Part shown: piece by piece, positions 1 through 64,000 of the stretch
How the letters are laid out: every line of letters starts with the position of its first letter
Position numbering within the stretch: the stretch's first letter is position 1
Assembly (NCBI GenBank): GCA_001004345.1
Contig: LCQW01000006.1
Span: forward strand, 656 to 64,655
DNA: 64,000 bases
Origin: Candidatus Kaiserbacteria bacterium GW2011_GWA2_52_12
GTDB taxonomy: Bacteria > Patescibacteriota > Minisyncoccia > Phycocordibacterales > UBA2100
Direction: 5' to 3'
Translations under genes and position numbers: made by a program
The notes under the pieces: model-generated
What the model was told of the DNA's origin: nothing
The model's database searches: none
The model's input: only the letters and a program-made list of their open reading frames with translations

Positions 1-1
1 C

Positions 2-472
2 GTCGGATATCTGGCGCTGGGATCTGCCGCACTTGGGACCTTCGGTCTGCTCTTCGACGGTCTCTACACGAGGCGCGGAGGCGACTTGCAGGGCCTGTGG
101 CTCGGCATGGTCGTCGCGCTCGGTACCCTATCGTGCATCTATGCCCTCCGATATCGACTGAGTGCCGAGTATCGACAGAGCGTCTGGCCCAAAGGCAAAT
201 ACCTGCTCGCTATCGTGGGCTTCGGTGCAATGATCGCGCTCGCACACTGGCTTATCCAACCGGTCTTTACCGAGACCTTGGTGGCGTATGTCGGTACGCT
301 CAAGCGCCTGAGCATCCTGGCAAGCGTGCTCCTCGGTTATGTTCTTTTTTCGGAGACGGATTTTCGAAAAAGGATGGGGGCGGCAGCTCTCATAACCGCA
401 GGTGCGGTTCTTATCGCGTCTGACGATCTGCCGGCACGATTATCCGCCAAGATCGAACTGTTCGGTTTCTGA
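2..472 (+). CDS. EamA/DMT-family transporter, C-terminal part; the frame is open from the window edge so the gene is 5'-truncated here
   Basis: Hydrophobic TM-rich translation with the typical EamA C-terminal pattern (LITAGAVLIASDD). No stop codon between position 2 and the listed ATG at 86. Confidence 0.45.
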   Translation, partial: VGYLALGSAALGTFGLLFDGLYTRRGGDLQGLWLGMVVALGTLSCIYALRYRLSAEYRQSVWPKGKYLLAIVGFGAMIALAHWLIQPVFTETLVAYVGTLKRLSILASVLLGYVLFSETDFRKRMGAAALITAGAVLIASDDLPARLSAKIELFGF

Positions 473-481
473 GAATCACTG

Positions 482-509
482 GGGCCGCGTACGGACGCGG
501 CCCTTTTTT
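482..509 (+). terminator. Rho-independent terminator: GGGCCGCG-tacgga-CGCGGCCC hairpin followed by TTTTTT
   Basis: Perfect 8-bp GC stem with a 6-nt loop, then a T6 tract 10 nt after the TGA at 470-472. It lies between convergent genes. Confidence 0.8.
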
Positions 510-513
510 ATTG

Positions 514-1266
514 TTACGCGGTTTTGTGAGCAGCGTTGCGACTTACGTTTGCATTGAGATTTTTTATTTCGGGATGTGCGTCGAGGAATTCGAGGATGTC
601 ATCCATGGTGAAATCCATTCGAGGAGCAAAATGTTGAGCGACTTTGCTGATTAGTTCGTAATCCGAAGGATAATCGAGCGAAAGGCGATAATCCGCCTGA
701 CCGGCTTTTGGATTTTCGCAGTGTCCCAGTTTGAAGAGTCCAGGATTTTTCCAAAAATAAAAAGTTACGTGCTCGCGATGCGAGGGCTTCGTAGCTTCTT
801 TCCATGCCCGTTCAAGTGCGTCGAAGGTGAAGACTTCGGTGTCCATGCCGTCGGGATACGTGTAAGGCTCGAGCGCGTTTTCAGCGTAGTCGTAATCGCC
901 ACTCTTAAAGTAACGGACAACTTCATCTATTACGGCCGGATCGTGGAGCGGACAATCTGACGTCAGACGGACAATAATGTCGCCATGTTGTGCGCCCGCC
1001 CCTATGGCGGCTTTGTAGTACCGGTCGAGCACATCATTCTCACTGCCGACGAAATATGACTGGCCGATGCCTTTCATTTTCTCGACGATCACCACGTCAC
1101 TCGAATTTTCGGTCGTAGCAATGATAATTTTGTCCAGTAGAGTAGCATGCGAGATTCGCGTCAACATGTATTCAAGCGCAGTAGTCCCGGGAACAAGTTC
1201 TTTCAATATTTTTCCGGGCAATCGCGTCGAAGACATTCGCGCTTGGATGATTGCTATCGTGCTCAT
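514..1266 (-). CDS. Acylneuraminate/ulosonate cytidylyltransferase family protein (SpsF/PseF/NeuA-like, CMP-sugar synthetase)
   Basis: N-terminal IIQARMSSTRLPGKIL motif typical of the CMP-NeuAc/CMP-Pse/CMP-Kdo synthetase fold. Length 250 aa. Confidence 0.7.
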   Translation of the reverse strand: MSTIAIIQARMSSTRLPGKILKELVPGTTALEYMLTRISHATLLDKIIIATTENSSDVVIVEKMKGIGQSYFVGSENDVLDRYYKAAIGAGAQHGDIIVRLTSDCPLHDPAVIDEVVRYFKSGDYDYAENALEPYTYPDGMDTEVFTFDALERAWKEATKPSHREHVTFYFWKNPGLFKLGHCENPKAGQADYRLSLDYPSDYELISKVAQHFAPRMDFTMDDILEFLDAHPEIKNLNANVSRNAAHKTA

Positions 1267-1269
1267 GAT

Positions 1270-2019
1270 TCAATTAAACCACTTATGGTAATCGATTTCC
1301 ATCTTCTTGATCCTGAATCCGAGCGATTGGTAAAGTCTTTGTGCGGGAATATTGCTACCCTGCGTCACGACCCATGAGCGCGGGAATCCCGACTTTTTGT
1401 AGTACCTCAGCGCATGAGCGAGCAGGACCTTTCCGAGTGATCTTCCTCGGAACTTCTTATCGACGTAGATAAGCTCGATGTGTGCCGCAGTGTCCTGCAC
1501 CGAGCACGCAATGAAACCGGCCTGTTCGTTCCCGACAGTAACGACGAATATTTTTGTGTTCGGCGCGGCATCTTTCAACATATTTTTGAGCCACTGCCTA
1601 TACGTTTTCCGTGCCACCTTTGGGCCAAATCGAGGGTCCCGATGAAATCGACTTTCATTCGAAAGCAAGGCGGCATAGCGAAGAAGCGTCCGCAGATCGT
1701 CTTCGGTCATTTCTCTCACCTGTCCCGTCGCTTCATAATTCTCCGCGCCTGCCTCCAGCTCATACAGTACGCGCGTGCCGTTGGTGGTAAAACCATAGTG
1801 ATGCGCGATCGTCAGATTCTCGTGGTGAGAGCCGTTTGCGCGCCAGAAAAGACATGCGACGCCCTCCTTTTTGCACAGATTCAGCGCGCGTTTCATTGAA
1901 GCAATGTCGACAATCGGGGGCGAGAGTCGCGCCATCTTCTCTCCGAAAAATTCCGTATCCCACTCCAACACCTGAACGAGCGGCGCTTTTTTTGCCTGCT
2001 TGTTTTTCTTTTTTTTCAT
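1270..2019 (-). CDS. GNAT-family N-acetyltransferase (PseH/WecD-like sugar N-acetyltransferase). Start moved to the MKKKK ATG, giving an ATGA overlap with the upstream gene.
   Basis: C-terminal GNAT motifs (FRGRSLGKVLLAHAL, QRLYQSLGF). The 289-aa frame would overlap the upstream gene by 124 nt, whereas the ATG at 2019 gives a 4-nt ATGA overlap. Confidence 0.6.
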   Translation of the reverse strand: MKKKKNKQAKKAPLVQVLEWDTEFFGEKMARLSPPIVDIASMKRALNLCKKEGVACLFWRANGSHHENLTIAHHYGFTTNGTRVLYELEAGAENYEATGQVREMTEDDLRTLLRYAALLSNESRFHRDPRFGPKVARKTYRQWLKNMLKDAAPNTKIFVVTVGNEQAGFIACSVQDTAAHIELIYVDKKFRGRSLGKVLLAHALRYYKKSGFPRSWVVTQGSNIPAQRLYQSLGFRIKKMEIDYHKWFN

Positions 2020-2792
2020 ATTTGGTATATGCGAAGTTTTTGCAACATTTTTATGAGAACGGTCGGCTCTTTGTAATATTCGATGGTCACGTGTCCGAGG
2101 TTCGGACACAGTGGGAGTATATCGGCAAACTGCTTCCAATCCAGTTCATTCAGAGCTTCGTGGCTGTCTTTATTTTCCTTCTCTCCTCGCGTAATACCAC
2201 TGAGGTGTATTTGACGCACCTTATCGAGCGGCAGACCGACAATGTATTCATTTAGTGCCGTGCCCATATGACGAGCGCTTATCTCGGCATGACCGATATC
2301 GAGAAGAAGCGCGCATGGGATATGCTCACACAGCGCAGTCTGAAATGGCGGCTCGCATACGGATTCATACGCTCCGGTCTTGAAATAGTTATTGTTCTCA
2401 ATGGCGACCTCAACCTTGTTGCCTATTATTTTTCGAAGATCCGCAACATTTTTTTTCGCATTTTTCAGCATCTCCTCTTCACGTATGCGTGTGCCCACGG
2501 GGACGAACACCCCATTCTCGATGAGTGGCTTCTCGAAGCACGAAGGGACATGAAATGACACGAGCAGGATCTTTTGCGATCTAACGAGCTCGGCGACATG
2601 ATTTATTTCTTCTTCCGTCCACTTCACAACGACACTGAGTTCGCAGTGGAATATGCGGGGAAGATCGCTTTCACACGCGATGCCTCTGTCTCTCTCTTCC
2701 AGAACATCCGATAACGAGAGTATCTTCCCCATCTGCGCCGAAGATGCCTTTTGAAAAAGAGTCGAGATCGGTGTTGCAACTTTGAAATTCAT
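2016..2792 (-). CDS. Xylose-isomerase-like TIM-barrel (AP-endonuclease-2 family) sugar isomerase/epimerase-like protein
   Basis: Family signatures EVAIENN, LDIGHAE and IHLSG. Length 258 aa. Confidence 0.45.
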   Translation of the reverse strand: MNFKVATPISTLFQKASSAQMGKILSLSDVLEERDRGIACESDLPRIFHCELSVVVKWTEEEINHVAELVRSQKILLVSFHVPSCFEKPLIENGVFVPVGTRIREEEMLKNAKKNVADLRKIIGNKVEVAIENNNYFKTGAYESVCEPPFQTALCEHIPCALLLDIGHAEISARHMGTALNEYIVGLPLDKVRQIHLSGITRGEKENKDSHEALNELDWKQFADILPLCPNLGHVTIEYYKEPTVLIKMLQKLRIYQI

Positions 2793-3628
2793 TTTGAAGG
2801 TCTACGATACATGCGAGTTCCTTTTTCCACATCGAGCGACTCTATCTTTCCTGTGCCAAGCATTTTCTCAACATCACGAACACCCGCAACGAGCGAGGCG
2901 AGCTCGCGGGGGTCGGCGGAGAGCTTATGATCGGGTCCTTCCATATTCTTATCGAGTGTAAAGTGCTTTTCGAGCACCGTCGCTCCCGCGGCTACCGCGT
3001 GGAGACATGCGGTGATGTCGAGTGTATGGTCGGAATAACCGATCGGACATTCATAGGCCTCAAGGAGTGTGTGCACAGCTCTTAAATTCGCCCCGTCTTT
3101 CGGCGTAGGATATGCGGAAACACAGTGCAATAGAGCGAATTTCACACCCGCTTTTTTGCATATCGCGAGGGCCTCGTCTATTTCCTTTTTGTTTCCCATG
3201 CCGCGCGAGATAATGATGGGAATTTTCGTCGAAGCGACCGCTTTTAAGAGCTGTTTATTCACAAGATCAAAAGAGGCGATCTTCATCAGTTGCACTCCAA
3301 GTTTTTTTAGAAGGAATACACTATCAACATCAAAGGGGGTCGAAAAGAAAATGATGCCGACGGAATCTGCGTACGTTTTTAGCTCCTTCGTATTCTCAGG
3401 AGAAAGTTCGCACTTCTTCAAAATATCGAATATGGGGCTTCCTGCCTTCACCCTTTTTTCCGTAACATACGTTTGGAATTTAATTGCGTTCGCTCCTGCC
3501 TTCTTAGCGGCGTCGATCATGCGCATGGCGATCCCCATGTCGCCATTGTGACAAATGCCGGCTTCCGCAATAATGAACGTCGGTTTATCGCGTCCGATGC
3601 CAAGCTTTGCGAGTAAATTTTTTTTCAT
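2789..3628 (-). CDS. NeuB-family sialic/pseudaminic/legionaminic-acid-type synthase, TIM-barrel domain only with no C-terminal SAF domain. Start at the MKKNLL ATG.
   Basis: FIIAEAGICHNGD, IKFQTY and IGYSDHT motifs. Only about 279 aa, versus about 340 aa for canonical NeuB/PseI that carry a SAF domain. Confidence 0.7.
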   Translation of the reverse strand: MKKNLLAKLGIGRDKPTFIIAEAGICHNGDMGIAMRMIDAAKKAGANAIKFQTYVTEKRVKAGSPIFDILKKCELSPENTKELKTYADSVGIIFFSTPFDVDSVFLLKKLGVQLMKIASFDLVNKQLLKAVASTKIPIIISRGMGNKKEIDEALAICKKAGVKFALLHCVSAYPTPKDGANLRAVHTLLEAYECPIGYSDHTLDITACLHAVAAGATVLEKHFTLDKNMEGPDHKLSADPRELASLVAGVRDVEKMLGTGKIESLDVEKGTRMYRRPSK

Positions 3629-3632
3629 ACTG

Positions 3633-4430
3633 TTATTGATTAAGGCTAAAGCCGCCATCCACGGTAAGGTTTTGTCCGGTTATATACCGCGCGTCGGCAG
3701 ATGCAAGAAAGAGCAGTGCGGGAGCGATGTCATCTGGCTGCGCCATTTTCCCAAGGGGGGTTTTTTCTACATAATTGTCGATAAAAAACTGCTTTTGATC
3801 GGCAAAAACTCCTCCCGGCGACACACTGTTGACCCTGATATTTTTATCGCCGAGATACGCAGCGAGATATTTCGTCATATGGATAACGCCGGCTTTGGTG
3901 GCGGCGTAGATCTCGGAAGAATTACGCCCTGAATCGCCGTAAATTCTTTTGTCTGCCGCAACAACCCCGTAGATCGAGCCGATGTTGATAATACTGCCTT
4001 GCGATGCCTTCCCCATCTTCTGAGAAAACATTTGGCAACAGAGTATTGTCCCCTTGATGTTGATGTCCATCACGCGATCTATATCAGCGACGGTGCGCTC
4101 TTCGAAGGGCGTGAACGCGCCGATGCCGGCATTGTTGATGAGCACGTCAAGAGATCCGATCGTATCAGCGACCGATCGTATAGAATTTTCATCAGTGACA
4201 TCGAGCGAGAAATATTTCCACTTGATCAAGTTTCTCTTTTTGAGTTCTTTTTCGAGCTGCGTACCGATCATATCTTGGATATCCGTAATGTAGACAAAGG
4301 CACTGTTCCTCAAAAAATGTCGGACGTAGGCACTCCCAAGCTGACCGTTTGCGCCCGTGATGAGCACTGAGCGATCTTTGAGGCAATATGTATTGGAATT
4401 AAGCGGTTTTTTCGTCTGTGCCTTCACCAT
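3633..4430 (-). CDS. Short-chain dehydrogenase/reductase (SDR) family oxidoreductase
   Basis: ITGANGQLG Rossmann motif, NNAGIG, and YAATKAG (YxxxK). Confidence 0.75.
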   Translation of the reverse strand: MVKAQTKKPLNSNTYCLKDRSVLITGANGQLGSAYVRHFLRNSAFVYITDIQDMIGTQLEKELKKRNLIKWKYFSLDVTDENSIRSVADTIGSLDVLINNAGIGAFTPFEERTVADIDRVMDINIKGTILCCQMFSQKMGKASQGSIINIGSIYGVVAADKRIYGDSGRNSSEIYAATKAGVIHMTKYLAAYLGDKNIRVNSVSPGGVFADQKQFFIDNYVEKTPLGKMAQPDDIAPALLFLASADARYITGQNLTVDGGFSLNQ

Positions 4431-4467
4431 ACTGGTTACCCTATCACAAGTATGAGCGGCGCAAAAG

Positions 4468-5898
4468 TTACTTCTCTATCGCCCTGAGCTCCCCGCAAAC
4501 GCGGTCGATAAGGGGGGTCAGATCTATGTTTTCGTCTCGGGTCTTCCACAGTGCCTCCGGTGCTTCGTAATGAATGTGGATACTTACCTTATCGAGCGCA
4601 ATAAGATATCGAAGCATGTCTTCTTTGGCAGCGTGTGCTCCATTTTTTATCTCTTCGATAGCACTGCGACACGACGCAGCATCGTGCACAGGAAAAACGC
4701 CGGGGCAATCGCGCCACCACGGAATGCCGAACATCAGCGGCCGCTTGCCGGCGAGGAGTGCCTCCCATCCTGCAGTGCCGGTCGTTACAGCGACCGCCGA
4801 GGCTTCATCGGTCAAAGTGAATGAGTCGGTATCGATAGGCAAGATCCTTACATTAGGGATCTTCGCAAGACGGTGGTAGTAGCCGGGATACCTGACGCTT
4901 GAGAAACGTGTGGAGCGTAGCATCCACTGCGAAGGGTGCTCCTTGACCCAGAGCTCCCATCCTGCAGGCAAAGCAAAGGCAAGAGTCTCTGCTACGAGCA
5001 ACATGTCCGCAAACACTCCTGCTTGCGGGGAAGATGTCCTTTCTGGCTGGAAGTTCAACGGAAAATAAACGAAAGGCACATTCCAATCCGGCTTTTTCAC
5101 CACTTCCGCATATTCATGCGTGAGGTTTCGACGGAAGCGCCTCGCAATAAAATCTACAAGGATATACGGCAGCTTGCCGTTCAGAAGGATCCTCTGCGCA
5201 ACCTTTAAGCGCGTAACGAAACGACCCCAGCCCTTTAATATCTTCTTTTGCTGGACCATGTATTCGGGCGGCAGGCGATCCTTTGGGCTCATCTGCGTTT
5301 TCCAGTAATCCCGAAGACCTTCACATAGATCATTCTCGGACACCGACTTATGCTCGAGCTTTTTTAACTCGGCGCGCAACTCGTCGCTACCGGTCCAAAA
5401 ATTCTTAAACATGAGCGTGTGCGTGCCTATCCACGTGTCCTCGAAACAGAGTGTCTTGATGCCCCTTTTTTGGGCCATCTCGTAGACGATATTGCCGTAT
5501 ATGCTGTGGGGTACCACGTTGTATACGACGCAATCAGGTTTATACCGCTCGATAACGTAGTTCCAGTACGCAAGCATGGTGAAGTACACATGCTTGCGCT
5601 CATCCACGCCGGCTTTGTTGTACCGCTTATTCATCATCGTCAGAATGTGAGATTCTAGATGGGCCATCGAATCTATCAGCCGGGTGCTCGCGGGCTCTAT
5701 ATGCTGGCGCTCCAAATCCTTGGACGGCAGCGCAGCCCATGCCTCGAAGTGATCGTGGAAAGGAACGCCCTGCGGGGCAAGATGCTCGGTGCCGTAACCT
5801 CCGACCCAGTAAACGATCTCATGCCCTTCCTTTTGGAGCGCATCAAAGATGCCCCGCATTGTCGGTTCTTTCTCCCCCCACATGAGAAGGATCTTCAT
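4468..5898 (-). CDS. Capsule polysaccharide biosynthesis protein (KpsC/KpsS/LipA-like, PF05159-type transferase). Start at the MKILLMW ATG.
   Basis: About 477 aa soluble protein resembling the Capsule_synth family, positioned next to CMP-ulosonate genes. The upstream 110 codons of the listed ORF have no homology-like features and run into the divergent gene. Confidence 0.4.
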   Translation of the reverse strand: MKILLMWGEKEPTMRGIFDALQKEGHEIVYWVGGYGTEHLAPQGVPFHDHFEAWAALPSKDLERQHIEPASTRLIDSMAHLESHILTMMNKRYNKAGVDERKHVYFTMLAYWNYVIERYKPDCVVYNVVPHSIYGNIVYEMAQKRGIKTLCFEDTWIGTHTLMFKNFWTGSDELRAELKKLEHKSVSENDLCEGLRDYWKTQMSPKDRLPPEYMVQQKKILKGWGRFVTRLKVAQRILLNGKLPYILVDFIARRFRRNLTHEYAEVVKKPDWNVPFVYFPLNFQPERTSSPQAGVFADMLLVAETLAFALPAGWELWVKEHPSQWMLRSTRFSSVRYPGYYHRLAKIPNVRILPIDTDSFTLTDEASAVAVTTGTAGWEALLAGKRPLMFGIPWWRDCPGVFPVHDAASCRSAIEEIKNGAHAAKEDMLRYLIALDKVSIHIHYEAPEALWKTRDENIDLTPLIDRVCGELRAIEK

Positions 5899-5986
5899 AG
5901 AACGAGTATAGCTTATGAAGGTACGACTAGTAAAATTGCCATTATTTTTTGTGCTCGGCCAGAAATTCATATATAGTGGCCCGCAC

Positions 5987-7243
5987 ATGGTCAAAGAAAT
6001 AGATGCCTTGCTTAAGCGTCTTTTTCCGATATGCCGGAGCATTACGGGAAACGGCGTTCGCAAAACTCTCTCTATCATCCGGACGCACGTACCGCTCAAG
6101 ATCAAGGAAGTCCCCACCGGAACAAAAGTGTTCGATTGGACCGTACCGAAAGAGTGGAATATCAAAGACGCATACATCAAGGACCCGTCGGGGGAAAAAA
6201 TAGTCGATTTCAAGAAAAACAATCTGCACATAGTGGGTTACAGCATTCCGGTCAATACAAAGATGAAACTATCCGGACTTAAGAAGCATTTACATTCGAT
6301 CCCGGAAAAACCGTCGATCATTCCTTACAAAACGTCCTACTACAAAGAAAATTGGGGCTTTTGCGTGACGCATGAACAACTCACTTCTCTCAAAGATGGG
6401 ACATACGAGGTCGTCATCGACTCGTCTTTAAAAGATGGATCCCTTACCTACGGTGAGCTGTTAATTCCCGGCAAATCCAAAGACGAGGTTCTAATCTCCT
6501 GCGGTATCTGTCATCCATCGATGGCCAACGATAGTTTGAGCGGCGTCGTCCTTGCGACACTTCTTGCCAAAGAACTTTTGAAGAAAAAAGGGCGGTACTC
6601 GTATCGTTTTCTGTTTATTCCCGAAACCATCGGCGCCATAGTATGGCTCGCCGGAAACAAGACAGGTGCCAAACGGATCAAGCACGGTCTTGTCGCGACG
6701 TGCCTTGGAGATAGCGGACAATTCAATTACAAAAAGAGTCGCGCCGGGAATGCGTCGATAGATACAGCGGTCGAGAAAGCGCTGAAGGATTCCAAGATGC
6801 CGTATTCTATTTTGGACTATTGGCCGACAGGCTCCGATGAGCGGCAATTCAACTCCCCCGGTTTTTCGCTGCCCATCGGTTCTTTGATGCGAAGCGTATA
6901 CGGTCATTTCCCCGAATATCACACATCGGGCGATAACCTTGATTTTGTTAAGGGAAAATACGTCGAAGAAACGCTGAGGCTGTATGCCGAGGTCATATTC
7001 ATTCTGGAGAACGACGCGCTTTGCACATCACGTAATCCTTTTTGCGAACCGCAACTCGGGCCACGCGGCCTGTACGACGATCACCATCCTGAAGAATTTG
7101 TCATTTCGTTGTTGTGGCTGGCGAATTATTCCGACGGAAAAAATACCCTCCTCGATATCGCCAACATTGCGGATCAGCCTTTCAGAGCGGTGCAAGCGGC
7201 GGCCGAATCCCTCGAAAAAGTTGGCTTTCTGAGATTGGGCTAG
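5987..7243 (+). CDS. Aminopeptidase/M28-fold-like (DUF4910-type) domain protein. Alternative start at 5915.
   Basis: SDERQFNSPG and HTSGDN metal-ligand-like motifs in a 419-aa protein. Such proteins recur in glycan-modification loci. Confidence 0.4.
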   Translation: MVKEIDALLKRLFPICRSITGNGVRKTLSIIRTHVPLKIKEVPTGTKVFDWTVPKEWNIKDAYIKDPSGEKIVDFKKNNLHIVGYSIPVNTKMKLSGLKKHLHSIPEKPSIIPYKTSYYKENWGFCVTHEQLTSLKDGTYEVVIDSSLKDGSLTYGELLIPGKSKDEVLISCGICHPSMANDSLSGVVLATLLAKELLKKKGRYSYRFLFIPETIGAIVWLAGNKTGAKRIKHGLVATCLGDSGQFNYKKSRAGNASIDTAVEKALKDSKMPYSILDYWPTGSDERQFNSPGFSLPIGSLMRSVYGHFPEYHTSGDNLDFVKGKYVEETLRLYAEVIFILENDALCTSRNPFCEPQLGPRGLYDDHHPEEFVISLLWLANYSDGKNTLLDIANIADQPFRAVQAAAESLEKVGFLRLG

Positions 7244-7249
7244 GCCCCA

Positions 7250-7266
7250 CACACGCAGTGCGTGTG
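7250..7266. repeat. Inverted repeat CACACGC-AGT-GCGTGTG immediately after the stop codon, flanked by GGGCTAGGCC direct repeats at 7237-7246 and 7271-7280
   Basis: Perfect 7-bp stem with a 3-nt loop seen in the sequence. No U-tract follows. Confidence 0.5.
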
Positions 7267-7311
7267 ACGGGGGCTAGGCCGACTTATTTACCGGTGCTAC
7301 TATGTGGTCGA

Positions 7312-8112
7312 ATGAAACGAGACAGCTTATATGTATATGAAGATAAGCCGATCGGCGAAGAAGATTTCGTATCGGCTCTCAAGTCCCTTGGAGTATCGTC
7401 CGGCGATACCCTTTTCGTCCACTCGGCCATCGATAAATTCGGTAAAGTCGGACCTGCGTTTGAGGCGCGAGTCCTGTGCGACTCGCTGGTGAGAGCACTG
7501 AAAAAAAGCGTCGGACCAAAAGGAACGCTCGCGATGGCCACGTTCACCTATAAATACTGCGGGACACGTATTTTTGACGTAGACAAAAGTCCGTCCGAAG
7601 TGGGGGCACTGAGCGAGTTTTTTCGCAAACAGCGCCGAACCATCCGCTCACAGCACCCGATCTTCTCAATCGCCGCGACGGGTCCGAAGTCCAGATCGCT
7701 CGTAAAGACCGGCGTCGATGCTTTCGGGGATGATTCGGTCTTCGGTAATGTGCGCAGAGACAATGCGCTTTTAGTATTTCTCGGTACCAACTTTAAATCC
7801 TGCACGCTTGGCCATCACATCACGCAAATGCATCAGGTACCGTACCGATATATGAAAACATTCAGCGGGGTCATCAAGCGGGGTCGTCGCAGTCGCAAGA
7901 TCGATGCCACGTATTTTGTCCGCCCGCTCGACGGCACGATCAAAATCGATCTCTCTGGGCTTGAAAAACGGTTATTCAGGAAAAAACTCCTGAAGAAAGT
8001 GCGTGTGGGCGCAAGTTCGATCGAGTGTGTCCGTGCCCAAGACGTGTTCAATGAGGGAATGAAAATGCTCGATAAGGATATCTATGCGCTTGCCATTCGA
8101 CTGAAGCAATGA
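7312..8112 (+). CDS. AAC(3)-family (Antibiotic_NAT fold) aminoglycoside/aminosugar N-acyltransferase homologue
   Basis: SGDTLFVHSA, ATFTYKY and HHITQMH motifs. It is paralogous to the gene at 8420-9202. Start at the MKRDS ATG (7312). Confidence 0.6.
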   Translation: MKRDSLYVYEDKPIGEEDFVSALKSLGVSSGDTLFVHSAIDKFGKVGPAFEARVLCDSLVRALKKSVGPKGTLAMATFTYKYCGTRIFDVDKSPSEVGALSEFFRKQRRTIRSQHPIFSIAATGPKSRSLVKTGVDAFGDDSVFGNVRRDNALLVFLGTNFKSCTLGHHITQMHQVPYRYMKTFSGVIKRGRRSRKIDATYFVRPLDGTIKIDLSGLEKRLFRKKLLKKVRVGASSIECVRAQDVFNEGMKMLDKDIYALAIRLKQ

Positions 8113-8134
8113 GAATCTCTCTATATGCTGTCAT

Positions 8135-8380
8135 ATGAAAAATGAAGATGTCCACAAAAAGGTCATCGGAGTATTCGCGAAGACATTTCAGATTCCAGAA
8201 CAAAAGGTCACCGAAGATATTGCCTACAATTCATACGAAAAATGGGACTCGCTCGGACACCTTGAGCTCGTGAGCAATCTCGAAAAGGCTTTCGATATAT
8301 CTTTTTCGATGGATGACGTATTGATAATGGGCTCGGTCGCTAAGTGCGAGCAGATAGTCAGGGGTTATTTGCCCATATAG
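8135..8380 (+). CDS. Acyl carrier protein
   Basis: 81-aa protein with a DSLGHLEL phosphopantetheine-attachment serine motif. Confidence 0.8.
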   Translation: MKNEDVHKKVIGVFAKTFQIPEQKVTEDIAYNSYEKWDSLGHLELVSNLEKAFDISFSMDDVLIMGSVAKCEQIVRGYLPI

Positions 8381-8419
8381 CACCGTGGGCAAACCGGTGT
8401 CTTATATCCGGCCGCCAGG

Positions 8420-9202
8420 CTACCCTTCTTGGTACCCGTCGGTCAAGAACAGAGGGTTGGTTTGAATTTTTTTTTCTATGAGGCTATACGTATCACGCGC
8501 GGAGATGGCGACGATCTGTCCGCGGCCGAGGTTTGCCACTTTTGCAATGCCAGAGTCCTTGGCCAGGCTATCAAAAAGCTCGTACGAAGACGCTGATTCG
8601 GGCTTATTCTTATCCGCGACAAAGTGATAAAAGGTCGCACTATATCTCTTTGCGCCGTCGATCACGATTCCTGTAAATGGTTTGTCATACCGATACGGCA
8701 CATGCAAAGACCGTTCTACAAAATGAATAAGTGCTGAGGCGGAGTCGAGATTAAAATTACATATTTTCCCATCCGCAAGGTACAGTCGATCCCAAAAAGA
8801 ATCTTTTCCGAAGGAATACTCGGGCATATTCGCCGTAAACGCTCTCGCCCTACTTCCTATCGCGACGACTGAAAAATTTGCATCAGCCGAACGTATGGCA
8901 TCGGAGTCTTTCCTAGCGCATTCTGAAAGCACGCCCTTGTCGCCGGCCGACTCGGCAACATCAAAATCTTGTTTCCGACAGAAGCTGTACGTAAACGTCG
9001 GGAGGATCCACGTGCCTTCGGACCCTATCACTTCGAACATTGCACGTTTGAACATCTTGTAGAGCGCTTCCGCGGAGGCGGCGCCTTCCGCTCGTCCGAA
9101 AAATCCGATGTTGCTTTGGGTATAAACAACATCTCCTCGTTGGAGTCCAACCGCGATAAGTGCGGTTCGAATATCCGCTTCCGAGTAATCATTTTTTGAC
9201 AT
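8420..9202 (-). CDS. AAC(3)-family N-acyltransferase homologue (second paralogue)
   Basis: GDVVYTQSNIGFFG and PTFTYSF motifs, the same fold as the gene at 7312-8112. Confidence 0.6.
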   Translation of the reverse strand: MSKNDYSEADIRTALIAVGLQRGDVVYTQSNIGFFGRAEGAASAEALYKMFKRAMFEVIGSEGTWILPTFTYSFCRKQDFDVAESAGDKGVLSECARKDSDAIRSADANFSVVAIGSRARAFTANMPEYSFGKDSFWDRLYLADGKICNFNLDSASALIHFVERSLHVPYRYDKPFTGIVIDGAKRYSATFYHFVADKNKPESASSYELFDSLAKDSGIAKVANLGRGQIVAISARDTYSLIEKKIQTNPLFLTDGYQEG

Positions 9203-10757
9203 TATTTTGAATTCTGTCCTTAATAATGTGTTTTTGCACCTTCCCCGTGGGCGATTTTGGCAGCTCTTTGTAAAAAATTACCTTTGAGGGGACCTTGAAG
9301 GGGGCGAGGGTACCGGAGCATGCCGCTTTTATCACTGCTTCCGTGACGTCATGGTGAGCAACTACAGCGGCGACCACCTCCTCTCCCGAGACCGCATGCG
9401 GAATACCGACCACGGCCACTTCACGCACCCCCTTGACCGCAGATATCACATCCTCTATCTCCCGCGGACTGATGTTAATGCCGCCACGGATAATAATATC
9501 TTTTTTCCGGTCGGTAATAAAGAGGCATCCTTCGGAATCGATATATCCTACATCGCCGGTATAAAACTTCCCCCCGCGAAAGCGCGCTGCAGTTTCCTCA
9601 GGATTTTTAAAATACCCGTCCGCCATATAGTCGCTTTTGACGACTATTTCTCCAGGGACTCCGATCGGACATTCTTTGCCCTCCTCATCCAGGATCCAGA
9701 CTGCACAGCCCGGGACGATTTTACCCACACCCGTACTGTCTTGAAGATAAGGCGTAATGGATGAGATAAAGAAGGTCTCGGAGAGCGCGAAGTTTTCATA
9801 CAGCTTTACGCCGTATCTATTTTCAAAAGCTGATCGCAGGGTGGGAGTGAGCGGGGACGTGCCCGTCAGTACATATTTTACGTGCTTGCGTGCGTATGTC
9901 TCTCCCACCTTTCCCCGATCCAGCGAGAGGATTATCGAGAGCATGGACGGCACGGGCCAAAGCGCGGTCACTTTGAATTTTTGTACCGTCTCCCAAAAAC
10001 GGAACGCCACACTGGCGTCGAATCCGGCATCGAGGACGACGCTTCCTTCCGCAAAAAATTGGAAAAGGAGTGTATTGTAGAGGCCGCCCAGATACCCCTG
10101 CGAAAACGTGCCCAGGAACCGCACGCCCGGGGGTATCCCCTGAATACGAGCGAACATTCGCCCGTTTCGGGCGATCCGACCGAATTGTATCGGCACTCCT
10201 TTTGGTCGGGACGTAGTACCGGACGTATAGATAACAGCGAGGATGTCACTATCGACTATCCCTTCGAACGATCGCTTAGCGATTGGTCGTTCTTTTTTAA
10301 TTTCTTCCCAAAAATCGTGCGATGGCACACCTTCATCGTGCAGCGCCTTTGAGTCAGCCGTGTAGCGAGGGCGTATCGTCACGATCTGCAGGCCTCCACG
10401 CCACGCATCGTACGTATGAAGTACCGGGGTCGTTATCAGAATATGTGGCTCTGACTCCGAAAGAAGGGTCGCAATTTCGCCGGGCTGCAGACGCTGATTG
10501 ATAGGGACGATCGCCGCTCCGATCTGCATGCAGGCAAAATACAGGATGGAGTACTCTATGGAATTCGGCAAAACGAAAGCGACACGATCGCCTTTTTGCA
10601 CTCCAAGGCAACGGAGAAAAGACGCGGCACGCAAGGAGCTCTCTTCGACTTCTCCGTACGTGAATTCCTTGCCGCTGCCGACGTCGATAAGAAAAACTTC
10701 TTTGCGGTTGCGACTGAAGATCTCGCGGTATATGTCGATCTGCTCGTTCTTTTTCAC
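9189..10757 (-). CDS. AMP-dependent synthetase/ligase (acyl-CoA or acyl-/aminoacyl-ACP ligase; adenylate-forming)
   Basis: YTSGTTSRPKGV AMP-binding motif and a TGD motif. Length 522 aa. Confidence 0.8.
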   Translation of the reverse strand: MKKNEQIDIYREIFSRNRKEVFLIDVGSGKEFTYGEVEESSLRAASFLRCLGVQKGDRVAFVLPNSIEYSILYFACMQIGAAIVPINQRLQPGEIATLLSESEPHILITTPVLHTYDAWRGGLQIVTIRPRYTADSKALHDEGVPSHDFWEEIKKERPIAKRSFEGIVDSDILAVIYTSGTTSRPKGVPIQFGRIARNGRMFARIQGIPPGVRFLGTFSQGYLGGLYNTLLFQFFAEGSVVLDAGFDASVAFRFWETVQKFKVTALWPVPSMLSIILSLDRGKVGETYARKHVKYVLTGTSPLTPTLRSAFENRYGVKLYENFALSETFFISSITPYLQDSTGVGKIVPGCAVWILDEEGKECPIGVPGEIVVKSDYMADGYFKNPEETAARFRGGKFYTGDVGYIDSEGCLFITDRKKDIIIRGGINISPREIEDVISAVKGVREVAVVGIPHAVSGEEVVAAVVAHHDVTEAVIKAACSGTLAPFKVPSKVIFYKELPKSPTGKVQKHIIKDRIQNNVKK

Positions 10758-11740
10758 ACAAGTAGCTTGCCCTCACGCATCAGTGGCACGTCATCGACCT
10801 CAACGGTGGGTTTGCGAATGACCATATCGAGATGAAAAGCCGTTTTATTTTTGCCGCCAATGGTCGCATTTGAGCCGAATCCGAAGTGCACGGTACCGAG
10901 GCATCCCTCATCTTCGAGCATGAGACCGCACAGCCGTGCGTCCGGATTGAGACCGATACCAAATTCTGCAAGCACGCGACGCTTAGGATCACGGACAAAG
11001 TCGATCAGCGTTTCGAGAATGCGGCCCTGTTTCGTCGTTCCGATAGTTGTGATCTTTCCGTCCTTGACGACGATACGAATGTCCTCGGAAAGAAGTCCTA
11101 TCGATTCGCAGGGAATACTGCCGTCAACGATAATTACACCATTACTTTTGGTCTCGACAGGCGCGATATTGGTCTCAATGTCCGGCGGCGACCCGAGCAT
11201 GCCCGGCTTGTCGCAAAATCCGGGCGCCCAATTAGCGATGCGTCTCTGAATCGCAAGCTCGAGATTCGTCCCCTTTTTGGTGCGAATGGTGATGCGGGTG
11301 CCCTTGTCTAATATGCGCTTGAGCCTCTTACCCATTTCCGCATGCGCATGAAAATCAACGGACAACGAGGGTTGTGATAATTGCTTCACGCCATAATCGG
11401 GCAAACTCAAGTATCGTGCTCCGCGCTTCGTCGCTTGAAATCGCGCCGTAGTATGCGCGAGCGAATATTTTGTAACTGCGAGTATGACATCGGCAATCGC
11501 CATCGCACGCACCACATTTTCCGGAGGTTCGATACAGTGCATAATCGACGCCGCCATATACTCAACGGCCACATGAGGGGTGGCGCCCTGTGCCGCTTTA
11601 TGAAGATAAGGTTCGATGGCACGTGTGCTTCCATCGAAAATCAGGAGGATGCGCTCGCCCTTTCGTGTCGTGGCGCACGATTCCACGAGCACGCGGGCAT
11701 GTTTTTGGAGGAGCTTTGAATTGCGTGTATTTTTTTTCAT
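10754..11740 (-). CDS. M29 (aminopeptidase T/AmpS)-family peptidase-like protein
   Basis: C-terminal GTVHFGFGSN...AFHLDMV resembles the AmpS HIAxG...HWDlv motifs. Length 328 aa. Confidence 0.45.
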   Translation of the reverse strand: MKKNTRNSKLLQKHARVLVESCATTRKGERILLIFDGSTRAIEPYLHKAAQGATPHVAVEYMAASIMHCIEPPENVVRAMAIADVILAVTKYSLAHTTARFQATKRGARYLSLPDYGVKQLSQPSLSVDFHAHAEMGKRLKRILDKGTRITIRTKKGTNLELAIQRRIANWAPGFCDKPGMLGSPPDIETNIAPVETKSNGVIIVDGSIPCESIGLLSEDIRIVVKDGKITTIGTTKQGRILETLIDFVRDPKRRVLAEFGIGLNPDARLCGLMLEDEGCLGTVHFGFGSNATIGGKNKTAFHLDMVIRKPTVEVDDVPLMREGKLLV

Positions 11741-11743
11741 ACG

Positions 11744-12127
11744 TTATGAAACGCAGACGATAGCGATCGCATACGTACGTGAATGAGCAAGACTTACGGA
11801 GGCACTACGCATACGCAACTTCGGACTAAAGAAGGTCATCCGCGGAACACCGTTTGTCTCGTTGAGGATCTCAACATCCCTGAGAAAGGGGGCGAGATGC
11901 GAATTAAGTTTCTTTGCGGCCGTGAGCGCTTTCCATGCGGCCTCTTTGGCCGCGAAGCGTGCGGCAAGATGGGAACCGGGATCGCTTTTCCCGAAGCAAT
12001 AGGTGAGTTCTCTCGGAGTAAAAATTGTTTTCAAGAATCGCTCATCTCGCGGCAATTTCTTCCCCCTGAAGCGTTTTATCTCCTCGATATCAACACCAAT
12101 ACCAAGCGGCGCTGCTATTTTTCCCAT
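11744..12127 (-). CDS. acpS: Holo-[acyl-carrier-protein] synthase (4'-phosphopantetheinyl transferase)
   Basis: GIGVDIEEIKRF and ARFAAKEAAWKAL motifs in a 127-aa protein. Confidence 0.8.
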   Translation of the reverse strand: MGKIAAPLGIGVDIEEIKRFRGKKLPRDERFLKTIFTPRELTYCFGKSDPGSHLAARFAAKEAAWKALTAAKKLNSHLAPFLRDVEILNETNGVPRMTFFSPKLRMRSASVSLAHSRTYAIAIVCVS

Positions 12128-12130
12128 ACG

Positions 12131-13285
12131 TCAGCTCGTTTTAGTGATGAGTGTTCGTATTGCATCGAGTCCCTTCTTGATACGCTCCGGAGATTCCGTA
12201 CCTATTCCGACGCGCAGGAAAGAATCTAGCGACTTGCCATAGCCCAGTCCCGGCACCGTGGCCACATGATCCTCCTTGAGGAGCCGTGTCGCGAATTCTT
12301 CGGAAGAGAGCTTGGACGGCACTATCGAGACAGTGAAGTAAAAGGTGCCCGTGCCCGGCAAGCGCTCGAGCCCGATCGAATCCATATAGCGGCCGATCTC
12401 TTTTCTCAAACTCAGTAATTTCTTGATCTGCGGGAATGTCTTTTTGAGGATAGCGTCGAGATATTTGATCACGTAGAGCTCTACCAGAGTGGCTGGGCAC
12501 GTAATGATGTGTTGGTTGAGCTTGAGGATCGCGTTGATGATCTTTTCATTGGCGATAACGTATCCGATGCGCAATCCCGACATACCCATATTCTTTGAAA
12601 GTGAGTTCACCACGATCACGCGTTCCTTTTTCTTGTCGAATATCGCCATCGAATGGAACGGCTCTTCGTCTACGAAATCGCTGTATGCTTCGTCGGAAAG
12701 AATATACAGGCCGCGGCGCTTCGCGAAATCGTAAAGCTGTTTAAGCTCTTTCTTCGAGTACACTTTTCCGCTCGGATTGTTGGGGTTGTTGATGATGACG
12801 GCTTTCGTGCGTTCAGTCACGTATTTGTTAATGTCCGCAACTCCTTCGTAATGCGGGACCATCATGGGGACAGCGTAGGACAGACGCACTTGCTCGGTAT
12901 AGCTCACCCACGCGGGTTCAAAGATAATGACCTCATCATCAGGACAAAGAATGGTGCGTAACGCCATGTAGATAACCGCCTTCGAACCGGCCGTCACGAG
13001 AACCTCCGTGTTCGGATCGGAACTGACGCCATACTGCTTCTCATAGAAGCGACTGATTTTTTCCCGCAGCTCGAAAATGCCGCGTGAATGCGAATAGTGG
13101 TAACCGCGCACATAGTCGAGATCCGTAAATGAATAGAACGGGATGTCGAAAAAAGACTCCCCGAGCGAGAGGACGATCACGTCCTTCTTTTTTCGCTGCA
13201 ATTCGTAGACGAGGTTGTTGTACCGTATCGATGACGCCTCGGCAATTGCCTCTACGAGCTGCGACAGTGGCAGGGTTTTCCTCAT
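12131..13285 (-). CDS. Class I/II PLP-dependent aminotransferase
   Basis: SLSKNMGMSGLRIGY PLP-lysine region. Length 384 aa. Confidence 0.75.
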   Translation of the reverse strand: MRKTLPLSQLVEAIAEASSIRYNNLVYELQRKKKDVIVLSLGESFFDIPFYSFTDLDYVRGYHYSHSRGIFELREKISRFYEKQYGVSSDPNTEVLVTAGSKAVIYMALRTILCPDDEVIIFEPAWVSYTEQVRLSYAVPMMVPHYEGVADINKYVTERTKAVIINNPNNPSGKVYSKKELKQLYDFAKRRGLYILSDEAYSDFVDEEPFHSMAIFDKKKERVIVVNSLSKNMGMSGLRIGYVIANEKIINAILKLNQHIITCPATLVELYVIKYLDAILKKTFPQIKKLLSLRKEIGRYMDSIGLERLPGTGTFYFTVSIVPSKLSSEEFATRLLKEDHVATVPGLGYGKSLDSFLRVGIGTESPERIKKGLDAIRTLITKTS

Positions 13286-13387
13286 ACAGGATTGAGCTTA
13301 CTTTATGTAAAGAACATAGGCAACTACCTTCCGAATCCTTATTTGGTTTTGAACCATGGACAAAAAATTGGGTCATCCAGCGTGTAA

Positions 13388-13660
13388 TCATCTTTTTTTA
13401 CGTTTTTTCTCAATGATCTCTGCGAGCCCGTCGATGGTCGCAAAACTCCTTTCCTGAAATTCTTCGTTAGAAAAATGAATCTCGAACTCATCTTCCAGTG
13501 CCGAAATGAGCGTGATGACACTGAGTGAATCGATCCAGCCTCTATCAAAATAGTTGTCTCCGGCGTGCCGCTCGACCTCCACTTCCCCACCCGCCACCTG
13601 ATGACCGAACCACTCTATGAGCCAGCGCCGTACATCCTGATGTTTCTGATTTTTTGACAT
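13388..13660 (-). CDS. Second small carrier protein (ACP/peptidyl-carrier-like)
   Basis: 90-aa acidic protein with a GWIDSLSVITLISALE serine attachment-site motif. Confidence 0.6.
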   Translation of the reverse strand: MSKNQKHQDVRRWLIEWFGHQVAGGEVEVERHAGDNYFDRGWIDSLSVITLISALEDEFEIHFSNEEFQERSFATIDGLAEIIEKKRKKR

Positions 13661-13731
13661 GACGGAATTGAAATATTTTTGACTTACTTCACAATTCTTA
13701 CTAAATGCGAACCCCGTGTCAATCGATGAAC

Positions 13732-14436
13732 TCAGGCTTCGATACCAATGATCTCGACCGGTGAGACGAACGGTCCGGTTACAAAAAAGAAACTGAGCTG
13801 TTTACCGTGAACTTCTGACCGCTCAATATCTGTCACCTCAAAACCCAATTCCCGTAACCGCTCTCTGTCACGACGAGGCGAAGTGCAGACGAGCGCGAAA
13901 TACATAAACCCATACGCGTCGAGGGAAAAGTGTTGGGGCAAAAAAGGATCCTCGACGAGATAGAAATGAAAGGCGTGATTTTGGAACGGAGATCGAAATT
14001 GCAACTCGCACCTACCCACATCCCTTGCCACGTGTTTACACCCCAACCCGTCCACCCACAAACGCGTACTCGCCGCGATGTTCGCGACCTTGATCACGAA
14101 CGACCGTGTCGGAGACCCATCACGCCGCAGGTTCGGGATCCTATCCGACCGCGTTTCAATATCCGTAAGTAACACATTATCAGTAATGGGAAAAATGAGC
14201 GAGAACACATCTTCAGATCGACCCTGCTCGATAACTTCTACGCTCATCGCCTCCGGAGCGTCAAAAAAAGAGATGTTGATCGTAGGCATCAGCTCCTTCA
14301 CGAACGGCCGCTTGATCTCAAGATTCCGAACTCCTCGATCTGTAAAACGCTCACGGTATCCAAGCTCCGAGAAAAGCCTTCGATACGGCTCGAGCATCGG
14401 AGAAGAGAATGTAACGTGGTCAAATTGACTTATCAT
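13732..14436 (-). CDS. Hypothetical protein (possibly a two-domain VOC/glyoxalase-like fold)
   Basis: ORF only; no confident motif. Confidence 0.25.
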   Translation of the reverse strand: MISQFDHVTFSSPMLEPYRRLFSELGYRERFTDRGVRNLEIKRPFVKELMPTINISFFDAPEAMSVEVIEQGRSEDVFSLIFPITDNVLLTDIETRSDRIPNLRRDGSPTRSFVIKVANIAASTRLWVDGLGCKHVARDVGRCELQFRSPFQNHAFHFYLVEDPFLPQHFSLDAYGFMYFALVCTSPRRDRERLRELGFEVTDIERSEVHGKQLSFFFVTGPFVSPVEIIGIEA

Positions 14437-14501
14437 ACGGATCTCTATTGAACTCGTCGCACGAGACCGGCTGCCTCAAGCGCGAACTTTCGGACATATC
14501 A

Positions 14502-16304
14502 CTACTGATTGATCGAATACACTTTGTAAAAATACGAATTTGTATTAGCGAGAAGTTCTTGAGGAGTGCCTGTTTCAACTACCTTTCCTTCAGAGAGAAC
14601 TATTAGCTGATCAGAATCCATGATGGTGGAAAGGCGATGCGCTATCGCTATGATAGTAAGCCGCCCCTTCAATTCTTCGATAACCCGCTTGATGTGCGCC
14701 TCGGATTCATTGTCGAGTGCGCTCGTCGCCTCGTCCAGAATGAGGATCTCCGGTCTGCGCGCGAGCGCGCGTGCTATGGTAATGCGCTGACGCTCACCTG
14801 CGGAGAGCAGGATGCCCCGCTCACCCACCATCGTGTCGAGCCCTTCGGGAGATTGTTTTATAAAATCGTCGATCTTCGCGTTCTTCGCCGCCTCCCAAAC
14901 AGCATCGTCGGTGATCGACTCATCGTAAAAACGGATGTTATTGCGAATAGTGTCCTGCAGCAAAAAGAAATCCTGCGAAACGTATGCCACCTTCTTGCGC
15001 CACTCCGGAAGCCGTATCTCCCTGCAATCGACGCCGTCGAGCGTAATTGCGCCTTGTGTTGGTTCGAGCAATCGCAACATAAGGTCGACGCTCGTCGTTT
15101 TCCCCGCACCCGACGGCCCTACTATCCCGACCATGTTTCCCTTCGGGATGGAGAACGAGATGCCGCGCAATATCTCTCTACCGCCTTCATAAGAAAACAG
15201 GACGTGATCGAATGAAAGTTCGTCCTTAAATGAGAAAGGTTGATCACCGCCGAGCGATTCCACCCGCTCACCCGCGTGCTCGGAAAAGTGGATAACGCGC
15301 TCCAAATGCGGCCCGAGCTCGCTCACATATTGAACCGTGTTCTGCAGCTGCTGCACGTAGGTAAAAATACGATAGATGAGATAAAGAATTGCCGGCAACG
15401 CCGCGAATGATATGAACGGTGTCTTGAATGAAAGTGCGAGTATCGCCGCAATGTATATGATGCCGATCGGAGCAACGGCTTGCATCGCGATCGCTTGAGT
15501 GAAGCCGATACGGTTGGTAATGGTCATGATATTTCCGAACAAGGTGTCGGCGAGAGAGATCGTCTTCCCTTCCACCCCGAACGCCTTTACGCTCTTCAAT
15601 CCGGCCACATGCTCTCCCACATGATGCATTGTGTCGCGATAGAGAAGCGTGCGCGAACGCGAACGATCACGCACTCGATCCATGAGCGGTCGAAGTCCGA
15701 CGAATGTGAGAGCACCAAGAAAGGCCGTGGACAGCATCACGGGCGCAGAGATAGAGAACGCGACAACGAGGTACATCAAGAGGCTCGTTATGAGCGGTAT
15801 CGCAGAACTGATCTTTGTAAGCACTTGGGTACTCGCCGGTACGTCTATCATGAGCGCCGTTTCGAGATTGCCGAGCTTCTGGCGCAGGAGATAGGGCCAC
15901 GATGAACGAATGAATATGTTGAAAAGTTTTGATTGCGTTGCGCGTAAGTATTCGTTTGAGATACGGATCTGGATGTAGCTTAAATACAGCGTAACGATCG
16001 CTTTTCCGATAAAAAGTACGACTATGAATGTCAGAATGTATCTTGGGAAGAATGGAACATGTATCCACGTGAAAAAATCTTTGATGTATACGGAGAGCGC
16101 ATCGGTCGCGGCGTCATGGAGACCGAGTACCGAGGACAAGAGCGGGATGACCGCGTTGATTCCTATACCCTCCAGAATGCCGCTGGCAAAGCCGAGTCCG
16201 GTGAGCGTAAGAATCTGCTTTTTATATGGTGCAAACGCTTTGCGAGCCAGTCGAGCAAGACTCGCCATTTGAGAGTATATATTTTGAGGTTCTGCCGTAT
16301 CCAT
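14502..16304 (-). CDS. ABC exporter, fused permease/ATPase (MsbA/PglK-like; candidate flippase or exporter for the glycan or its lipid-linked precursor)
   Basis: N-terminal 6-TM domain followed by GPSGAGKTT, LSAGERQRITIARAL and ILILDEATSALD motifs. Confidence 0.85.
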   Translation of the reverse strand: MDTAEPQNIYSQMASLARLARKAFAPYKKQILTLTGLGFASGILEGIGINAVIPLLSSVLGLHDAATDALSVYIKDFFTWIHVPFFPRYILTFIVVLFIGKAIVTLYLSYIQIRISNEYLRATQSKLFNIFIRSSWPYLLRQKLGNLETALMIDVPASTQVLTKISSAIPLITSLLMYLVVAFSISAPVMLSTAFLGALTFVGLRPLMDRVRDRSRSRTLLYRDTMHHVGEHVAGLKSVKAFGVEGKTISLADTLFGNIMTITNRIGFTQAIAMQAVAPIGIIYIAAILALSFKTPFISFAALPAILYLIYRIFTYVQQLQNTVQYVSELGPHLERVIHFSEHAGERVESLGGDQPFSFKDELSFDHVLFSYEGGREILRGISFSIPKGNMVGIVGPSGAGKTTSVDLMLRLLEPTQGAITLDGVDCREIRLPEWRKKVAYVSQDFFLLQDTIRNNIRFYDESITDDAVWEAAKNAKIDDFIKQSPEGLDTMVGERGILLSAGERQRITIARALARRPEILILDEATSALDNESEAHIKRVIEELKGRLTIIAIAHRLSTIMDSDQLIVLSEGKVVETGTPQELLANTNSYFYKVYSINQ

Positions 16305-16440
16305 CGCTATTACCGTACCACATTATTCGTAGATGGCCTTAGACCGTGACTGTGCCGAAAAAATATGACATCATCGAGAAAACGCACCATTCGTATGCTT
16401 CGAATGAAAGGTATCAAACCCCATGGCAAGCCCTGTACCC

Positions 16441-16542
16441 GTCCAAAAAACGCATGCGTTTTTTGGACTGTTCCGCGGCAAGCCGCGGGGTTTTCACCTT
16501 TGCTGCCTGCGTCGCTCGGAAATGAAAACAAGTTTTCATTTC
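16441..16542. promoter_or_regulatory. Cluster of three perfect palindromes in the SDR-to-ABC intergenic region: GTCCAAAAAACGCATGCGTTTTTTGGAC (16441-16468), CCGCGG-caag-CCGCGG followed by GGTTTT (16473-16494), and GAAATGAAAAC-aa-GTTTTCATTTC (16519-16542)
   Basis: Seen directly in the sequence. They lie between two same-direction minus-strand genes, so they are a candidate operator, terminator or small-RNA region. Confidence 0.5.
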
Positions 16543-16571
16543 ACTCACTATCCTCGGCAGATAAAAAATAA

Positions 16572-17261
16572 TCAAAGTGCGGTCACTTCCCCCGGTATGG
16601 CAATGGACGACGAGGGTTTATATGCGGCGGCATCGTTACATATGGTTTTGACAACATCTGCAACTGCTTCTGCGTTTGTCATGCCTGCGCCCGTCTTCTT
16701 GGCCAACATCTCAAGAATGGCCTGCGGCACGCCCTCATTCAACCCCCCCGCAATATATCCTGGAGCGACCGCATAGACCCGAATTTCTTTTTTTTCATTA
16801 TTTTGGGCAAGAATACGCAGAAAATTTCGAAGAGCCATCTTGGCGGGAATGTATGAACCCATCGGCATCGGCGTTGTGCCGGACTCGATGAGTTTCGTGG
16901 TGATACCAATAAATGCCGCTCCATTTTTCATATGCGGTAAGGCCGCGGCAGCTAGATTTTGAGCGCCATTGAGGGTAACTCTCATCTGTAAGTCCGACTC
17001 ACTTTTATCCTTACCCATGCTCGCCACCGCTGCATGAATACATGCATCTATTTGACCTGATGTTTGAATAATATTTTCAACAACAGAAGCTACCGCTCTT
17101 TGGTCTGTGATGTCGCATTTGTATATATCGTCGCCGGATTGAGTACTGGAGAGCACGGCGACACGCCAACCACTCTTCTTCAACGTCTTTACTATCGCAC
17201 TGCCAATGTGACCTGTCCCGCCCGTCATTACGGCAAGTGGCGCATTTTTATGCTCGATCAT
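16572..17261 (-). CDS. SDR-family oxidoreductase (ketoreductase, FabG-like)
   Basis: MTGGTGHIGSAIV Rossmann motif and YAVAPGYIAGG. Confidence 0.65.
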   Translation of the reverse strand: MIEHKNAPLAVMTGGTGHIGSAIVKTLKKSGWRVAVLSSTQSGDDIYKCDITDQRAVASVVENIIQTSGQIDACIHAAVASMGKDKSESDLQMRVTLNGAQNLAAAALPHMKNGAAFIGITTKLIESGTTPMPMGSYIPAKMALRNFLRILAQNNEKKEIRVYAVAPGYIAGGLNEGVPQAILEMLAKKTGAGMTNAEAVADVVKTICNDAAAYKPSSSIAIPGEVTAL

Positions 17262-17698
17262 ATGAGAACTTTTGTAAGAACACTGCCCTCTGCGACGATC
17301 TCATCGCCACGTTTTATTACGACACTGATTTCGAGGAGTTGTGCCGCATCAGTTTTGTGCGCGATTGTCCCCGACACGCGTACACTCTGCCCCACGTGAA
17401 CGGGTTTTTTGAATTCCAGGGTTTCTTTTACGAGGAGGCAGTATTTTCCGGGCAGTTGCATGCCAACGAGCCGCGATACAAGTACACCGAGATACATGCC
17501 GTGCACAACTATTTCTTTAAACTGCGTCGTCTTGGCATACGCCGCATCTGTATGCAATTCATTGTGATCGCCGGAAATATCGGCAAATGCTCGTACATCT
17601 TTTGCAGATATCGCGTGCTCAAAAAAAGCGTTTTCACCGACTGTGAACGATGCGTATGTTCTCACCGTTGAAGATCCTCTCATACGATCTTTATCCAT
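17258..17698 (-). CDS. MaoC-like (R)-specific enoyl-ACP/CoA hydratase/dehydratase (hot-dog fold)
   Basis: DHNELHTD and HGMYLGVLVSRLVGMQLPG hot-dog motifs. Length 146 aa. Confidence 0.65.
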   Translation of the reverse strand: MDKDRMRGSSTVRTYASFTVGENAFFEHAISAKDVRAFADISGDHNELHTDAAYAKTTQFKEIVVHGMYLGVLVSRLVGMQLPGKYCLLVKETLEFKKPVHVGQSVRVSGTIAHKTDAAQLLEISVVIKRGDEIVAEGSVLTKVLI

Positions 17699-26756: not shown

Positions 26757-26773
26757 ATATCAATATGTTTAAT

Positions 26774-26827
26774 GGAAAGGTGGTATTTCCACCTTTCCAT
26801 TGTATATTATTGACAAAAGTAAGTCAA
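26774..26827 (-). promoter_or_regulatory. AbiE cassette promoter/operator: GGAAAGGTGG-tattt-CCACCTTTCC perfect inverted repeat (26774-26798), with -10 TACAAT (rc, 26799-26804) and -35 TTGACT (rc, 26822-26827)
   Basis: 10-bp perfect inverted repeat between the -10 box and the abiEi start codon, with 17-bp promoter spacing. Confidence 0.5.
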
Positions 26828-26828
26828 A

Positions 26829-27003
26829 TAGCTGGCTGCGCCAATCGGCGGTTATTTGTTTGTGGGGAGCAAACTTGTTGTTGCTAGATGCAGGCCGTTA
26901 GAATCACTGCAATAGTTTTGACAATTTTTCCAATATTGTTTTTAGGGAATCGAGACTGTTATTTTTATTTTCCGAGAAAACATGCCAAAACTATAGCATA
27001 ATT
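26829..27003. repeat. Right copy of the duplicated intergenic segment (parts A and B contiguous)
   Basis: See the left copy; about 171 shared bp. Confidence 0.9.
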
Positions 27004-27047
27004 TGCCGTGGATAGACCCTAACCTCGGACAACTAACCTCCTGTTTT

Positions 27048-28193
27048 TTAAACGATCTTTTTGTACAAAGTGATGAGCTTGTCGCCCATTGCTTGCCACG
27101 TGAACTGTGCGGCTTTCGCGCGGCCGCTCGCAGCGAAACGTTCCCGAAGGGTCGGATCATCCGCAAGACGACGCAGTGCATCAGCCATCTCCTGCACATT
27201 ATAGACGTCGACAAGTATCGCGTCTTCGGCGGTAATTTCAGGTGCCGCAGTCTTTGAAATGATGGCGGGCGTGCCGCATGCCATCGCTTCGATAGCGGGC
27301 AGTCCAAAACCCTCATTCAATAGCGGGAAGAGGAGCGCATAGGCGGCGCTGTAAACGGTAGGCAGGTCAGCTTGTTCTACATACGACACAAGATGTATCC
27401 GGTCTTTTGCGGGACTTTTTTCTATCAGAGCATGCAGCGCCGGAGTTTCAGTATCCTCCGCGCCGACATGGACGAAATGTAGGTTGCGCGCATTTGATAT
27501 TTTGCAAAATTGATCGAACACCTCAATGGTGCGCACGACGTTCTTGGTAGGAATATGCCGAGCCATGCCGAGGAAAAATCTTTGCGGCAAGCGATATTTT
27601 TGTTTTACCATTTTGACCGCCTCTCCGTCCGCCGGTCGATATACGTCTTCCGCTCCATTATTGATGGCGGTCACATGCGCAAGGTCAAAACCATACTTTA
27701 GGGCGATATCTTTTTTGGCGTACTCCGAACCGGCTATCGCCATCCGTATTTTTTTATTGAACAGCTTGAGTGTCCAATTGAATATGAAGCGCGAAAATAT
27801 GAAGCGCCCGTCTGGCGTAAGGTCACCGGCCCCGTGCAATGTGGCGATGATGTGTCGCGTCGGCGCGAGCCAGAAAAAAGGATAGAGCCTGGCCTGGAAC
27901 CATTGCATGATGTCATACCTGTCTTTTGTGGTTAGAAAGTAATACATCATTCGTATAAAACGATGATTCAGAAAATTAAGACGAAATTTTGGGAAGATCA
28001 CTTCCCGAGCGCCATGCTGATATATCGGATCGTCTGTTCGTTCGTAGTGTAAAAAAGTAAGGTCGAATTGGTCGCGCGCACGGAGAAGTGCCTCGACGGA
28101 TTCCCGCGCTACGATAGCGGTCCCCTTCGCGCGCCGCCCGTCTATCGCATAGGTCATGAGGCCCACACGTATTTTTTTCTGCTCTGCACTCAT
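27048..28193 (-). CDS. Glycosyltransferase family 4 (GT-B)
   Basis: EGFGLPAIEAMACGTPAI motif. Length 381 aa. Confidence 0.8.
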   Translation of the reverse strand: MSAEQKKIRVGLMTYAIDGRRAKGTAIVARESVEALLRARDQFDLTFLHYERTDDPIYQHGAREVIFPKFRLNFLNHRFIRMMYYFLTTKDRYDIMQWFQARLYPFFWLAPTRHIIATLHGAGDLTPDGRFIFSRFIFNWTLKLFNKKIRMAIAGSEYAKKDIALKYGFDLAHVTAINNGAEDVYRPADGEAVKMVKQKYRLPQRFFLGMARHIPTKNVVRTIEVFDQFCKISNARNLHFVHVGAEDTETPALHALIEKSPAKDRIHLVSYVEQADLPTVYSAAYALLFPLLNEGFGLPAIEAMACGTPAIISKTAAPEITAEDAILVDVYNVQEMADALRRLADDPTLRERFAASGRAKAAQFTWQAMGDKLITLYKKIV

Positions 28194-28199
28194 GCACTT

Positions 28200-29348
28200 T
28201 TATTTGAAGATGTTTCGTATTGCATCGACCACGTCCTTCACATCCTTGCCAGTGAGGTGCGGCGAGAGCGGGATTGATGCAGTCCTGTCGCCGATCCATT
28301 CGGCATTCGGCAGGTCCCCTTCCTTGTATCCATACGTCTTTCGATAGTACGGGTGCAGGTGGAGCGCGCGGAAATGCACTCCAGTGCCGATGTTCCTCTT
28401 TGCCATTTCATTCAAGAATTGATCGCGTGTCACGTTCGTTGTATCGGTATCGATGAGCACCGTGAACATGTGGTACGCATGGCGGTCTCCTGCTCGAATG
28501 GGAGCGGGCAGGACGATAGGCAGACCCTGCAATTCTTTCATGTACGTATGCCATATCTTTTTGCGCTTTTTCCAATTCTGTTCAATGCGCGCGAGCTGAT
28601 GAATACCGAGAGAGGCCTGAATATCCATCATGTTGTATTTGAAGCCCGCTTCAATGTGCTCATAGTGCTTGTACCCGCTCGTCCCGTACCTATTCCATGC
28701 ATCGACACTCATGCCGTGCAGCGAAAGCGCGCGGCTTCGCTTCATTGCTTCCGCGTCATTCCCTATCAACATGCCGCCTTCTGCGGTTACGAGATTTTTT
28801 ATCGCGTGAAAACTGTAGCACGCAAAGTTGCCGTACGCGCCGACTTTTTTCCCTTTGTATTCCGTCTCAACGGCATGCGCGGCGTCTTGGACTATTTTCA
28901 AATTGTGCTTACGGGCGATGGTAAATATCTCGTCCATATCGCACGCTCTACCGGCCATGTGCACGGGCATGATCGCTTTTGTGCGCGGCGTTATTGCGGC
29001 TTCGATTTCCTTCGGCTCAATGTTCATCGTCGCACGGTTGCAGTCGACAAGTACGGGCGTGGCGCCGCAGTGCACGACCGTATTAGCGGAGGCGCCAAAC
29101 GTCATCGCCGGTACTATCACCTCATCACCCTTACCCACCCCTGCGGCCAGAAGCCCGAGATGCAAGGCTGCGGTACCTGAATTCACCGCGAGTGCATGCT
29201 CTGCGCCAACGTATTTCTTGAAATCCTCCTCAAACCGATGTGTTTTGGGGCCCGTCGTTACCCAACCGCTCTTGAGGGTCTTCACCACCTCATTGATCTC
29301 CTTCGCGTTGAATTGTGGCGCGCCGAATCGTAAAAATGTGGCTCTCAT
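28200..29348 (-). CDS. DegT/DnrJ/EryC1/StrS-family PLP-dependent sugar aminotransferase (perosamine-synthase/PseC-like)
   Basis: NSGTAALHLGL and overall DegT-family sequence. Length 382 aa. Confidence 0.8.
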   Translation of the reverse strand: MRATFLRFGAPQFNAKEINEVVKTLKSGWVTTGPKTHRFEEDFKKYVGAEHALAVNSGTAALHLGLLAAGVGKGDEVIVPAMTFGASANTVVHCGATPVLVDCNRATMNIEPKEIEAAITPRTKAIMPVHMAGRACDMDEIFTIARKHNLKIVQDAAHAVETEYKGKKVGAYGNFACYSFHAIKNLVTAEGGMLIGNDAEAMKRSRALSLHGMSVDAWNRYGTSGYKHYEHIEAGFKYNMMDIQASLGIHQLARIEQNWKKRKKIWHTYMKELQGLPIVLPAPIRAGDRHAYHMFTVLIDTDTTNVTRDQFLNEMAKRNIGTGVHFRALHLHPYYRKTYGYKEGDLPNAEWIGDRTASIPLSPHLTGKDVKDVVDAIRNIFK

Positions 29349-29406
29349 AGACTCACTATAACGACAATTCGCACAAAATAAAGGGGGCTGCTACAATGCC
29401 AGCACT

Positions 29407-30858
29407 ATGATGCCCGAGAGCCTGCAGCGACACCCGCGCTCCGATATGCACATTGCCCGCCTGCTTGCAGCAAGCTGCATCGCTCTCTATGTAATCGTTT
29501 TGGCCGTCGTCTTTTTTATCGGCTCATCGCAGGGTGCCTCGCCGGAGAAAATGATGGGCCTCACTCTCGGCAGCCATGCCGATACGGTCGAATATCAAAT
29601 GCTCGCGGAAAACATGTTGAACGAGCATCGTTTTGCCCTCTCACCGGAGGCCCCTACCGAATTCGCGCGCGTCCCCGGATATCCGGTATTTATTGCGCTC
29701 ATACTTGTCATCTTTCACACAATGCTAGTCGTACCGGTCATTCAGATCGCGCTCACTGCAGGCACGGTCGCTCTGATTTATCTCATCGGCGCGAGATATT
29801 TCCCGCGTCCGATCGCGCTTTTTGCCGCAGCACTCTACATGATCGACCCCATCGTCATGTTCGCGACATTCTGGCCGCTCAGTGAATCACTTTTTATGCT
29901 ACTTTTTATTGGCAGTATATATGCGATCGATACGCCCGCGAAGCGAACATGGCTGCCCTTTTTAGTTGCAGGTATTCTGCTTGGACTCTCGGCATACGCA
30001 CGTCATGCCGGACTGTACCTCTCTCCCATTATCGCGTGTATACCGGCCATTCGTGCCCTCTCGTGGCACATCAGCCTTCGTAATGCGGCAATTTTTATCG
30101 TAGCGGCCCTCATAGTCATGAGCCCTTGGATGATCCGCAACTACTCACTCTCCGGACATTTTGCGTTCTCCTCCTTCACCAACTGGGAATTGTTTGTCAG
30201 CAACATGTCCATCTTTGAGCAAGCGCGCACCGGTATCGACTACCAGGAAATAATGAAAATGTACAGCGCGCCGCTGGGCACTAGCGATGAGCATCTCTTG
30301 CGTCAATTCACCTATTCGGACCAACTCGGCGCTATATGGAAGGAAAAAATCTTCGCGCACCCCTATCAATATGCTCTTTTCCACGCGCTCACAACACTGA
30401 AACTTTTTGTGAGTTCCAGCATCGTGATCGTGACATATCACATGCACCAAGCCGGCATTCTCCCCGGCGACCACGCGCAAGGACCGGGTACGTGGGGCAT
30501 GTTGCTCCAGCACCGGTGGAGTGATGCGCTTGTTCAAACATTCACACACATTCCGCGTCTCATCGAAAGAATATTCCTCGCCCTCATGTATGCGAACGCC
30601 TTCTATACGGCGATCCTCGCACTGTTCAAGAGACGGAAAGAAAGTGCATGGATAGTGTGCATCTTTGTCCTCATCAATGTGTACGCAGCCATGGTCGGTA
30701 CCCAGAGTGACGATACCAAGTATCGTATCGTTATCGAACCGTTCATTTTCATGCTCGGCGCGTACGGCCTATACACCCTCTGGCCGAAGATACGGTCATA
30801 TCTCGGCTTCGGCAAAGCGACCACCCTACCACTTTTTGGAACCAAAACTTCTTCGTAA
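29407..30858 (+). CDS. GT-C fold membrane glycosyltransferase (PMT_2/ArnT-like; GT39/GT83-type)
   Basis: Multi-TM protein with an N-terminal FARVPGYPVF loop motif characteristic of ArnT/PMT-like enzymes. Confidence 0.6.
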   Translation: MMPESLQRHPRSDMHIARLLAASCIALYVIVLAVVFFIGSSQGASPEKMMGLTLGSHADTVEYQMLAENMLNEHRFALSPEAPTEFARVPGYPVFIALILVIFHTMLVVPVIQIALTAGTVALIYLIGARYFPRPIALFAAALYMIDPIVMFATFWPLSESLFMLLFIGSIYAIDTPAKRTWLPFLVAGILLGLSAYARHAGLYLSPIIACIPAIRALSWHISLRNAAIFIVAALIVMSPWMIRNYSLSGHFAFSSFTNWELFVSNMSIFEQARTGIDYQEIMKMYSAPLGTSDEHLLRQFTYSDQLGAIWKEKIFAHPYQYALFHALTTLKLFVSSSIVIVTYHMHQAGILPGDHAQGPGTWGMLLQHRWSDALVQTFTHIPRLIERIFLALMYANAFYTAILALFKRRKESAWIVCIFVLINVYAAMVGTQSDDTKYRIVIEPFIFMLGAYGLYTLWPKIRSYLGFGKATTLPLFGTKTSS

Positions 30859-31427
30859 GCGTAAGATGGCGGTCACTTTGAGCGATTCGACGATGTCTCG
30901 CCACGTGCTTTTCGACGTGTCGTGTTCGCGCGAGCGAAATGTGATGGGCACTTCGATGACCCGCGAGCCACTTTCTGTCATGTCCGCAAGCAACTGTATC
31001 TTGTACGCATAGTGGCGGGAGAGGAGCTTTTCCGGCTCCGGTTCCGTCTGGCCACACGCCAACTGGATAACTTTCGGGAGATTCGAAAAACCAAGAGGAC
31101 TATCGCCAGGCTGCTGACCGACGTGAGACACCGGCAGCTGGCCTCTGAGGAAAGCCATGCTGCATACTCCAATGCCTGGATAATGTCATCATTTTCATAG
31201 GCCATCGCGATGCCGCGCTTTTCCGGCTCATCGAACAGATAGATGGCCGGGTCGCTCGCCGCTTTCTCGCGCACGATTTTTGCCGTACCATCGGTCGAGT
31301 GGCCGTCAACTACAAGCACGGACCATTCGTACTTCGGCATCTCGCACAGCGACGCACGCACTTCATCAAGAAGAGCGCCGATCGAGCCGGCTTCGTTGTA
31401 CGTCGGTATGATGATAACGATGCGCAT
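30826..31427 (-). pseudogene. GtrB/DPM1-like GT2 (polyprenyl-phosphate glycosyltransferase) split across two reading frames: frameshifted pseudogene, or a sequencing error
   Basis: N-terminal half (MRIVIIIPTYNEAGS...VVDGHSTDGT...EKRGIAMAY) is in one frame. C-terminal half (SPLGFSNLP...SRVIEVPITFRSREHDTSKS) is in the +2 frame. The switch lies near 31150-31200 and no single ORF covers both halves. Confidence 0.6.
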
Positions 31428-31438
31428 GAGTGTAGGTC

Positions 31439-33091
31439 CTATAATCGGTATATCACAATATTCGGGCCGAGCAATTTTGGCTGGAACAACACAATGAACG
31501 GCTCCGTGAACGCGCTCTCCCACAGCGACATTGGTGCCTCAAAACCGTCGAACCGCACGGCCACGGAAGCGTCTTTCGTGAGTGACGCGAGAGATTCTGC
31601 CATTGCAGGCATCCCGGGCAAAGAACGCAGCTCGATCACAACGTATGTATAGTCATGCTGCCTGGCATATTGCGGCAAGTTCTTGGCAAAAACAGACTCC
31701 GAGATCGACGTGAGATTATTCAATACGTATGGGACATCACGACGATCCATCGCCTCATCGGCTTCGTCTATTTTCCGCAAAGCAGTCGGCTCGATGGAGC
31801 GCAATTCCTTCACCGCCGCTTTTTGCGTGGAAATGTGCAACGCCGAGGAAAAAACGAGCACGCGGTCATTTGGCTTCAGATTTTCAAGGACCCACTCGCG
31901 CGCAAGCGCACGCGTATCGCTTTGCATAGACAGATACGAAAGTCGGCCGGCTACGAGAAGTGGAATTACAAGAAGAATGCATACAAAAGCCGCAAAGCGG
32001 CGGCCCCAGAGCCTAGATATCGCATAGCCACCGAGTATGGAAAGAAAGGGAACGAGAGGAACGACGAAACGACCCTCGAAGTAAAAAAGTACGTAAAACG
32101 CTGCAACGTATACGGCAAAAAATGCAGCGATAAGCGTTCCGATTCTCTTTGCCGAGAGTGCGCAAAAAATCATGCCGAGTGCGGATAATCCCACCAACAC
32201 TGGTTCGGAAAATACAATGAGACGGATCGCGGACCATGGACTCATGAGAAAATCCACGAGCGTCTTTTGTTGATGGAGCGAAATAGTGCCAAGAAAATTG
32301 TGTCCTCCGTGATAGAGAAGCCACGCGAGTACCGCGAGCGCAAAAAAGATAAGTGCGCCAAGCATCAGGAGCGGGACATCGCGCATAATATGCCGAAATT
32401 TTGGCGCGTCGAAACAAAGATAATAGATGCCTATCAGGAGACATGCGAGCGCCGAGATCGCAGAGATTCCCATCCCGATACCCGCCGCGGCGAACGCCGT
32501 GAGATAGCGCCTGCGTACGCTCCAAGTATCTTTGACGAGTAGGAACAGAACGACAAGAAAAACGAACGAAACGGGGAGCCATTGCCTCCCCACCATCGAG
32601 AGTGCCTCGTGGAGCACGCTCGTGGCAAGCAAGAATGCGGCAGCGGAGGCCGCAACTCGTGAACGAAACAGTTTTTCAGCGATGCGATACACAAGATATA
32701 CGGATGCTGTCCCAAGAAGTACCGTTACCAAGCGTGCGGCAACGAAGAACGGTGAAAGGTCCAGGAGCACATGCGCTTGAAAGAGCGCCGGGGCGCCATG
32801 CCAGAGCAGATATTGCAATCCCAAGATGACGGAAAATGGAACGAGAAGAATGTACGATAAATACGGCGGATAATACAAGACCGTTTGAAATTCAGGATGC
32901 AGAGCCGGCAGGATAGTGTGAAGCTGTATCATCAAAAGCGCGGCAAAAGTGTACGGCGCTTCGTCATTCACGACGGCAAGCGGTAGTCCGTATCCTACGC
33001 CGACGATTCGCAATAAAAATGCGAGCAGGAGGAGTGAGAGAAGCACCCACTCTTTTCGAATTAACGGTTTAATTTTTTTGTACCAATCCAT
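31439..33091 (-). CDS. GT-C fold membrane glycosyltransferase (PMT_2/ArnT-like)
   Basis: More than 10 TM helices and a DEAPYTFAAL loop-1 motif. Start at the MDWYKK ATG, which overlaps the upstream GT4 gene by 23 nt. Confidence 0.6.
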   Translation of the reverse strand: MDWYKKIKPLIRKEWVLLSLLLLAFLLRIVGVGYGLPLAVVNDEAPYTFAALLMIQLHTILPALHPEFQTVLYYPPYLSYILLVPFSVILGLQYLLWHGAPALFQAHVLLDLSPFFVAARLVTVLLGTASVYLVYRIAEKLFRSRVAASAAAFLLATSVLHEALSMVGRQWLPVSFVFLVVLFLLVKDTWSVRRRYLTAFAAAGIGMGISAISALACLLIGIYYLCFDAPKFRHIMRDVPLLMLGALIFFALAVLAWLLYHGGHNFLGTISLHQQKTLVDFLMSPWSAIRLIVFSEPVLVGLSALGMIFCALSAKRIGTLIAAFFAVYVAAFYVLFYFEGRFVVPLVPFLSILGGYAISRLWGRRFAAFVCILLVIPLLVAGRLSYLSMQSDTRALAREWVLENLKPNDRVLVFSSALHISTQKAAVKELRSIEPTALRKIDEADEAMDRRDVPYVLNNLTSISESVFAKNLPQYARQHDYTYVVIELRSLPGMPAMAESLASLTKDASVAVRFDGFEAPMSLWESAFTEPFIVLFQPKLLGPNIVIYRL

Positions 33092-34172
33092 AGACCAGCT
33101 CGTCGAACGTCCGCATATAGTTTTCGAGAGAATACTCTTCCACTTTTTTCTTGGCTGCAGTGCCGCATCGTGTTCGCAACATTTCATCACTCAACATTCG
33201 ATCGATCGCAAGGGCGAGCGCATGCGGATCGCCCGGCGGCACCGTGAGTCCCGTTTTTTCGTTTTGTATAAAGTTCGGAATTTCACCTACCGTAGTCGCC
33301 ACGATCGCTTTCCCTTCTCTCATCGCTTCCATGATGCCGATCGGCAGATCGGTAGAGACGGACGGATCCACATAGATATCGGCGATGGAAGTAAATTCCT
33401 GGCCGTCCACGCGGCCAAGGATCTTTACCCGATCACCGACCCCGAACTGCTCAACCTGCGCTTCCAGCTCATCTTGAAGCGGGCCCCAACCTCCGATGAG
33501 AAAATATGTGTCCGGATGCTTTGCGAGCACCATTGGCGTCGCTGCTACGAGATACCGATGTCCCTTGTCTACAACGAGCCGGCTCACTGTCACTGCGATG
33601 AGCGCATCAGAGGATATACCGAGACTAACGAGAAGCGAATCTCTCGTTCTCCTCAACCTGCCGTCAAGAAGCGGCGGAATGATTATGGTCTGGAATTTGC
33701 TTTGCGGTATCCACTCCTGCTTGGAGGTGAAGTATTTCGCGGCATCAGAATCGACGACAATGCGAGTGGTCCACCGGGAAAGCAATTTGTCCATGAGGAT
33801 TTGCCAATAACGCTTATTCGGGTAAATATTGTGCTCGTAGCTGAGGATGACGGGCACGCGCGCTAAGACAGCAGCAGTGCGAACGAGTAGATTGGCAGTG
33901 AAAAGGTGCGTCACCACCACATCGAAATTACCCTCGCGTACGTACCGGAAGAGCCGCCGTATTGCACCAAAATCCCACGTAGAACTCGCTTGAAAACAGC
34001 GATCTATGCGTGTGGACTCATCAGCGCATGACCCATGCTTCTCATCAAAATATGTAATGAGCGACACGTCGTAGCGGGCCGTGTCGAGAAATTTCAGATG
34101 ATGCACAAGAAATTTTTCCGCACCTCCTACACTGAAACGCGGTATCGCAAAAAGTATTTTGATCTTGCGCAT
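33069..34172 (-). CDS. Glycosyltransferase family 4
   Basis: N-terminal FSVGGAEKF, and ILGR...PSVSTDLPIGIMEAMREGKAIVAT in the C-terminal domain. Start at the MRKIKILF ATG. Confidence 0.75.
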   Translation of the reverse strand: MRKIKILFAIPRFSVGGAEKFLVHHLKFLDTARYDVSLITYFDEKHGSCADESTRIDRCFQASSTWDFGAIRRLFRYVREGNFDVVVTHLFTANLLVRTAAVLARVPVILSYEHNIYPNKRYWQILMDKLLSRWTTRIVVDSDAAKYFTSKQEWIPQSKFQTIIIPPLLDGRLRRTRDSLLVSLGISSDALIAVTVSRLVVDKGHRYLVAATPMVLAKHPDTYFLIGGWGPLQDELEAQVEQFGVGDRVKILGRVDGQEFTSIADIYVDPSVSTDLPIGIMEAMREGKAIVATTVGEIPNFIQNEKTGLTVPPGDPHALALAIDRMLSDEMLRTRCGTAAKKKVEEYSLENYMRTFDELVYGLVQKN

Positions 34173-34182
34173 GGAAACAAGC

Positions 34183-35163
34183 TTAACACTCTTCGTCCGA
34201 CAGCAGGTATTCTCGCAGGCCTTCTTCAAATGAATACATGGGCTTCCATCCAAGCTCACGTATCCGCGAGGAATCCGTTTGATACCGCATATCCATACCC
34301 GAGCGATGATGGGGCGCAGTCGTGATCTTCTTGCCCGTCAACTCCTCGACTTTTTTTAGCAATTCGGTCATTTCGATCCCATAGCCCGAGCCGACATTGT
34401 AAATTCCTTCGCCCTTTTCAAGCACGATGTCCACGGCCGCCGGAACATTTTTTATGTACAAAAATTCGCGATACCCCTTTCCTCCGTTGTGCAGCGGCAG
34501 CGGCTCGTCTGTTTTCAGACAATGGCGTATCCTCGCCAGGATTTTCGCCACATCCTGCCGCGGACCAAAGACATTGCACGGCCGGATCTCGGCAATACGT
34601 CCCTTGAGATGCGGGTACGTATTTTCATACGCGGTGCGCATGAGCGAACCGGCGGCCTTAGAGCAGGCGTACGGACTGCGCGGAGACAACATTTCATCCT
34701 CGCGCATGGGGTGATCGCATTCTCCGTAGATCTCATCGGTGGATACGTACAATATCTTTTTGAGGTTCGGGAGCCGGCGAGCCGCTTCAAATGCGTGCGC
34801 CGCTCCGCCTATATTTTTCTCGAACGTGCGGCGCGGTTCGCGTATCGAATAATCGACATCGGTGATCGCCGCCGCATGAATAATGTAGTCCGGCTGTTCG
34901 CGAACTATCGTATCCACGACCGCCACTTTTGCCATGTGCTCATTGATGTGCGTGAACGAACCGTCGATGATCTGCGGATTACTTCCCTCGGAAAGGTTGT
35001 CAATGACGACCACATCCCATCCTTTTTTGACGTAGTGCTCGGTCACGTGCGAAAAAATAAAGCCAAGGCCGCCTGTTATCAGGGTCTTTGGCCCGTCTTT
35101 TTTCGTTTTTTTTCGACCCCAGAACATATGAGTGATTTTGCCACAAATGAATGAATCAGTCAC
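34183..35163 (-). CDS. NAD-dependent epimerase/dehydratase (RfbB/GalE-like extended SDR). GTG start at 35163 preceded by AGGTGA; alternative ATG at 35127.
   Basis: ITGGLGFI Rossmann motif and YACSKAA (YxxxK). Confidence 0.75.
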   Translation of the reverse strand: MTDSFICGKITHMFWGRKKTKKDGPKTLITGGLGFIFSHVTEHYVKKGWDVVVIDNLSEGSNPQIIDGSFTHINEHMAKVAVVDTIVREQPDYIIHAAAITDVDYSIREPRRTFEKNIGGAAHAFEAARRLPNLKKILYVSTDEIYGECDHPMREDEMLSPRSPYACSKAAGSLMRTAYENTYPHLKGRIAEIRPCNVFGPRQDVAKILARIRHCLKTDEPLPLHNGGKGYREFLYIKNVPAAVDIVLEKGEGIYNVGSGYGIEMTELLKKVEELTGKKITTAPHHRSGMDMRYQTDSSRIRELGWKPMYSFEEGLREYLLSDEEC

Positions 35164-35186
35164 GTTTTCACCTAGTTTTCACCTAG
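35164..35186. repeat. Tandem direct repeat of ttttcacctag (two copies). On the minus strand this duplicates an AGGTGA SD-like core just upstream of the GTG start.
   Basis: Seen directly in the sequence. Confidence 0.6.
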
Positions 35187-35356
35187 TACTCGGGTCTCGG
35201 TTGCTTCGGGGTATATCATGTGCGCGCTCACCCCTGTCTCAATCGACTCGCGCAAGCATCCGGCAAGCAGAATCTTTCGGGGAGTACGGCGCGTACGCCG
35301 CACTGCATTACCCGTACCTTTAAGCGTACCATAACCGTGTAAGATTTTTCGCGCGA

Positions 35357-35394
35357 ACGCCCCGCCCCCAAATAAATAACTGGGGGCGGGGCGT
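35357..35394. terminator. Perfect 14-bp GC-rich inverted repeat ACGCCCCGCCCCCA-(10 nt)-TGGGGGCGGGGCGT between the MoxR-like gene and the epimerase gene; hairpin without a U-tract
   Basis: Seen in the sequence. It lies 26 nt downstream of the stop codon of the 35420-38368 gene on the minus strand. Confidence 0.4.
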
Positions 35395-35419
35395 GAACTC
35401 AAAATTCAAAGCATAAGGA

Positions 35420-38368
35420 TCAAGATTCAATGCGGGAGAAGACAGCACCGATGTCGTTCCAAGCGTAGTCAGGCCGGTGCCTGTTCACGTGCGCACCCCC
35501 CGCGTCGGCGTGGCCGAAAGACACAAGGTGGCCGACACCGGAAGGCGTATTGGACCACGTATACTCGTCTGTTAAGAGCCGCTCATTGCGAGATTTTGTC
35601 CCGACAAGGTAACGAAACATCATGTTCGCGGAAGGCTCACGCAAAAGTTGCGATATGGAGAGTTTGGAAAGTTTGTCGGACGCTTCAATAAATCTGTTAC
35701 TATTTTTGTCATCCTTCATTAGGGTTTCAATACCCAACTTTTCGCGTACGAATTGACGCTCCGCTTCTGCGTAGGCAGGGGGGAACGTACCACCGAATGT
35801 CTCCTTGGCATAAGCGATGAGCTTCTCGGTTTGCGGAATATATGAGAGGCTCTTTGTGCCGTTAATCGTTTTGCGCGAAACCACCTGCCACCCGGCCTTA
35901 GGCATTTGCGCCCGTATAGCTGCATATTGGGGACCGGAAAACCATGCGCTTCCGAGCATCTCACCATTTTCGCCGAATTGGTCTTTGTAAAGCCGGAATT
36001 TATTCGGGTTGCCGCTCCTATCCCGACCCTCTACATTGCTCCCGACAAGCTCCGCCATTTTCTCGATAGTCAAAGGCGTTCCATCGGGCATCTTTTCAAC
36101 GACAAGCTGTAACATACAGTCACGCGCTTTGTAGTCTTTGAGTTCCTGTGCTGAGTACGGTACAAGAAATACTTTCTCTGGCGTAAAGCCAAAAGCGTCT
36201 TTTATATCCGCATCTGCCCACAACCGCTCACGCCCGATGGCTCGCTCGGCCGCCTCCACAGTGAGCACGCATTCTTTCGCAAGCTCGGCGAGGAAAGCGT
36301 CCTTACTCAAACTGCGAGCAAGTTCACCGGAGATTAGTATGAGTTCTTCGGGTTTCTCCGCATTCACTCCCGCATACTTAACGCCCTCTTTTTTGAAGGT
36401 CGCACCCGAACGAATCGTGTAATTGAAACGACTTCCCTGAATTGCTCCGATATCATAATCGGTCGGTTTTGCACGTACACGCTCTCCTTTTTCAGTCAAA
36501 TACTCGACGGTCTCCACGGTGCGGGATTCTGATACCTCTCTCGGGATATCCGTGCTGTGCCGCGCAGTCTCTCCTTTGATTTCAAGGGGGCGCGGTACGC
36601 GAGGTGAGAGGTATCCTATATCTAAATTTGTCATCGGTTCCGTGGAGTTCGTAGGGGTTGGAGTCAAGATGCTAAAGTGCTTGAATACCGCTTCCATTTT
36701 CGCCCGATCATTCGGCGGGCATTGCGAGACGAATACGTTCGCTTTGTACGAGAGCCAGTCGGAAAACGTCTTTGCGCGGAGGCTCGGGTCGGCGCTCTCC
36801 ATGCGCGTACCGAATCCTCGCATCCATGAGGAGATTTCCTTCAATGTCATGGTCGAAGATTGCAACGTCAAAGGTTCTGCATTTGGGGCATTTTGAGCGA
36901 CGACGGCATTCGTAGTCGGATTGAATCGCAAAAGCGACGGTTCGAGCCGCGCGCGTTCGTCCGGATTGTCAGCCGTATATGAATCCTGTATCGCGCGGAT
37001 CGCATTCGCGACGCGCCATAGAGTACCGTGTCGAGCATCGTTCGACGTGGCTATGATTTTTTCTTCAGCAGCGATATCTCTGCCGTCCTTAGTTTTTTGA
37101 TTCACAACCTCTTTGCGTTCGTAGGCGGGCGCGAGCTCGGATTTTGGAATAGAGATATATTTCTTGTCATCCATGAGTGTCGCGAGCATAAATTCGTAGA
37201 GCTCAGGATTCTCCGGACTTTGCGGCGGGTAGTCCACCTTGATCTCGGCGAATTCACGCTCAAGAGCGGGAGGAAGTTTGTCGAGTTGATGACGCGCTCC
37301 GGCAGGGTTCGTCGTGGCAATCAGCGAGAACCCTTTCAGAACAGGATGCTGAACGTTTTCATGCATCTGATCACCCGGCTTCTTCTGCGCAATCTCTTTG
37401 ATGAGGCCGAATGTTTTGTCGAAGTTGATTTTGAGCAATTCGTCCGCTCGTACAATGCGGCCGTGCATGCGCTCCGGTCGATTATCCCGCGAGGATACAA
37501 AGCCCGTGGCCGCGCGGGAGGCGGCACCATAGCGCAGATAGCTTCCTCGCTCGTCAATCTCTTTATCGGCAATCAAGTCATGTTCTCCAGTCGAGGACGT
37601 GCAAGCAATCTTTACGCATTTATCATCAGTCAACTGTTCCGCAACCGCGTCCGCTTGTTCGGACTTGCCGACGCCCGGCTCGCCGACAAGGAGCGGAAAA
37701 CGTCCGTTGGACAGTGCCGCACGAATCGAGCGATGAATATCGAGGCGCGACGGAAGCCATGCGAACCCCTTCTCGGCCTCATCGTGGTAGCGTCCAAGTG
37801 TCTCATGCATAAGGTGTGCCGCGACGTCGGTCTTGTCTGCCGTCTTCTCTTCACCTTCAAGCCGCGTCAGTGCGTCGCGCTCAACGCGCATCTTCGCAAG
37901 ATCGCCCGCCGACTCCATAAGCTCTTCGCGCGTCAGCTTCTCCGACGCAGGGCCTTTCACGTCTCCGATAAAAAGTTTGTGTTCAAGTTCGCGATGCCGC
38001 AAAGATAAAGCTCCCGTAGAACGAGTCATTTGCGCGATATTGCCATATAGCGGAGAACGTTCGGTGCCTTTTATCTCCGCGCGACCTCGCGCGAACACTC
38101 GTGCAAACGTATTGCGGGTCTCTTTGTCGGACGCAAGCGCGGAGGCGCGGGAACGCAAAAGGGCCACGTCTTCCGATTCCGATTTCTCAGAACCCGCCAT
38201 GCGTACGAACGAGACAATATCGTAGAGTTCCTGTGCTTTTTCCCCAGCAGACATCGAGGAAAAGCGCTTTGGTAACTGCGCTTCGAGAGCATCTTTGAGA
38301 AAACGATCCATCCACCGCTCGACGACTGCTTCAGGCTTCTTGAGTGTGGCGGCTTCTTTCATCATCAT
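35420..38368 (-). CDS. Large MoxR-family AAA+ ATPase (AAA_5-type) with long N- and C-terminal extensions
   Basis: Walker A LLVGEPGVGKSE, Walker-B-like RADELLKINF, and LIATTNP sensor region. Start moved to the MMMKEAATL ATGs (38362-38368) to avoid a 116-nt overlap with the upstream gene. Confidence 0.6.
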   Translation of the reverse strand: MMMKEAATLKKPEAVVERWMDRFLKDALEAQLPKRFSSMSAGEKAQELYDIVSFVRMAGSEKSESEDVALLRSRASALASDKETRNTFARVFARGRAEIKGTERSPLYGNIAQMTRSTGALSLRHRELEHKLFIGDVKGPASEKLTREELMESAGDLAKMRVERDALTRLEGEEKTADKTDVAAHLMHETLGRYHDEAEKGFAWLPSRLDIHRSIRAALSNGRFPLLVGEPGVGKSEQADAVAEQLTDDKCVKIACTSSTGEHDLIADKEIDERGSYLRYGAASRAATGFVSSRDNRPERMHGRIVRADELLKINFDKTFGLIKEIAQKKPGDQMHENVQHPVLKGFSLIATTNPAGARHQLDKLPPALEREFAEIKVDYPPQSPENPELYEFMLATLMDDKKYISIPKSELAPAYERKEVVNQKTKDGRDIAAEEKIIATSNDARHGTLWRVANAIRAIQDSYTADNPDERARLEPSLLRFNPTTNAVVAQNAPNAEPLTLQSSTMTLKEISSWMRGFGTRMESADPSLRAKTFSDWLSYKANVFVSQCPPNDRAKMEAVFKHFSILTPTPTNSTEPMTNLDIGYLSPRVPRPLEIKGETARHSTDIPREVSESRTVETVEYLTEKGERVRAKPTDYDIGAIQGSRFNYTIRSGATFKKEGVKYAGVNAEKPEELILISGELARSLSKDAFLAELAKECVLTVEAAERAIGRERLWADADIKDAFGFTPEKVFLVPYSAQELKDYKARDCMLQLVVEKMPDGTPLTIEKMAELVGSNVEGRDRSGNPNKFRLYKDQFGENGEMLGSAWFSGPQYAAIRAQMPKAGWQVVSRKTINGTKSLSYIPQTEKLIAYAKETFGGTFPPAYAEAERQFVREKLGIETLMKDDKNSNRFIEASDKLSKLSISQLLREPSANMMFRYLVGTKSRNERLLTDEYTWSNTPSGVGHLVSFGHADAGGAHVNRHRPDYAWNDIGAVFSRIES

Positions 38369-38375
38369 AAATGTA

Positions 38376-40895
38376 TCACGCCGAACCGGCCTCTTGGAAC
38401 CCTCCCACAAGCGCCTTGAGAGCATACTCAAAGCGCCCTTTTCCCTTGTCTGGGAAGAGCTTGAGCGCTTCCGAGACGATATGGCGAGCAACGATAACGG
38501 GTAAATGATTCAAATCCTTCACAGTTTCACCGCGACTTTTAGGAGTTGTGTATATTTGTTTGACCGATTTTGCGGCATCGGTGAGCCCCAAGCCGACCAC
38601 GACTGCGCCCGTGTTGCCGAGTTCTTCCGCGAGCGCGTGGACGCGGGCCGGATCGTCCGGTTCGCCGTCGCTCATGGGGAGCACGATACGCAAGCGGTTA
38701 TCTTTCTTTCCACCCGCTTCCGTCGCTTTAATATCCTCCTTGATCTCGCGGAGCACAGTTTGGAGGGCTTGCACGTCGCCGTTGCCGCTTCCCTGATTGC
38801 CAAGGCTTCGCCACAAAGTGACCTTCTCCGCCGCCTCGAATCGAGGCGAGAGCGGTTTGTCAACGTCAAGTTCCTTGACGCCTCCGCCCCTGAAAGAAAG
38901 AACTTCCGTGCGTACATCGAGAGAACTTCCGGGAAGCGCCGCAACGCCCGAGCGAACCAACTTTTCTTGAAAACGGTGAAGCGCCGAGAGAAGAAGATAA
39001 TTCATTGTGCGCTGAGTTTTCCATTTCACGGCACCGTCAACCGTTTGCGACATCGAGCCCGATTTGTCGTCAATGAACCACACGTCAAATCCCCCGAAAA
39101 GTTGTTCCTCTTTGGGCGTTTCTGTTTCTTTGATTCGCGAGCGAGGGTCTTGTTCGCCCGACACCGCTCCGATATGTTGCGCGACGATATCATCGATGCG
39201 TTCACCCCCTTCGCGTCGGCGCAGAGGACCAGAATATTCCGATTCGAAAGAGAGGCGAGAATCGACAATCATATCGAAAAGCTGCGAGAGAGCATTAGTC
39301 ACCTTACGACCATCTTTCAGCCGAGCATCTTCGGCTTGTGCAATCTCCCGCGCGATGTCCCGTGCTTCAGAAAGTTCTATTTTTGCCTCCTCGGCAAGCG
39401 CACGCTCTTCGGGAGTATACGAAAGTTCTTCAACGTGTTTCGCCAACTCTTCCTCAAGTTTTTGTAGCTGCTCATCAGTCGGGCCGACATCTTCTTGCCC
39501 GCCATAGTCACCGGGAGCGGATTCGCCGCCCTCTCCTTCTTGATCGATCTGACTATTGAAGATGGGATCGCCCGGAGGCGTCGCATCAACGCGCATCCAT
39601 TCTCTCGCTTGGTCATCCCATATCTCGCTCCATGCGTGGCCCGTGCCGCTGTGAATCATGCTCGTCCCTTTTTCATTTTTGCCCTTCACCATATGACCGA
39701 CGACGTGACGCGCTGGAACGCCGAGCCGCGCGCAGAGGGCCGCGAAGTAGGTGTTTCCAACATCGCAATCGGCCTTCTTATGCGTGTCTATTGCAAAGCA
39801 GTAGCCGTTCGGATCTGAACGATACGTGTTGTTGAATTGGCTTTCGTTGGAATATTGGAGCCGTTGCATCACATAGCGCGCAAGAGCAAATCCTCTCGCG
39901 CGATTGCCTTGTTTCGTTTTCTCTATTTCCGCGATTACGCGCTCGGTGTCTTCGGTGAAGCGTTCGGGAAATGCAGCAGACGCTTCCGGAGCTCCAATTT
40001 TCAGACGCGACGCTTCCGATTTCACTCGCGTCCAAGCACCGCGCTGCACATTAGCGGAAATGGTAATAGAGTCGTTCTCTGCATTGCCTTGTCCGAGTTT
40101 GTCTTCTTCATACGCATAATCGCTCTGCTTCCACACCTTGCGCTCGGGATCCCAAGTATCGAACGACTGTTCGCGGAAGTATCCGCCATATGCTGGATTG
40201 ATTTTCCAGATCGCAGTAGGTTTCTCTCCTTTCTCAAGGCGGCTCATCTCATCCATTGAAGGCTCGCTCTCCTCGCGTGCCGGAGGAGGGATTGGATCGT
40301 CCGATGGCTTCTCGCGCACTTCTCCCTGTTCTTGTTCTTTCGTGCGATCACGTTCGTCGAGGACATTCGCCCCCGCAATGTAATTATCAAATCGTTTCGT
40401 CAGATATTCTGTCTTGCTGGCGAGCGGCGCACGAGGATTTAGAAGGTACTGCAAATCTCCGCTTTCGGAGAGTTCCGCTAATTTGCCTTTGGTCATTTCA
40501 AATCGCGGTTCGTATGGAGTCCCGTCAACTTGCGAAAGAATGCCTCGAAAGAGATCTGTCGCGCGAGGAGATAATTGGCGGACGGTTGCGGAAAGTCGAT
40601 CAGCGAGAAGTCCCGCCAGTGCGCTCCGCGCGCTCTGCGGCATACGCGCGGCACCTAGCTCCGAAAACTCCTCGAAGAGTCGATAGAACGAGCGAGCAGG
40701 AGAGGTGCTTCCTCTTTGACGCCAATCATTCAAGGCCCGCACGCGGTCGTACTGATCTTTTGCGGATTCGTATTCTTCAATCTGGAGGGCACCAAATAAT
40801 TGTCGTTTTGAAAGAATATCGTCCAATTTTTGCGAGAGAGGCTCAGTTTTCGTATCGAGCGATTTTAGTATTTCAAAATCTCTAGCTTTTGGCAT
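38376..40895 (-). CDS. Large protein with a transglutaminase-like cysteine-protease core and a C-terminal von Willebrand factor A (vWA) domain
   Basis: TGase triad motifs GYCFAID (Cys), GTGHAWSEIW (His) and WMRVDATPP (Asp). vWA MIDAS motif DDKSGSM. Long acidic coiled-coil-like linker. Confidence 0.6.
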   Translation of the reverse strand: MPKARDFEILKSLDTKTEPLSQKLDDILSKRQLFGALQIEEYESAKDQYDRVRALNDWRQRGSTSPARSFYRLFEEFSELGAARMPQSARSALAGLLADRLSATVRQLSPRATDLFRGILSQVDGTPYEPRFEMTKGKLAELSESGDLQYLLNPRAPLASKTEYLTKRFDNYIAGANVLDERDRTKEQEQGEVREKPSDDPIPPPAREESEPSMDEMSRLEKGEKPTAIWKINPAYGGYFREQSFDTWDPERKVWKQSDYAYEEDKLGQGNAENDSITISANVQRGAWTRVKSEASRLKIGAPEASAAFPERFTEDTERVIAEIEKTKQGNRARGFALARYVMQRLQYSNESQFNNTYRSDPNGYCFAIDTHKKADCDVGNTYFAALCARLGVPARHVVGHMVKGKNEKGTSMIHSGTGHAWSEIWDDQAREWMRVDATPPGDPIFNSQIDQEGEGGESAPGDYGGQEDVGPTDEQLQKLEEELAKHVEELSYTPEERALAEEAKIELSEARDIAREIAQAEDARLKDGRKVTNALSQLFDMIVDSRLSFESEYSGPLRRREGGERIDDIVAQHIGAVSGEQDPRSRIKETETPKEEQLFGGFDVWFIDDKSGSMSQTVDGAVKWKTQRTMNYLLLSALHRFQEKLVRSGVAALPGSSLDVRTEVLSFRGGGVKELDVDKPLSPRFEAAEKVTLWRSLGNQGSGNGDVQALQTVLREIKEDIKATEAGGKKDNRLRIVLPMSDGEPDDPARVHALAEELGNTGAVVVGLGLTDAAKSVKQIYTTPKSRGETVKDLNHLPVIVARHIVSEALKLFPDKGKGRFEYALKALVGGFQEAGSA

Positions 40896-40945
40896 GAATA
40901 CATAGTAGCAAAAGACTGAACGTTAGAATACGGAAAAAATCAGTG

Positions 40946-43069
40946 TTACCGCATCCTCTCAAATATAGGCTCGAATAGAGGCTCGAGCAGAGCAGCTCCG
41001 GCCGGACTCACGTGATCGTTATCTCGGTACAACAGCACCTCCCCGCGCTGAAGAGGGCAGCCTGATTGTTCGGAGCAGAGGACACTCGAAGGGTCTATCA
41101 CATACACACCTCGTATTTTTGCGACGCTATCTATTACTGCATCGGCGTTGGAGCGGAATGCAGTATTTTCAGCTGAAGTTATTCCCTGTATCTCAATTTC
41201 TTTTCCGGTCGCCACCGCTTTGTAAAACGCTTTTCGTGGATCAAACTCGGGCTGTTCCGGCGTCTGCTTCATGATGTAGACGTTGCGTTCTCCACCGACC
41301 AATCGCTGCACCATGGGTGTCAGATGTTTTTGAAGAGCGATCTTCGCCTGTTCGGGTGAGTTGGACATCGCGCCTGGCTCGGCAACACGCTGCCCGCGGA
41401 CGTTGAATGGTCCACCCATGACGTACGAGCTCCAGCTCGCGACCAAAAATATGTTCTTGATATCCTTATCTCTGATGTACTGCAGAGCGTTCGCCCTCAC
41501 CCGCGCGCAACTTTCTGCTTGGGTTGGTAGTGCAATGCCGATGACGGGAATGCAGCTTGAATCGAAAAACACCACACCCTGCATACCAGCGCGTCGTCCC
41601 AGATCATCAAAGAATGGTATGAGAACTTCCGTATGACTATCGCCCCAGACAATGAATTTCGGTTTAACTCCGGAATTGGTATTTCCTATCCTGCACAGTC
41701 CCCCGTACGCCGACTGGTCACCCGGTAGCTGAAAACAATTGTTGATGAACGGTGTTTTGGCGGCGCCAAGCATAGCTAATGTCGCTTTTGCGGACGGCGG
41801 TATCAAATTCGCATTTGAAATGTCATTGCGATACATGAGGAATCCCAGCGCAAGTAGAGCGGCCATCGACCCGAACCCAAGCGCGAACGCCGCTTTCCGT
41901 GTCTGAATAATGCCCTTTTTGTTTCGGAGTGGTTTCTCGACAAATCGATACGAGAGCCAAGAAATAACGAGGACGAACACCAATAGTCCGGCAGTAGTAA
42001 ACGCGCTTAGCGGTACGGGGGACAAAATTCCGGCAAAAACCAAAACAGGCCAATGCCAGAGATAAAGCGAGTATGAAATTAACCCGATCCAAACGAGCGG
42101 CGCGTACGAAAGTACTCTGCCTGTTTTGGTTTGTATGTGATCGTTTGCCATTATGATGATCATCGCTCCCACAGTCGGAAATAGTGCCGCAATGCCGGGG
42201 AATGACGTCGCGTCACTCAAAAGAAATATCGAACCGAGGATGGAAACAATCCCCGCCACCGTCATTGTTTCGGCCCAAAGGGGCGAGCGTATCTTCAATG
42301 AAAGTATCGCCGCAATGGCGCCAAGACCAAATTCCCATGCACGCGTAAAAATCAGATAAAATCCCGCCGTCGCAAAATATATCGGATCATAGCCCTTCAT
42401 AAATGTCGTATTGAGGACGGCGCCAGGTCGCATGTTCACAAGCAATATATTGAGTAAGAACGATGCGGCGCTAAGCACAATGATGCTTATGAGCAGTATC
42501 CGCTCACTTCTTAGAAAAGTCGTATCGGGGTGTCTGGCGCTCGAGATGAACGTACGCCTGGCCAGCCACGCACTGAGAAGTACGATGAGCGGGAGCAGCA
42601 GATAAAATTGCTCCTCGACCGATAGTGTCCATGTATGCAGAAGCGGCGAATGGATGGACGGTTGATCAAAATAATTATCCGAAACCATAAAGAGCATGTT
42701 GGACGCGAACACGCTCTGCGCGATCACCGAGCTTCCGAAATGATGGTAGTCATACGGATAGAGAACGATGAAGTACGCAGCGATACTGCTGCACAGCATG
42801 ACTACCGTGAGCGCGGGAAGTATCCGGCGTACGCGCCGCTCCCAAAATCCGAGCAAAGAAAACGAACCTCCCCGGAGATCGCGGACCATGATGGAGGTGA
42901 TAAGGAAACCCGAGATGACGAAAAAAATGTCCACCCCTATGAATCCCCCGACGACGCCGAGCAGCTTCGCGTGATACAGAATGACCGCAATGACCGCGAT
43001 AGCGCGGAGACCATCGATGTGCGGCCGATACCGCAGCGCGCCCGCATGTTCAGAATGTTCCAAAGGCAT
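40946..43069 (-). CDS. Acyltransferase-3 (OafA/YrhL-type) membrane O-acyltransferase with a C-terminal SGNH-hydrolase domain
   Basis: RYRPHIDGLRAIAVIAVILYH...GVDIFFVISGFLIT N-terminal acyltransferase-3 signature and a long C-terminal soluble domain. Length 707 aa. Confidence 0.8.
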   Translation of the reverse strand: MPLEHSEHAGALRYRPHIDGLRAIAVIAVILYHAKLLGVVGGFIGVDIFFVISGFLITSIMVRDLRGGSFSLLGFWERRVRRILPALTVVMLCSSIAAYFIVLYPYDYHHFGSSVIAQSVFASNMLFMVSDNYFDQPSIHSPLLHTWTLSVEEQFYLLLPLIVLLSAWLARRTFISSARHPDTTFLRSERILLISIIVLSAASFLLNILLVNMRPGAVLNTTFMKGYDPIYFATAGFYLIFTRAWEFGLGAIAAILSLKIRSPLWAETMTVAGIVSILGSIFLLSDATSFPGIAALFPTVGAMIIIMANDHIQTKTGRVLSYAPLVWIGLISYSLYLWHWPVLVFAGILSPVPLSAFTTAGLLVFVLVISWLSYRFVEKPLRNKKGIIQTRKAAFALGFGSMAALLALGFLMYRNDISNANLIPPSAKATLAMLGAAKTPFINNCFQLPGDQSAYGGLCRIGNTNSGVKPKFIVWGDSHTEVLIPFFDDLGRRAGMQGVVFFDSSCIPVIGIALPTQAESCARVRANALQYIRDKDIKNIFLVASWSSYVMGGPFNVRGQRVAEPGAMSNSPEQAKIALQKHLTPMVQRLVGGERNVYIMKQTPEQPEFDPRKAFYKAVATGKEIEIQGITSAENTAFRSNADAVIDSVAKIRGVYVIDPSSVLCSEQSGCPLQRGEVLLYRDNDHVSPAGAALLEPLFEPIFERMR

Positions 43070-43107
43070 CGCAAGATTTTGCCACAGACAAATGATATAG
43101 TCGACTG

Positions 43108-44211
43108 ATGAAACTCGCCTATGTATCGCTCGTGCGACTGCCTACCGATCGCGCGCACGGCTATGCAATGATGAAAATGTGCGAGCATTTCGCCGCCCGC
43201 GGCCTCGATGTTGAGCTCGTGGTGCCCACGCGCCGCCACGGGATCAAAGACGACCCGTTCCATTATTACGGCATCGAACGCAACTTCACGATACGGAAAC
43301 TGTGGGCCACCGACTTTCTGGGTCGTTTCTATAAGTCGCGACTTTCGTTCTTTATCGACCAACTCACCTTCCTGCTATCCCTTTTGAGACAGAGGTTCGG
43401 CAACACCATGGTCTATGCGCGCGATTATCAGGTCGCGCTTTTCGTACGGTCAAAAAACATCACGCTTGAAGTCCATACTATTCCGCACCGCGTATGGTTG
43501 TTCTCGCTCGCACTGTCGCGTGCTCGCCGGATCGTGGTCATAAGTGGCGGTCTCAAAAAAGCGCTCATCGCGCTCGGCGCTCCCGAACATAAAATACTTG
43601 TCGCGCCAGACGCCGTCGATCTGTCCGAATTCGACATCACGCCGTCGCGCGAAGTATGGAGAGAACACGGTGTTGATCCGCAAAAGAAAATCGTTCTGTA
43701 TACGGGGCATTTTTACGGCTGGAAAGGCGCCGAGACGCTTGCAAAAGCTGCCGCCGCACTGGAGGGCGATGCGGAGGTCGTGCTCATGGGCGGGATAGAC
43801 GAAGAGCTCGCTTCGTTCAAAAAAGAATATGCCGGCCCGCACGTATATGTCATCGGCTTCCAGCCTCGCAAAAATATTCCGAATTTCCTCATGTCCGCTG
43901 ATGTCCTCGTTCTTCCCAATAGCGCCAAACCTAAAATTTCTTCTCTGTACACGTCTCCGCTCAAGCTCTTTCAGTACATGGCGTCCAGCGTGCCTATCGT
44001 TGCGTCGGACCTGCCGAGTATACGGGAGATACTCACCGACGAGACGGCATTCTGGTTTGCTCCCGATGACGAGAATGCGCTCGCGCGGCAGATAGAATAC
44101 GTACTCGCACACAAAGATGAAGCCCAGCAAAAGGCTGCGCGCGCGCACGAGGAAATCAAAAAATACACGTGGGATGCGCGGGCACAGGCGATCATCGTAA
44201 GCCTGCACTAG
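43108..44211 (+). CDS. Glycosyltransferase family 4
   Basis: GT-B architecture; GT4-like C-terminal domain (LVLPNSAKPK..., YMASSVPIVASDLP). Length 367 aa. Confidence 0.7.
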   Translation: MKLAYVSLVRLPTDRAHGYAMMKMCEHFAARGLDVELVVPTRRHGIKDDPFHYYGIERNFTIRKLWATDFLGRFYKSRLSFFIDQLTFLLSLLRQRFGNTMVYARDYQVALFVRSKNITLEVHTIPHRVWLFSLALSRARRIVVISGGLKKALIALGAPEHKILVAPDAVDLSEFDITPSREVWREHGVDPQKKIVLYTGHFYGWKGAETLAKAAAALEGDAEVVLMGGIDEELASFKKEYAGPHVYVIGFQPRKNIPNFLMSADVLVLPNSAKPKISSLYTSPLKLFQYMASSVPIVASDLPSIREILTDETAFWFAPDDENALARQIEYVLAHKDEAQQKAARAHEEIKKYTWDARAQAIIVSLH

Positions 44212-44247
44212 CACTCCGTACGACCAACTGATATTAATAGGTACTGT

Positions 44248-46035
44248 ATGGACACTGCCGCTGCAGGTGAATCGAAAATGGATCGAGCGTGGTTGCCACT
44301 TTGCCTCGGAGTTATTTTCCTACTTTCACTCATACCGCTTGTTCACCTGCTCTATGCCGGCGCCGGTATTCAAGGAATAGCCGCCCCGGCGTATCTGGAC
44401 GAATACTATTCTCCGTTGATACGCGAAGTGGTAGATGGCAACCCGTTTGTCGGTAACCCATGGTTTTTTGAGCATCGTGATGATATCAGCCCAAGGCCCA
44501 TCCTTCCGTATTGGATCTCTGCACTTCCTCTTTTGGCTGGTTTGCCGCTTGCGCTCGCCGTCGCGATGAATTTTTCACTGTGGTCACTCACATTTGGACT
44601 CATACTGTATTTTTTCTTCCGGCGGTTCGGATTACCGCCCGCATGGAGCGGACTTGGAGCGATCTACATATACATACAAACGTACACCTTCCTTCTCCGA
44701 CCTGTTTCGATGCAACTCGTATATCCGGCGTTCCTACTCCTTATTCTGGTCTTCTCACAATGGTGGAAACAACCTGAAGATCGATACCGCAGCGCATTTC
44801 TCGGACTTACCGCAGCGCTTACCTTTTATATGTACGGATTCCTGTATCAGATCTCGGTAGTTTTTCTCGGTCTCGTATTCATCTTTCTGCTGTATCAGCG
44901 CGACTGGAAGAGGGTGGTGCATGCGCTCATCGTCGGCGCTTGGACGGGAGTTTTGATCATCCCGTTCATCATTACAACGCTCGCAGAGGTCAATGATCCA
45001 CATTATCTCGAAGCGATGATGCGTACAGGGCTCGTATTCACGCACTCTCTCAACGTACTAGGGGCACGTCAGGCAGTAGCTGCGATTACTTTTATCAGTT
45101 CAGTATATCTTGCTTCCCGTTGGATATTTCGTACTCACGAGTACGGAAAAACTTCATCTATGGTGCAGTTTCTCCTTCTGGGACCTGCGATCGTGATCGT
45201 TTCCTTGTCCAATGTAATTACCGGAATGGATGCCGAGACCAGCAATCACATGGCCCGGTTTTTTAATCTATGGCTCATCTTGAGCAGTATCGTCATCGCA
45301 TATGCGCTTTTTACCGCACGCAGACAGATCTCGCAACTCACCGTACCGAAAAAAATAATGCTCTCGATATTTGTGATATTTGTTTTATATCTGAATAATG
45401 CCTTCCCTCTAACCCCCCTGACCGCAAGCTTCCTTATGGGCAATGAACGTGCCGCCATACAAGAGGACAACGCCATGTTGCCGGCATTGCAATGGCTCGA
45501 CGCGCAGTCGCTTCAGCCGCATGTGGTGTGGATAGACCCGCACAATTCCCGACTCAACAGTATCCTTCCCATCTATACAAAGCATTATGAACTTCTCGGA
45601 AATGACGGTGTAATGCAATTGGTTTCTTCTGACGAAGTGGAGGAGCGCTACCTCGTGGCTTCAGCCACTACTGATGTAACTGAAAAGAGCATCGCAGCGG
45701 ATATTTGGCTCTGGGGGTTTGGCGGGTATGCTATCGATACGCCCAACACGAAAAACAGGGAGGTACACCAGTGCACGTTGCTTCATCTCTACTTGCTTGG
45801 GATTTCCTGCGGACAAAGCACCGATGCTTCGAAACTCTATGCGCCGCTCGTTGCGAGTATGTACGCGAGATATACTCGAGACATACAGCCACATCTTGGC
45901 GAGGAACTAAAAAAATTTCATGTCACGTACATTATAAAAGACACCCAGACTGACACCCAATTTCATCCAGAACGTTTAAAAAATGTACAGCAGGTGTATT
46001 CAGACGGACGATACCTCATATACAAAGTCATCTGA
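44248..46035 (+). CDS. Polytopic membrane protein with a C-terminal soluble domain (candidate GT-C-like glycosyltransferase or polymerase)
   Basis: More than 10 predicted TM segments. No confident motif. Confidence 0.3.
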   Translation: MDTAAAGESKMDRAWLPLCLGVIFLLSLIPLVHLLYAGAGIQGIAAPAYLDEYYSPLIREVVDGNPFVGNPWFFEHRDDISPRPILPYWISALPLLAGLPLALAVAMNFSLWSLTFGLILYFFFRRFGLPPAWSGLGAIYIYIQTYTFLLRPVSMQLVYPAFLLLILVFSQWWKQPEDRYRSAFLGLTAALTFYMYGFLYQISVVFLGLVFIFLLYQRDWKRVVHALIVGAWTGVLIIPFIITTLAEVNDPHYLEAMMRTGLVFTHSLNVLGARQAVAAITFISSVYLASRWIFRTHEYGKTSSMVQFLLLGPAIVIVSLSNVITGMDAETSNHMARFFNLWLILSSIVIAYALFTARRQISQLTVPKKIMLSIFVIFVLYLNNAFPLTPLTASFLMGNERAAIQEDNAMLPALQWLDAQSLQPHVVWIDPHNSRLNSILPIYTKHYELLGNDGVMQLVSSDEVEERYLVASATTDVTEKSIAADIWLWGFGGYAIDTPNTKNREVHQCTLLHLYLLGISCGQSTDASKLYAPLVASMYARYTRDIQPHLGEELKKFHVTYIIKDTQTDTQFHPERLKNVQQVYSDGRYLIYKVI

Positions 46036-46041
46036 TCCCGA

Positions 46042-46782
46042 TCACAATTCTTTACGTAGCGATACCATTATGGGCTTAAGGTAAGACCTCATTTTCAACA
46101 TTGCACGTATAGCGCGTAGGCTCTCGTGTGCGACCATGATAGTGCTCTTGCGATGCGGATACCTATCTTCGTTCCAGACGACCGAGAGTTCCTTTATGGA
46201 AATGTTTAACTTTTCTGCCATCACAAGAAACTCCAACTCACACCACCATGTAGGGTCGACAGTAGCAAGCATGATCGGCCGCACGCGTTCATTCATAACC
46301 CTGAGCGGGCATTGAGAATCGCTCGAATGTATTCCGACGATCGTCCTCGACAATAATTGAAAGGCCCTTGAAGTCAGCCTTCTTGTAAAAGACCTCTTTG
46401 ATCCCCTCGACGACTGCACGCGTGTACCGACGACGATCTCACACTCACCATTCCTGATCATTTCTAAACCACGTAGTACGTTGATCGGTTCTATCGGAAG
46501 ATCGGCATCGGTAAACGCCACAATACCCTCGCCCGCGGCTGCAAAAGCTGCGCGCAATGCCCGCCCTCGTCCTTTTTCCTTTATGCACAAAACCTTGGTA
46601 TGCGGGTCATTGAGCGCACGAACGATATCGGCAGTGCCATCCGTAGAGGCATTGTCGGCAACGACGATAGTCCACGGCCCTTGGCAGTGCTTTTGAAAAA
46701 CCTGAACGACCTCCGTGAGGGTCTCCCCGATTATGGGGGCTTCGTTATATGTGGGGATAACGAGGGTGAATTTAGTCGGCAT
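46042..46782 (-). CDS. GT2 polyprenyl-phosphate glycosyltransferase (GtrB/DPM1-like), intact
   Basis: LVIPTYNEA...ADNASTDGT...FTDADL...VVGTRV motifs. Length 246 aa. Confidence 0.75.
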   Translation of the reverse strand: MPTKFTLVIPTYNEAPIIGETLTEVVQVFQKHCQGPWTIVVADNASTDGTADIVRALNDPHTKVLCIKEKGRGRALRAAFAAAGEGIVAFTDADLPIEPINVLRGLEMIRNGECEIVVGTRVQSSRGSKRSFTRRLTSRAFQLLSRTIVGIHSSDSQCPLRVMNERVRPIMLATVDPTWWCELEFLVMAEKLNISIKELSVVWNEDRYPHRKSTIMVAHESLRAIRAMLKMRSYLKPIMVSLRKEL

Positions 46783-46784
46783 AG

Positions 46785-48785
46785 TTACTTCGCGATCATT
46801 CCCGCAAGAGCCTTGGCAATAGATACTGAATTGATTATCTTTCCTCCGAGGATGGAGAAACAGCCGAAGCCTTGTTCGGCAATGTCCGAGATGCGGGCGT
46901 CGTCATATTCCCTGTACGCATTAACTCCTCGCAGAACATAGTGTACCTTAGAAATCTTTGCGTCCTTAACGAAGGGGAACCACTCTATGCTGCGCTTCAA
47001 TATCGTATCCACATTTGAATTCTTAGAAGACGAGAAAACGTTTTTGGGCACGAGACCATTTTTTGGCACGAAGCGTCGCAGTACCGATTCTTTAATGTGC
47101 ACCAACGTGAAGACGCCATCGATACCAGAAGGGACTATATTTGTGAACGCACCGTCCATGATCGCAAGAGAGATCTTCGGTATGTCTGCTTTCATCCATA
47201 AGACCTCCACAAGGTCCATTCGCATCGCCTTTTTTGGGAACCCCAGCCAGCTGCAAAAGTCGTTGTACCTTGCATACGTTACATTAATAACATAATCGAA
47301 CCTCTCTCTATGTACGCGCACACCCTCTTTTATCGTAAGCTCTTTCTGACCTCCCTGCACTATGCGCGCATGTGTGATCTCGCTGTTCAGTCGAATCTTT
47401 ATACTCTTTTTCTTCAGTAGGCTTGCCGTAATGCTCTTTAGTTTGTCGTAGTTATATATAGGCTCATACGTCTTGATGGTCACGGATATCTTTTTGTTAT
47501 TAAGATACATATCGGATGGGTCCTCAATGGTATACGGTAGTTCGTTGCGATCACAAAATTGCAAAAACTCCGCCGCAGTCACTTTGGAGTCTTTTTTTGC
47601 GACGCTGTAATAGGTAGGGAACTTTGTGACGATCGCCGTCCGATAACGCTGCTCAAAATCGTCTATGGCCGCTCTGATGTCGTTCACTGTCTCCTGAGAG
47701 CGGGGATAATGATATCCCCAATGATGCCGATACTGGTTGATGTAAGAAGCCTCCGAAAGGATGCTTTTATTCTTATCGAACAATGTTACGTCGAATGAAG
47801 CTGCTAATTCGATCGCGCAGTTGCTCCCGAAGATGCCAGCTCCGATTATTGCGACCTTCTTTCTCCCCGGACTAAGCTCTGTATTGCCATCCATCAATGC
47901 GTGCCGGACAATGCGCGCGCCAACTGCGACATCCGGGTAGTCAACCGTACGTGACTTGATGGCTTCAACGAATCTGCACAGTTGCGCTTCTAGGGGGGGC
48001 ACGTCGCTCGCACAGTCGATCATCTCTATATGTGCGCCATTTTTGTATACAGATATTTTTTGGGCTTGGAGATCGCACACAACGCGATACTGCTTAAAGA
48101 CGAGTTTAAGGGACCTTTGTTTATCATTGCCGACCCACCCGAGCTTGAAAAGTGCGTGCATCCCTCCGCTATAGATTGAGGAAATGGTCCGCACACGACC
48201 GTTGTCCTCTGCGTGCTTCCTGACTATTTTTTTGTTGAAAAGATAATCGACTATATCAAACATATGCAGCATTTCCATTTCGATATCCCTGCCGGTATCG
48301 GTAGAGAGCGGGTTGGTGAATACTCCCTCGACGGAAGATGGCCGCTCGTTCATTTTCGCGAGTACACGCTGCAGACGAGTGACGACCGGATGGAAACGGA
48401 AAACATGCCCTACCATGAGAACGTTCGTAGAGTGGGCCGCCTTGCTCTGCAGCGTGCGCACATCTTCAAGAGTGGCCGCCAGCGGCTTCTCTACGAGCAC
48501 ATGCGCTCTCGGGAGACAGCGTGATACTAGCTCAAAGTGAGTTTCGACTGGTGTGACAATATTTACGGCGTCCGCACTCGCGAGCGCCTTATCAGACAAT
48601 CCGGAATATACCGGGACGGAGTATTTTTTCTGAATCAGTTCGCGGCTACGCTGCGTCCGTACGACAATGCCCGCTAGTTCGAGTACGTTTTTCTGCTCTA
48701 ACCGCAGAAGAGTTTCGAGATGGCGCATTCCGAATGCCCCAGCTCCAATAAGAAGGATCTTGGGCCTTCTCTGGTTCACTTTCAT
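46785..48785 (-). CDS. Two-domain oxidoreductase: N-terminal Gfo/Idh/MocA-family NAD(P)-binding dehydrogenase fused to a C-terminal FAD/NAD(P)-binding (amino-acid/D-amino-acid-oxidase-like) domain
   Basis: Two separate Rossmann motifs (ILLIGAGAFGMRHLE and VAIIGAGIFGSNCAIELA). Length 666 aa. Confidence 0.5.
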   Translation of the reverse strand: MKVNQRRPKILLIGAGAFGMRHLETLLRLEQKNVLELAGIVVRTQRSRELIQKKYSVPVYSGLSDKALASADAVNIVTPVETHFELVSRCLPRAHVLVEKPLAATLEDVRTLQSKAAHSTNVLMVGHVFRFHPVVTRLQRVLAKMNERPSSVEGVFTNPLSTDTGRDIEMEMLHMFDIVDYLFNKKIVRKHAEDNGRVRTISSIYSGGMHALFKLGWVGNDKQRSLKLVFKQYRVVCDLQAQKISVYKNGAHIEMIDCASDVPPLEAQLCRFVEAIKSRTVDYPDVAVGARIVRHALMDGNTELSPGRKKVAIIGAGIFGSNCAIELAASFDVTLFDKNKSILSEASYINQYRHHWGYHYPRSQETVNDIRAAIDDFEQRYRTAIVTKFPTYYSVAKKDSKVTAAEFLQFCDRNELPYTIEDPSDMYLNNKKISVTIKTYEPIYNYDKLKSITASLLKKKSIKIRLNSEITHARIVQGGQKELTIKEGVRVHRERFDYVINVTYARYNDFCSWLGFPKKAMRMDLVEVLWMKADIPKISLAIMDGAFTNIVPSGIDGVFTLVHIKESVLRRFVPKNGLVPKNVFSSSKNSNVDTILKRSIEWFPFVKDAKISKVHYVLRGVNAYREYDDARISDIAEQGFGCFSILGGKIINSVSIAKALAGMIAK

Positions 48786-48835
48786 AATGTAACCTTATAC
48801 CACACGAATCGTCATCGCACCCGCTGCTGTATATA

Positions 48836-49576
48836 ATGAGTCCTATGCCAAAAAGCGTCTCTCTCATTTTGCCTGCTACGGACGAAACGAATGCCCTTCG
48901 TATGACAGTGGAACGTACACGGGGTGCGCTGCTCGGTCGAGAACTGCAATTTCTGGTCGTCACGTCACCAAAACTAACGACGCCGGAATGCAGAGCGGTT
49001 ATCTCCGGTCTCGTCGAAGAATACGGCGCGGCGGTCGTCCCGTTCGATCAGATTCGCGCCGGCATTGGTGGTGCGATACGCGATGCGTTCGATCGCGCTA
49101 CCGGCGATTACGTCGTTCTCATGGCATCCGATCTTGAAACGGATCCCGCTGTACTGCCTACGATGATAGCCAAGCTAGACGACGGCTTTGATATCGCCGC
49201 CACCTCGCGCTGGATAGGCGGTGCGCGCTTCCGCGGATATGATCCGCTCAAACTCATCTTCAATTTTTTCTTCCAGCATCTTTTTCGCATTTTGTATTGG
49301 ACGGATCTCACCGATCTCACCTATGCGTATCGAGCGTACCGTCGGGATGTCATAACAAACATACGATGGGAGGAGACGCGTTTCCCTTTTCTCTTCGAAA
49401 CGATAGTGAAGCCGCTCCGCCTTGGATATCGAGTCGCCGAAGTACCGGCGCCATGGGTCGCCCGCACCGAAGGAGTGAGTCACAATTCCTTCAAACAGAC
49501 ATTCGACTACTTCTGGCTCGGTATACGCGTGAGATTGCAACGTGCCAAGGAAATAGGCTATAGTGGCCAGCAATGA
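48836..49576 (+). CDS. GT2 polyprenyl-phosphate glycosyltransferase (GtrB/DPM1-like), third copy. A TATAAT box at 48832-48837 overlaps the first ATG, so the true start may be the MPKS ATG at 48845 (leaderless).
   Basis: LILPATDE...MASDLETDP...ATSRW...EVPAPWVARTEGVSHNS motifs. Confidence 0.65.
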   Translation: MSPMPKSVSLILPATDETNALRMTVERTRGALLGRELQFLVVTSPKLTTPECRAVISGLVEEYGAAVVPFDQIRAGIGGAIRDAFDRATGDYVVLMASDLETDPAVLPTMIAKLDDGFDIAATSRWIGGARFRGYDPLKLIFNFFFQHLFRILYWTDLTDLTYAYRAYRRDVITNIRWEETRFPFLFETIVKPLRLGYRVAEVPAPWVARTEGVSHNSFKQTFDYFWLGIRVRLQRAKEIGYSGQQ

Positions 49577-50646
49577 AACAGCGGCCGGCGCTTATCACGG
49601 GAGGATGTGGTTTTGTAGGCAGACACCTGGTAAGGGGACTTCTTGAGCGCGGAGTGCGGGAGATATGGCTCGTGGACGACCTTTCGACCGGACGTTCGCC
49701 GGAAGAGTGGTTATCACGCCGTTGGAAGAAGAAAACATCGAACGGCCTTAGCCGCTATCGCTCAGGCGACACAACCATCGTGCTCGTGAAAGGAGATGCT
49801 ATCCGTTTTTTTCGCGATCAGATATCAGGCACGAGCAAAATAAAACTTCCTACGTTTGGCGACGTTTTCCACCTTGCGTCTATCGTCGGGGGCCGCGCCC
49901 TCATCGAAGGAGATCCGCTTATGGTCGCGACCGACCTTGCTATCGATGCGCTATTTTTCTTGTGGATCACGCGCGATCCAAAAAGAGTAGAGCGCGTTAT
50001 GTACGCTTCGTCGTCCGCGGCATACCCGATCCATTTGCAAGGCACGCGCGGCGCCATCGCTCTTTCCGAAAAAGAGATCGATTTCAACGCACCGACGCTC
50101 GGCATCCCCGATCTCACCTACGGCTGGTCAAAACTCACTGGCGAATACCTCGCGCGTCTCGCTCACAAAAAATACGGGATACGCCTCGCCTGCGTGCGGC
50201 CATTTTCCGGCTACGGCGAAGACCAGGACCTTACCTATCCCACCCCCTCCATCGCAATGCGCGTCGCGCGCGGCGATGATCCTATCGAAGTGTGGGGTAC
50301 CGGGGAGCAAGCGCGCGATTTCGTACATATAGATGACTGTGTGGATGCTTTTTTTGCGATACTCGATCACATAGAAGACGGCCGCGGCATCAACATCGGC
50401 AGCGGCATCTCTACGTCGTTCAATCAGCTGATCGGACACATGCTCAAGATAGAGAAACGCACAGCCGCCATCAAGCCGCTTTCCGAGAAGCCGGCCGGCG
50501 TTGCCAACCGGTATGCGGATACGTCCTATCTCCTCAAGAAGGTCGGTTGGAAACCGAACATATCTCTTACCGATGGTCTCACGCGTGTCTTGCGTGGCGT
50601 ACGCGAGCGTTTGGGCGGCAACGACCTGCCTTTCTCAATATCATGA
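49573..50646 (+). CDS. NAD-dependent epimerase/dehydratase family protein
   Basis: ITGGCGFVGRHL Rossmann motif, 357 aa. ATGA overlap with the downstream gene. Confidence 0.7.
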   Translation: MKQRPALITGGCGFVGRHLVRGLLERGVREIWLVDDLSTGRSPEEWLSRRWKKKTSNGLSRYRSGDTTIVLVKGDAIRFFRDQISGTSKIKLPTFGDVFHLASIVGGRALIEGDPLMVATDLAIDALFFLWITRDPKRVERVMYASSSAAYPIHLQGTRGAIALSEKEIDFNAPTLGIPDLTYGWSKLTGEYLARLAHKKYGIRLACVRPFSGYGEDQDLTYPTPSIAMRVARGDDPIEVWGTGEQARDFVHIDDCVDAFFAILDHIEDGRGINIGSGISTSFNQLIGHMLKIEKRTAAIKPLSEKPAGVANRYADTSYLLKKVGWKPNISLTDGLTRVLRGVRERLGGNDLPFSIS

Positions 50647-51782
50647 ATAAAGCACCACACTACGCGATCGTAACGACCACGATATTCATACCGAAGCTCC
50701 TGAAAGCATACGTCGCAGATGCAAAAAAATATAACCGCGACATCCTTTTTGTGGTGATAGGAGACAAGAAAACGCCGCCGGAGACCGAAGTCTTTTGCCG
50801 TGAACTTCAACGCACGAGCGGTTTTCGCGTCGAGTACTTTTCTCCGGAGATGCAGGAGTCGTACCTCTCGCGATTTCCGTCGCTCAAAAAATATCTACCA
50901 TGGAATTGCATCATGCGCCGCAATGTCGGCATGCTGTATGCCTATGAACAAGGCTGCGAAATTATCGCTACGATAGATGACGACAATTTCCTCGCCGCAC
51001 CGGATTATGTGGGCAATCATCGGCTCGGTGGCGAGGTGCCCATGAGCGTCATTACCTCGTCGACCAAATGGGCGAATGTGTGCCGGCTCCTCGATGAAAA
51101 ACAGGGGCGCACGATCTACCACCGCGGTTTTCCGCTTGAAAAACGGATGAAAAACGAAAAGTGGACGGAGCGCCGGCAAAAAGTAACCCCCGTCGTCAAT
51201 GCGGGGCTCTGGCTCGGAGAGCCGGACGTGGATGCGATCGAGCGACTGTACCATTTCACCGACCCGACGACGGCGACGAAATGGAATCGTAAAGAGAACA
51301 TTGCGCTCGGGCGCGGCACGTGGTCGCCGTTCAATTCACAGAACACTGCACTTCTGCGACGCGCGATACCTGCGTACTTCCTCTCGCCGATGCCAAGCGG
51401 ATATTTCGACAAGAATGGGAATGCTATTCCCACACGCTATGACGATATCTGGGGTGCCTACATTCTGAAGCACATCGCCGACCACATGGGTGAAGCTATC
51501 ACCTTCGGGGCACCGATAGTCCGTCAGAACCGCAACCCGCACAACTACTGGAAAGATTTTGACATGGAGCGGCACGGCCTCGCTCTTTCGGAAAGATTCG
51601 TAAAAACGCTCGCGTCGATATCTTTGAATGGCAAAGATTACCGGTCCTGCTATGCGGAGCTCGCGATGTTATTCCCCGGTGCGATGCTCGCCAGAGCCGA
51701 TCTTTCCCCGCAAGAGCGCACGTACCTTGAAGGATATTTCGAAGGTATGCGCATATGGCGCGACACGTTTTCCTCGTTATAA
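50643..51782 (+). CDS. Hypothetical protein, possibly a GT-A-like nucleotide-sugar transferase/mutase (reversibly-glycosylated-polypeptide-like)
   Basis: IIATIDDDNF acidic motif. Start at the MNKAPHY ATG, which forms an ATGA overlap with the upstream stop. Confidence 0.25.
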   Translation: MNKAPHYAIVTTTIFIPKLLKAYVADAKKYNRDILFVVIGDKKTPPETEVFCRELQRTSGFRVEYFSPEMQESYLSRFPSLKKYLPWNCIMRRNVGMLYAYEQGCEIIATIDDDNFLAAPDYVGNHRLGGEVPMSVITSSTKWANVCRLLDEKQGRTIYHRGFPLEKRMKNEKWTERRQKVTPVVNAGLWLGEPDVDAIERLYHFTDPTTATKWNRKENIALGRGTWSPFNSQNTALLRRAIPAYFLSPMPSGYFDKNGNAIPTRYDDIWGAYILKHIADHMGEAITFGAPIVRQNRNPHNYWKDFDMERHGLALSERFVKTLASISLNGKDYRSCYAELAMLFPGAMLARADLSPQERTYLEGYFEGMRIWRDTFSSL

Positions 51783-51788
51783 AAGGAA

Positions 51789-51813
51789 CAGACCGGCGAG
51801 ATGTGCCGGTCTG
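51789..51813. terminator. Hairpin CAGACCGGC-gagatgt-GCCGGTCTG between convergent genes
   Basis: 9-bp perfect stem 7 nt after the stop codon at 51782. No clear U-tract. Confidence 0.4.
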
Positions 51814-51829
51814 CAGTTACAAGTAAAGA

Positions 51830-52504
51830 TCACGGATTGGTCGCGAGAAGCTTCTGGATGCCGAAGCGCTCCTGCGCCATCGTCAAGGCATATGCCTTGG
51901 ATTGATTCATCGCAACGAATTCGTCGAACATTTCGGGAAGGAACTGCTCGGCATCGACAAATGAGACCCGCTCGGCTATCGCTGCCGCATCCGATCCGTT
52001 CCTGCGAACGTAGTCCTTCAGGAGCAGACGGCATCTCGGAAGGCGGAACGCCATCGCAACGACAGTGGCCTGATCATGTCTTTCCGCGAGCTTCAGGAGC
52101 TCCCGAGTATCGTCCTCGGTGGTTTCTGTTTTTCCGATGACATCCGCGGCTTGGCTGAGATACCCACACATCACAATAGCTTCAGACATAATTTTTGCGC
52201 CACTGACCGGGATTATCTCGTTGCCGAACTTCTTTTTCATCGACGGCGGGATACCCCCAATGAATGCAATTGAGGCGGTACTATCCTCAAGCCACAGCCG
52301 ATGAACGGCTTTGACGACTGCTTTTCCACCTCCGAGATATGCGATATCGGAGTTCGGATCTAGGTCCGGCCGATGGATGTGCGTGCGCACTACCCGGTCG
52401 TCAGGATGTTCACGAGGTTCGATCTCTTGGACGAGATCAGACGGCTGCCATCCATTCTGGCCTTTTACTATCGTATGTCCGTAAGCCGCGATAAGCTTTC
52501 TCAA
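51830..52504 (-). CDS. DUF218/YdcF(SanA/ElyC)-like protein
   Basis: IAYLGGG...SEAIVMCGYL...FRLPRCRLL pattern resembling DUF218 motifs. Confidence 0.4.
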   Translation of the reverse strand: MRKLIAAYGHTIVKGQNGWQPSDLVQEIEPREHPDDRVVRTHIHRPDLDPNSDIAYLGGGKAVVKAVHRLWLEDSTASIAFIGGIPPSMKKKFGNEIIPVSGAKIMSEAIVMCGYLSQAADVIGKTETTEDDTRELLKLAERHDQATVVAMAFRLPRCRLLLKDYVRRNGSDAAAIAERVSFVDAEQFLPEMFDEFVAMNQSKAYALTMAQERFGIQKLLATNP

Positions 52505-52579
52505 CGAAATCTCCCATGTTTAGAGCCACGCTTTAACTTTCAAGACTTTACCACATATAAATGAAAAGGCAATGATCGC

Positions 52580-54124
52580 CTATTTCACCTTGTACACGCG
52601 CAGTCGCGATACCGGTTCGTAGACGAACTGCAGGTGGTCAAATACATTGTCGACCCCGAGGAAATAATTGTACCGATAGCCGATATATACATCGTAATCG
52701 GCCAGATAGTCGATCTTTTCATCATGAATGTACTGCCAGAGTTTTTTCTCTTTCAATGCCGCAAATGCAGAATTATTTACGAGCCCGTCCAGATTCACCA
52801 CGCGGTGCGTCGAGAAATATCCCTGCACGCCGGCATTGAACGCGCCTATCACGGCACCTTTTGGCACATTTTCATTCATCCAGACTGTTCCCTTGATGAT
52901 ATCAACGGGCATAGAATTTTTGCTTTTCGATATCTCCCTGCTCCAGTTGATGTAGAACACCGAGAGTGAAAATAGGATAAGCACCGTCGCAACGAGTGGT
53001 CGCATGTATCCTTCCTCGCGAAGTTTTTCCAGAAACCACGCGAGCCAGATAGCGATCAAGAGATCGACGGCGATGAAGTACCACGGGCGCACCGTCCACC
53101 GTATCGATGCGTTCGCGATGAAATCAAGTACGAATCCAGACGCAACGAAAAGTTCGACGGGTATTCTGTATCTGTCTAGAAGGGCGCGGCCGCGGCCGAA
53201 CGCCAGATAGCCGATACAAAGACCGCTCATGAGAAGGAGAATGAGCGGGATGCCCGTCTGCGGCTCGAGATCGCGAAGCGCGTTGTCGGTAAAATATGCG
53301 ACAGCTTTGCCACTCTGGAACCAGCTTGGTCCGTGATCTTGAACGATAAGCTGATGGTTGACCATCGTGCTGGCCAGTGACGAAGATGTAAAGAGCATGC
53401 CGAAATTTACAAAGTTGAACAGGAGCCACGGCGCGACCAGTATCGTGGCCGCAATGCCGCTTACGAGTATGGGGCGAACACTTTTTTTGACGCCGTCGCG
53501 ATATGCAAGATATGCAAGATATCCGAGAAAATAGAACACATTGTCGAGCCGCGCGAGCATCATCAATCCCCCGATAATTCCTGTCTCGACGAAACGACGC
53601 GTCGTTGGTTTTTCACCAACACGGATGCATGAAAGAAAGAATAGTGCGATGAAGAAAACAGAAAGTGACGTTTCAAGTCCGTTCAACATTTGATATTGTA
53701 CGAAAGGATTGAAGAACCAAAAACCGAGCGCGCCCACCTTTACCCACGCATTTTTCGTATACCGGCCGATTATTGCAAGCAAAACCACTCCGGTCGCTGC
53801 GTACAGAAATGCCGACAGCACAAGTACCCCCTGTATGGGCGCGAAGTCATGCACGCCCGAGGCGGAAAGGTAGTGGAATACGGGAAGAATGGCGAGGAGC
53901 CACAGTGGATGATATCCGTTGGTCAGATGCACGCCGTCGAACGTCGACCCTAATCCATGGACGATGTTGCGGGCGATCTGAAAATAATAGAAAGAGTCGT
54001 CAATAACGAGGTACCCGAACACGAATTCGAATGACCGGAGTGCAAGAAAAAGTGAGAACGCGCCTCCGATGAGGATGACGAGGAGCGGCAGCCAGTTGGT
54101 CCTGATGAATTGCATAGATGGCAT
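52580..54124 (-). CDS. Polytopic membrane protein, probable GT-C-like glycosyltransferase
   Basis: More than 10 TM helices with a DDSFYYFQIARNI first-loop motif. Confidence 0.4.
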   Translation of the reverse strand: MPSMQFIRTNWLPLLVILIGGAFSLFLALRSFEFVFGYLVIDDSFYYFQIARNIVHGLGSTFDGVHLTNGYHPLWLLAILPVFHYLSASGVHDFAPIQGVLVLSAFLYAATGVVLLAIIGRYTKNAWVKVGALGFWFFNPFVQYQMLNGLETSLSVFFIALFFLSCIRVGEKPTTRRFVETGIIGGLMMLARLDNVFYFLGYLAYLAYRDGVKKSVRPILVSGIAATILVAPWLLFNFVNFGMLFTSSSLASTMVNHQLIVQDHGPSWFQSGKAVAYFTDNALRDLEPQTGIPLILLLMSGLCIGYLAFGRGRALLDRYRIPVELFVASGFVLDFIANASIRWTVRPWYFIAVDLLIAIWLAWFLEKLREEGYMRPLVATVLILFSLSVFYINWSREISKSKNSMPVDIIKGTVWMNENVPKGAVIGAFNAGVQGYFSTHRVVNLDGLVNNSAFAALKEKKLWQYIHDEKIDYLADYDVYIGYRYNYFLGVDNVFDHLQFVYEPVSRLRVYKVK

Positions 54125-55188
54125 TATTGTATTTCTTCGGCCAGACGCCCCACGAGTGCATGCAGACTATTGGCTTCGGCAAGCTTCTTACCCTCTTCCC
54201 GCATACGGTCTTTTTCGAGCACTGATATCTTCAGCATTTCTTTCAGTTTGACCGCCAGATCGCGTGCTGTACCGTCGAACCACAGCCGCGGGTCGGCTAC
54301 TTTCTTATAATCCTCGCTCGAGGCTATCGCAAGCGCGCCGCACGCGAGCGCTTCGAAAATCGTTTTGTCGTACATGCCGCTCTCGCTGCAATTGACGAAC
54401 AACTCATGCGCGCCGTAGAGCGCCGGTGTTTTTTTATTGCTGATGCCGGAATGGAATTGGATGAGGTGCTCGAGCCGCGCCACAATGCAGCGTTGCCGGA
54501 GGCTCGCTTCATACGCGGCATCCTGCGGAAACGCATCTCCGTAGATGTGCGCCTTCAATTGAAAACCGCTTTCCGTAAGTATGCCGATGGCATCAATAAG
54601 TATCTCGAGCCGCTTCGAGGGGGCTATGCGACCGATCGAGAGCACCGATTCTTTCCGCGGCATTTCTTCCACTTTGAATATTTCCGTATCAATGCCGACT
54701 GGCATTACAACCGTCTTCGCATATTTTGCAGTGTATGAATACTTCGAGGTGCAGAAAACCTTGGCGCACAAAGAGGCCGCCCGGTCAGTCGCCCCGCCGC
54801 CAGCGTAGTGATTGCGCCAGAGGTACACGGGTTTGTGAAGCACTTTCCACAGCCATCCCGCGATAAGTATGTACTCTTGATTCATGTGGACAAACACCGC
54901 GTCGTAGCGGAAGCTCAAGCGCAGCACAAGCCTGAGAAAACGCAGCCCGTACCGAAGTCTCTGCGACAACGTTGAACGAACATCCGCCCACGCTTCGGCC
55001 TTTCGTTTACCGAGCGAGTACACTTCCACGTTGGCCGGTAGTACATGCCTGCCCTCCGACAAACAAAAGACGATGACATTATCAAAACGCGTCGCCAGTT
55101 CCTCTATCCACCGGTGAAAAAACCCGAGGCCCGGATTATCGAGATCAACGGCTTGTGTTACTATCAATAGTTTCGTTTTCGTCATCAT
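54124..55188 (-). CDS. Glycosyltransferase family 4
   Basis: GT-B fold with GFFHRWIEELATRF in the N-terminal domain and a GT4-like C-terminal domain. 1-nt TAATG overlap with the downstream gene. Confidence 0.7.
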   Translation of the reverse strand: MMTKTKLLIVTQAVDLDNPGLGFFHRWIEELATRFDNVIVFCLSEGRHVLPANVEVYSLGKRKAEAWADVRSTLSQRLRYGLRFLRLVLRLSFRYDAVFVHMNQEYILIAGWLWKVLHKPVYLWRNHYAGGGATDRAASLCAKVFCTSKYSYTAKYAKTVVMPVGIDTEIFKVEEMPRKESVLSIGRIAPSKRLEILIDAIGILTESGFQLKAHIYGDAFPQDAAYEASLRQRCIVARLEHLIQFHSGISNKKTPALYGAHELFVNCSESGMYDKTIFEALACGALAIASSEDYKKVADPRLWFDGTARDLAVKLKEMLKISVLEKDRMREEGKKLAEANSLHALVGRLAEEIQ

Positions 55189-57065
55189 TATGAACGCATC
55201 TCCCCACCCGGACGCGCGAGCATCTCAAGCATGGCAGGTACGACTGAAGAAAGTGAATGCTCGCGCCGGACATACGCACGCACGCGTTCCCTCTCTTCCG
55301 TGCGATATTCATCGGAAAGAGAACGCGCAGCGTGCAGCGCTTTCATGATCGCGTCTTCCGTCGGTTCTTTTACAAAGAGCCGGTCGTCGACGACGCCGTG
55401 CATGTTCGCGTCTGACGTGACGACAATGTCGCCTGCAGCCATTGCCTCAAGAAGCGTTTTATTGAATCCCCGCAGGGTACCCACATGAATGAAGATGTCG
55501 TGCGTCCCGTACACGGAGGGTGTTTCAGCATGGGAGATGCCGCCCCGATACGCGAGCACTCCTTTCTCCTCCAATCCTCGGAATTGCGACCGCAGCTCGC
55601 TCGCATATGGCGCGTTCCCGGGTCCGGGGGCTCCAAAAACGTCCGTGTGCGGCGCATCTCCCATACGGGAGAGCGCTTTGAACACGCTACCCAGATGTTT
55701 GGCGGGTGAAATACGGCCGAGGAACAGTAGTGAACCGGGCTCCCGAATATGTTCCTCCGCATACATATCGGTATCAACGCCCATCGGAATTTTACGCGCA
55801 TGAGAAAAGCGCGCCGCGTAGGAGTCGGGATTGGAATAAAAGACGACATCGGACAGTGTGATTGCGAGCCGCGTACGCCAGCCACCGGCAGTGTCGTTGT
55901 ACCAGAAGCCCACGCGTTTTTTCAGCAGTCGCCATACAAAACCGGCGACAAGTAAATATTCCGGCGACAGATGCACGAGCACCGTATCGTAATCATGGCG
56001 ATTTCTCCACGCATGGCGTAACAATCGAACTGAATACACGACACGCTTCAGTAAGCGGGATCCCAGCGCCGATTCCTTGCCGAGTGAGTGCTCGATGACA
56101 TTGCCGGGCAACCGCCCGCCGCCGTAGCCGAGACATATGACGTGCACGCGATGTGCATGGCGCGCAAATTCTTCAAGCCATCGGTGGAAAAATCCGAGCA
56201 ACGGGTCGGTGCGGTCGATCGCTTCGGTGCACACAAGCACGCGCATCCGCCCTCGGACGGAGCTTAATTTTTCGATCTCGACTTTTTCATACGGGCCCTC
56301 GATAACACCAGTGCCATATACATCCGTAAGCAGGTCGAGGTCTTTGCCGGAAGAGCGCAGTAGTTCGATGTTCTTTTTCTCCATCGCATCAAATACGGCG
56401 ACACCCGACGAGTCTCCGAATTGTTTTTCATATTCGCGCCTTATGGCGGCGACGTCTTTGATAAAACAATGGCCGCCGGCCCCGCGACCGCTCTTGTGAA
56501 CGGGTCGCGCATAGCGATTGCACACCAAAGGATCGTTCTCTATCGCTCGCTGTACCGATTCCCAGTCGCAGCCTTTTTGCTTCGCCAACTCGTACATCAG
56601 GTTGAAAAAAACTATCTGCGTATACGCACTGCCATTGTGCGAGTATTTGATTATTTCAGCTTCGGTGCTGGAGCACGTATGCGAGAACGGCGCCGGAGGA
56701 AGAATGCCGTGAATTTCTGCGGCTTTCGCCTTTTGCTCTGCCGTGTCATAGGTCAGGCCCACAACGTTCATGAACGGATGCGACGCATCATGCGCCGCCG
56801 TCGCTTCGCTCAAAAATTCCGGAGAGTAGATGACTGTGCGATCAGGAAACTCTTCCTGGAATTTTCTCGTCGTACCCGGGACGATGGTCGATTTGATGAC
56901 CGCCGTCTTCCCCCTGCCGACGAGCGAGATCGCATCCTTCACGATATGCGCACTGAATCCCCCGAGTGTCGTCGGGGTCGGTACCGCGATGAACACATAG
57001 TCGCACTCTTGTATCTTGTCTTTATTCGCCCGATACGGCTCCTCGAGCGCATAGCGGTCGTGCAC
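55188..57065 (-). CDS. Fusion protein: N-terminally truncated UDP-glucose/GDP-mannose-6-dehydrogenase-like domain (lacking the GxGxxG Rossmann start) fused to a GT4 glycosyltransferase. GTG start.
   Basis: CDYVFIAVPTPT, SPEFLSEATAAHD and GGHCFIKD (catalytic Cys) from UGDH, then MRVLVCTEAIDRTDPLLGFFHRWLEEF...GT4. No ATG and no Rossmann beta1-alphaA region upstream; a stop codon in this frame lies 18 nt upstream. Confidence 0.55.
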   Translation of the reverse strand: MHDRYALEEPYRANKDKIQECDYVFIAVPTPTTLGGFSAHIVKDAISLVGRGKTAVIKSTIVPGTTRKFQEEFPDRTVIYSPEFLSEATAAHDASHPFMNVVGLTYDTAEQKAKAAEIHGILPPAPFSHTCSSTEAEIIKYSHNGSAYTQIVFFNLMYELAKQKGCDWESVQRAIENDPLVCNRYARPVHKSGRGAGGHCFIKDVAAIRREYEKQFGDSSGVAVFDAMEKKNIELLRSSGKDLDLLTDVYGTGVIEGPYEKVEIEKLSSVRGRMRVLVCTEAIDRTDPLLGFFHRWLEEFARHAHRVHVICLGYGGGRLPGNVIEHSLGKESALGSRLLKRVVYSVRLLRHAWRNRHDYDTVLVHLSPEYLLVAGFVWRLLKKRVGFWYNDTAGGWRTRLAITLSDVVFYSNPDSYAARFSHARKIPMGVDTDMYAEEHIREPGSLLFLGRISPAKHLGSVFKALSRMGDAPHTDVFGAPGPGNAPYASELRSQFRGLEEKGVLAYRGGISHAETPSVYGTHDIFIHVGTLRGFNKTLLEAMAAGDIVVTSDANMHGVVDDRLFVKEPTEDAIMKALHAARSLSDEYRTEERERVRAYVRREHSLSSVVPAMLEMLARPGGEMRS

Positions 57066-59251
57066 GCACGGATATCATCGCAGTATGCGCGCACGTATTC
57101 GTCAAAATTCTTGTACGGATAGCTTTTGAGATGGCCCTCCCATGGTCCATGTTTGAACCACTCCGCGAGCGCATCCCCGAATTTATCCGGCGACGTAACG
57201 ATAGCCCCCGCCTCGCGCGCGATGCCCACGTCAGTCGAAAGCACGGGTGTTCCAGCGGCAAGCGCCTCCACGATGACGAGTCCATACCCTTCGTATTTCG
57301 ATGGGACGAGGACAAGATCCGCGCTCTTAAAATATCTCTCAGGATCGACCGCGCCGACACGGAAGATCCGCGAGTCGCCACGAACGGCTGGGTCGGTCTC
57401 GCCGACGATAATAAGACACGAGTTTGGCGGAGCAACGCGCTTGAATGCTTCAGTGGCGAGATGAATGTTTTTTTCTGCTCCGACACGGGATACAACAAGC
57501 AGCTTGTACTCGAATTTTTCTATTCCTTCTGGCCACTCGTGCAACCTCTCCGCGTTCTTGAATTTTTCTATATCAACGAAAATCGGCAGTACCGTGATCG
57601 GAATTTCAAGGCGAAACCTTGACATGAAACTGCTACGGATTCGGTCGGAGACGACGCGGGTCCTTGTGGCTCTCTTCAAGACGAATCCGGCAAGCCACAC
57701 GCGCGCGCGATTTACCAGCGAAAGCCGCGCATATTCAGGAGAGAGGAAATCGGTATGTACCTGCACATGCAGCGGCACGCCTTTCATCCGTGCGATGAGC
57801 CAACCGGCAAATCCCGCTTCGAACGGATCCTGTACAGACACGACATCCGGTTTTGGAATGTCGCGGGCGATCTCGAGCGCATCGAGCCCGTAGAAAAGCG
57901 GCAATATTGAATTCGTCGGATACACCTGCACATGAGGAGATGCCGCGAACGGCGTTCTTCCATCTGACGTGCGAGAAAAACCGATGATGTCGAGGCGACC
58001 GAATGTTGCGCCGTACGCTTTTTGTCGTAGCATGGCCGCAGAGTCCGGATATAAAATGCCGCGCTTCGAACGATCCGCTCCGATCTGCAGCACTCGCACT
58101 TCGGATTCAGTTTTCCCGACCACAGAAGCAAATATGGCGCGGTGCTCATCCACTACCTCGCTCCAATCGTGCCGAAATGTGATGGCCTTGAATCGAGCAA
58201 CAAAATCACCGTAGGTGCGTTCATTAGCGAGTATTTTCAGTTTCGATGCGATATCATCAATCGAATCGGGATCTATCATTTCCGGCAACTGATCGCGTAT
58301 CTTCAGATAATTTTCTTTCGTAACAAGGCCCGGCAATCCGATGGCGAGCGCTTCGTGGACCTGGTTCGGGGAGATATCGGTCCAGCTCGGAAGCACGAAG
58401 GCACGCGCGTCTTTAATGCGTGCAAAGACTTCATGCGGACGCATCACTGGTTCCATTTTGACGCGCCTTTCAAGACGGAGTTCTTGGATCGTCTCAAGGA
58501 TTTTTGCCGCTTGCGGACCGGATCCGATGAGAACGAGCGCATACGGGTCCGGCAACTTGGCGCGCGCGAATGCGCGCACGAGCGTCGTCACGTTTTTCAT
58601 GACATTAAATCGTCCCCAGTACACGAATTCATGATTCGGTCGTCCGCGTCTGATCGCGGCGAGTTCGGTGCGTGGTACGGGATTATAGCTGACCGATACG
58701 GAACGTGCCGACAAATGATACGGCCGCAGGTAGAGTTCTTTTTGCACATCGGAATTAAAGATGACATGTCGCGCACCCGAAAGAACAAACCGAATGATGC
58801 GGTACAAAAGATAGTAAGTGCCGTGCGTGTACATGCGGCGCGTATAGAATTCGGCGAGTGTAATGGGACGTGCGCCGGATTCGAGATACCATTGTTCCCA
58901 CAGATAGTCCCCGCCGATGCGCACAACATATGGTTTTCCCAGAAATTTTGCGGCGAGCGCGACGGGAAGCCCGACCGCGAATACATCGAGTGTGTAGATC
59001 AGGTCACGGTCACCCGCATGCCGAAGCATCGCAAGGAAAAATCGTATACGGTTGAATATCTTTCCGCCACGTTTGATGCGGACAAGCTTGAACGGATACG
59101 AAGTATCGAAATCATACGCAGCGCGCGTAGAGTAGGTGAGCACGGTGACATCCCATCCCTTTTCGGTCAGCAACCGAGCCAATTTTTGGGCAAACGTGGC
59201 CGGCCCCCCCGCCTCCGGCTCGAAAATACCCGTCGCAATAAGAATGCGCAT
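56939..59251 (-). CDS. Tandem double GT4 glycosyltransferase. The last roughly 40 codons are probably non-native read-through into the UGDH region.
   Basis: Two complete GT-B/GT4 units. The first starts MRILIATGIFEPEAGGPATF; the second contains KLLVVSRVGAEKN...YEGYGLVIVEALAAGTPVLSTDVGIA. The ORF then continues as an Arg/Ser-rich tail overlapping the next gene by 127 nt. Confidence 0.65.
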   Translation of the reverse strand: MRILIATGIFEPEAGGPATFAQKLARLLTEKGWDVTVLTYSTRAAYDFDTSYPFKLVRIKRGGKIFNRIRFFLAMLRHAGDRDLIYTLDVFAVGLPVALAAKFLGKPYVVRIGGDYLWEQWYLESGARPITLAEFYTRRMYTHGTYYLLYRIIRFVLSGARHVIFNSDVQKELYLRPYHLSARSVSVSYNPVPRTELAAIRRGRPNHEFVYWGRFNVMKNVTTLVRAFARAKLPDPYALVLIGSGPQAAKILETIQELRLERRVKMEPVMRPHEVFARIKDARAFVLPSWTDISPNQVHEALAIGLPGLVTKENYLKIRDQLPEMIDPDSIDDIASKLKILANERTYGDFVARFKAITFRHDWSEVVDEHRAIFASVVGKTESEVRVLQIGADRSKRGILYPDSAAMLRQKAYGATFGRLDIIGFSRTSDGRTPFAASPHVQVYPTNSILPLFYGLDALEIARDIPKPDVVSVQDPFEAGFAGWLIARMKGVPLHVQVHTDFLSPEYARLSLVNRARVWLAGFVLKRATRTRVVSDRIRSSFMSRFRLEIPITVLPIFVDIEKFKNAERLHEWPEGIEKFEYKLLVVSRVGAEKNIHLATEAFKRVAPPNSCLIIVGETDPAVRGDSRIFRVGAVDPERYFKSADLVLVPSKYEGYGLVIVEALAAGTPVLSTDVGIAREAGAIVTSPDKFGDALAEWFKHGPWEGHLKSYPYKNFDEYVRAYCDDIRACTTAMRSRSRIGRIKTRYKSATMCSSRYRPRRHSGDSVRIS

Positions 59252-59387
59252 ACAGCTACTCTATAGCAAACACCGCCCGCACGCACGCTGACACTGCGAA
59301 TTGTCCGCGAGCCAACCACACCCAAGTCCTGCGGAGTAATGTGTGTGATTTTCCCTATGCCCATAGCTCCCATTTTTCATTCTAATA

Positions 59388-59448
59388 TTTTGCAAAACGT
59401 TTGTTTAGAAACACAGTCGTTATTTCTTATTGCAGTGTTTTGCAAAAC
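59388..59448. promoter_or_regulatory. Two copies of the palindrome TTTTGCAAAA (59388-59397) and GTTTTGCAAAAC (59437-59448), 50 bp apart, upstream of the double-GT4 operon
   Basis: Seen directly in the 209-bp AT-rich intergenic region; candidate operator pair. Confidence 0.45.
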
Positions 59449-59460
59449 ATTATAACAAGA

Positions 59461-60966
59461 TCATGACCATACGCCGCAACATTTCTTAAATTTCTTATCC
59501 GATCCGCATATGCATGGATCATTCCTGCCTGGTTTAACGACTACACCGTCTTTGGTACGGAATATTGTTGGCGTGGTTTTCGTCGCATATTTTAACGATA
59601 TACTACACTTTGTGAGAAAGTCCTCGTAGCGCCTAAAGACGGAGCGCCGATAGCGACGCACACCATCAGCGTCCGCAGTGCAGAGTAGAAGTTTTGAAAA
59701 CCTTGCATCCTTTTTCGATAGACCGGAAAAATCTTCATATGGGTCGAGGAGTCTTTGTTTTTGCCGTATGCCGAAGTCGTATGATGGATTGAGACGCAGG
59801 CACGCGCGCGTAAGCTCGCGTCCGAGCGGATCAGCCCCTTCAGACTTCATGAGGAGGCACGCCGAGGCGTTGGCGTATATACGAAAAGCGGTAATGATGG
59901 GGACTTTATCGTCAAGTAATCGCCTAATCAGTGCTTCGAACGCTTTATACGATTGAGTATTTTCATTCTTTTTCATCAGCGCATGCGCGGCACGTATATC
60001 ATCCGTATAATCGCTATAGTGAAAAAGATCGAGGTCAAAATGTTTATCATTCGGACCTTGCGCCGCCGATGCCTCAAGCGGCGTCTTCCCTTTCAATTGC
60101 CGTCTCGGCAAGTTGTTGAGATACACGTTCAGTGTCGAAAGCACCACGTCGCGCTTCTGCTCTGATAGTTCTTCCGGTAACAAAAAGAATATTGCTTTCA
60201 TCGGAAAGCCAAGTGCAAATGTGCGCTCATTGGATGTCCATATTTTAACGGTGTCGCTCGAAAGCATATCCTGCATACCCGACGCTTTGAGCGCATTATC
60301 AAAAAGGTGCGCGGCTTCTTCTACAGGGACAACTCTTTGATCGCCGATCAATTGCGGTTTTTTCTCTTCAGTGACACCTCTCTGGTATGCCCACTTGGCA
60401 GCTTCACGCGCATCGACAATATCTCTCCCCCTGTTCGTCATCACTGCTTTCATGTTTTTACTGAAGGTTATCGGTGCGGAAAACATTGTACTGCTCGTCA
60501 TCTGATAGACACCACGCACCGATGCAATGCGACACCACACCGTATCGCCCTTTTTGAGCGACATGCTCGCGTTTACGTCTGCCACGTCGTACGCGACCCC
60601 GCCGTCTTTGAGCACAACGCCCTCGCCAGGTCTGACGGCAGCTATATCAAAAAAGTTCGCTCTGAAATACAAAAGGTCACGATAGGCTGCCATTTCACTC
60701 TCGGGCAGTTTCAGTGGGTTATGCTCGATAAAATACTCAAGACCAGTCTTGCCAGCAAAAATCCGTGATTTCTTGTCGAAGATCGTCCACTCCGTAAAAA
60801 GTCCCTCGAGTTTATGTGGGTCGCCGCCTTCATCAGTAAGTGACCGAATATCAAAAGCATCAAGCGCCGCTTCCATCTCTCGCGGATGCTCATACAGTCG
60901 CCGAGACACCCACTCTGCAAGAGTTCCTATAAAACCGGGACGAAGCATGGCGCATTTGTACCACAC
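59461..60966 (-). CDS. Hypothetical protein with a C-terminal SEC-C (SecA-type) zinc-binding motif
   Basis: C-terminal RNDPCICGSDKKFKKCCG. Confidence 0.5.
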   Translation of the reverse strand: MWYKCAMLRPGFIGTLAEWVSRRLYEHPREMEAALDAFDIRSLTDEGGDPHKLEGLFTEWTIFDKKSRIFAGKTGLEYFIEHNPLKLPESEMAAYRDLLYFRANFFDIAAVRPGEGVVLKDGGVAYDVADVNASMSLKKGDTVWCRIASVRGVYQMTSSTMFSAPITFSKNMKAVMTNRGRDIVDAREAAKWAYQRGVTEEKKPQLIGDQRVVPVEEAAHLFDNALKASGMQDMLSSDTVKIWTSNERTFALGFPMKAIFFLLPEELSEQKRDVVLSTLNVYLNNLPRRQLKGKTPLEASAAQGPNDKHFDLDLFHYSDYTDDIRAAHALMKKNENTQSYKAFEALIRRLLDDKVPIITAFRIYANASACLLMKSEGADPLGRELTRACLRLNPSYDFGIRQKQRLLDPYEDFSGLSKKDARFSKLLLCTADADGVRRYRRSVFRRYEDFLTKCSISLKYATKTTPTIFRTKDGVVVKPGRNDPCICGSDKKFKKCCGVWS

Positions 60967-61035
60967 GAATAAGAACTCGAATAGGTCTGACCTTGATCTC
61001 TATAAAAATGTCTGGGCTCACGCGCCATTAGATCT

Positions 61036-61539
61036 TCAATGCTGAGAATTTTTGAGCTTTTCGGCAAGCTCTTTCAGCTTTACGATGTCGGCCAAAGGAC
61101 CGCCCGCGGAAGAAATCCACCCTTCGTATGTATCGAACCAATGCTCCTGTCCAGAAAGGTATTGCTTCCACTCGCCGCGCTTCATATGATCCGTGCCATG
61201 CATGGGAATAAGTTTTATGTGAGCATGGTCGATACCAGTACCCTCCATAATGAGACCGACCCTGCCGACATCGGAATAGTAATTCTCAAGAACTTCTGAA
61301 ACTTTCTTTGCGGCCATAACGAACCGCTGTAATACATCATCGGGCATTTTAAGGACATCGCTTTCATGGTGTTTTCTCGGAACGACACACGTGAAGCCCT
61401 CGGTGTTTGGATCAATAGCAAGGAAGGCCATGAACTCAGAATCCTCCCAGAAACAAGCGGAGGGGATGCGGCCGGCAACAATCTCGCAAAACACGCACTT
61501 ACTGTCGGTTGTTTTTGCTTCGTAGGTTCCCATAAACAA
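61036..61539 (-). CDS. HIT-family (histidine triad) nucleotide hydrolase/transferase
   Basis: CVFCEI N-terminus and GIDHAHIKLIP histidine-triad motif. Confidence 0.7.
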   Translation of the reverse strand: MFMGTYEAKTTDSKCVFCEIVAGRIPSACFWEDSEFMAFLAIDPNTEGFTCVVPRKHHESDVLKMPDDVLQRFVMAAKKVSEVLENYYSDVGRVGLIMEGTGIDHAHIKLIPMHGTDHMKRGEWKQYLSGQEHWFDTYEGWISSAGGPLADIVKLKELAEKLKNSQH

Positions 61540-61556
61540 AGTTTAGCTCGATTATT

Positions 61557-62786
61557 TTATTTAAGAAGTGGGTTGAAAATATTTTCATGCATGTCCCGAG
61601 TAATCGTGTTCCAGTCATATTTCTCTTCGACAAGGACCTTGGCATTTTTTACAACCATCGCGACGAGCGCCGGATCGTCAAGGTACCGCTTCACGGCGCG
61701 CGCCACCGATTCGGGATCGCGCGGGTTGCAAAACACACCCGTCGGACCTTTGTCAGGATTTTTCTCGGGATCAAAAAGAAAATCAGGAATTCCACCGACA
61801 GGGGTGGCGACGACGGGAATACCAGCGGCAAACGCCTCAATAAACGCACTCCCCATTCCTTCGATAATGGAAGGACGCACAAAAATGTCGGAAATTTTCA
61901 GAAATGCGGGCAGATCATCATGGCTCACGTGCGCCGCGAATATCACACGGCTCTCGACTCCCGTTTCTTTGGCGATCTGTTCCAATTTTTCTCGATCGTC
62001 TCCTTCTCCCGCTATCAAAAACTTCACTTCGAGCGGAAGGTGCTTCAGCGCGCGTATCACATCTTCAACGCCGCGCGAAAGCACGAGCCGCGAGGCCGTA
62101 AAAAGAAAAATGTCACCTATTCGTTTTCCGTAGCGCGCTTTGAGCTCTAGCAACCGATTTTCCGGAATGAGAGCAGAAAATTTCAGTACATCGACGCCAT
62201 TCGGGATGACTTCGATCCTTCCGTGGTAGCCGATCTCGCGCGCGAGCCGCTCGATAAAAATGGAAATGGCTTTGATGGCATCGGCCTTCGTATATACGCG
62301 GATGTAGAGCGGCCAGAGGAACCGCACCACCGGCTGACGTAGTTTAATTTGTTCGAGCGAATTGCCGTCCTGCAGTTCGAGAAGGTACGGAATGCGCGGA
62401 TGCGTGAGCTTGAAGAGAAGCGCCCCGAACCCCGCCTGATTCGCCATGAGTGCCCATATCATGTCGTACGGATGATGATAGTGGAGCGAAAGTGCTTTGA
62501 AGAATGACGTGACCGGAAACAGGACTTTGGCGACTTTGAGATAGAACGGGAGCGAGCGATCCGATATGCGCGGCGAATCCTCGATAAATCCGATGCGGTG
62601 GATGGTCACGTTGCCGATGCGCTCGACTTTCGGCAAATTGCGGTCGAATCGGAGCGTGATCATATCGAACAGATATTCACCCCTGTACTCGGCAAACCCG
62701 AGCCGTGTCGTGGTCTCTTTGATAGCGATCTCCGCCCCACCGACGTACGGCGTGTATGCGAGCGAAAAAATAAGTATCCGTTTCAT
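61557..62786 (-). CDS. Glycosyltransferase family 4
   Basis: EGMGSAFIEAFAAGIPVVATPVGGIPD motif. Length 409 aa. Confidence 0.8.
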   Translation of the reverse strand: MKRILIFSLAYTPYVGGAEIAIKETTTRLGFAEYRGEYLFDMITLRFDRNLPKVERIGNVTIHRIGFIEDSPRISDRSLPFYLKVAKVLFPVTSFFKALSLHYHHPYDMIWALMANQAGFGALLFKLTHPRIPYLLELQDGNSLEQIKLRQPVVRFLWPLYIRVYTKADAIKAISIFIERLAREIGYHGRIEVIPNGVDVLKFSALIPENRLLELKARYGKRIGDIFLFTASRLVLSRGVEDVIRALKHLPLEVKFLIAGEGDDREKLEQIAKETGVESRVIFAAHVSHDDLPAFLKISDIFVRPSIIEGMGSAFIEAFAAGIPVVATPVGGIPDFLFDPEKNPDKGPTGVFCNPRDPESVARAVKRYLDDPALVAMVVKNAKVLVEEKYDWNTITRDMHENIFNPLLK

Positions 62787-63649
62787 TTCTTTTGCTTTTT
62801 GAGCGACTCGATGTAGTCGCGCACGGTGTGCTCCGGCTTCCAGCCGAATTCTTTTTCCATGCGTGTCGTATCGACAACAGAGTCCAGACGATTGCCCGGG
62901 CGCTCCGGTAGCATCACGATAGTATCGGTGAACATTTTTGCGATTTCAAGAATGGAATACGATTCCGGCGAACCGATACCATACTCGTCTCCCTGCCCTT
63001 TTTCGCCGACCGAAAGGAGCGCACGGGCAGTATCGCCAACGTAGGTAAAATTACGCTTCTGCGTGCCGGGAGAGACGACCGTGATCAGCTCACCCTTCCA
63101 ATACTGCTCTTTGAAACGCCCCATGACCGATGCGTATGGTCCGGTCGAAAGTTCACGCGGCCCATAGTTGTTGTAAAAATAGGTGATCGCGTACGGCAGA
63201 CCGAACCATGCGCCGTAATTGGCAACGAGTTCCGTATTCGTCGCTTTCATCCACGCATACGGACTCTGGTGACGACCTTGTCCTCCTGCAGAAAACTTTG
63301 TTGACGAACCGGCATACAGCAATCGGCATTTTCTTTTACGCCAGTATTCAAGCACATGGAATGTTCCCGACACGTTCAAGTCCCACACGAACGCGATATC
63401 GTCGAAGCTCTGTTCGACGCGCGAGTATTCACCCAAGTGAAAAATAATAACGGGGTTTTCTTTACCGAGCAATTGTTCAATGTCTTTCGTGTGTCCTTCC
63501 ACATACTCCGCGCCTTCGACGTGATTCTCCTTTTTGCCGATGAAGTAATTATCGAGTGACACGACGCGATATTTTGGCACCAGCAATTCAATAAGGCTCG
63601 AGCCTATCAATCCCGCCCCGCCCGTCACAATGACCGTCTGCTTTTCCAT
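62783..63649 (-). CDS. NAD-dependent epimerase/dehydratase (extended SDR)
   Basis: VTGGAGLIGSSL Rossmann motif. Length 288 aa. Confidence 0.7.
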   Translation of the reverse strand: MEKQTVIVTGGAGLIGSSLIELLVPKYRVVSLDNYFIGKKENHVEGAEYVEGHTKDIEQLLGKENPVIIFHLGEYSRVEQSFDDIAFVWDLNVSGTFHVLEYWRKRKCRLLYAGSSTKFSAGGQGRHQSPYAWMKATNTELVANYGAWFGLPYAITYFYNNYGPRELSTGPYASVMGRFKEQYWKGELITVVSPGTQKRNFTYVGDTARALLSVGEKGQGDEYGIGSPESYSILEIAKMFTDTIVMLPERPGNRLDSVVDTTRMEKEFGWKPEHTVRDYIESLKKQKK

Positions 63650-63674
63650 TTCTTAACATTACACCAATAGCGCC

Positions 63675-63950
63675 CTATTCTTCAACAATGTCCCACTCAT
63701 CCTTTGCATATTTGCGAGCGACGAAGATGGCGGCGGCGGTCGCGAGTGCGAGTGCGCCCGCGGCAAGCCACCATTGATATGGGGATGAGGACTCGGTTGT
63801 TGCCGCAATCTGCAAAAAATCTGCCGGCTCCGTTGCCGTGTCCGTTTCCACAACAGGTAATTTCGCGCCAGATTTTGTCGCAGCTTTCGTTTTGCTCGCG
63901 ACCGGAGCTGGCTGCGCTTTAGGTTTTGGGGCGATCGCACTATCCGCCAT
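63675..63950 (-). CDS. Small Pro/Ala/Thr-rich protein with a C-terminal transmembrane anchor
   Basis: ORF with a low-complexity N-terminus and a hydrophobic WWLAAGALALATAAAIFVA segment. It may extend beyond the window edge. Confidence 0.25.
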   Translation of the reverse strand: MADSAIAPKPKAQPAPVASKTKAATKSGAKLPVVETDTATEPADFLQIAATTESSSPYQWWLAAGALALATAAAIFVARKYAKDEWDIVEE

Positions 63951-64000
63951 CGCCGCGCCCGGTGATGGTTTTCGCGCGATAAATGCACCCGCATCATTCG

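Follow-up and report, generated by a model that had tools for sequence, protein, structure and literature searches.

The pair of large genes analysed here forms the core of a mobile module confined to Patescibacteria (CPR), and the ATPase encoded by the second gene belongs to the class of AAA-type targets of diversity-generating retroelements (DGRs) found in these bacteria. The copy in the window (the whole 64-kb stretch of DNA analysed) is best read as an orphaned one, sitting between glycan-synthesis genes. As an explanation of the whole, we lean towards an orphaned, mobile and cytoplasmic machine in which a DGR-programmed binder, an AAA+ motor and a vWA-tethered thiol enzyme would act together as a two-gene analogue of the MoxR-vWA conflict systems.

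An ORF scan bore out the two very large adjacent genes, of about 982 and 839 amino acids, that the sequence-only reading had described (Table 1). They are co-oriented on the minus strand with gene 1 upstream, and the junction between them consists of TGA, 7 nt and ATG. The product of gene 2 has 982 amino acids when counted from MMMKE, compared with 1023 in the maximal ORF and 1001 in the NCBI model. The 839-aa ORF of gene 1 probably hides an assembly mis-join, the true protein being about 882 amino acids long: the 43 amino acids absent at that point are present in the population variant P0170 and in all homologues. Decay was rejected as the cause of this "deletion"; its source proved to be a contig break or scaffold gap that other assemblies share, hence the reinterpretation as a mis-join. 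No signal peptide or membrane segment was found in either protein (top hydrophobic 19-mer at most 1.04); both are predicted to be soluble, and the whole machine to be cytoplasmic. Scans for tRNA genes and Rfam families gave no matches in the 64-kb window.

Table 1. Features of the gene pair and its downstream flank, in window coordinates.
Feature	Position	Strand	Remarks
Gene 1, cytoplasmic (predicted) transglutaminase-like + vWA protein	38376..40895	-	839 aa as assembled, probably 882 aa
Probable assembly mis-join (collapsed scaffold gap) in gene 1	40025..40026	-	43 aa of the beta region removed
Transglutaminase-like core	39576..39953	-	aa 315-440; Pfam E 5e-13
Triad C377, H420, D437	39765..39767, 39636..39638, 39585..39587	-	coordinates checked by translation
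vWA domain with MIDAS	38391..39098	-	aa 600-835; DKSGS at 39054-39068
Gene 2, AAA_5 ATPase, DGR variable protein	35420..38368	-	982 aa
AAA+ module	36929..37711	-	aa 220-480; Walker A at 37661-37684
C-terminal 292-aa domain, class 1, bearing the variable repeat	35423..36298	-	544 representatives at E<=1e-3
Fossil DGR variable repeat	35433..35546	-	peptide TPSGVGHLVSFGHADAGGAHVNRHRPDYAWNDIGAVFSR; homologous to the L004 template repeat
GC-rich hairpin just 3' of the stop codon	35357..35394	-	13-bp stem; no T-run after
VR-TR spacer remnant	35190..35342	-	93% identical to L004 9533-9685; neighbouring genes ~80%

The product of gene 1 comprises a helical N-terminal domain (aa 20-188), a beta region, a transglutaminase/papain-like core, an acidic linker with helices (aa 445-548) and the vWA/MIDAS domain. 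The Pfam model Transglut_core matched aa 322-438 (E 5e-13; 49.7 bits, cut-off 23). The triad was not lost on full alignment: C377, H420 and D437 were invariant in the 35 homologues aligned. An intact Cys-His-Asp core had been proposed with the Cys of GYCFAID; the core, H420 and D437 held, but the Cys had been misnamed. That residue, C366, varies (homologues have GYIAAID or GFAGAVD), whereas C377, in KADCDVGNTYF, does not, and C377 is the predicted catalytic residue. As far as the alignment can tell, the papain-like core C377/H420/D437 looks active. The proposed C-terminal vWA domain with MIDAS was likewise borne out, though the Pfam VWA model scored only 14.3 bits, under its cut-off of 23.8: the metal-site residues of the class (DxSxS ... 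T/D ... D) and a Rossmann-like vWA fold are present. Domains of this vWA/MIDAS type are known partners of MoxR ATPases.

Gene 2 encodes, in order, a helical N-domain (aa 1-220), the AAA+ module, a conserved middle region extending to IGYLSPRVPRP (584-594), a flexible linker (600-616), a beta domain and the C-terminal domain that bears the variable repeat. Pfam AAA_5 matched aa 226-372 (E 2e-14, 54.1 bits, cut-off 22). The module shows Walker A GEPGVGKS (229-236), Walker B RIVRADEL, sensor-1 TTNP and R371, and none of the residues G232, G234, K235, E310, N354 and R371 varies among 36 sequences. Two hairpins are visible in the model of the module, the helix-2 insert at aa 267-280 and the pre-sensor-1 hairpin at aa 334-342; the protein resembles MoxR proteins in structure, and whole-model fold searches gave AAA matches only. 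These results established that gene 2 encodes a MoxR/dynein/midasin-type AAA+ ATPase, upholding its assignment to the AAA_5/MoxR family with the Walker A motif given above. It differs from MoxR proper (COG0714), whose members are compact stand-alone chaperones of ~300 aa, in its size (982 aa) and its large extensions, an N-terminal domain of 220 aa and ~500 aa after the module; the NCBIfam MoxR models did not match it. PDB sequence searches with three profiles from the gene pair produced no significant match; a weak one to the Fic protein IbpA (E 0.012) was rejected, since the sequence lacks a Fic motif and is modelled as alpha/beta there. The extensions had been called long and unique; instead, the whole family conserves them, and it is the C-terminal extension that bears the DGR variable repeat.

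The C-terminal domain belongs to a large family (class 1) that always occupies the C-terminus, either in stand-alone proteins of ~300-360 aa or in AAA_5 fusions; AAA_5 was present in 9/9 long members tested. The number of representatives in Table 1 comes from an exhaustive representative search, an earlier homologue search with this domain having given one match. By hhalign, the class-1 and class-2 variable domains are non-homologous apart from the final ~38 residues. The domain matched nothing in Pfam or in a PDB sequence search, the whole-model fold searches hit AAA only, and a C-type lectin fold was not established. Its variable repeat (VR), which takes up the final ~115 nt of gene 2, showed 80.7% identity to the template repeat (TR) of the sister locus L004. 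The 22 mismatches fell at 14 of the 26 TR adenines and at 8 of the 88 other sites, and the 3' end of the VR, GGCGCTGTCTTCTCCCG, was identical to the template. Judged from this comparison, the VR of the window retains the footprint of adenine mutagenesis.

L004, the nearest relative (~80% nucleotide identity), has kept a whole cassette of reverse transcriptase (RT), accessory protein bAvd and TR, as indicated by profile matches to RVT_1 (E 3e-22) and bAvd (E 3e-14). Variants of this sister lineage differ in the VR only; between P0122 and P0165 there are 11 differing residues, all within aa 946-973. Apparently, the sister lineage is actively diversifying. In the TR/VR pairs of 13 of the genome and look-up loci (L001-L048), 79-100% of the mismatches lay at TR adenines, and more such pairs are present among the metagenome loci. 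They occur in orthologous as well as paralogous loci. DGR genes come right after the AAA gene in 12 of the 14 non-redundant long-form loci with at least 700 nt of downstream sequence. In the 24 well-flanked non-redundant loci (at least 1.5 kb on each side), a VR-domain gene was fused or adjacent in 17 and DGR genes were found in 15, while about a quarter lacked both a DGR and a recognised variable domain. Of all 78 non-redundant loci, 24 had RT genes and 21 had bAvd genes. The binder domain is fused to the AAA protein in some relatives and separately encoded next door in others, indicating fusion or fission.

The order of the two genes was tested reciprocally with a profile of the transglutaminase-vWA protein (45 genome loci) and one of the AAA protein (49 metagenome loci). 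Transglutaminase-vWA followed by AAA was kept in essentially every sufficiently flanked locus (the exceptions, L070, L089 and L094, came with the AAA profile). The logic of MoxR-vWA pairing applied from the start was right. No third neighbour gene was universally conserved in the 78 non-redundant loci. The module is patchy (185,579 species genomes yielded only 45 loci), and it often adjoins serine recombinase and conjugation-type genes: a serine recombinase was present in 10/78 non-redundant loci and a T4SS coupling or relaxase-type protein in 12/78. A phage-borne origin was rejected, as the viral contigs of IMG/VR hold no relative.

The classical MoxR-vWA couples NorQ-NorD, CbbQ-CbbO and RavA-ViaA, together with midasin, serve housekeeping: they are machines that remodel fixed clients, and their operon contexts are conserved. 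In these couples no enzyme is fused to the vWA domain and there is no hypervariable domain, whereas the family of the window module has both. A MoxR ATPase also co-occurs with vWA-like and transglutaminase-like proteins in operons of the MoxR-DUF58-TgpA type (Pseudomonas). TgpA, however, is a polytopic protein of the membrane whose transglutaminase domain lies in the periplasm, its gene is separate from that of the vWA-like DUF58 protein, and there is no DGR; the window proteins are predicted to be soluble, with transglutaminase and vWA fused.

DGR-diversified FGS (C-type lectin) domains occur in the VMAP/iSTAND MoxR-vWA ternary conflict systems (Kaur et al. 2020, PMC7159879). Those systems and the present module have in common a MoxR-type ATPase, a vWA protein, a peptidase-type domain and a DGR-diversified C-terminal binder (PMC7159879; for Thiohalocapsa DGRs, PMC10907252), all parts being cytoplasmic, by prediction in our case, and the distribution patchy and mobile. 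Unlike them, the module has two core genes rather than three and no VMAP/iSTAND component; its variable domain is on the ATPase or stand-alone instead of on the vWA protein; a transglutaminase-like domain is fused N-terminal to vWA in gene 1; and its hosts are ultra-small CPR bacteria, not multicellular cyanobacteria or actinobacteria. In the VMAP class the third core gene bears the VMAP domain, usually together with an N-terminal peptidase. Pfam models for VMAP or the ternary systems matched neither protein, and gene 1 ends in vWA, whereas the VMAP class has an effector or FGS domain C-terminal to it. On these points the architecture departs from that of the NTP-dependent conflict systems to which it had been likened. 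The likeness nevertheless gains from the physical tie of the family to DGRs, because of which the link to "diversifying NTP-dependent conflict systems" (PMC7159879) is stronger than first claimed. PADLOC returned nothing significant (best E 0.023 and 0.032, P-loop only), and searches of PADLOC, NCBIfam and PHROGs with the pair gave only noise at the P-loop level.

Citing Paul et al. 2017, one report (PMC10907252) calls AAA-fused C-terminal variable domains the commonest architecture among the DGR targets of CPR, and "UVR4 / Midasin-like" DGR targets were described by Wu et al. 2018 (PMC5758913). The targets in these reports resemble gene 2 in coming from the same phylum and in combining AAA_5 with a VR at the extreme C-terminus, and the layout of RT, bAvd and TR is the same as in relatives of the window pair. 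As far as covered here, the same reports give the target alone, with no function and no constant transglutaminase-vWA partner. AAA-fused DGR targets in CPR are thus known already; of an obligate transglutaminase-vWA partner, we found no description in this portion of the literature. The window copy differs from the reported targets in being without a DGR.

In the relatives, the RT-bAvd-template cassette beside the pair rewrites the tip of the ATPase or a separately encoded binder domain, which would give new binding specificities. An ATPase ring would display the hypervariable binder domains, and through vWA/MIDAS the transglutaminase-like enzyme would be docked either onto this ring or onto the protein captured. 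Capture of a ligand and hydrolysis of ATP would then deliver or expose the ligand to the thiol enzyme, or switch the enzyme on, with cleavage, deamidation or cross-linking of the ligand as the output. This scheme of ring, docking and delivery, modelled on the MoxR-vWA paradigm (NorQ-NorD, CbbQ-CbbO, midasin), is probably the one in use. For a machine that is cytoplasmic, hypervariable, patchy and mobile, the most likely role is to recognise and neutralise invaders that evolve fast inside the cell, namely proteins of phages or mobile elements, and we infer such a defence role from analogy and context.

A bolder proposal, which we put forward tentatively and with some doubt, is that the module constitutes a mobile two-gene intracellular "programmable receptor" of CPR bacteria: the DGR would write new binding tips onto a MoxR-type AAA+ ring or onto small adaptor-tagged binders docking to that ring, and the catch would be passed to a vWA-tethered transglutaminase or protease. 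If true, the smallest known bacteria would possess an anticipatory system of recognition, either immune-like or host-manipulating; its mechanism would be distinct from that of the three-gene VMAP systems of multicellular bacteria, and it would explain the purpose of the abundant, so far functionless DGR targets of CPR. For AAA-type DGR targets, the analysis brings out an obligate vWA-transglutaminase partner, swapping between fused and stand-alone binders and a presumably soluble assembly. It yields a concrete testable model, that of a MoxR-vWA machine in the cytoplasm whose output is a thiol enzyme, and carries the theme of the "diversifying NTP-dependent conflict system" beyond multicellular bacteria, into ultra-small episymbionts.

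Because CPR bacteria are episymbionts, the ligands could be host-cell proteins instead of phage proteins. The same mechanism would then serve host interaction rather than defence, the binder tracking proteins of the CPR host or of island recipients and the thiol enzyme modifying them. DGRs, which are enriched among CPR, have been put forward as mediators of host interaction (PMC10907252, PMC8144416), and the module rides recombinase and conjugation-type islands. We consider this rather unlikely, given that both proteins appear soluble and have no secretion signals, that one of them needs ATP, and that no secretion-system neighbours recur save genes for coupling proteins or relaxase-type proteins.

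Returning to the window copy of the proposed machine, neither a template repeat nor RT or bAvd genes were found in the 64-kb window by blastn (word size 7), tblastn or HMM searches, and the AAA-epimerase junction without the cassette was the same in four independent assemblies. Homology to the DGR locus stops at 35190, and the epimerase gene comes next. With no cognate TR nearby and no RT or bAvd in the locus, gene 2 of the window is a former, or remote, DGR target. Its VR is identical in three population variants of the window lineage that differ elsewhere; it is frozen, and its specificity fixed. As TR, bAvd and RT have been lost and the VR is frozen, the window pair is taken as an orphaned copy with fixed specificity, and with its diversifying part gone, it may be in decay or serve some other purpose. 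The result for the window is modest, an orphaned copy with its cassette deleted, whose chief use is as a natural "frozen" control.

That the copy is not orphaned, its VR being diversified in trans by a DGR elsewhere in the genome, seems distinctly unlikely to us. Remote DGR targets are known (PMC7159879), the absence of the cassette covers only 64 kb of the genome, and recognition-type elements survive in the 3' end of the VR, the hairpin and the spacer remnant. On the other side stand the absence of TR, RT and bAvd alike from the window, the sharing of the cassette-less junction by four other assemblies, and the uniform VRs of otherwise differing variants, which are the opposite of what the sister lineage shows.

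Tight physical linkage to RT/bAvd/TR, recombinase and coupling-protein genes would also suit a pair that serves the retroelement or mobile island (e.g. in cDNA integration or island transfer) and whose diversified domain is not a sensor. This is quite improbable: the ATPase itself is the diversified target in long-form loci, many pairs have binder genes without RT or bAvd nearby, and the accessory factors known for DGRs are small proteins that bind nucleic acids.

The position of the pair inside a glycan-biosynthesis locus was confirmed; it is flanked on the same strand by genes for an AT3-SGNH acyltransferase and an epimerase. A housekeeping MoxR-vWA chaperone, or the glycan/S-layer maturation or cross-linking machine offered earlier as an alternative, would fit these neighbours and the fact that classical MoxR-vWA pairs are assembly chaperones, but has a very slim chance. 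It is largely refuted already by a context peculiar to the window lineage (the ~80%-identical sister lies beside a DGR, between a serine recombinase and prfB/ftsEX/pyrG) and by neighbourhoods that vary among the 78 non-redundant loci and include no housekeeping (metal-cofactor) context. The patchy distribution, the lack of an export signal or membrane segment in either protein, and a DGR link that has no place in a housekeeping chaperone also speak against it.

A template repeat sought for the VR of the window would resemble GGTGACGGCAACCTCGTGAATTTCGGCAACGCC. Equivalents of the hairpin downstream of gene 2 occurred at most other loci checked and were clear in L002, L004, L007, L009, L011, L013 and L015.

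The gene pair is a two-gene relative of a known system type linked to a diversity-generating retroelement (DGR), and the window holds an orphaned copy of it. Gene 1, encoding a transglutaminase-like and vWA (TGase-vWA) protein, and gene 2, encoding an AAA_5 ATPase, are co-oriented, with TGA, 7 nt and ATG at their junction. Pfam matched gene 1 to Transglut_core (E 5e-13), with a VWA match below threshold, and gene 2 to AAA_5 (E 2e-14); searches of the pair against NCBIfam, PADLOC and PHROGs returned P-loop noise and nothing more. The pair is flanked by glycan-biosynthesis genes. The sequence-only reading had described these surroundings, as well as two adjacent genes with transglutaminase-like, vWA and AAA+ content, and the neighbouring genes, ORFs, Pfam matches and conserved motifs bear out both descriptions. 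Both proteins were shown, by sequence prediction, to be soluble: a hydrophobicity scan detected no membrane-like segment in either product or in the AAA family (a single TGase-vWA homologue was borderline, at 1.97).

Gene 2 likely starts at 38368, because homologues begin at the position equivalent to MKMKEAATL; alternative starts lie within 38369-38491, and the public model, at 1001 aa, and the 1023-aa maximal ORF both overlap gene 1. The 839-aa ORF of gene 1 most likely reflects a collapsed gap, because the 43 aa missing from it are kept by near-identical P0170 (882 aa), a population variant of the window lineage, and by all homologues, and because 10 N in another assembly lie at the exact gap point, where a third contig begins.

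Full-length relatives of the TGase-vWA protein number more than 150 (35-55% identity), the named ones mostly from Patescibacteria (CPR) lineages. In a 35-sequence alignment, C377 (KADCDV), H420 (GTGHAW) and D437 (RIDATP) are invariant, as are the MIDAS residues (D610, S612, S614, GNGD and SDG). The MIDAS motif is complete, as had been proposed, but the Cys of GYCFAID (C366), previously taken to be catalytic, is unconserved among homologues and the invariant Cys is C377. The ATPase alignment retains Walker A, Walker B (D309/E310), N354 and R371. The ATPases have a long conserved middle region ending with the motif IGYLSPRVPRP, diverge beyond it, and fall into two length classes, a long form of ~960-1100 aa and a short form of ~680-815 aa.

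Neighbourhood look-ups placed a bAvd gene directly after the ATPase gene in relatives. There, the final ~115 nt of the ATPase gene recur 390-440 nt downstream, and mismatches in the repeat core fall on adenines of the downstream copy; this pattern is the signature of a DGR. The TGase-vWA profile retrieved 45 loci from species genomes and, as a reciprocal test, the ATPase profile retrieved 49 from metagenomes; 78 loci remained after redundancy removal. The order TGase-vWA to AAA is kept wherever the contig permits, with three exceptions. RT genes were found in 24 of the 78 loci and bAvd genes in 21; among the 24 loci with at least 1.5 kb on each side, 17 have a variable-domain gene and 15 have DGR genes. 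Long-form ATPase genes have the variable repeat as their 3' end and are followed by the cassette (12 of the 14 loci with enough downstream sequence); short-form pairs are flanked by the cassette and at least one separate variable-repeat gene.

Homology links the stand-alone variable-repeat proteins of short-form loci with the C-terminal domain of the long-form ATPases; the binder domain therefore underwent fusion and fission. The C-terminal 292 aa of the window ATPase define a family of 544 representatives (E<=1e-3), in which the domain is invariably C-terminal and mostly found in stand-alone proteins of ~300-360 aa; AAA_5 is present in 9 of 9 long members tested.

Stand-alone proteins beside short-form pairs have in common an N-terminal module of ~60 aa in which one Cys is invariant (consensus MPSxCEQIKxEYxxLKxLKxEFDxxY...AKELKAELE...WPFE). 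It is found in class-2 variable-domain proteins as well as in paralogues lacking a recognised variable domain; among 102 class-1 stand-alone representatives, only 13 have it. The module resembles a shared adaptor, one that could attach various binders to the ATPase/TGase-vWA core. Pairs without a recognised variable domain have two or three paralogous neighbours of ~310-330 aa (MELQPGAYFKVG..., ending ...IGFRPLIVF), whose GFR-type ending recalls lectin-fold DGR targets; these may be a third binder class.

Among CPR DGR targets, AAA-fused variable proteins are the most common type, according to a statement in PMC10907252 that cites Paul et al. 2017; 'Midasin' UVR4 proteins are also DGR targets (PMC5758913), and the function of the AAA-fused proteins is given as open (PMC8144416). 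In the full texts searched for DGR together with transglutaminase, vWA or MoxR (Paul et al. 2017 not among them), the CPR partner gene is nowhere described. DGR-linked MoxR-vWA ternary systems (PMC7159879) have a parts list in common with the CPR pair but differ by having three genes, by including a VMAP component, by placing the variable domain in the vWA protein and by occurring in multicellular hosts. Following this MoxR-vWA paradigm (PMC7159879) and structural matches, the ring ATPase would display hypervariable binders and the MIDAS domain would tether the thiol enzyme; delivery or activation driven by ATP could then end with the captured ligand being cleaved, deamidated or cross-linked. 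By analogy, the most likely role would be a putative conflict (anti-invader) one; its main rival, recognition directed at the host, appears unlikely. The sequence-only interpretation of the pair as a candidate conflict or assembly system is partly supported; it missed the DGR link.

The nearest relative of the window pair is locus L004 (Kaiserbacteria RIFCSPHIGHO2_01_FULL_54_36; ~80% nt identity), with the order serine recombinase, TGase-vWA, AAA with variable repeat, hairpin, spacer, template repeat, bAvd/RT, prfB, ftsE, ftsX and pyrG. Homology to L004 runs on the window from 40838 to 35341, resumes for the spacer (35342-35190, 93% identity) and ends; by this comparison, the template repeat, bAvd and RT are missing, and an epimerase gene comes next. 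The identical cassette-less junction is present in four other assemblies of the window lineage. The window variable repeat is 80.7% identical to the L004 template; 14 of the 22 mismatches fall among the template's 26 adenines and the remaining 8 among its 88 non-adenine sites. Variants of the L004 lineage differ at 11 residues, all inside aa 946-973, whereas the variable repeat is identical among the three window-lineage variants, whose differences all lie elsewhere. The visible sequence spans 64 kb, and a DGR elsewhere in the genome acting in trans on the window repeat is improbable; the missing cassette and the identical repeats therefore indicate that the target is orphaned and its variable repeat frozen.

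The spacer (L004 9533-9685) is non-coding, and the flanking genes are ~80% identical between the lineages; spacers of other loci have hairpins and sequence blocks in common. The spacer between variable and template repeats could be a structured segment of the DGR RNA, or else a control element.

Coordinates of features on the window and on homologous loci (L numbers) from species genomes and metagenomes
Feature	Sequence	Coordinates	Strand	Remark
Gene 1, TGase-vWA	window	38376-40895	minus	upstream ORF, 839 aa as assembled
Gene 2, AAA_5 ATPase	window	35420-38368	minus	downstream ORF, 982 aa counted from MMMKE
Probable mis-join inside TGase-vWA gene	window	40025-40026	minus	P0170 comparison, N run, contig start
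GC-rich hairpin	window	35357-35394	minus	3' of variable repeat; also in most related loci checked
AbiEii-type toxin gene	window	25478-26191	minus	Pfam E 7e-17
191-aa ORF	window	26181-26756	minus	overlaps and lies upstream of AbiEii-type gene; no family match
595-aa ORF	window	44248-46035	plus	among glycosyltransferase genes; no Pfam match
~60-aa module proteins	L003	8713-9966, 15072-16352
~60-aa module proteins	L035	14919-17848
~60-aa module proteins	L038	1500-2759, 7686-8816
~60-aa module proteins	L072, L081, L086, L087, others
~310-330-aa paralogues	L067	7983-10800
~310-330-aa paralogues	L077	1767-3702, 8690-9658
Recurrent module neighbours	L002	1560-5285
Recurrent module neighbours	L053	1631-3178

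A recombinase is encoded in 10 of the 78 non-redundant loci and a T4SS coupling/relaxase-type protein in 12; the module is absent from viral contigs. Its recurrent neighbours are a large serine recombinase and a 1241-aa fusion of a T4SS coupling protein with a Replic_Relax domain. The neighbourhoods suggest that integrative, mobilisable islands carry the DGR module among Patescibacteria. On the window, the AbiEii-type gene and the 191-aa ORF are likely a toxin-antitoxin pair embedded in the glycan cluster.

Follow-up and report, generated by a model that had tools for sequence, protein, structure and literature searches.

The question raised by this locus is whether a double-GT4 gene that runs into a headless UGDH-like gene reflects a deletion in the organism, a functional arrangement of the two genes, or an error in the deposited sequence. 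The window (the whole stretch of 64,000 nt that we analysed) contains here, all on the minus strand, a 770-aa ORF with two complete GT4 modules (59251..56939), a GTG-started ORF of 625 aa with a UGDH-like part followed by a GT4 domain (57065..55188), a GT4 ORF of 354 aa (55188..54124), and a gene for a PMT_2-like membrane protein (54124..52580), as assigned with Pfam. The first of these ORFs extends 127 nt (56939-57065) into the second. In GenBank, the 770-aa ORF is annotated as KKW24596.1, and the downstream gene is called from a GTG at 56996 as the 602-aa protein KKW24595.1 (P0122). Both proteins are encoded on one 67,329-nt contig of a Candidatus Kaiserbacteria MAG.

The reading frame of the double-GT4 gene ran past its native end and into the wrong frame of the next gene. 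Codons 1-731 (57059..59251, minus strand, ending in ...DDIRACT) are the native part and are identical to the 734-aa protein P0129; the GT4 modules matched Pfam profiles at 121 and 115 bits. Beyond codon 731, the frame continues as a spurious Arg/Ser-rich tail of 39 codons that is closed by a TGA stop (56939..57058, minus strand), and these last 39 residues of the 770-aa ORF read TAMRSRSRIGRIKTRYKSATMCSSRYRPRRHSGDSVRIS. By three-frame translation, the tail is codons 31-69 of the downstream gene, read out of frame. Since the overrun is out of frame, it creates no in-frame fusion protein. The original prediction, that a 770-aa tandem-GT4 ORF overruns the GT4 C-terminus by about 40 codons and overlaps the following ORF, was borne out, with a tail of 39 residues and the overlap at the predicted length.

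The downstream gene had lost its start codon and its first 30 codons. What is present extends from codon 31 (RYALEEPYR...) to the stop (55188..57056, minus strand), encodes the UGDH-like N-terminal and central domains and the GT4 domain, and gives a product identical to residues 31-652 of an intact protein, P0121. There is an in-frame TGA four codons 5' of the GTG at 57065, and the GTG ORF therefore cannot extend upstream. This ORF begins with (V)HDRYALEE, and the GxGxxG motif is absent from it. Its match to the UGDH NAD-binding domain PF03721 started only at profile position 71 (residues 15-113); the central domain PF00984 matched over residues 135-215 (51.7 bits, cut-off 25.4), a stretch that includes the retained catalytic-cysteine motif GGHCFIKD. 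The Glycos_transf_1/Glyco_trans_1_4 signatures of GT4 in the downstream gene were PF13692 (37.7, cut-off 27) and PF00534 (36.8, cut-off 26.4). Pfam and translation thus agree with the earlier description of a GTG-started UGDH-like ORF that is fused to GT4 and retains GGHCFIKD without GxGxxG.

The joining of the UGDH-like part to GT4 proved to be separate from the scar. Homologues of the 625-aa ORF make up a large family in Patescibacteria (Kaiserbacteria, Paceibacterota) with UGDH-like N-terminal and central domains followed by GT4; they measure 650-676 aa, at identities between 99% and approximately 35%. There was no match to PF03720, the C-terminal UDP-sugar-binding domain, in the window ORF, in the intact P0121, in P0082, or in the Pfam lists of 120 homologues. 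From these domain assignments, a UGDH-like/GT4 fusion without PF03720 is the native architecture conserved in Patescibacteria and not a scar.

The part of the UGDH-like/GT4 protein that is missing from the window is conserved throughout the family. Intact orthologues have the N-termini MAKPLIGFIGQGFIGKNYADDFERRGYETV ahead of RYALEEPYR..., with GxGxxG present. This head carries IGFIGQGFIGK, in which G7, G10, G12, and G15 are invariant. In the intact orthologue, too, 41 residues precede a PF03721 match that begins no earlier than profile position 71. The family N-terminus is compact, and the window copy lacks 30 residues and not approximately 70. Across 29 aligned family members, with identities as low as 36%, M1, G7, F8, G10, Q11, G12, G15, K16, A19, D21, R25, and G26 were invariant, placing 12 family-invariant positions within the lost 30 residues, and C227 of the catalytic cysteine motif is also invariant in the family. 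The lost segment is under strong constraint.

We used an AlphaFold2 model of an intact protein that is 99% identical (P0001; mean pLDDT 85) to locate the missing residues in the fold. In the model, β1 spans residues 6-9, αA 13-24, β2 29-32, and β3, the FIAVPTP strand, 50-53. The missing 30 residues correspond in this model to the first β-α-β unit of the Rossmann fold (β1, Gly-loop, αA, and β2), which is predicted to bind the dinucleotide. It had been proposed to model the UGDH-like domain and see whether a nucleotide-binding site could still form; our model, which is of the intact form, places the dinucleotide-binding β-α-β in the segment that the window copy lacks.

Structural and sequence comparisons placed both halves of the intact protein with known enzymes. 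Searches of the PDB with Foldseek and phmmer found the N-terminal half to be nearest the UDP-glucose dehydrogenases 3phl, 2y0c, and 2q3e. Like members of the UDP-glucose/GDP-mannose 6-dehydrogenase family (K. pneumoniae Ugd, 3phl/3pid; BceC, 2y0c; human UGDH, 2q3e), the intact orthologue has a GxGxxG Rossmann domain and a central helical domain, and its GGHCFIKD aligns to GGYCLPKD of 3phl. Unlike them, the native members have GT4 in place of PF03720 and a compact Rossmann head, and the window copy additionally lacks residues 1-30. The same searches placed the C-terminal half with the retaining GT4 glycosyltransferases HepE (4xsu), BshA (6d9t), and MshA (3c48). Pfam matches to GT4 were obtained for this half of the 652-aa protein as well as for both upstream modules, and the model gave target-normalised TM-scores of 0.72-0.77 to HepE, BshA, and tll1591 (Foldseek), in line with a GT-B fold. 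Unlike in those enzymes, GT4 here sits downstream of a UGDH-like half-enzyme in one protein.

The window differed from intact loci by a single, exact block of 121 nt. In the intact loci, a SEC-C protein is followed by GT4-GT4 (734 or 742 aa), which a 21-nt spacer separates from the 652-aa gene; next come the 354-aa GT4 and the membrane protein. The intact GT4-GT4 protein ends with ...DDIRACTKEQ* (P0129, P0127), and the 652-aa UGDH-like/GT4 protein begins with MAKPLIGFIGQGFIGK.... When the window was aligned with L001, an assembly from the same groundwater population, there was one 121-nt gap in the window and perfect identity on either side. The alignment and the BLAST break points put the junction of the apparent deletion at 57057..57058 (minus strand): the former Lys732 codon of GT4-GT4 opens with base 57058, and UGDH-like codon 30 closes with base 57057. 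The block consists of the last three GT4-GT4 codons and the stop (AGGAACAATAA, that is, the rest of Lys, Glu, Gln, and stop), the 21-nt spacer (CGGCTACAATGCATAATCCAT), and UGDH-like codons 1-30 minus the last base of codon 30 (ATGGCG...GAAACCGT). The original prediction was that a deletion had removed the GT4-GT4 stop codon and the 5' end of the UGDH-like gene. Its geometry was correct, as the exact 121-nt block relative to near-identical loci indicates, but the biological origin that it implied is probably wrong; the cause is most likely an assembly error, as described below.

Several ways of producing or accommodating such a junction could be set aside from the intact allele. Neither the 57057/57058 junction nor the borders of the block in the intact allele showed a direct repeat or microhomology. 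Slippage and repeat collapse therefore do not account for the junction, and repeat-mediated deletion is likewise ruled out. Excision of a mobile element or intron was ruled out because the 121 nt are ordinary coding and spacer sequence, conserved in orthologues and without terminal repeats. Reading of UGA as a sense codon was considered because both of the relevant stops are TGA; it was ruled out because orthologues have a normal stop, spacer, and start, and because the tail is out-of-frame coding sequence.

We compared orthologous loci for a fused architecture with a conserved tail and found none; the orthologues are two separate genes without a tail. This bears on whether the arrangement could be functional, either as overlapping or translationally coupled genes or through a programmed frameshift that yields a GT4-GT4-UGDH-GT4 polyprotein. 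The two ORFs are on the same strand with their 127-nt overlap, and multi-domain fusions are common in the family, as such an arrangement would have it. However, all orthologues have a stop, a spacer, a separate start, and a GxGxxG head, the tail is the wrong frame of conserved coding sequence, and the joined frames would still be without the residues 1-30 that bear the invariant positions. We regard the probability of a functional arrangement as close to nil.

The 121-nt block was present in every independent assembly of the same groundwater population that we compared. All ten of these assemblies (L001 and L004-L012, comprising IDBA-type scaffolds, MEGAHIT k141/k127 contigs, and JGI assemblies) had the block, which was identical in L001 and L004-L011 and variant in its last 13 nt in L012. 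The flanks of the block in the ten assemblies were 100% identical to the window, and L005 was 100% identical to window positions 57058-61025. The deletion junction was found in none of them (0/10). The intact 652-aa protein P0121 is the same as KKW31274.1 of a second GenBank MAG and was found on 13 contigs (ENA, JGI, and Logan) of the same groundwater project. By cluster look-up, the 770-aa and 602-aa products occurred on one contig only, the NCBI record, and no other member of either protein cluster had the tail or the truncation.

Three further searches returned nothing. An exact search for the junction pattern in metagenome_contigs and genome_contigs gave no match, and the intact allele was absent there too, so that this population is evidently not represented in them. 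When the tail peptide was run against the protein collection, no candidates came back, and the known parent cluster was missing as well. The exact contig-index look-up of the 770-aa product was empty, though the cluster look-up had found its NCBI entry.

Not one private point difference was seen in the window at 58,066 positions, which were compared at a median depth of 5 assemblies; the comparison covered the whole window apart from 11267-17041 and the anomalous segment 31039-31197. By this measure, the window and the compared assemblies are one clonal population.

Some structural differences are shared by, or confined to, other assemblies. In the GT4-GT4 gene, L001 and L004 have a 24-nt insertion near window position 59050 (GGPSTVLGIDKIFN versus GGKIFN), giving 742 rather than 734 aa; this indel is probably genuine strain variation. 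Elsewhere in the window, two pairs of direct repeats (25231-25353/26832-26954, 123 nt and 98% identical; 25413-25461/26955-27003, 49 nt and 100% identical) bracket a gene with an AbiEii domain and a gene for a 191-aa protein. In L022 (JGI 3300009285) there is one repeat copy, and both genes are absent. The difference has the appearance of a genuine indel polymorphism that affects a toxin-antitoxin-like module.

The window contig had three private structural lesions of one size class (net losses of 121, 129, and 136 nt), each of which damages a gene that is intact in other assemblies. The second lesion is an in-frame loss of 129 nt at 40025..40026 (minus strand) in a Transglut_core gene (38376..40895), which leaves an ORF of 839 aa compared to 882 aa in L014, L015, and L018. 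In the third, at 31039..31197 (minus strand), 159 nt replace 295 nt in a GT2 gene (ORF 30978..31523), which leaves 181 aa compared to 245 aa in L019-L023. The 159-nt segment at 31039-31197 had no match within the window or in any of the fetched loci and may be chimeric or unsupported sequence.

Two of the lesions adjoin defects in one sister scaffold, scaffold_510. The right edge of the 129-nt lesion is the exact right edge of a 10-N gap in L013 (ENA scaffold_510, SAMN03202995). Next to the right edge of the 121-nt lesion, L012 (also scaffold_510) has five mismatches within 13 nt relative to nine assemblies (GGATATGCGACGGT versus GGGTACGAAACCGT). These five clustered substitutions (L012:10077-10089; P0124) result in the change E28A, and the cluster is probably another local assembly error that is now in protein databases. 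From these coincidences, the 121-nt and 129-nt sites are places where short-read assembly of this population fails.

Assembly of this region also seems to have a problem at another position. At window position 58153/58154, inside the GT4-GT4 gene, the same foreign high-GC sequence is joined in L006 (positions 442-570) and L007 (positions 1-87), and in L006 it comes after a 10-N gap. The partial protein KKW31275.1, from the second GenBank MAG, likewise opens with 15 unrelated residues at this point. The join looks like a recurrent chimera in assemblies of this site.

Taken together, we believe that the 121-nt difference is most likely a local assembly error of one deposited contig and not a biological deletion. 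We infer this technical cause from direct observations: the 121-nt difference and what it contains, its occurrence on this contig alone, and the two sister lesions. An assembly error is the likelier cause because three private lesions, each above 100 nt, stand in the contig against zero private SNPs in 58 kb, and because two of the lesions adjoin defects (the 10-N gap and the mismatch cluster) in the sister scaffold. A local assembly or gap-closure error would have dropped the 121 nt at 57057/57058 in this contig. The loss would have put the out-of-frame 39-codon tail on the GT4-GT4 gene and left the second gene headless, and in the organism itself the GT4-GT4 and UGDH-like/GT4 genes would be separate and intact.

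Errors of this type are known. Chen et al. 2020 (PMC7111523) found local assembly errors to be prominent in IDBA-UD scaffolds, counted 13 of them in a single CPR genome of 1.13 Mb, and pointed out that they carry faulty gene sequences over into public databases. In a draft genome from the same groundwater series, local scaffolding errors had to be corrected (PMC5220378). The window resembles such IDBA-UD-type MAG scaffolds (PMC7111523) in having a small discrepancy in one assembly, corrupted genes, N-gaps or unsupported sequence nearby in a sister scaffold, and several such sites per contig, a likeness that comes from comparison of assemblies. It is unlike them in density, with 3 per 58 kb compared to the published 13 per 1.13 Mb. 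The published rate, which is from one curated CPR genome, gives an expectation of approximately 0.7 in 58 kb, and the excess is a point against an assembly error.

The main alternative is a real and very recent deletion of 121 bp in a subpopulation of the Kaiserbacteria, which would have inactivated the UGDH-like/GT4 gene and put a nonsense tail on the GT4-GT4 protein. A de Bruijn assembler normally emits only k-mers that were seen in reads. Because assembly of this kind normally needs the k-mers of the junction, reads with the 57057/57058 junction may exist, which speaks for a deletion and against an assembly error. The junction is also clean, with flanks identical to the wild-type allele, and structural polymorphism is known in the population (the 24-nt indel in GT4-GT4, and L022 without the AbiEii stretch). 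A mixed-allele sample could produce trouble of the kind that scaffold_510 has right at the lesion edges, and a real minority deletion allele that confused the assembler could also account for that coincidence.

Other observations run counter to a real deletion. The allele is missing from the ten other assemblies and from the second GenBank MAG. There is no point difference in 58 kb, yet there are two further private lesions of similar size, one of them an unmatched replacement, and mutation is an implausible source of so many large lesions without a single SNP. In addition, there is no microhomology, and the deleted residues include the 12 family-invariant positions. The locus is similar to the deletion pseudogenes of reduced genomes in that the loss takes in a stop, a spacer, and the following gene's 5' end and leaves an out-of-frame tail. 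It differs from them in having no independent occurrence, no accompanying divergence, and no microhomology, and in that two further private lesions of its size class occur with it. Based on this evidence, we consider a real deletion unlikely. A broader version, in which one haplotype carries all three lesions as real, linked changes, would mean that a sub-lineage very recently knocked out several envelope and glycan genes, for example in escape from phage or host recognition, before any point divergence. We think that this is more doubtful still.

If, as we favour, the 121 nt were lost in assembly, then KKW24596.1 (770 aa) and KKW24595.1 (602 aa), as they stand in GenBank and UniProt, most likely misrepresent the proteins of the organism. 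At least two other genes of the same contig are probably corrupted likewise. Statistics on domain architecture or pseudogenes in the CPR that draw on this MAG would then include spurious fusions and truncations. Were the deletion real, it would amount only to a strain-private loss-of-function allele, a nascent pseudogene in a surface-glycan cluster and not a functional fusion. The start codon and the NAD-binding β1-loop-αA-β2 would be lost, and the dehydrogenase-like half is predicted to be dead. Translation of the GT4 half would hinge on an internal GTG, and the upstream protein would have its terminal KEQ replaced by the 39-residue nonsense tail.

The native family of UGDH-like half-enzymes joined to GT4, with a full-length form of approximately 650 aa, may deserve separate study. 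The UGDH-like part was also found alone (343-378 aa), with a different GT4, or with NAD-dependent epimerase domains.
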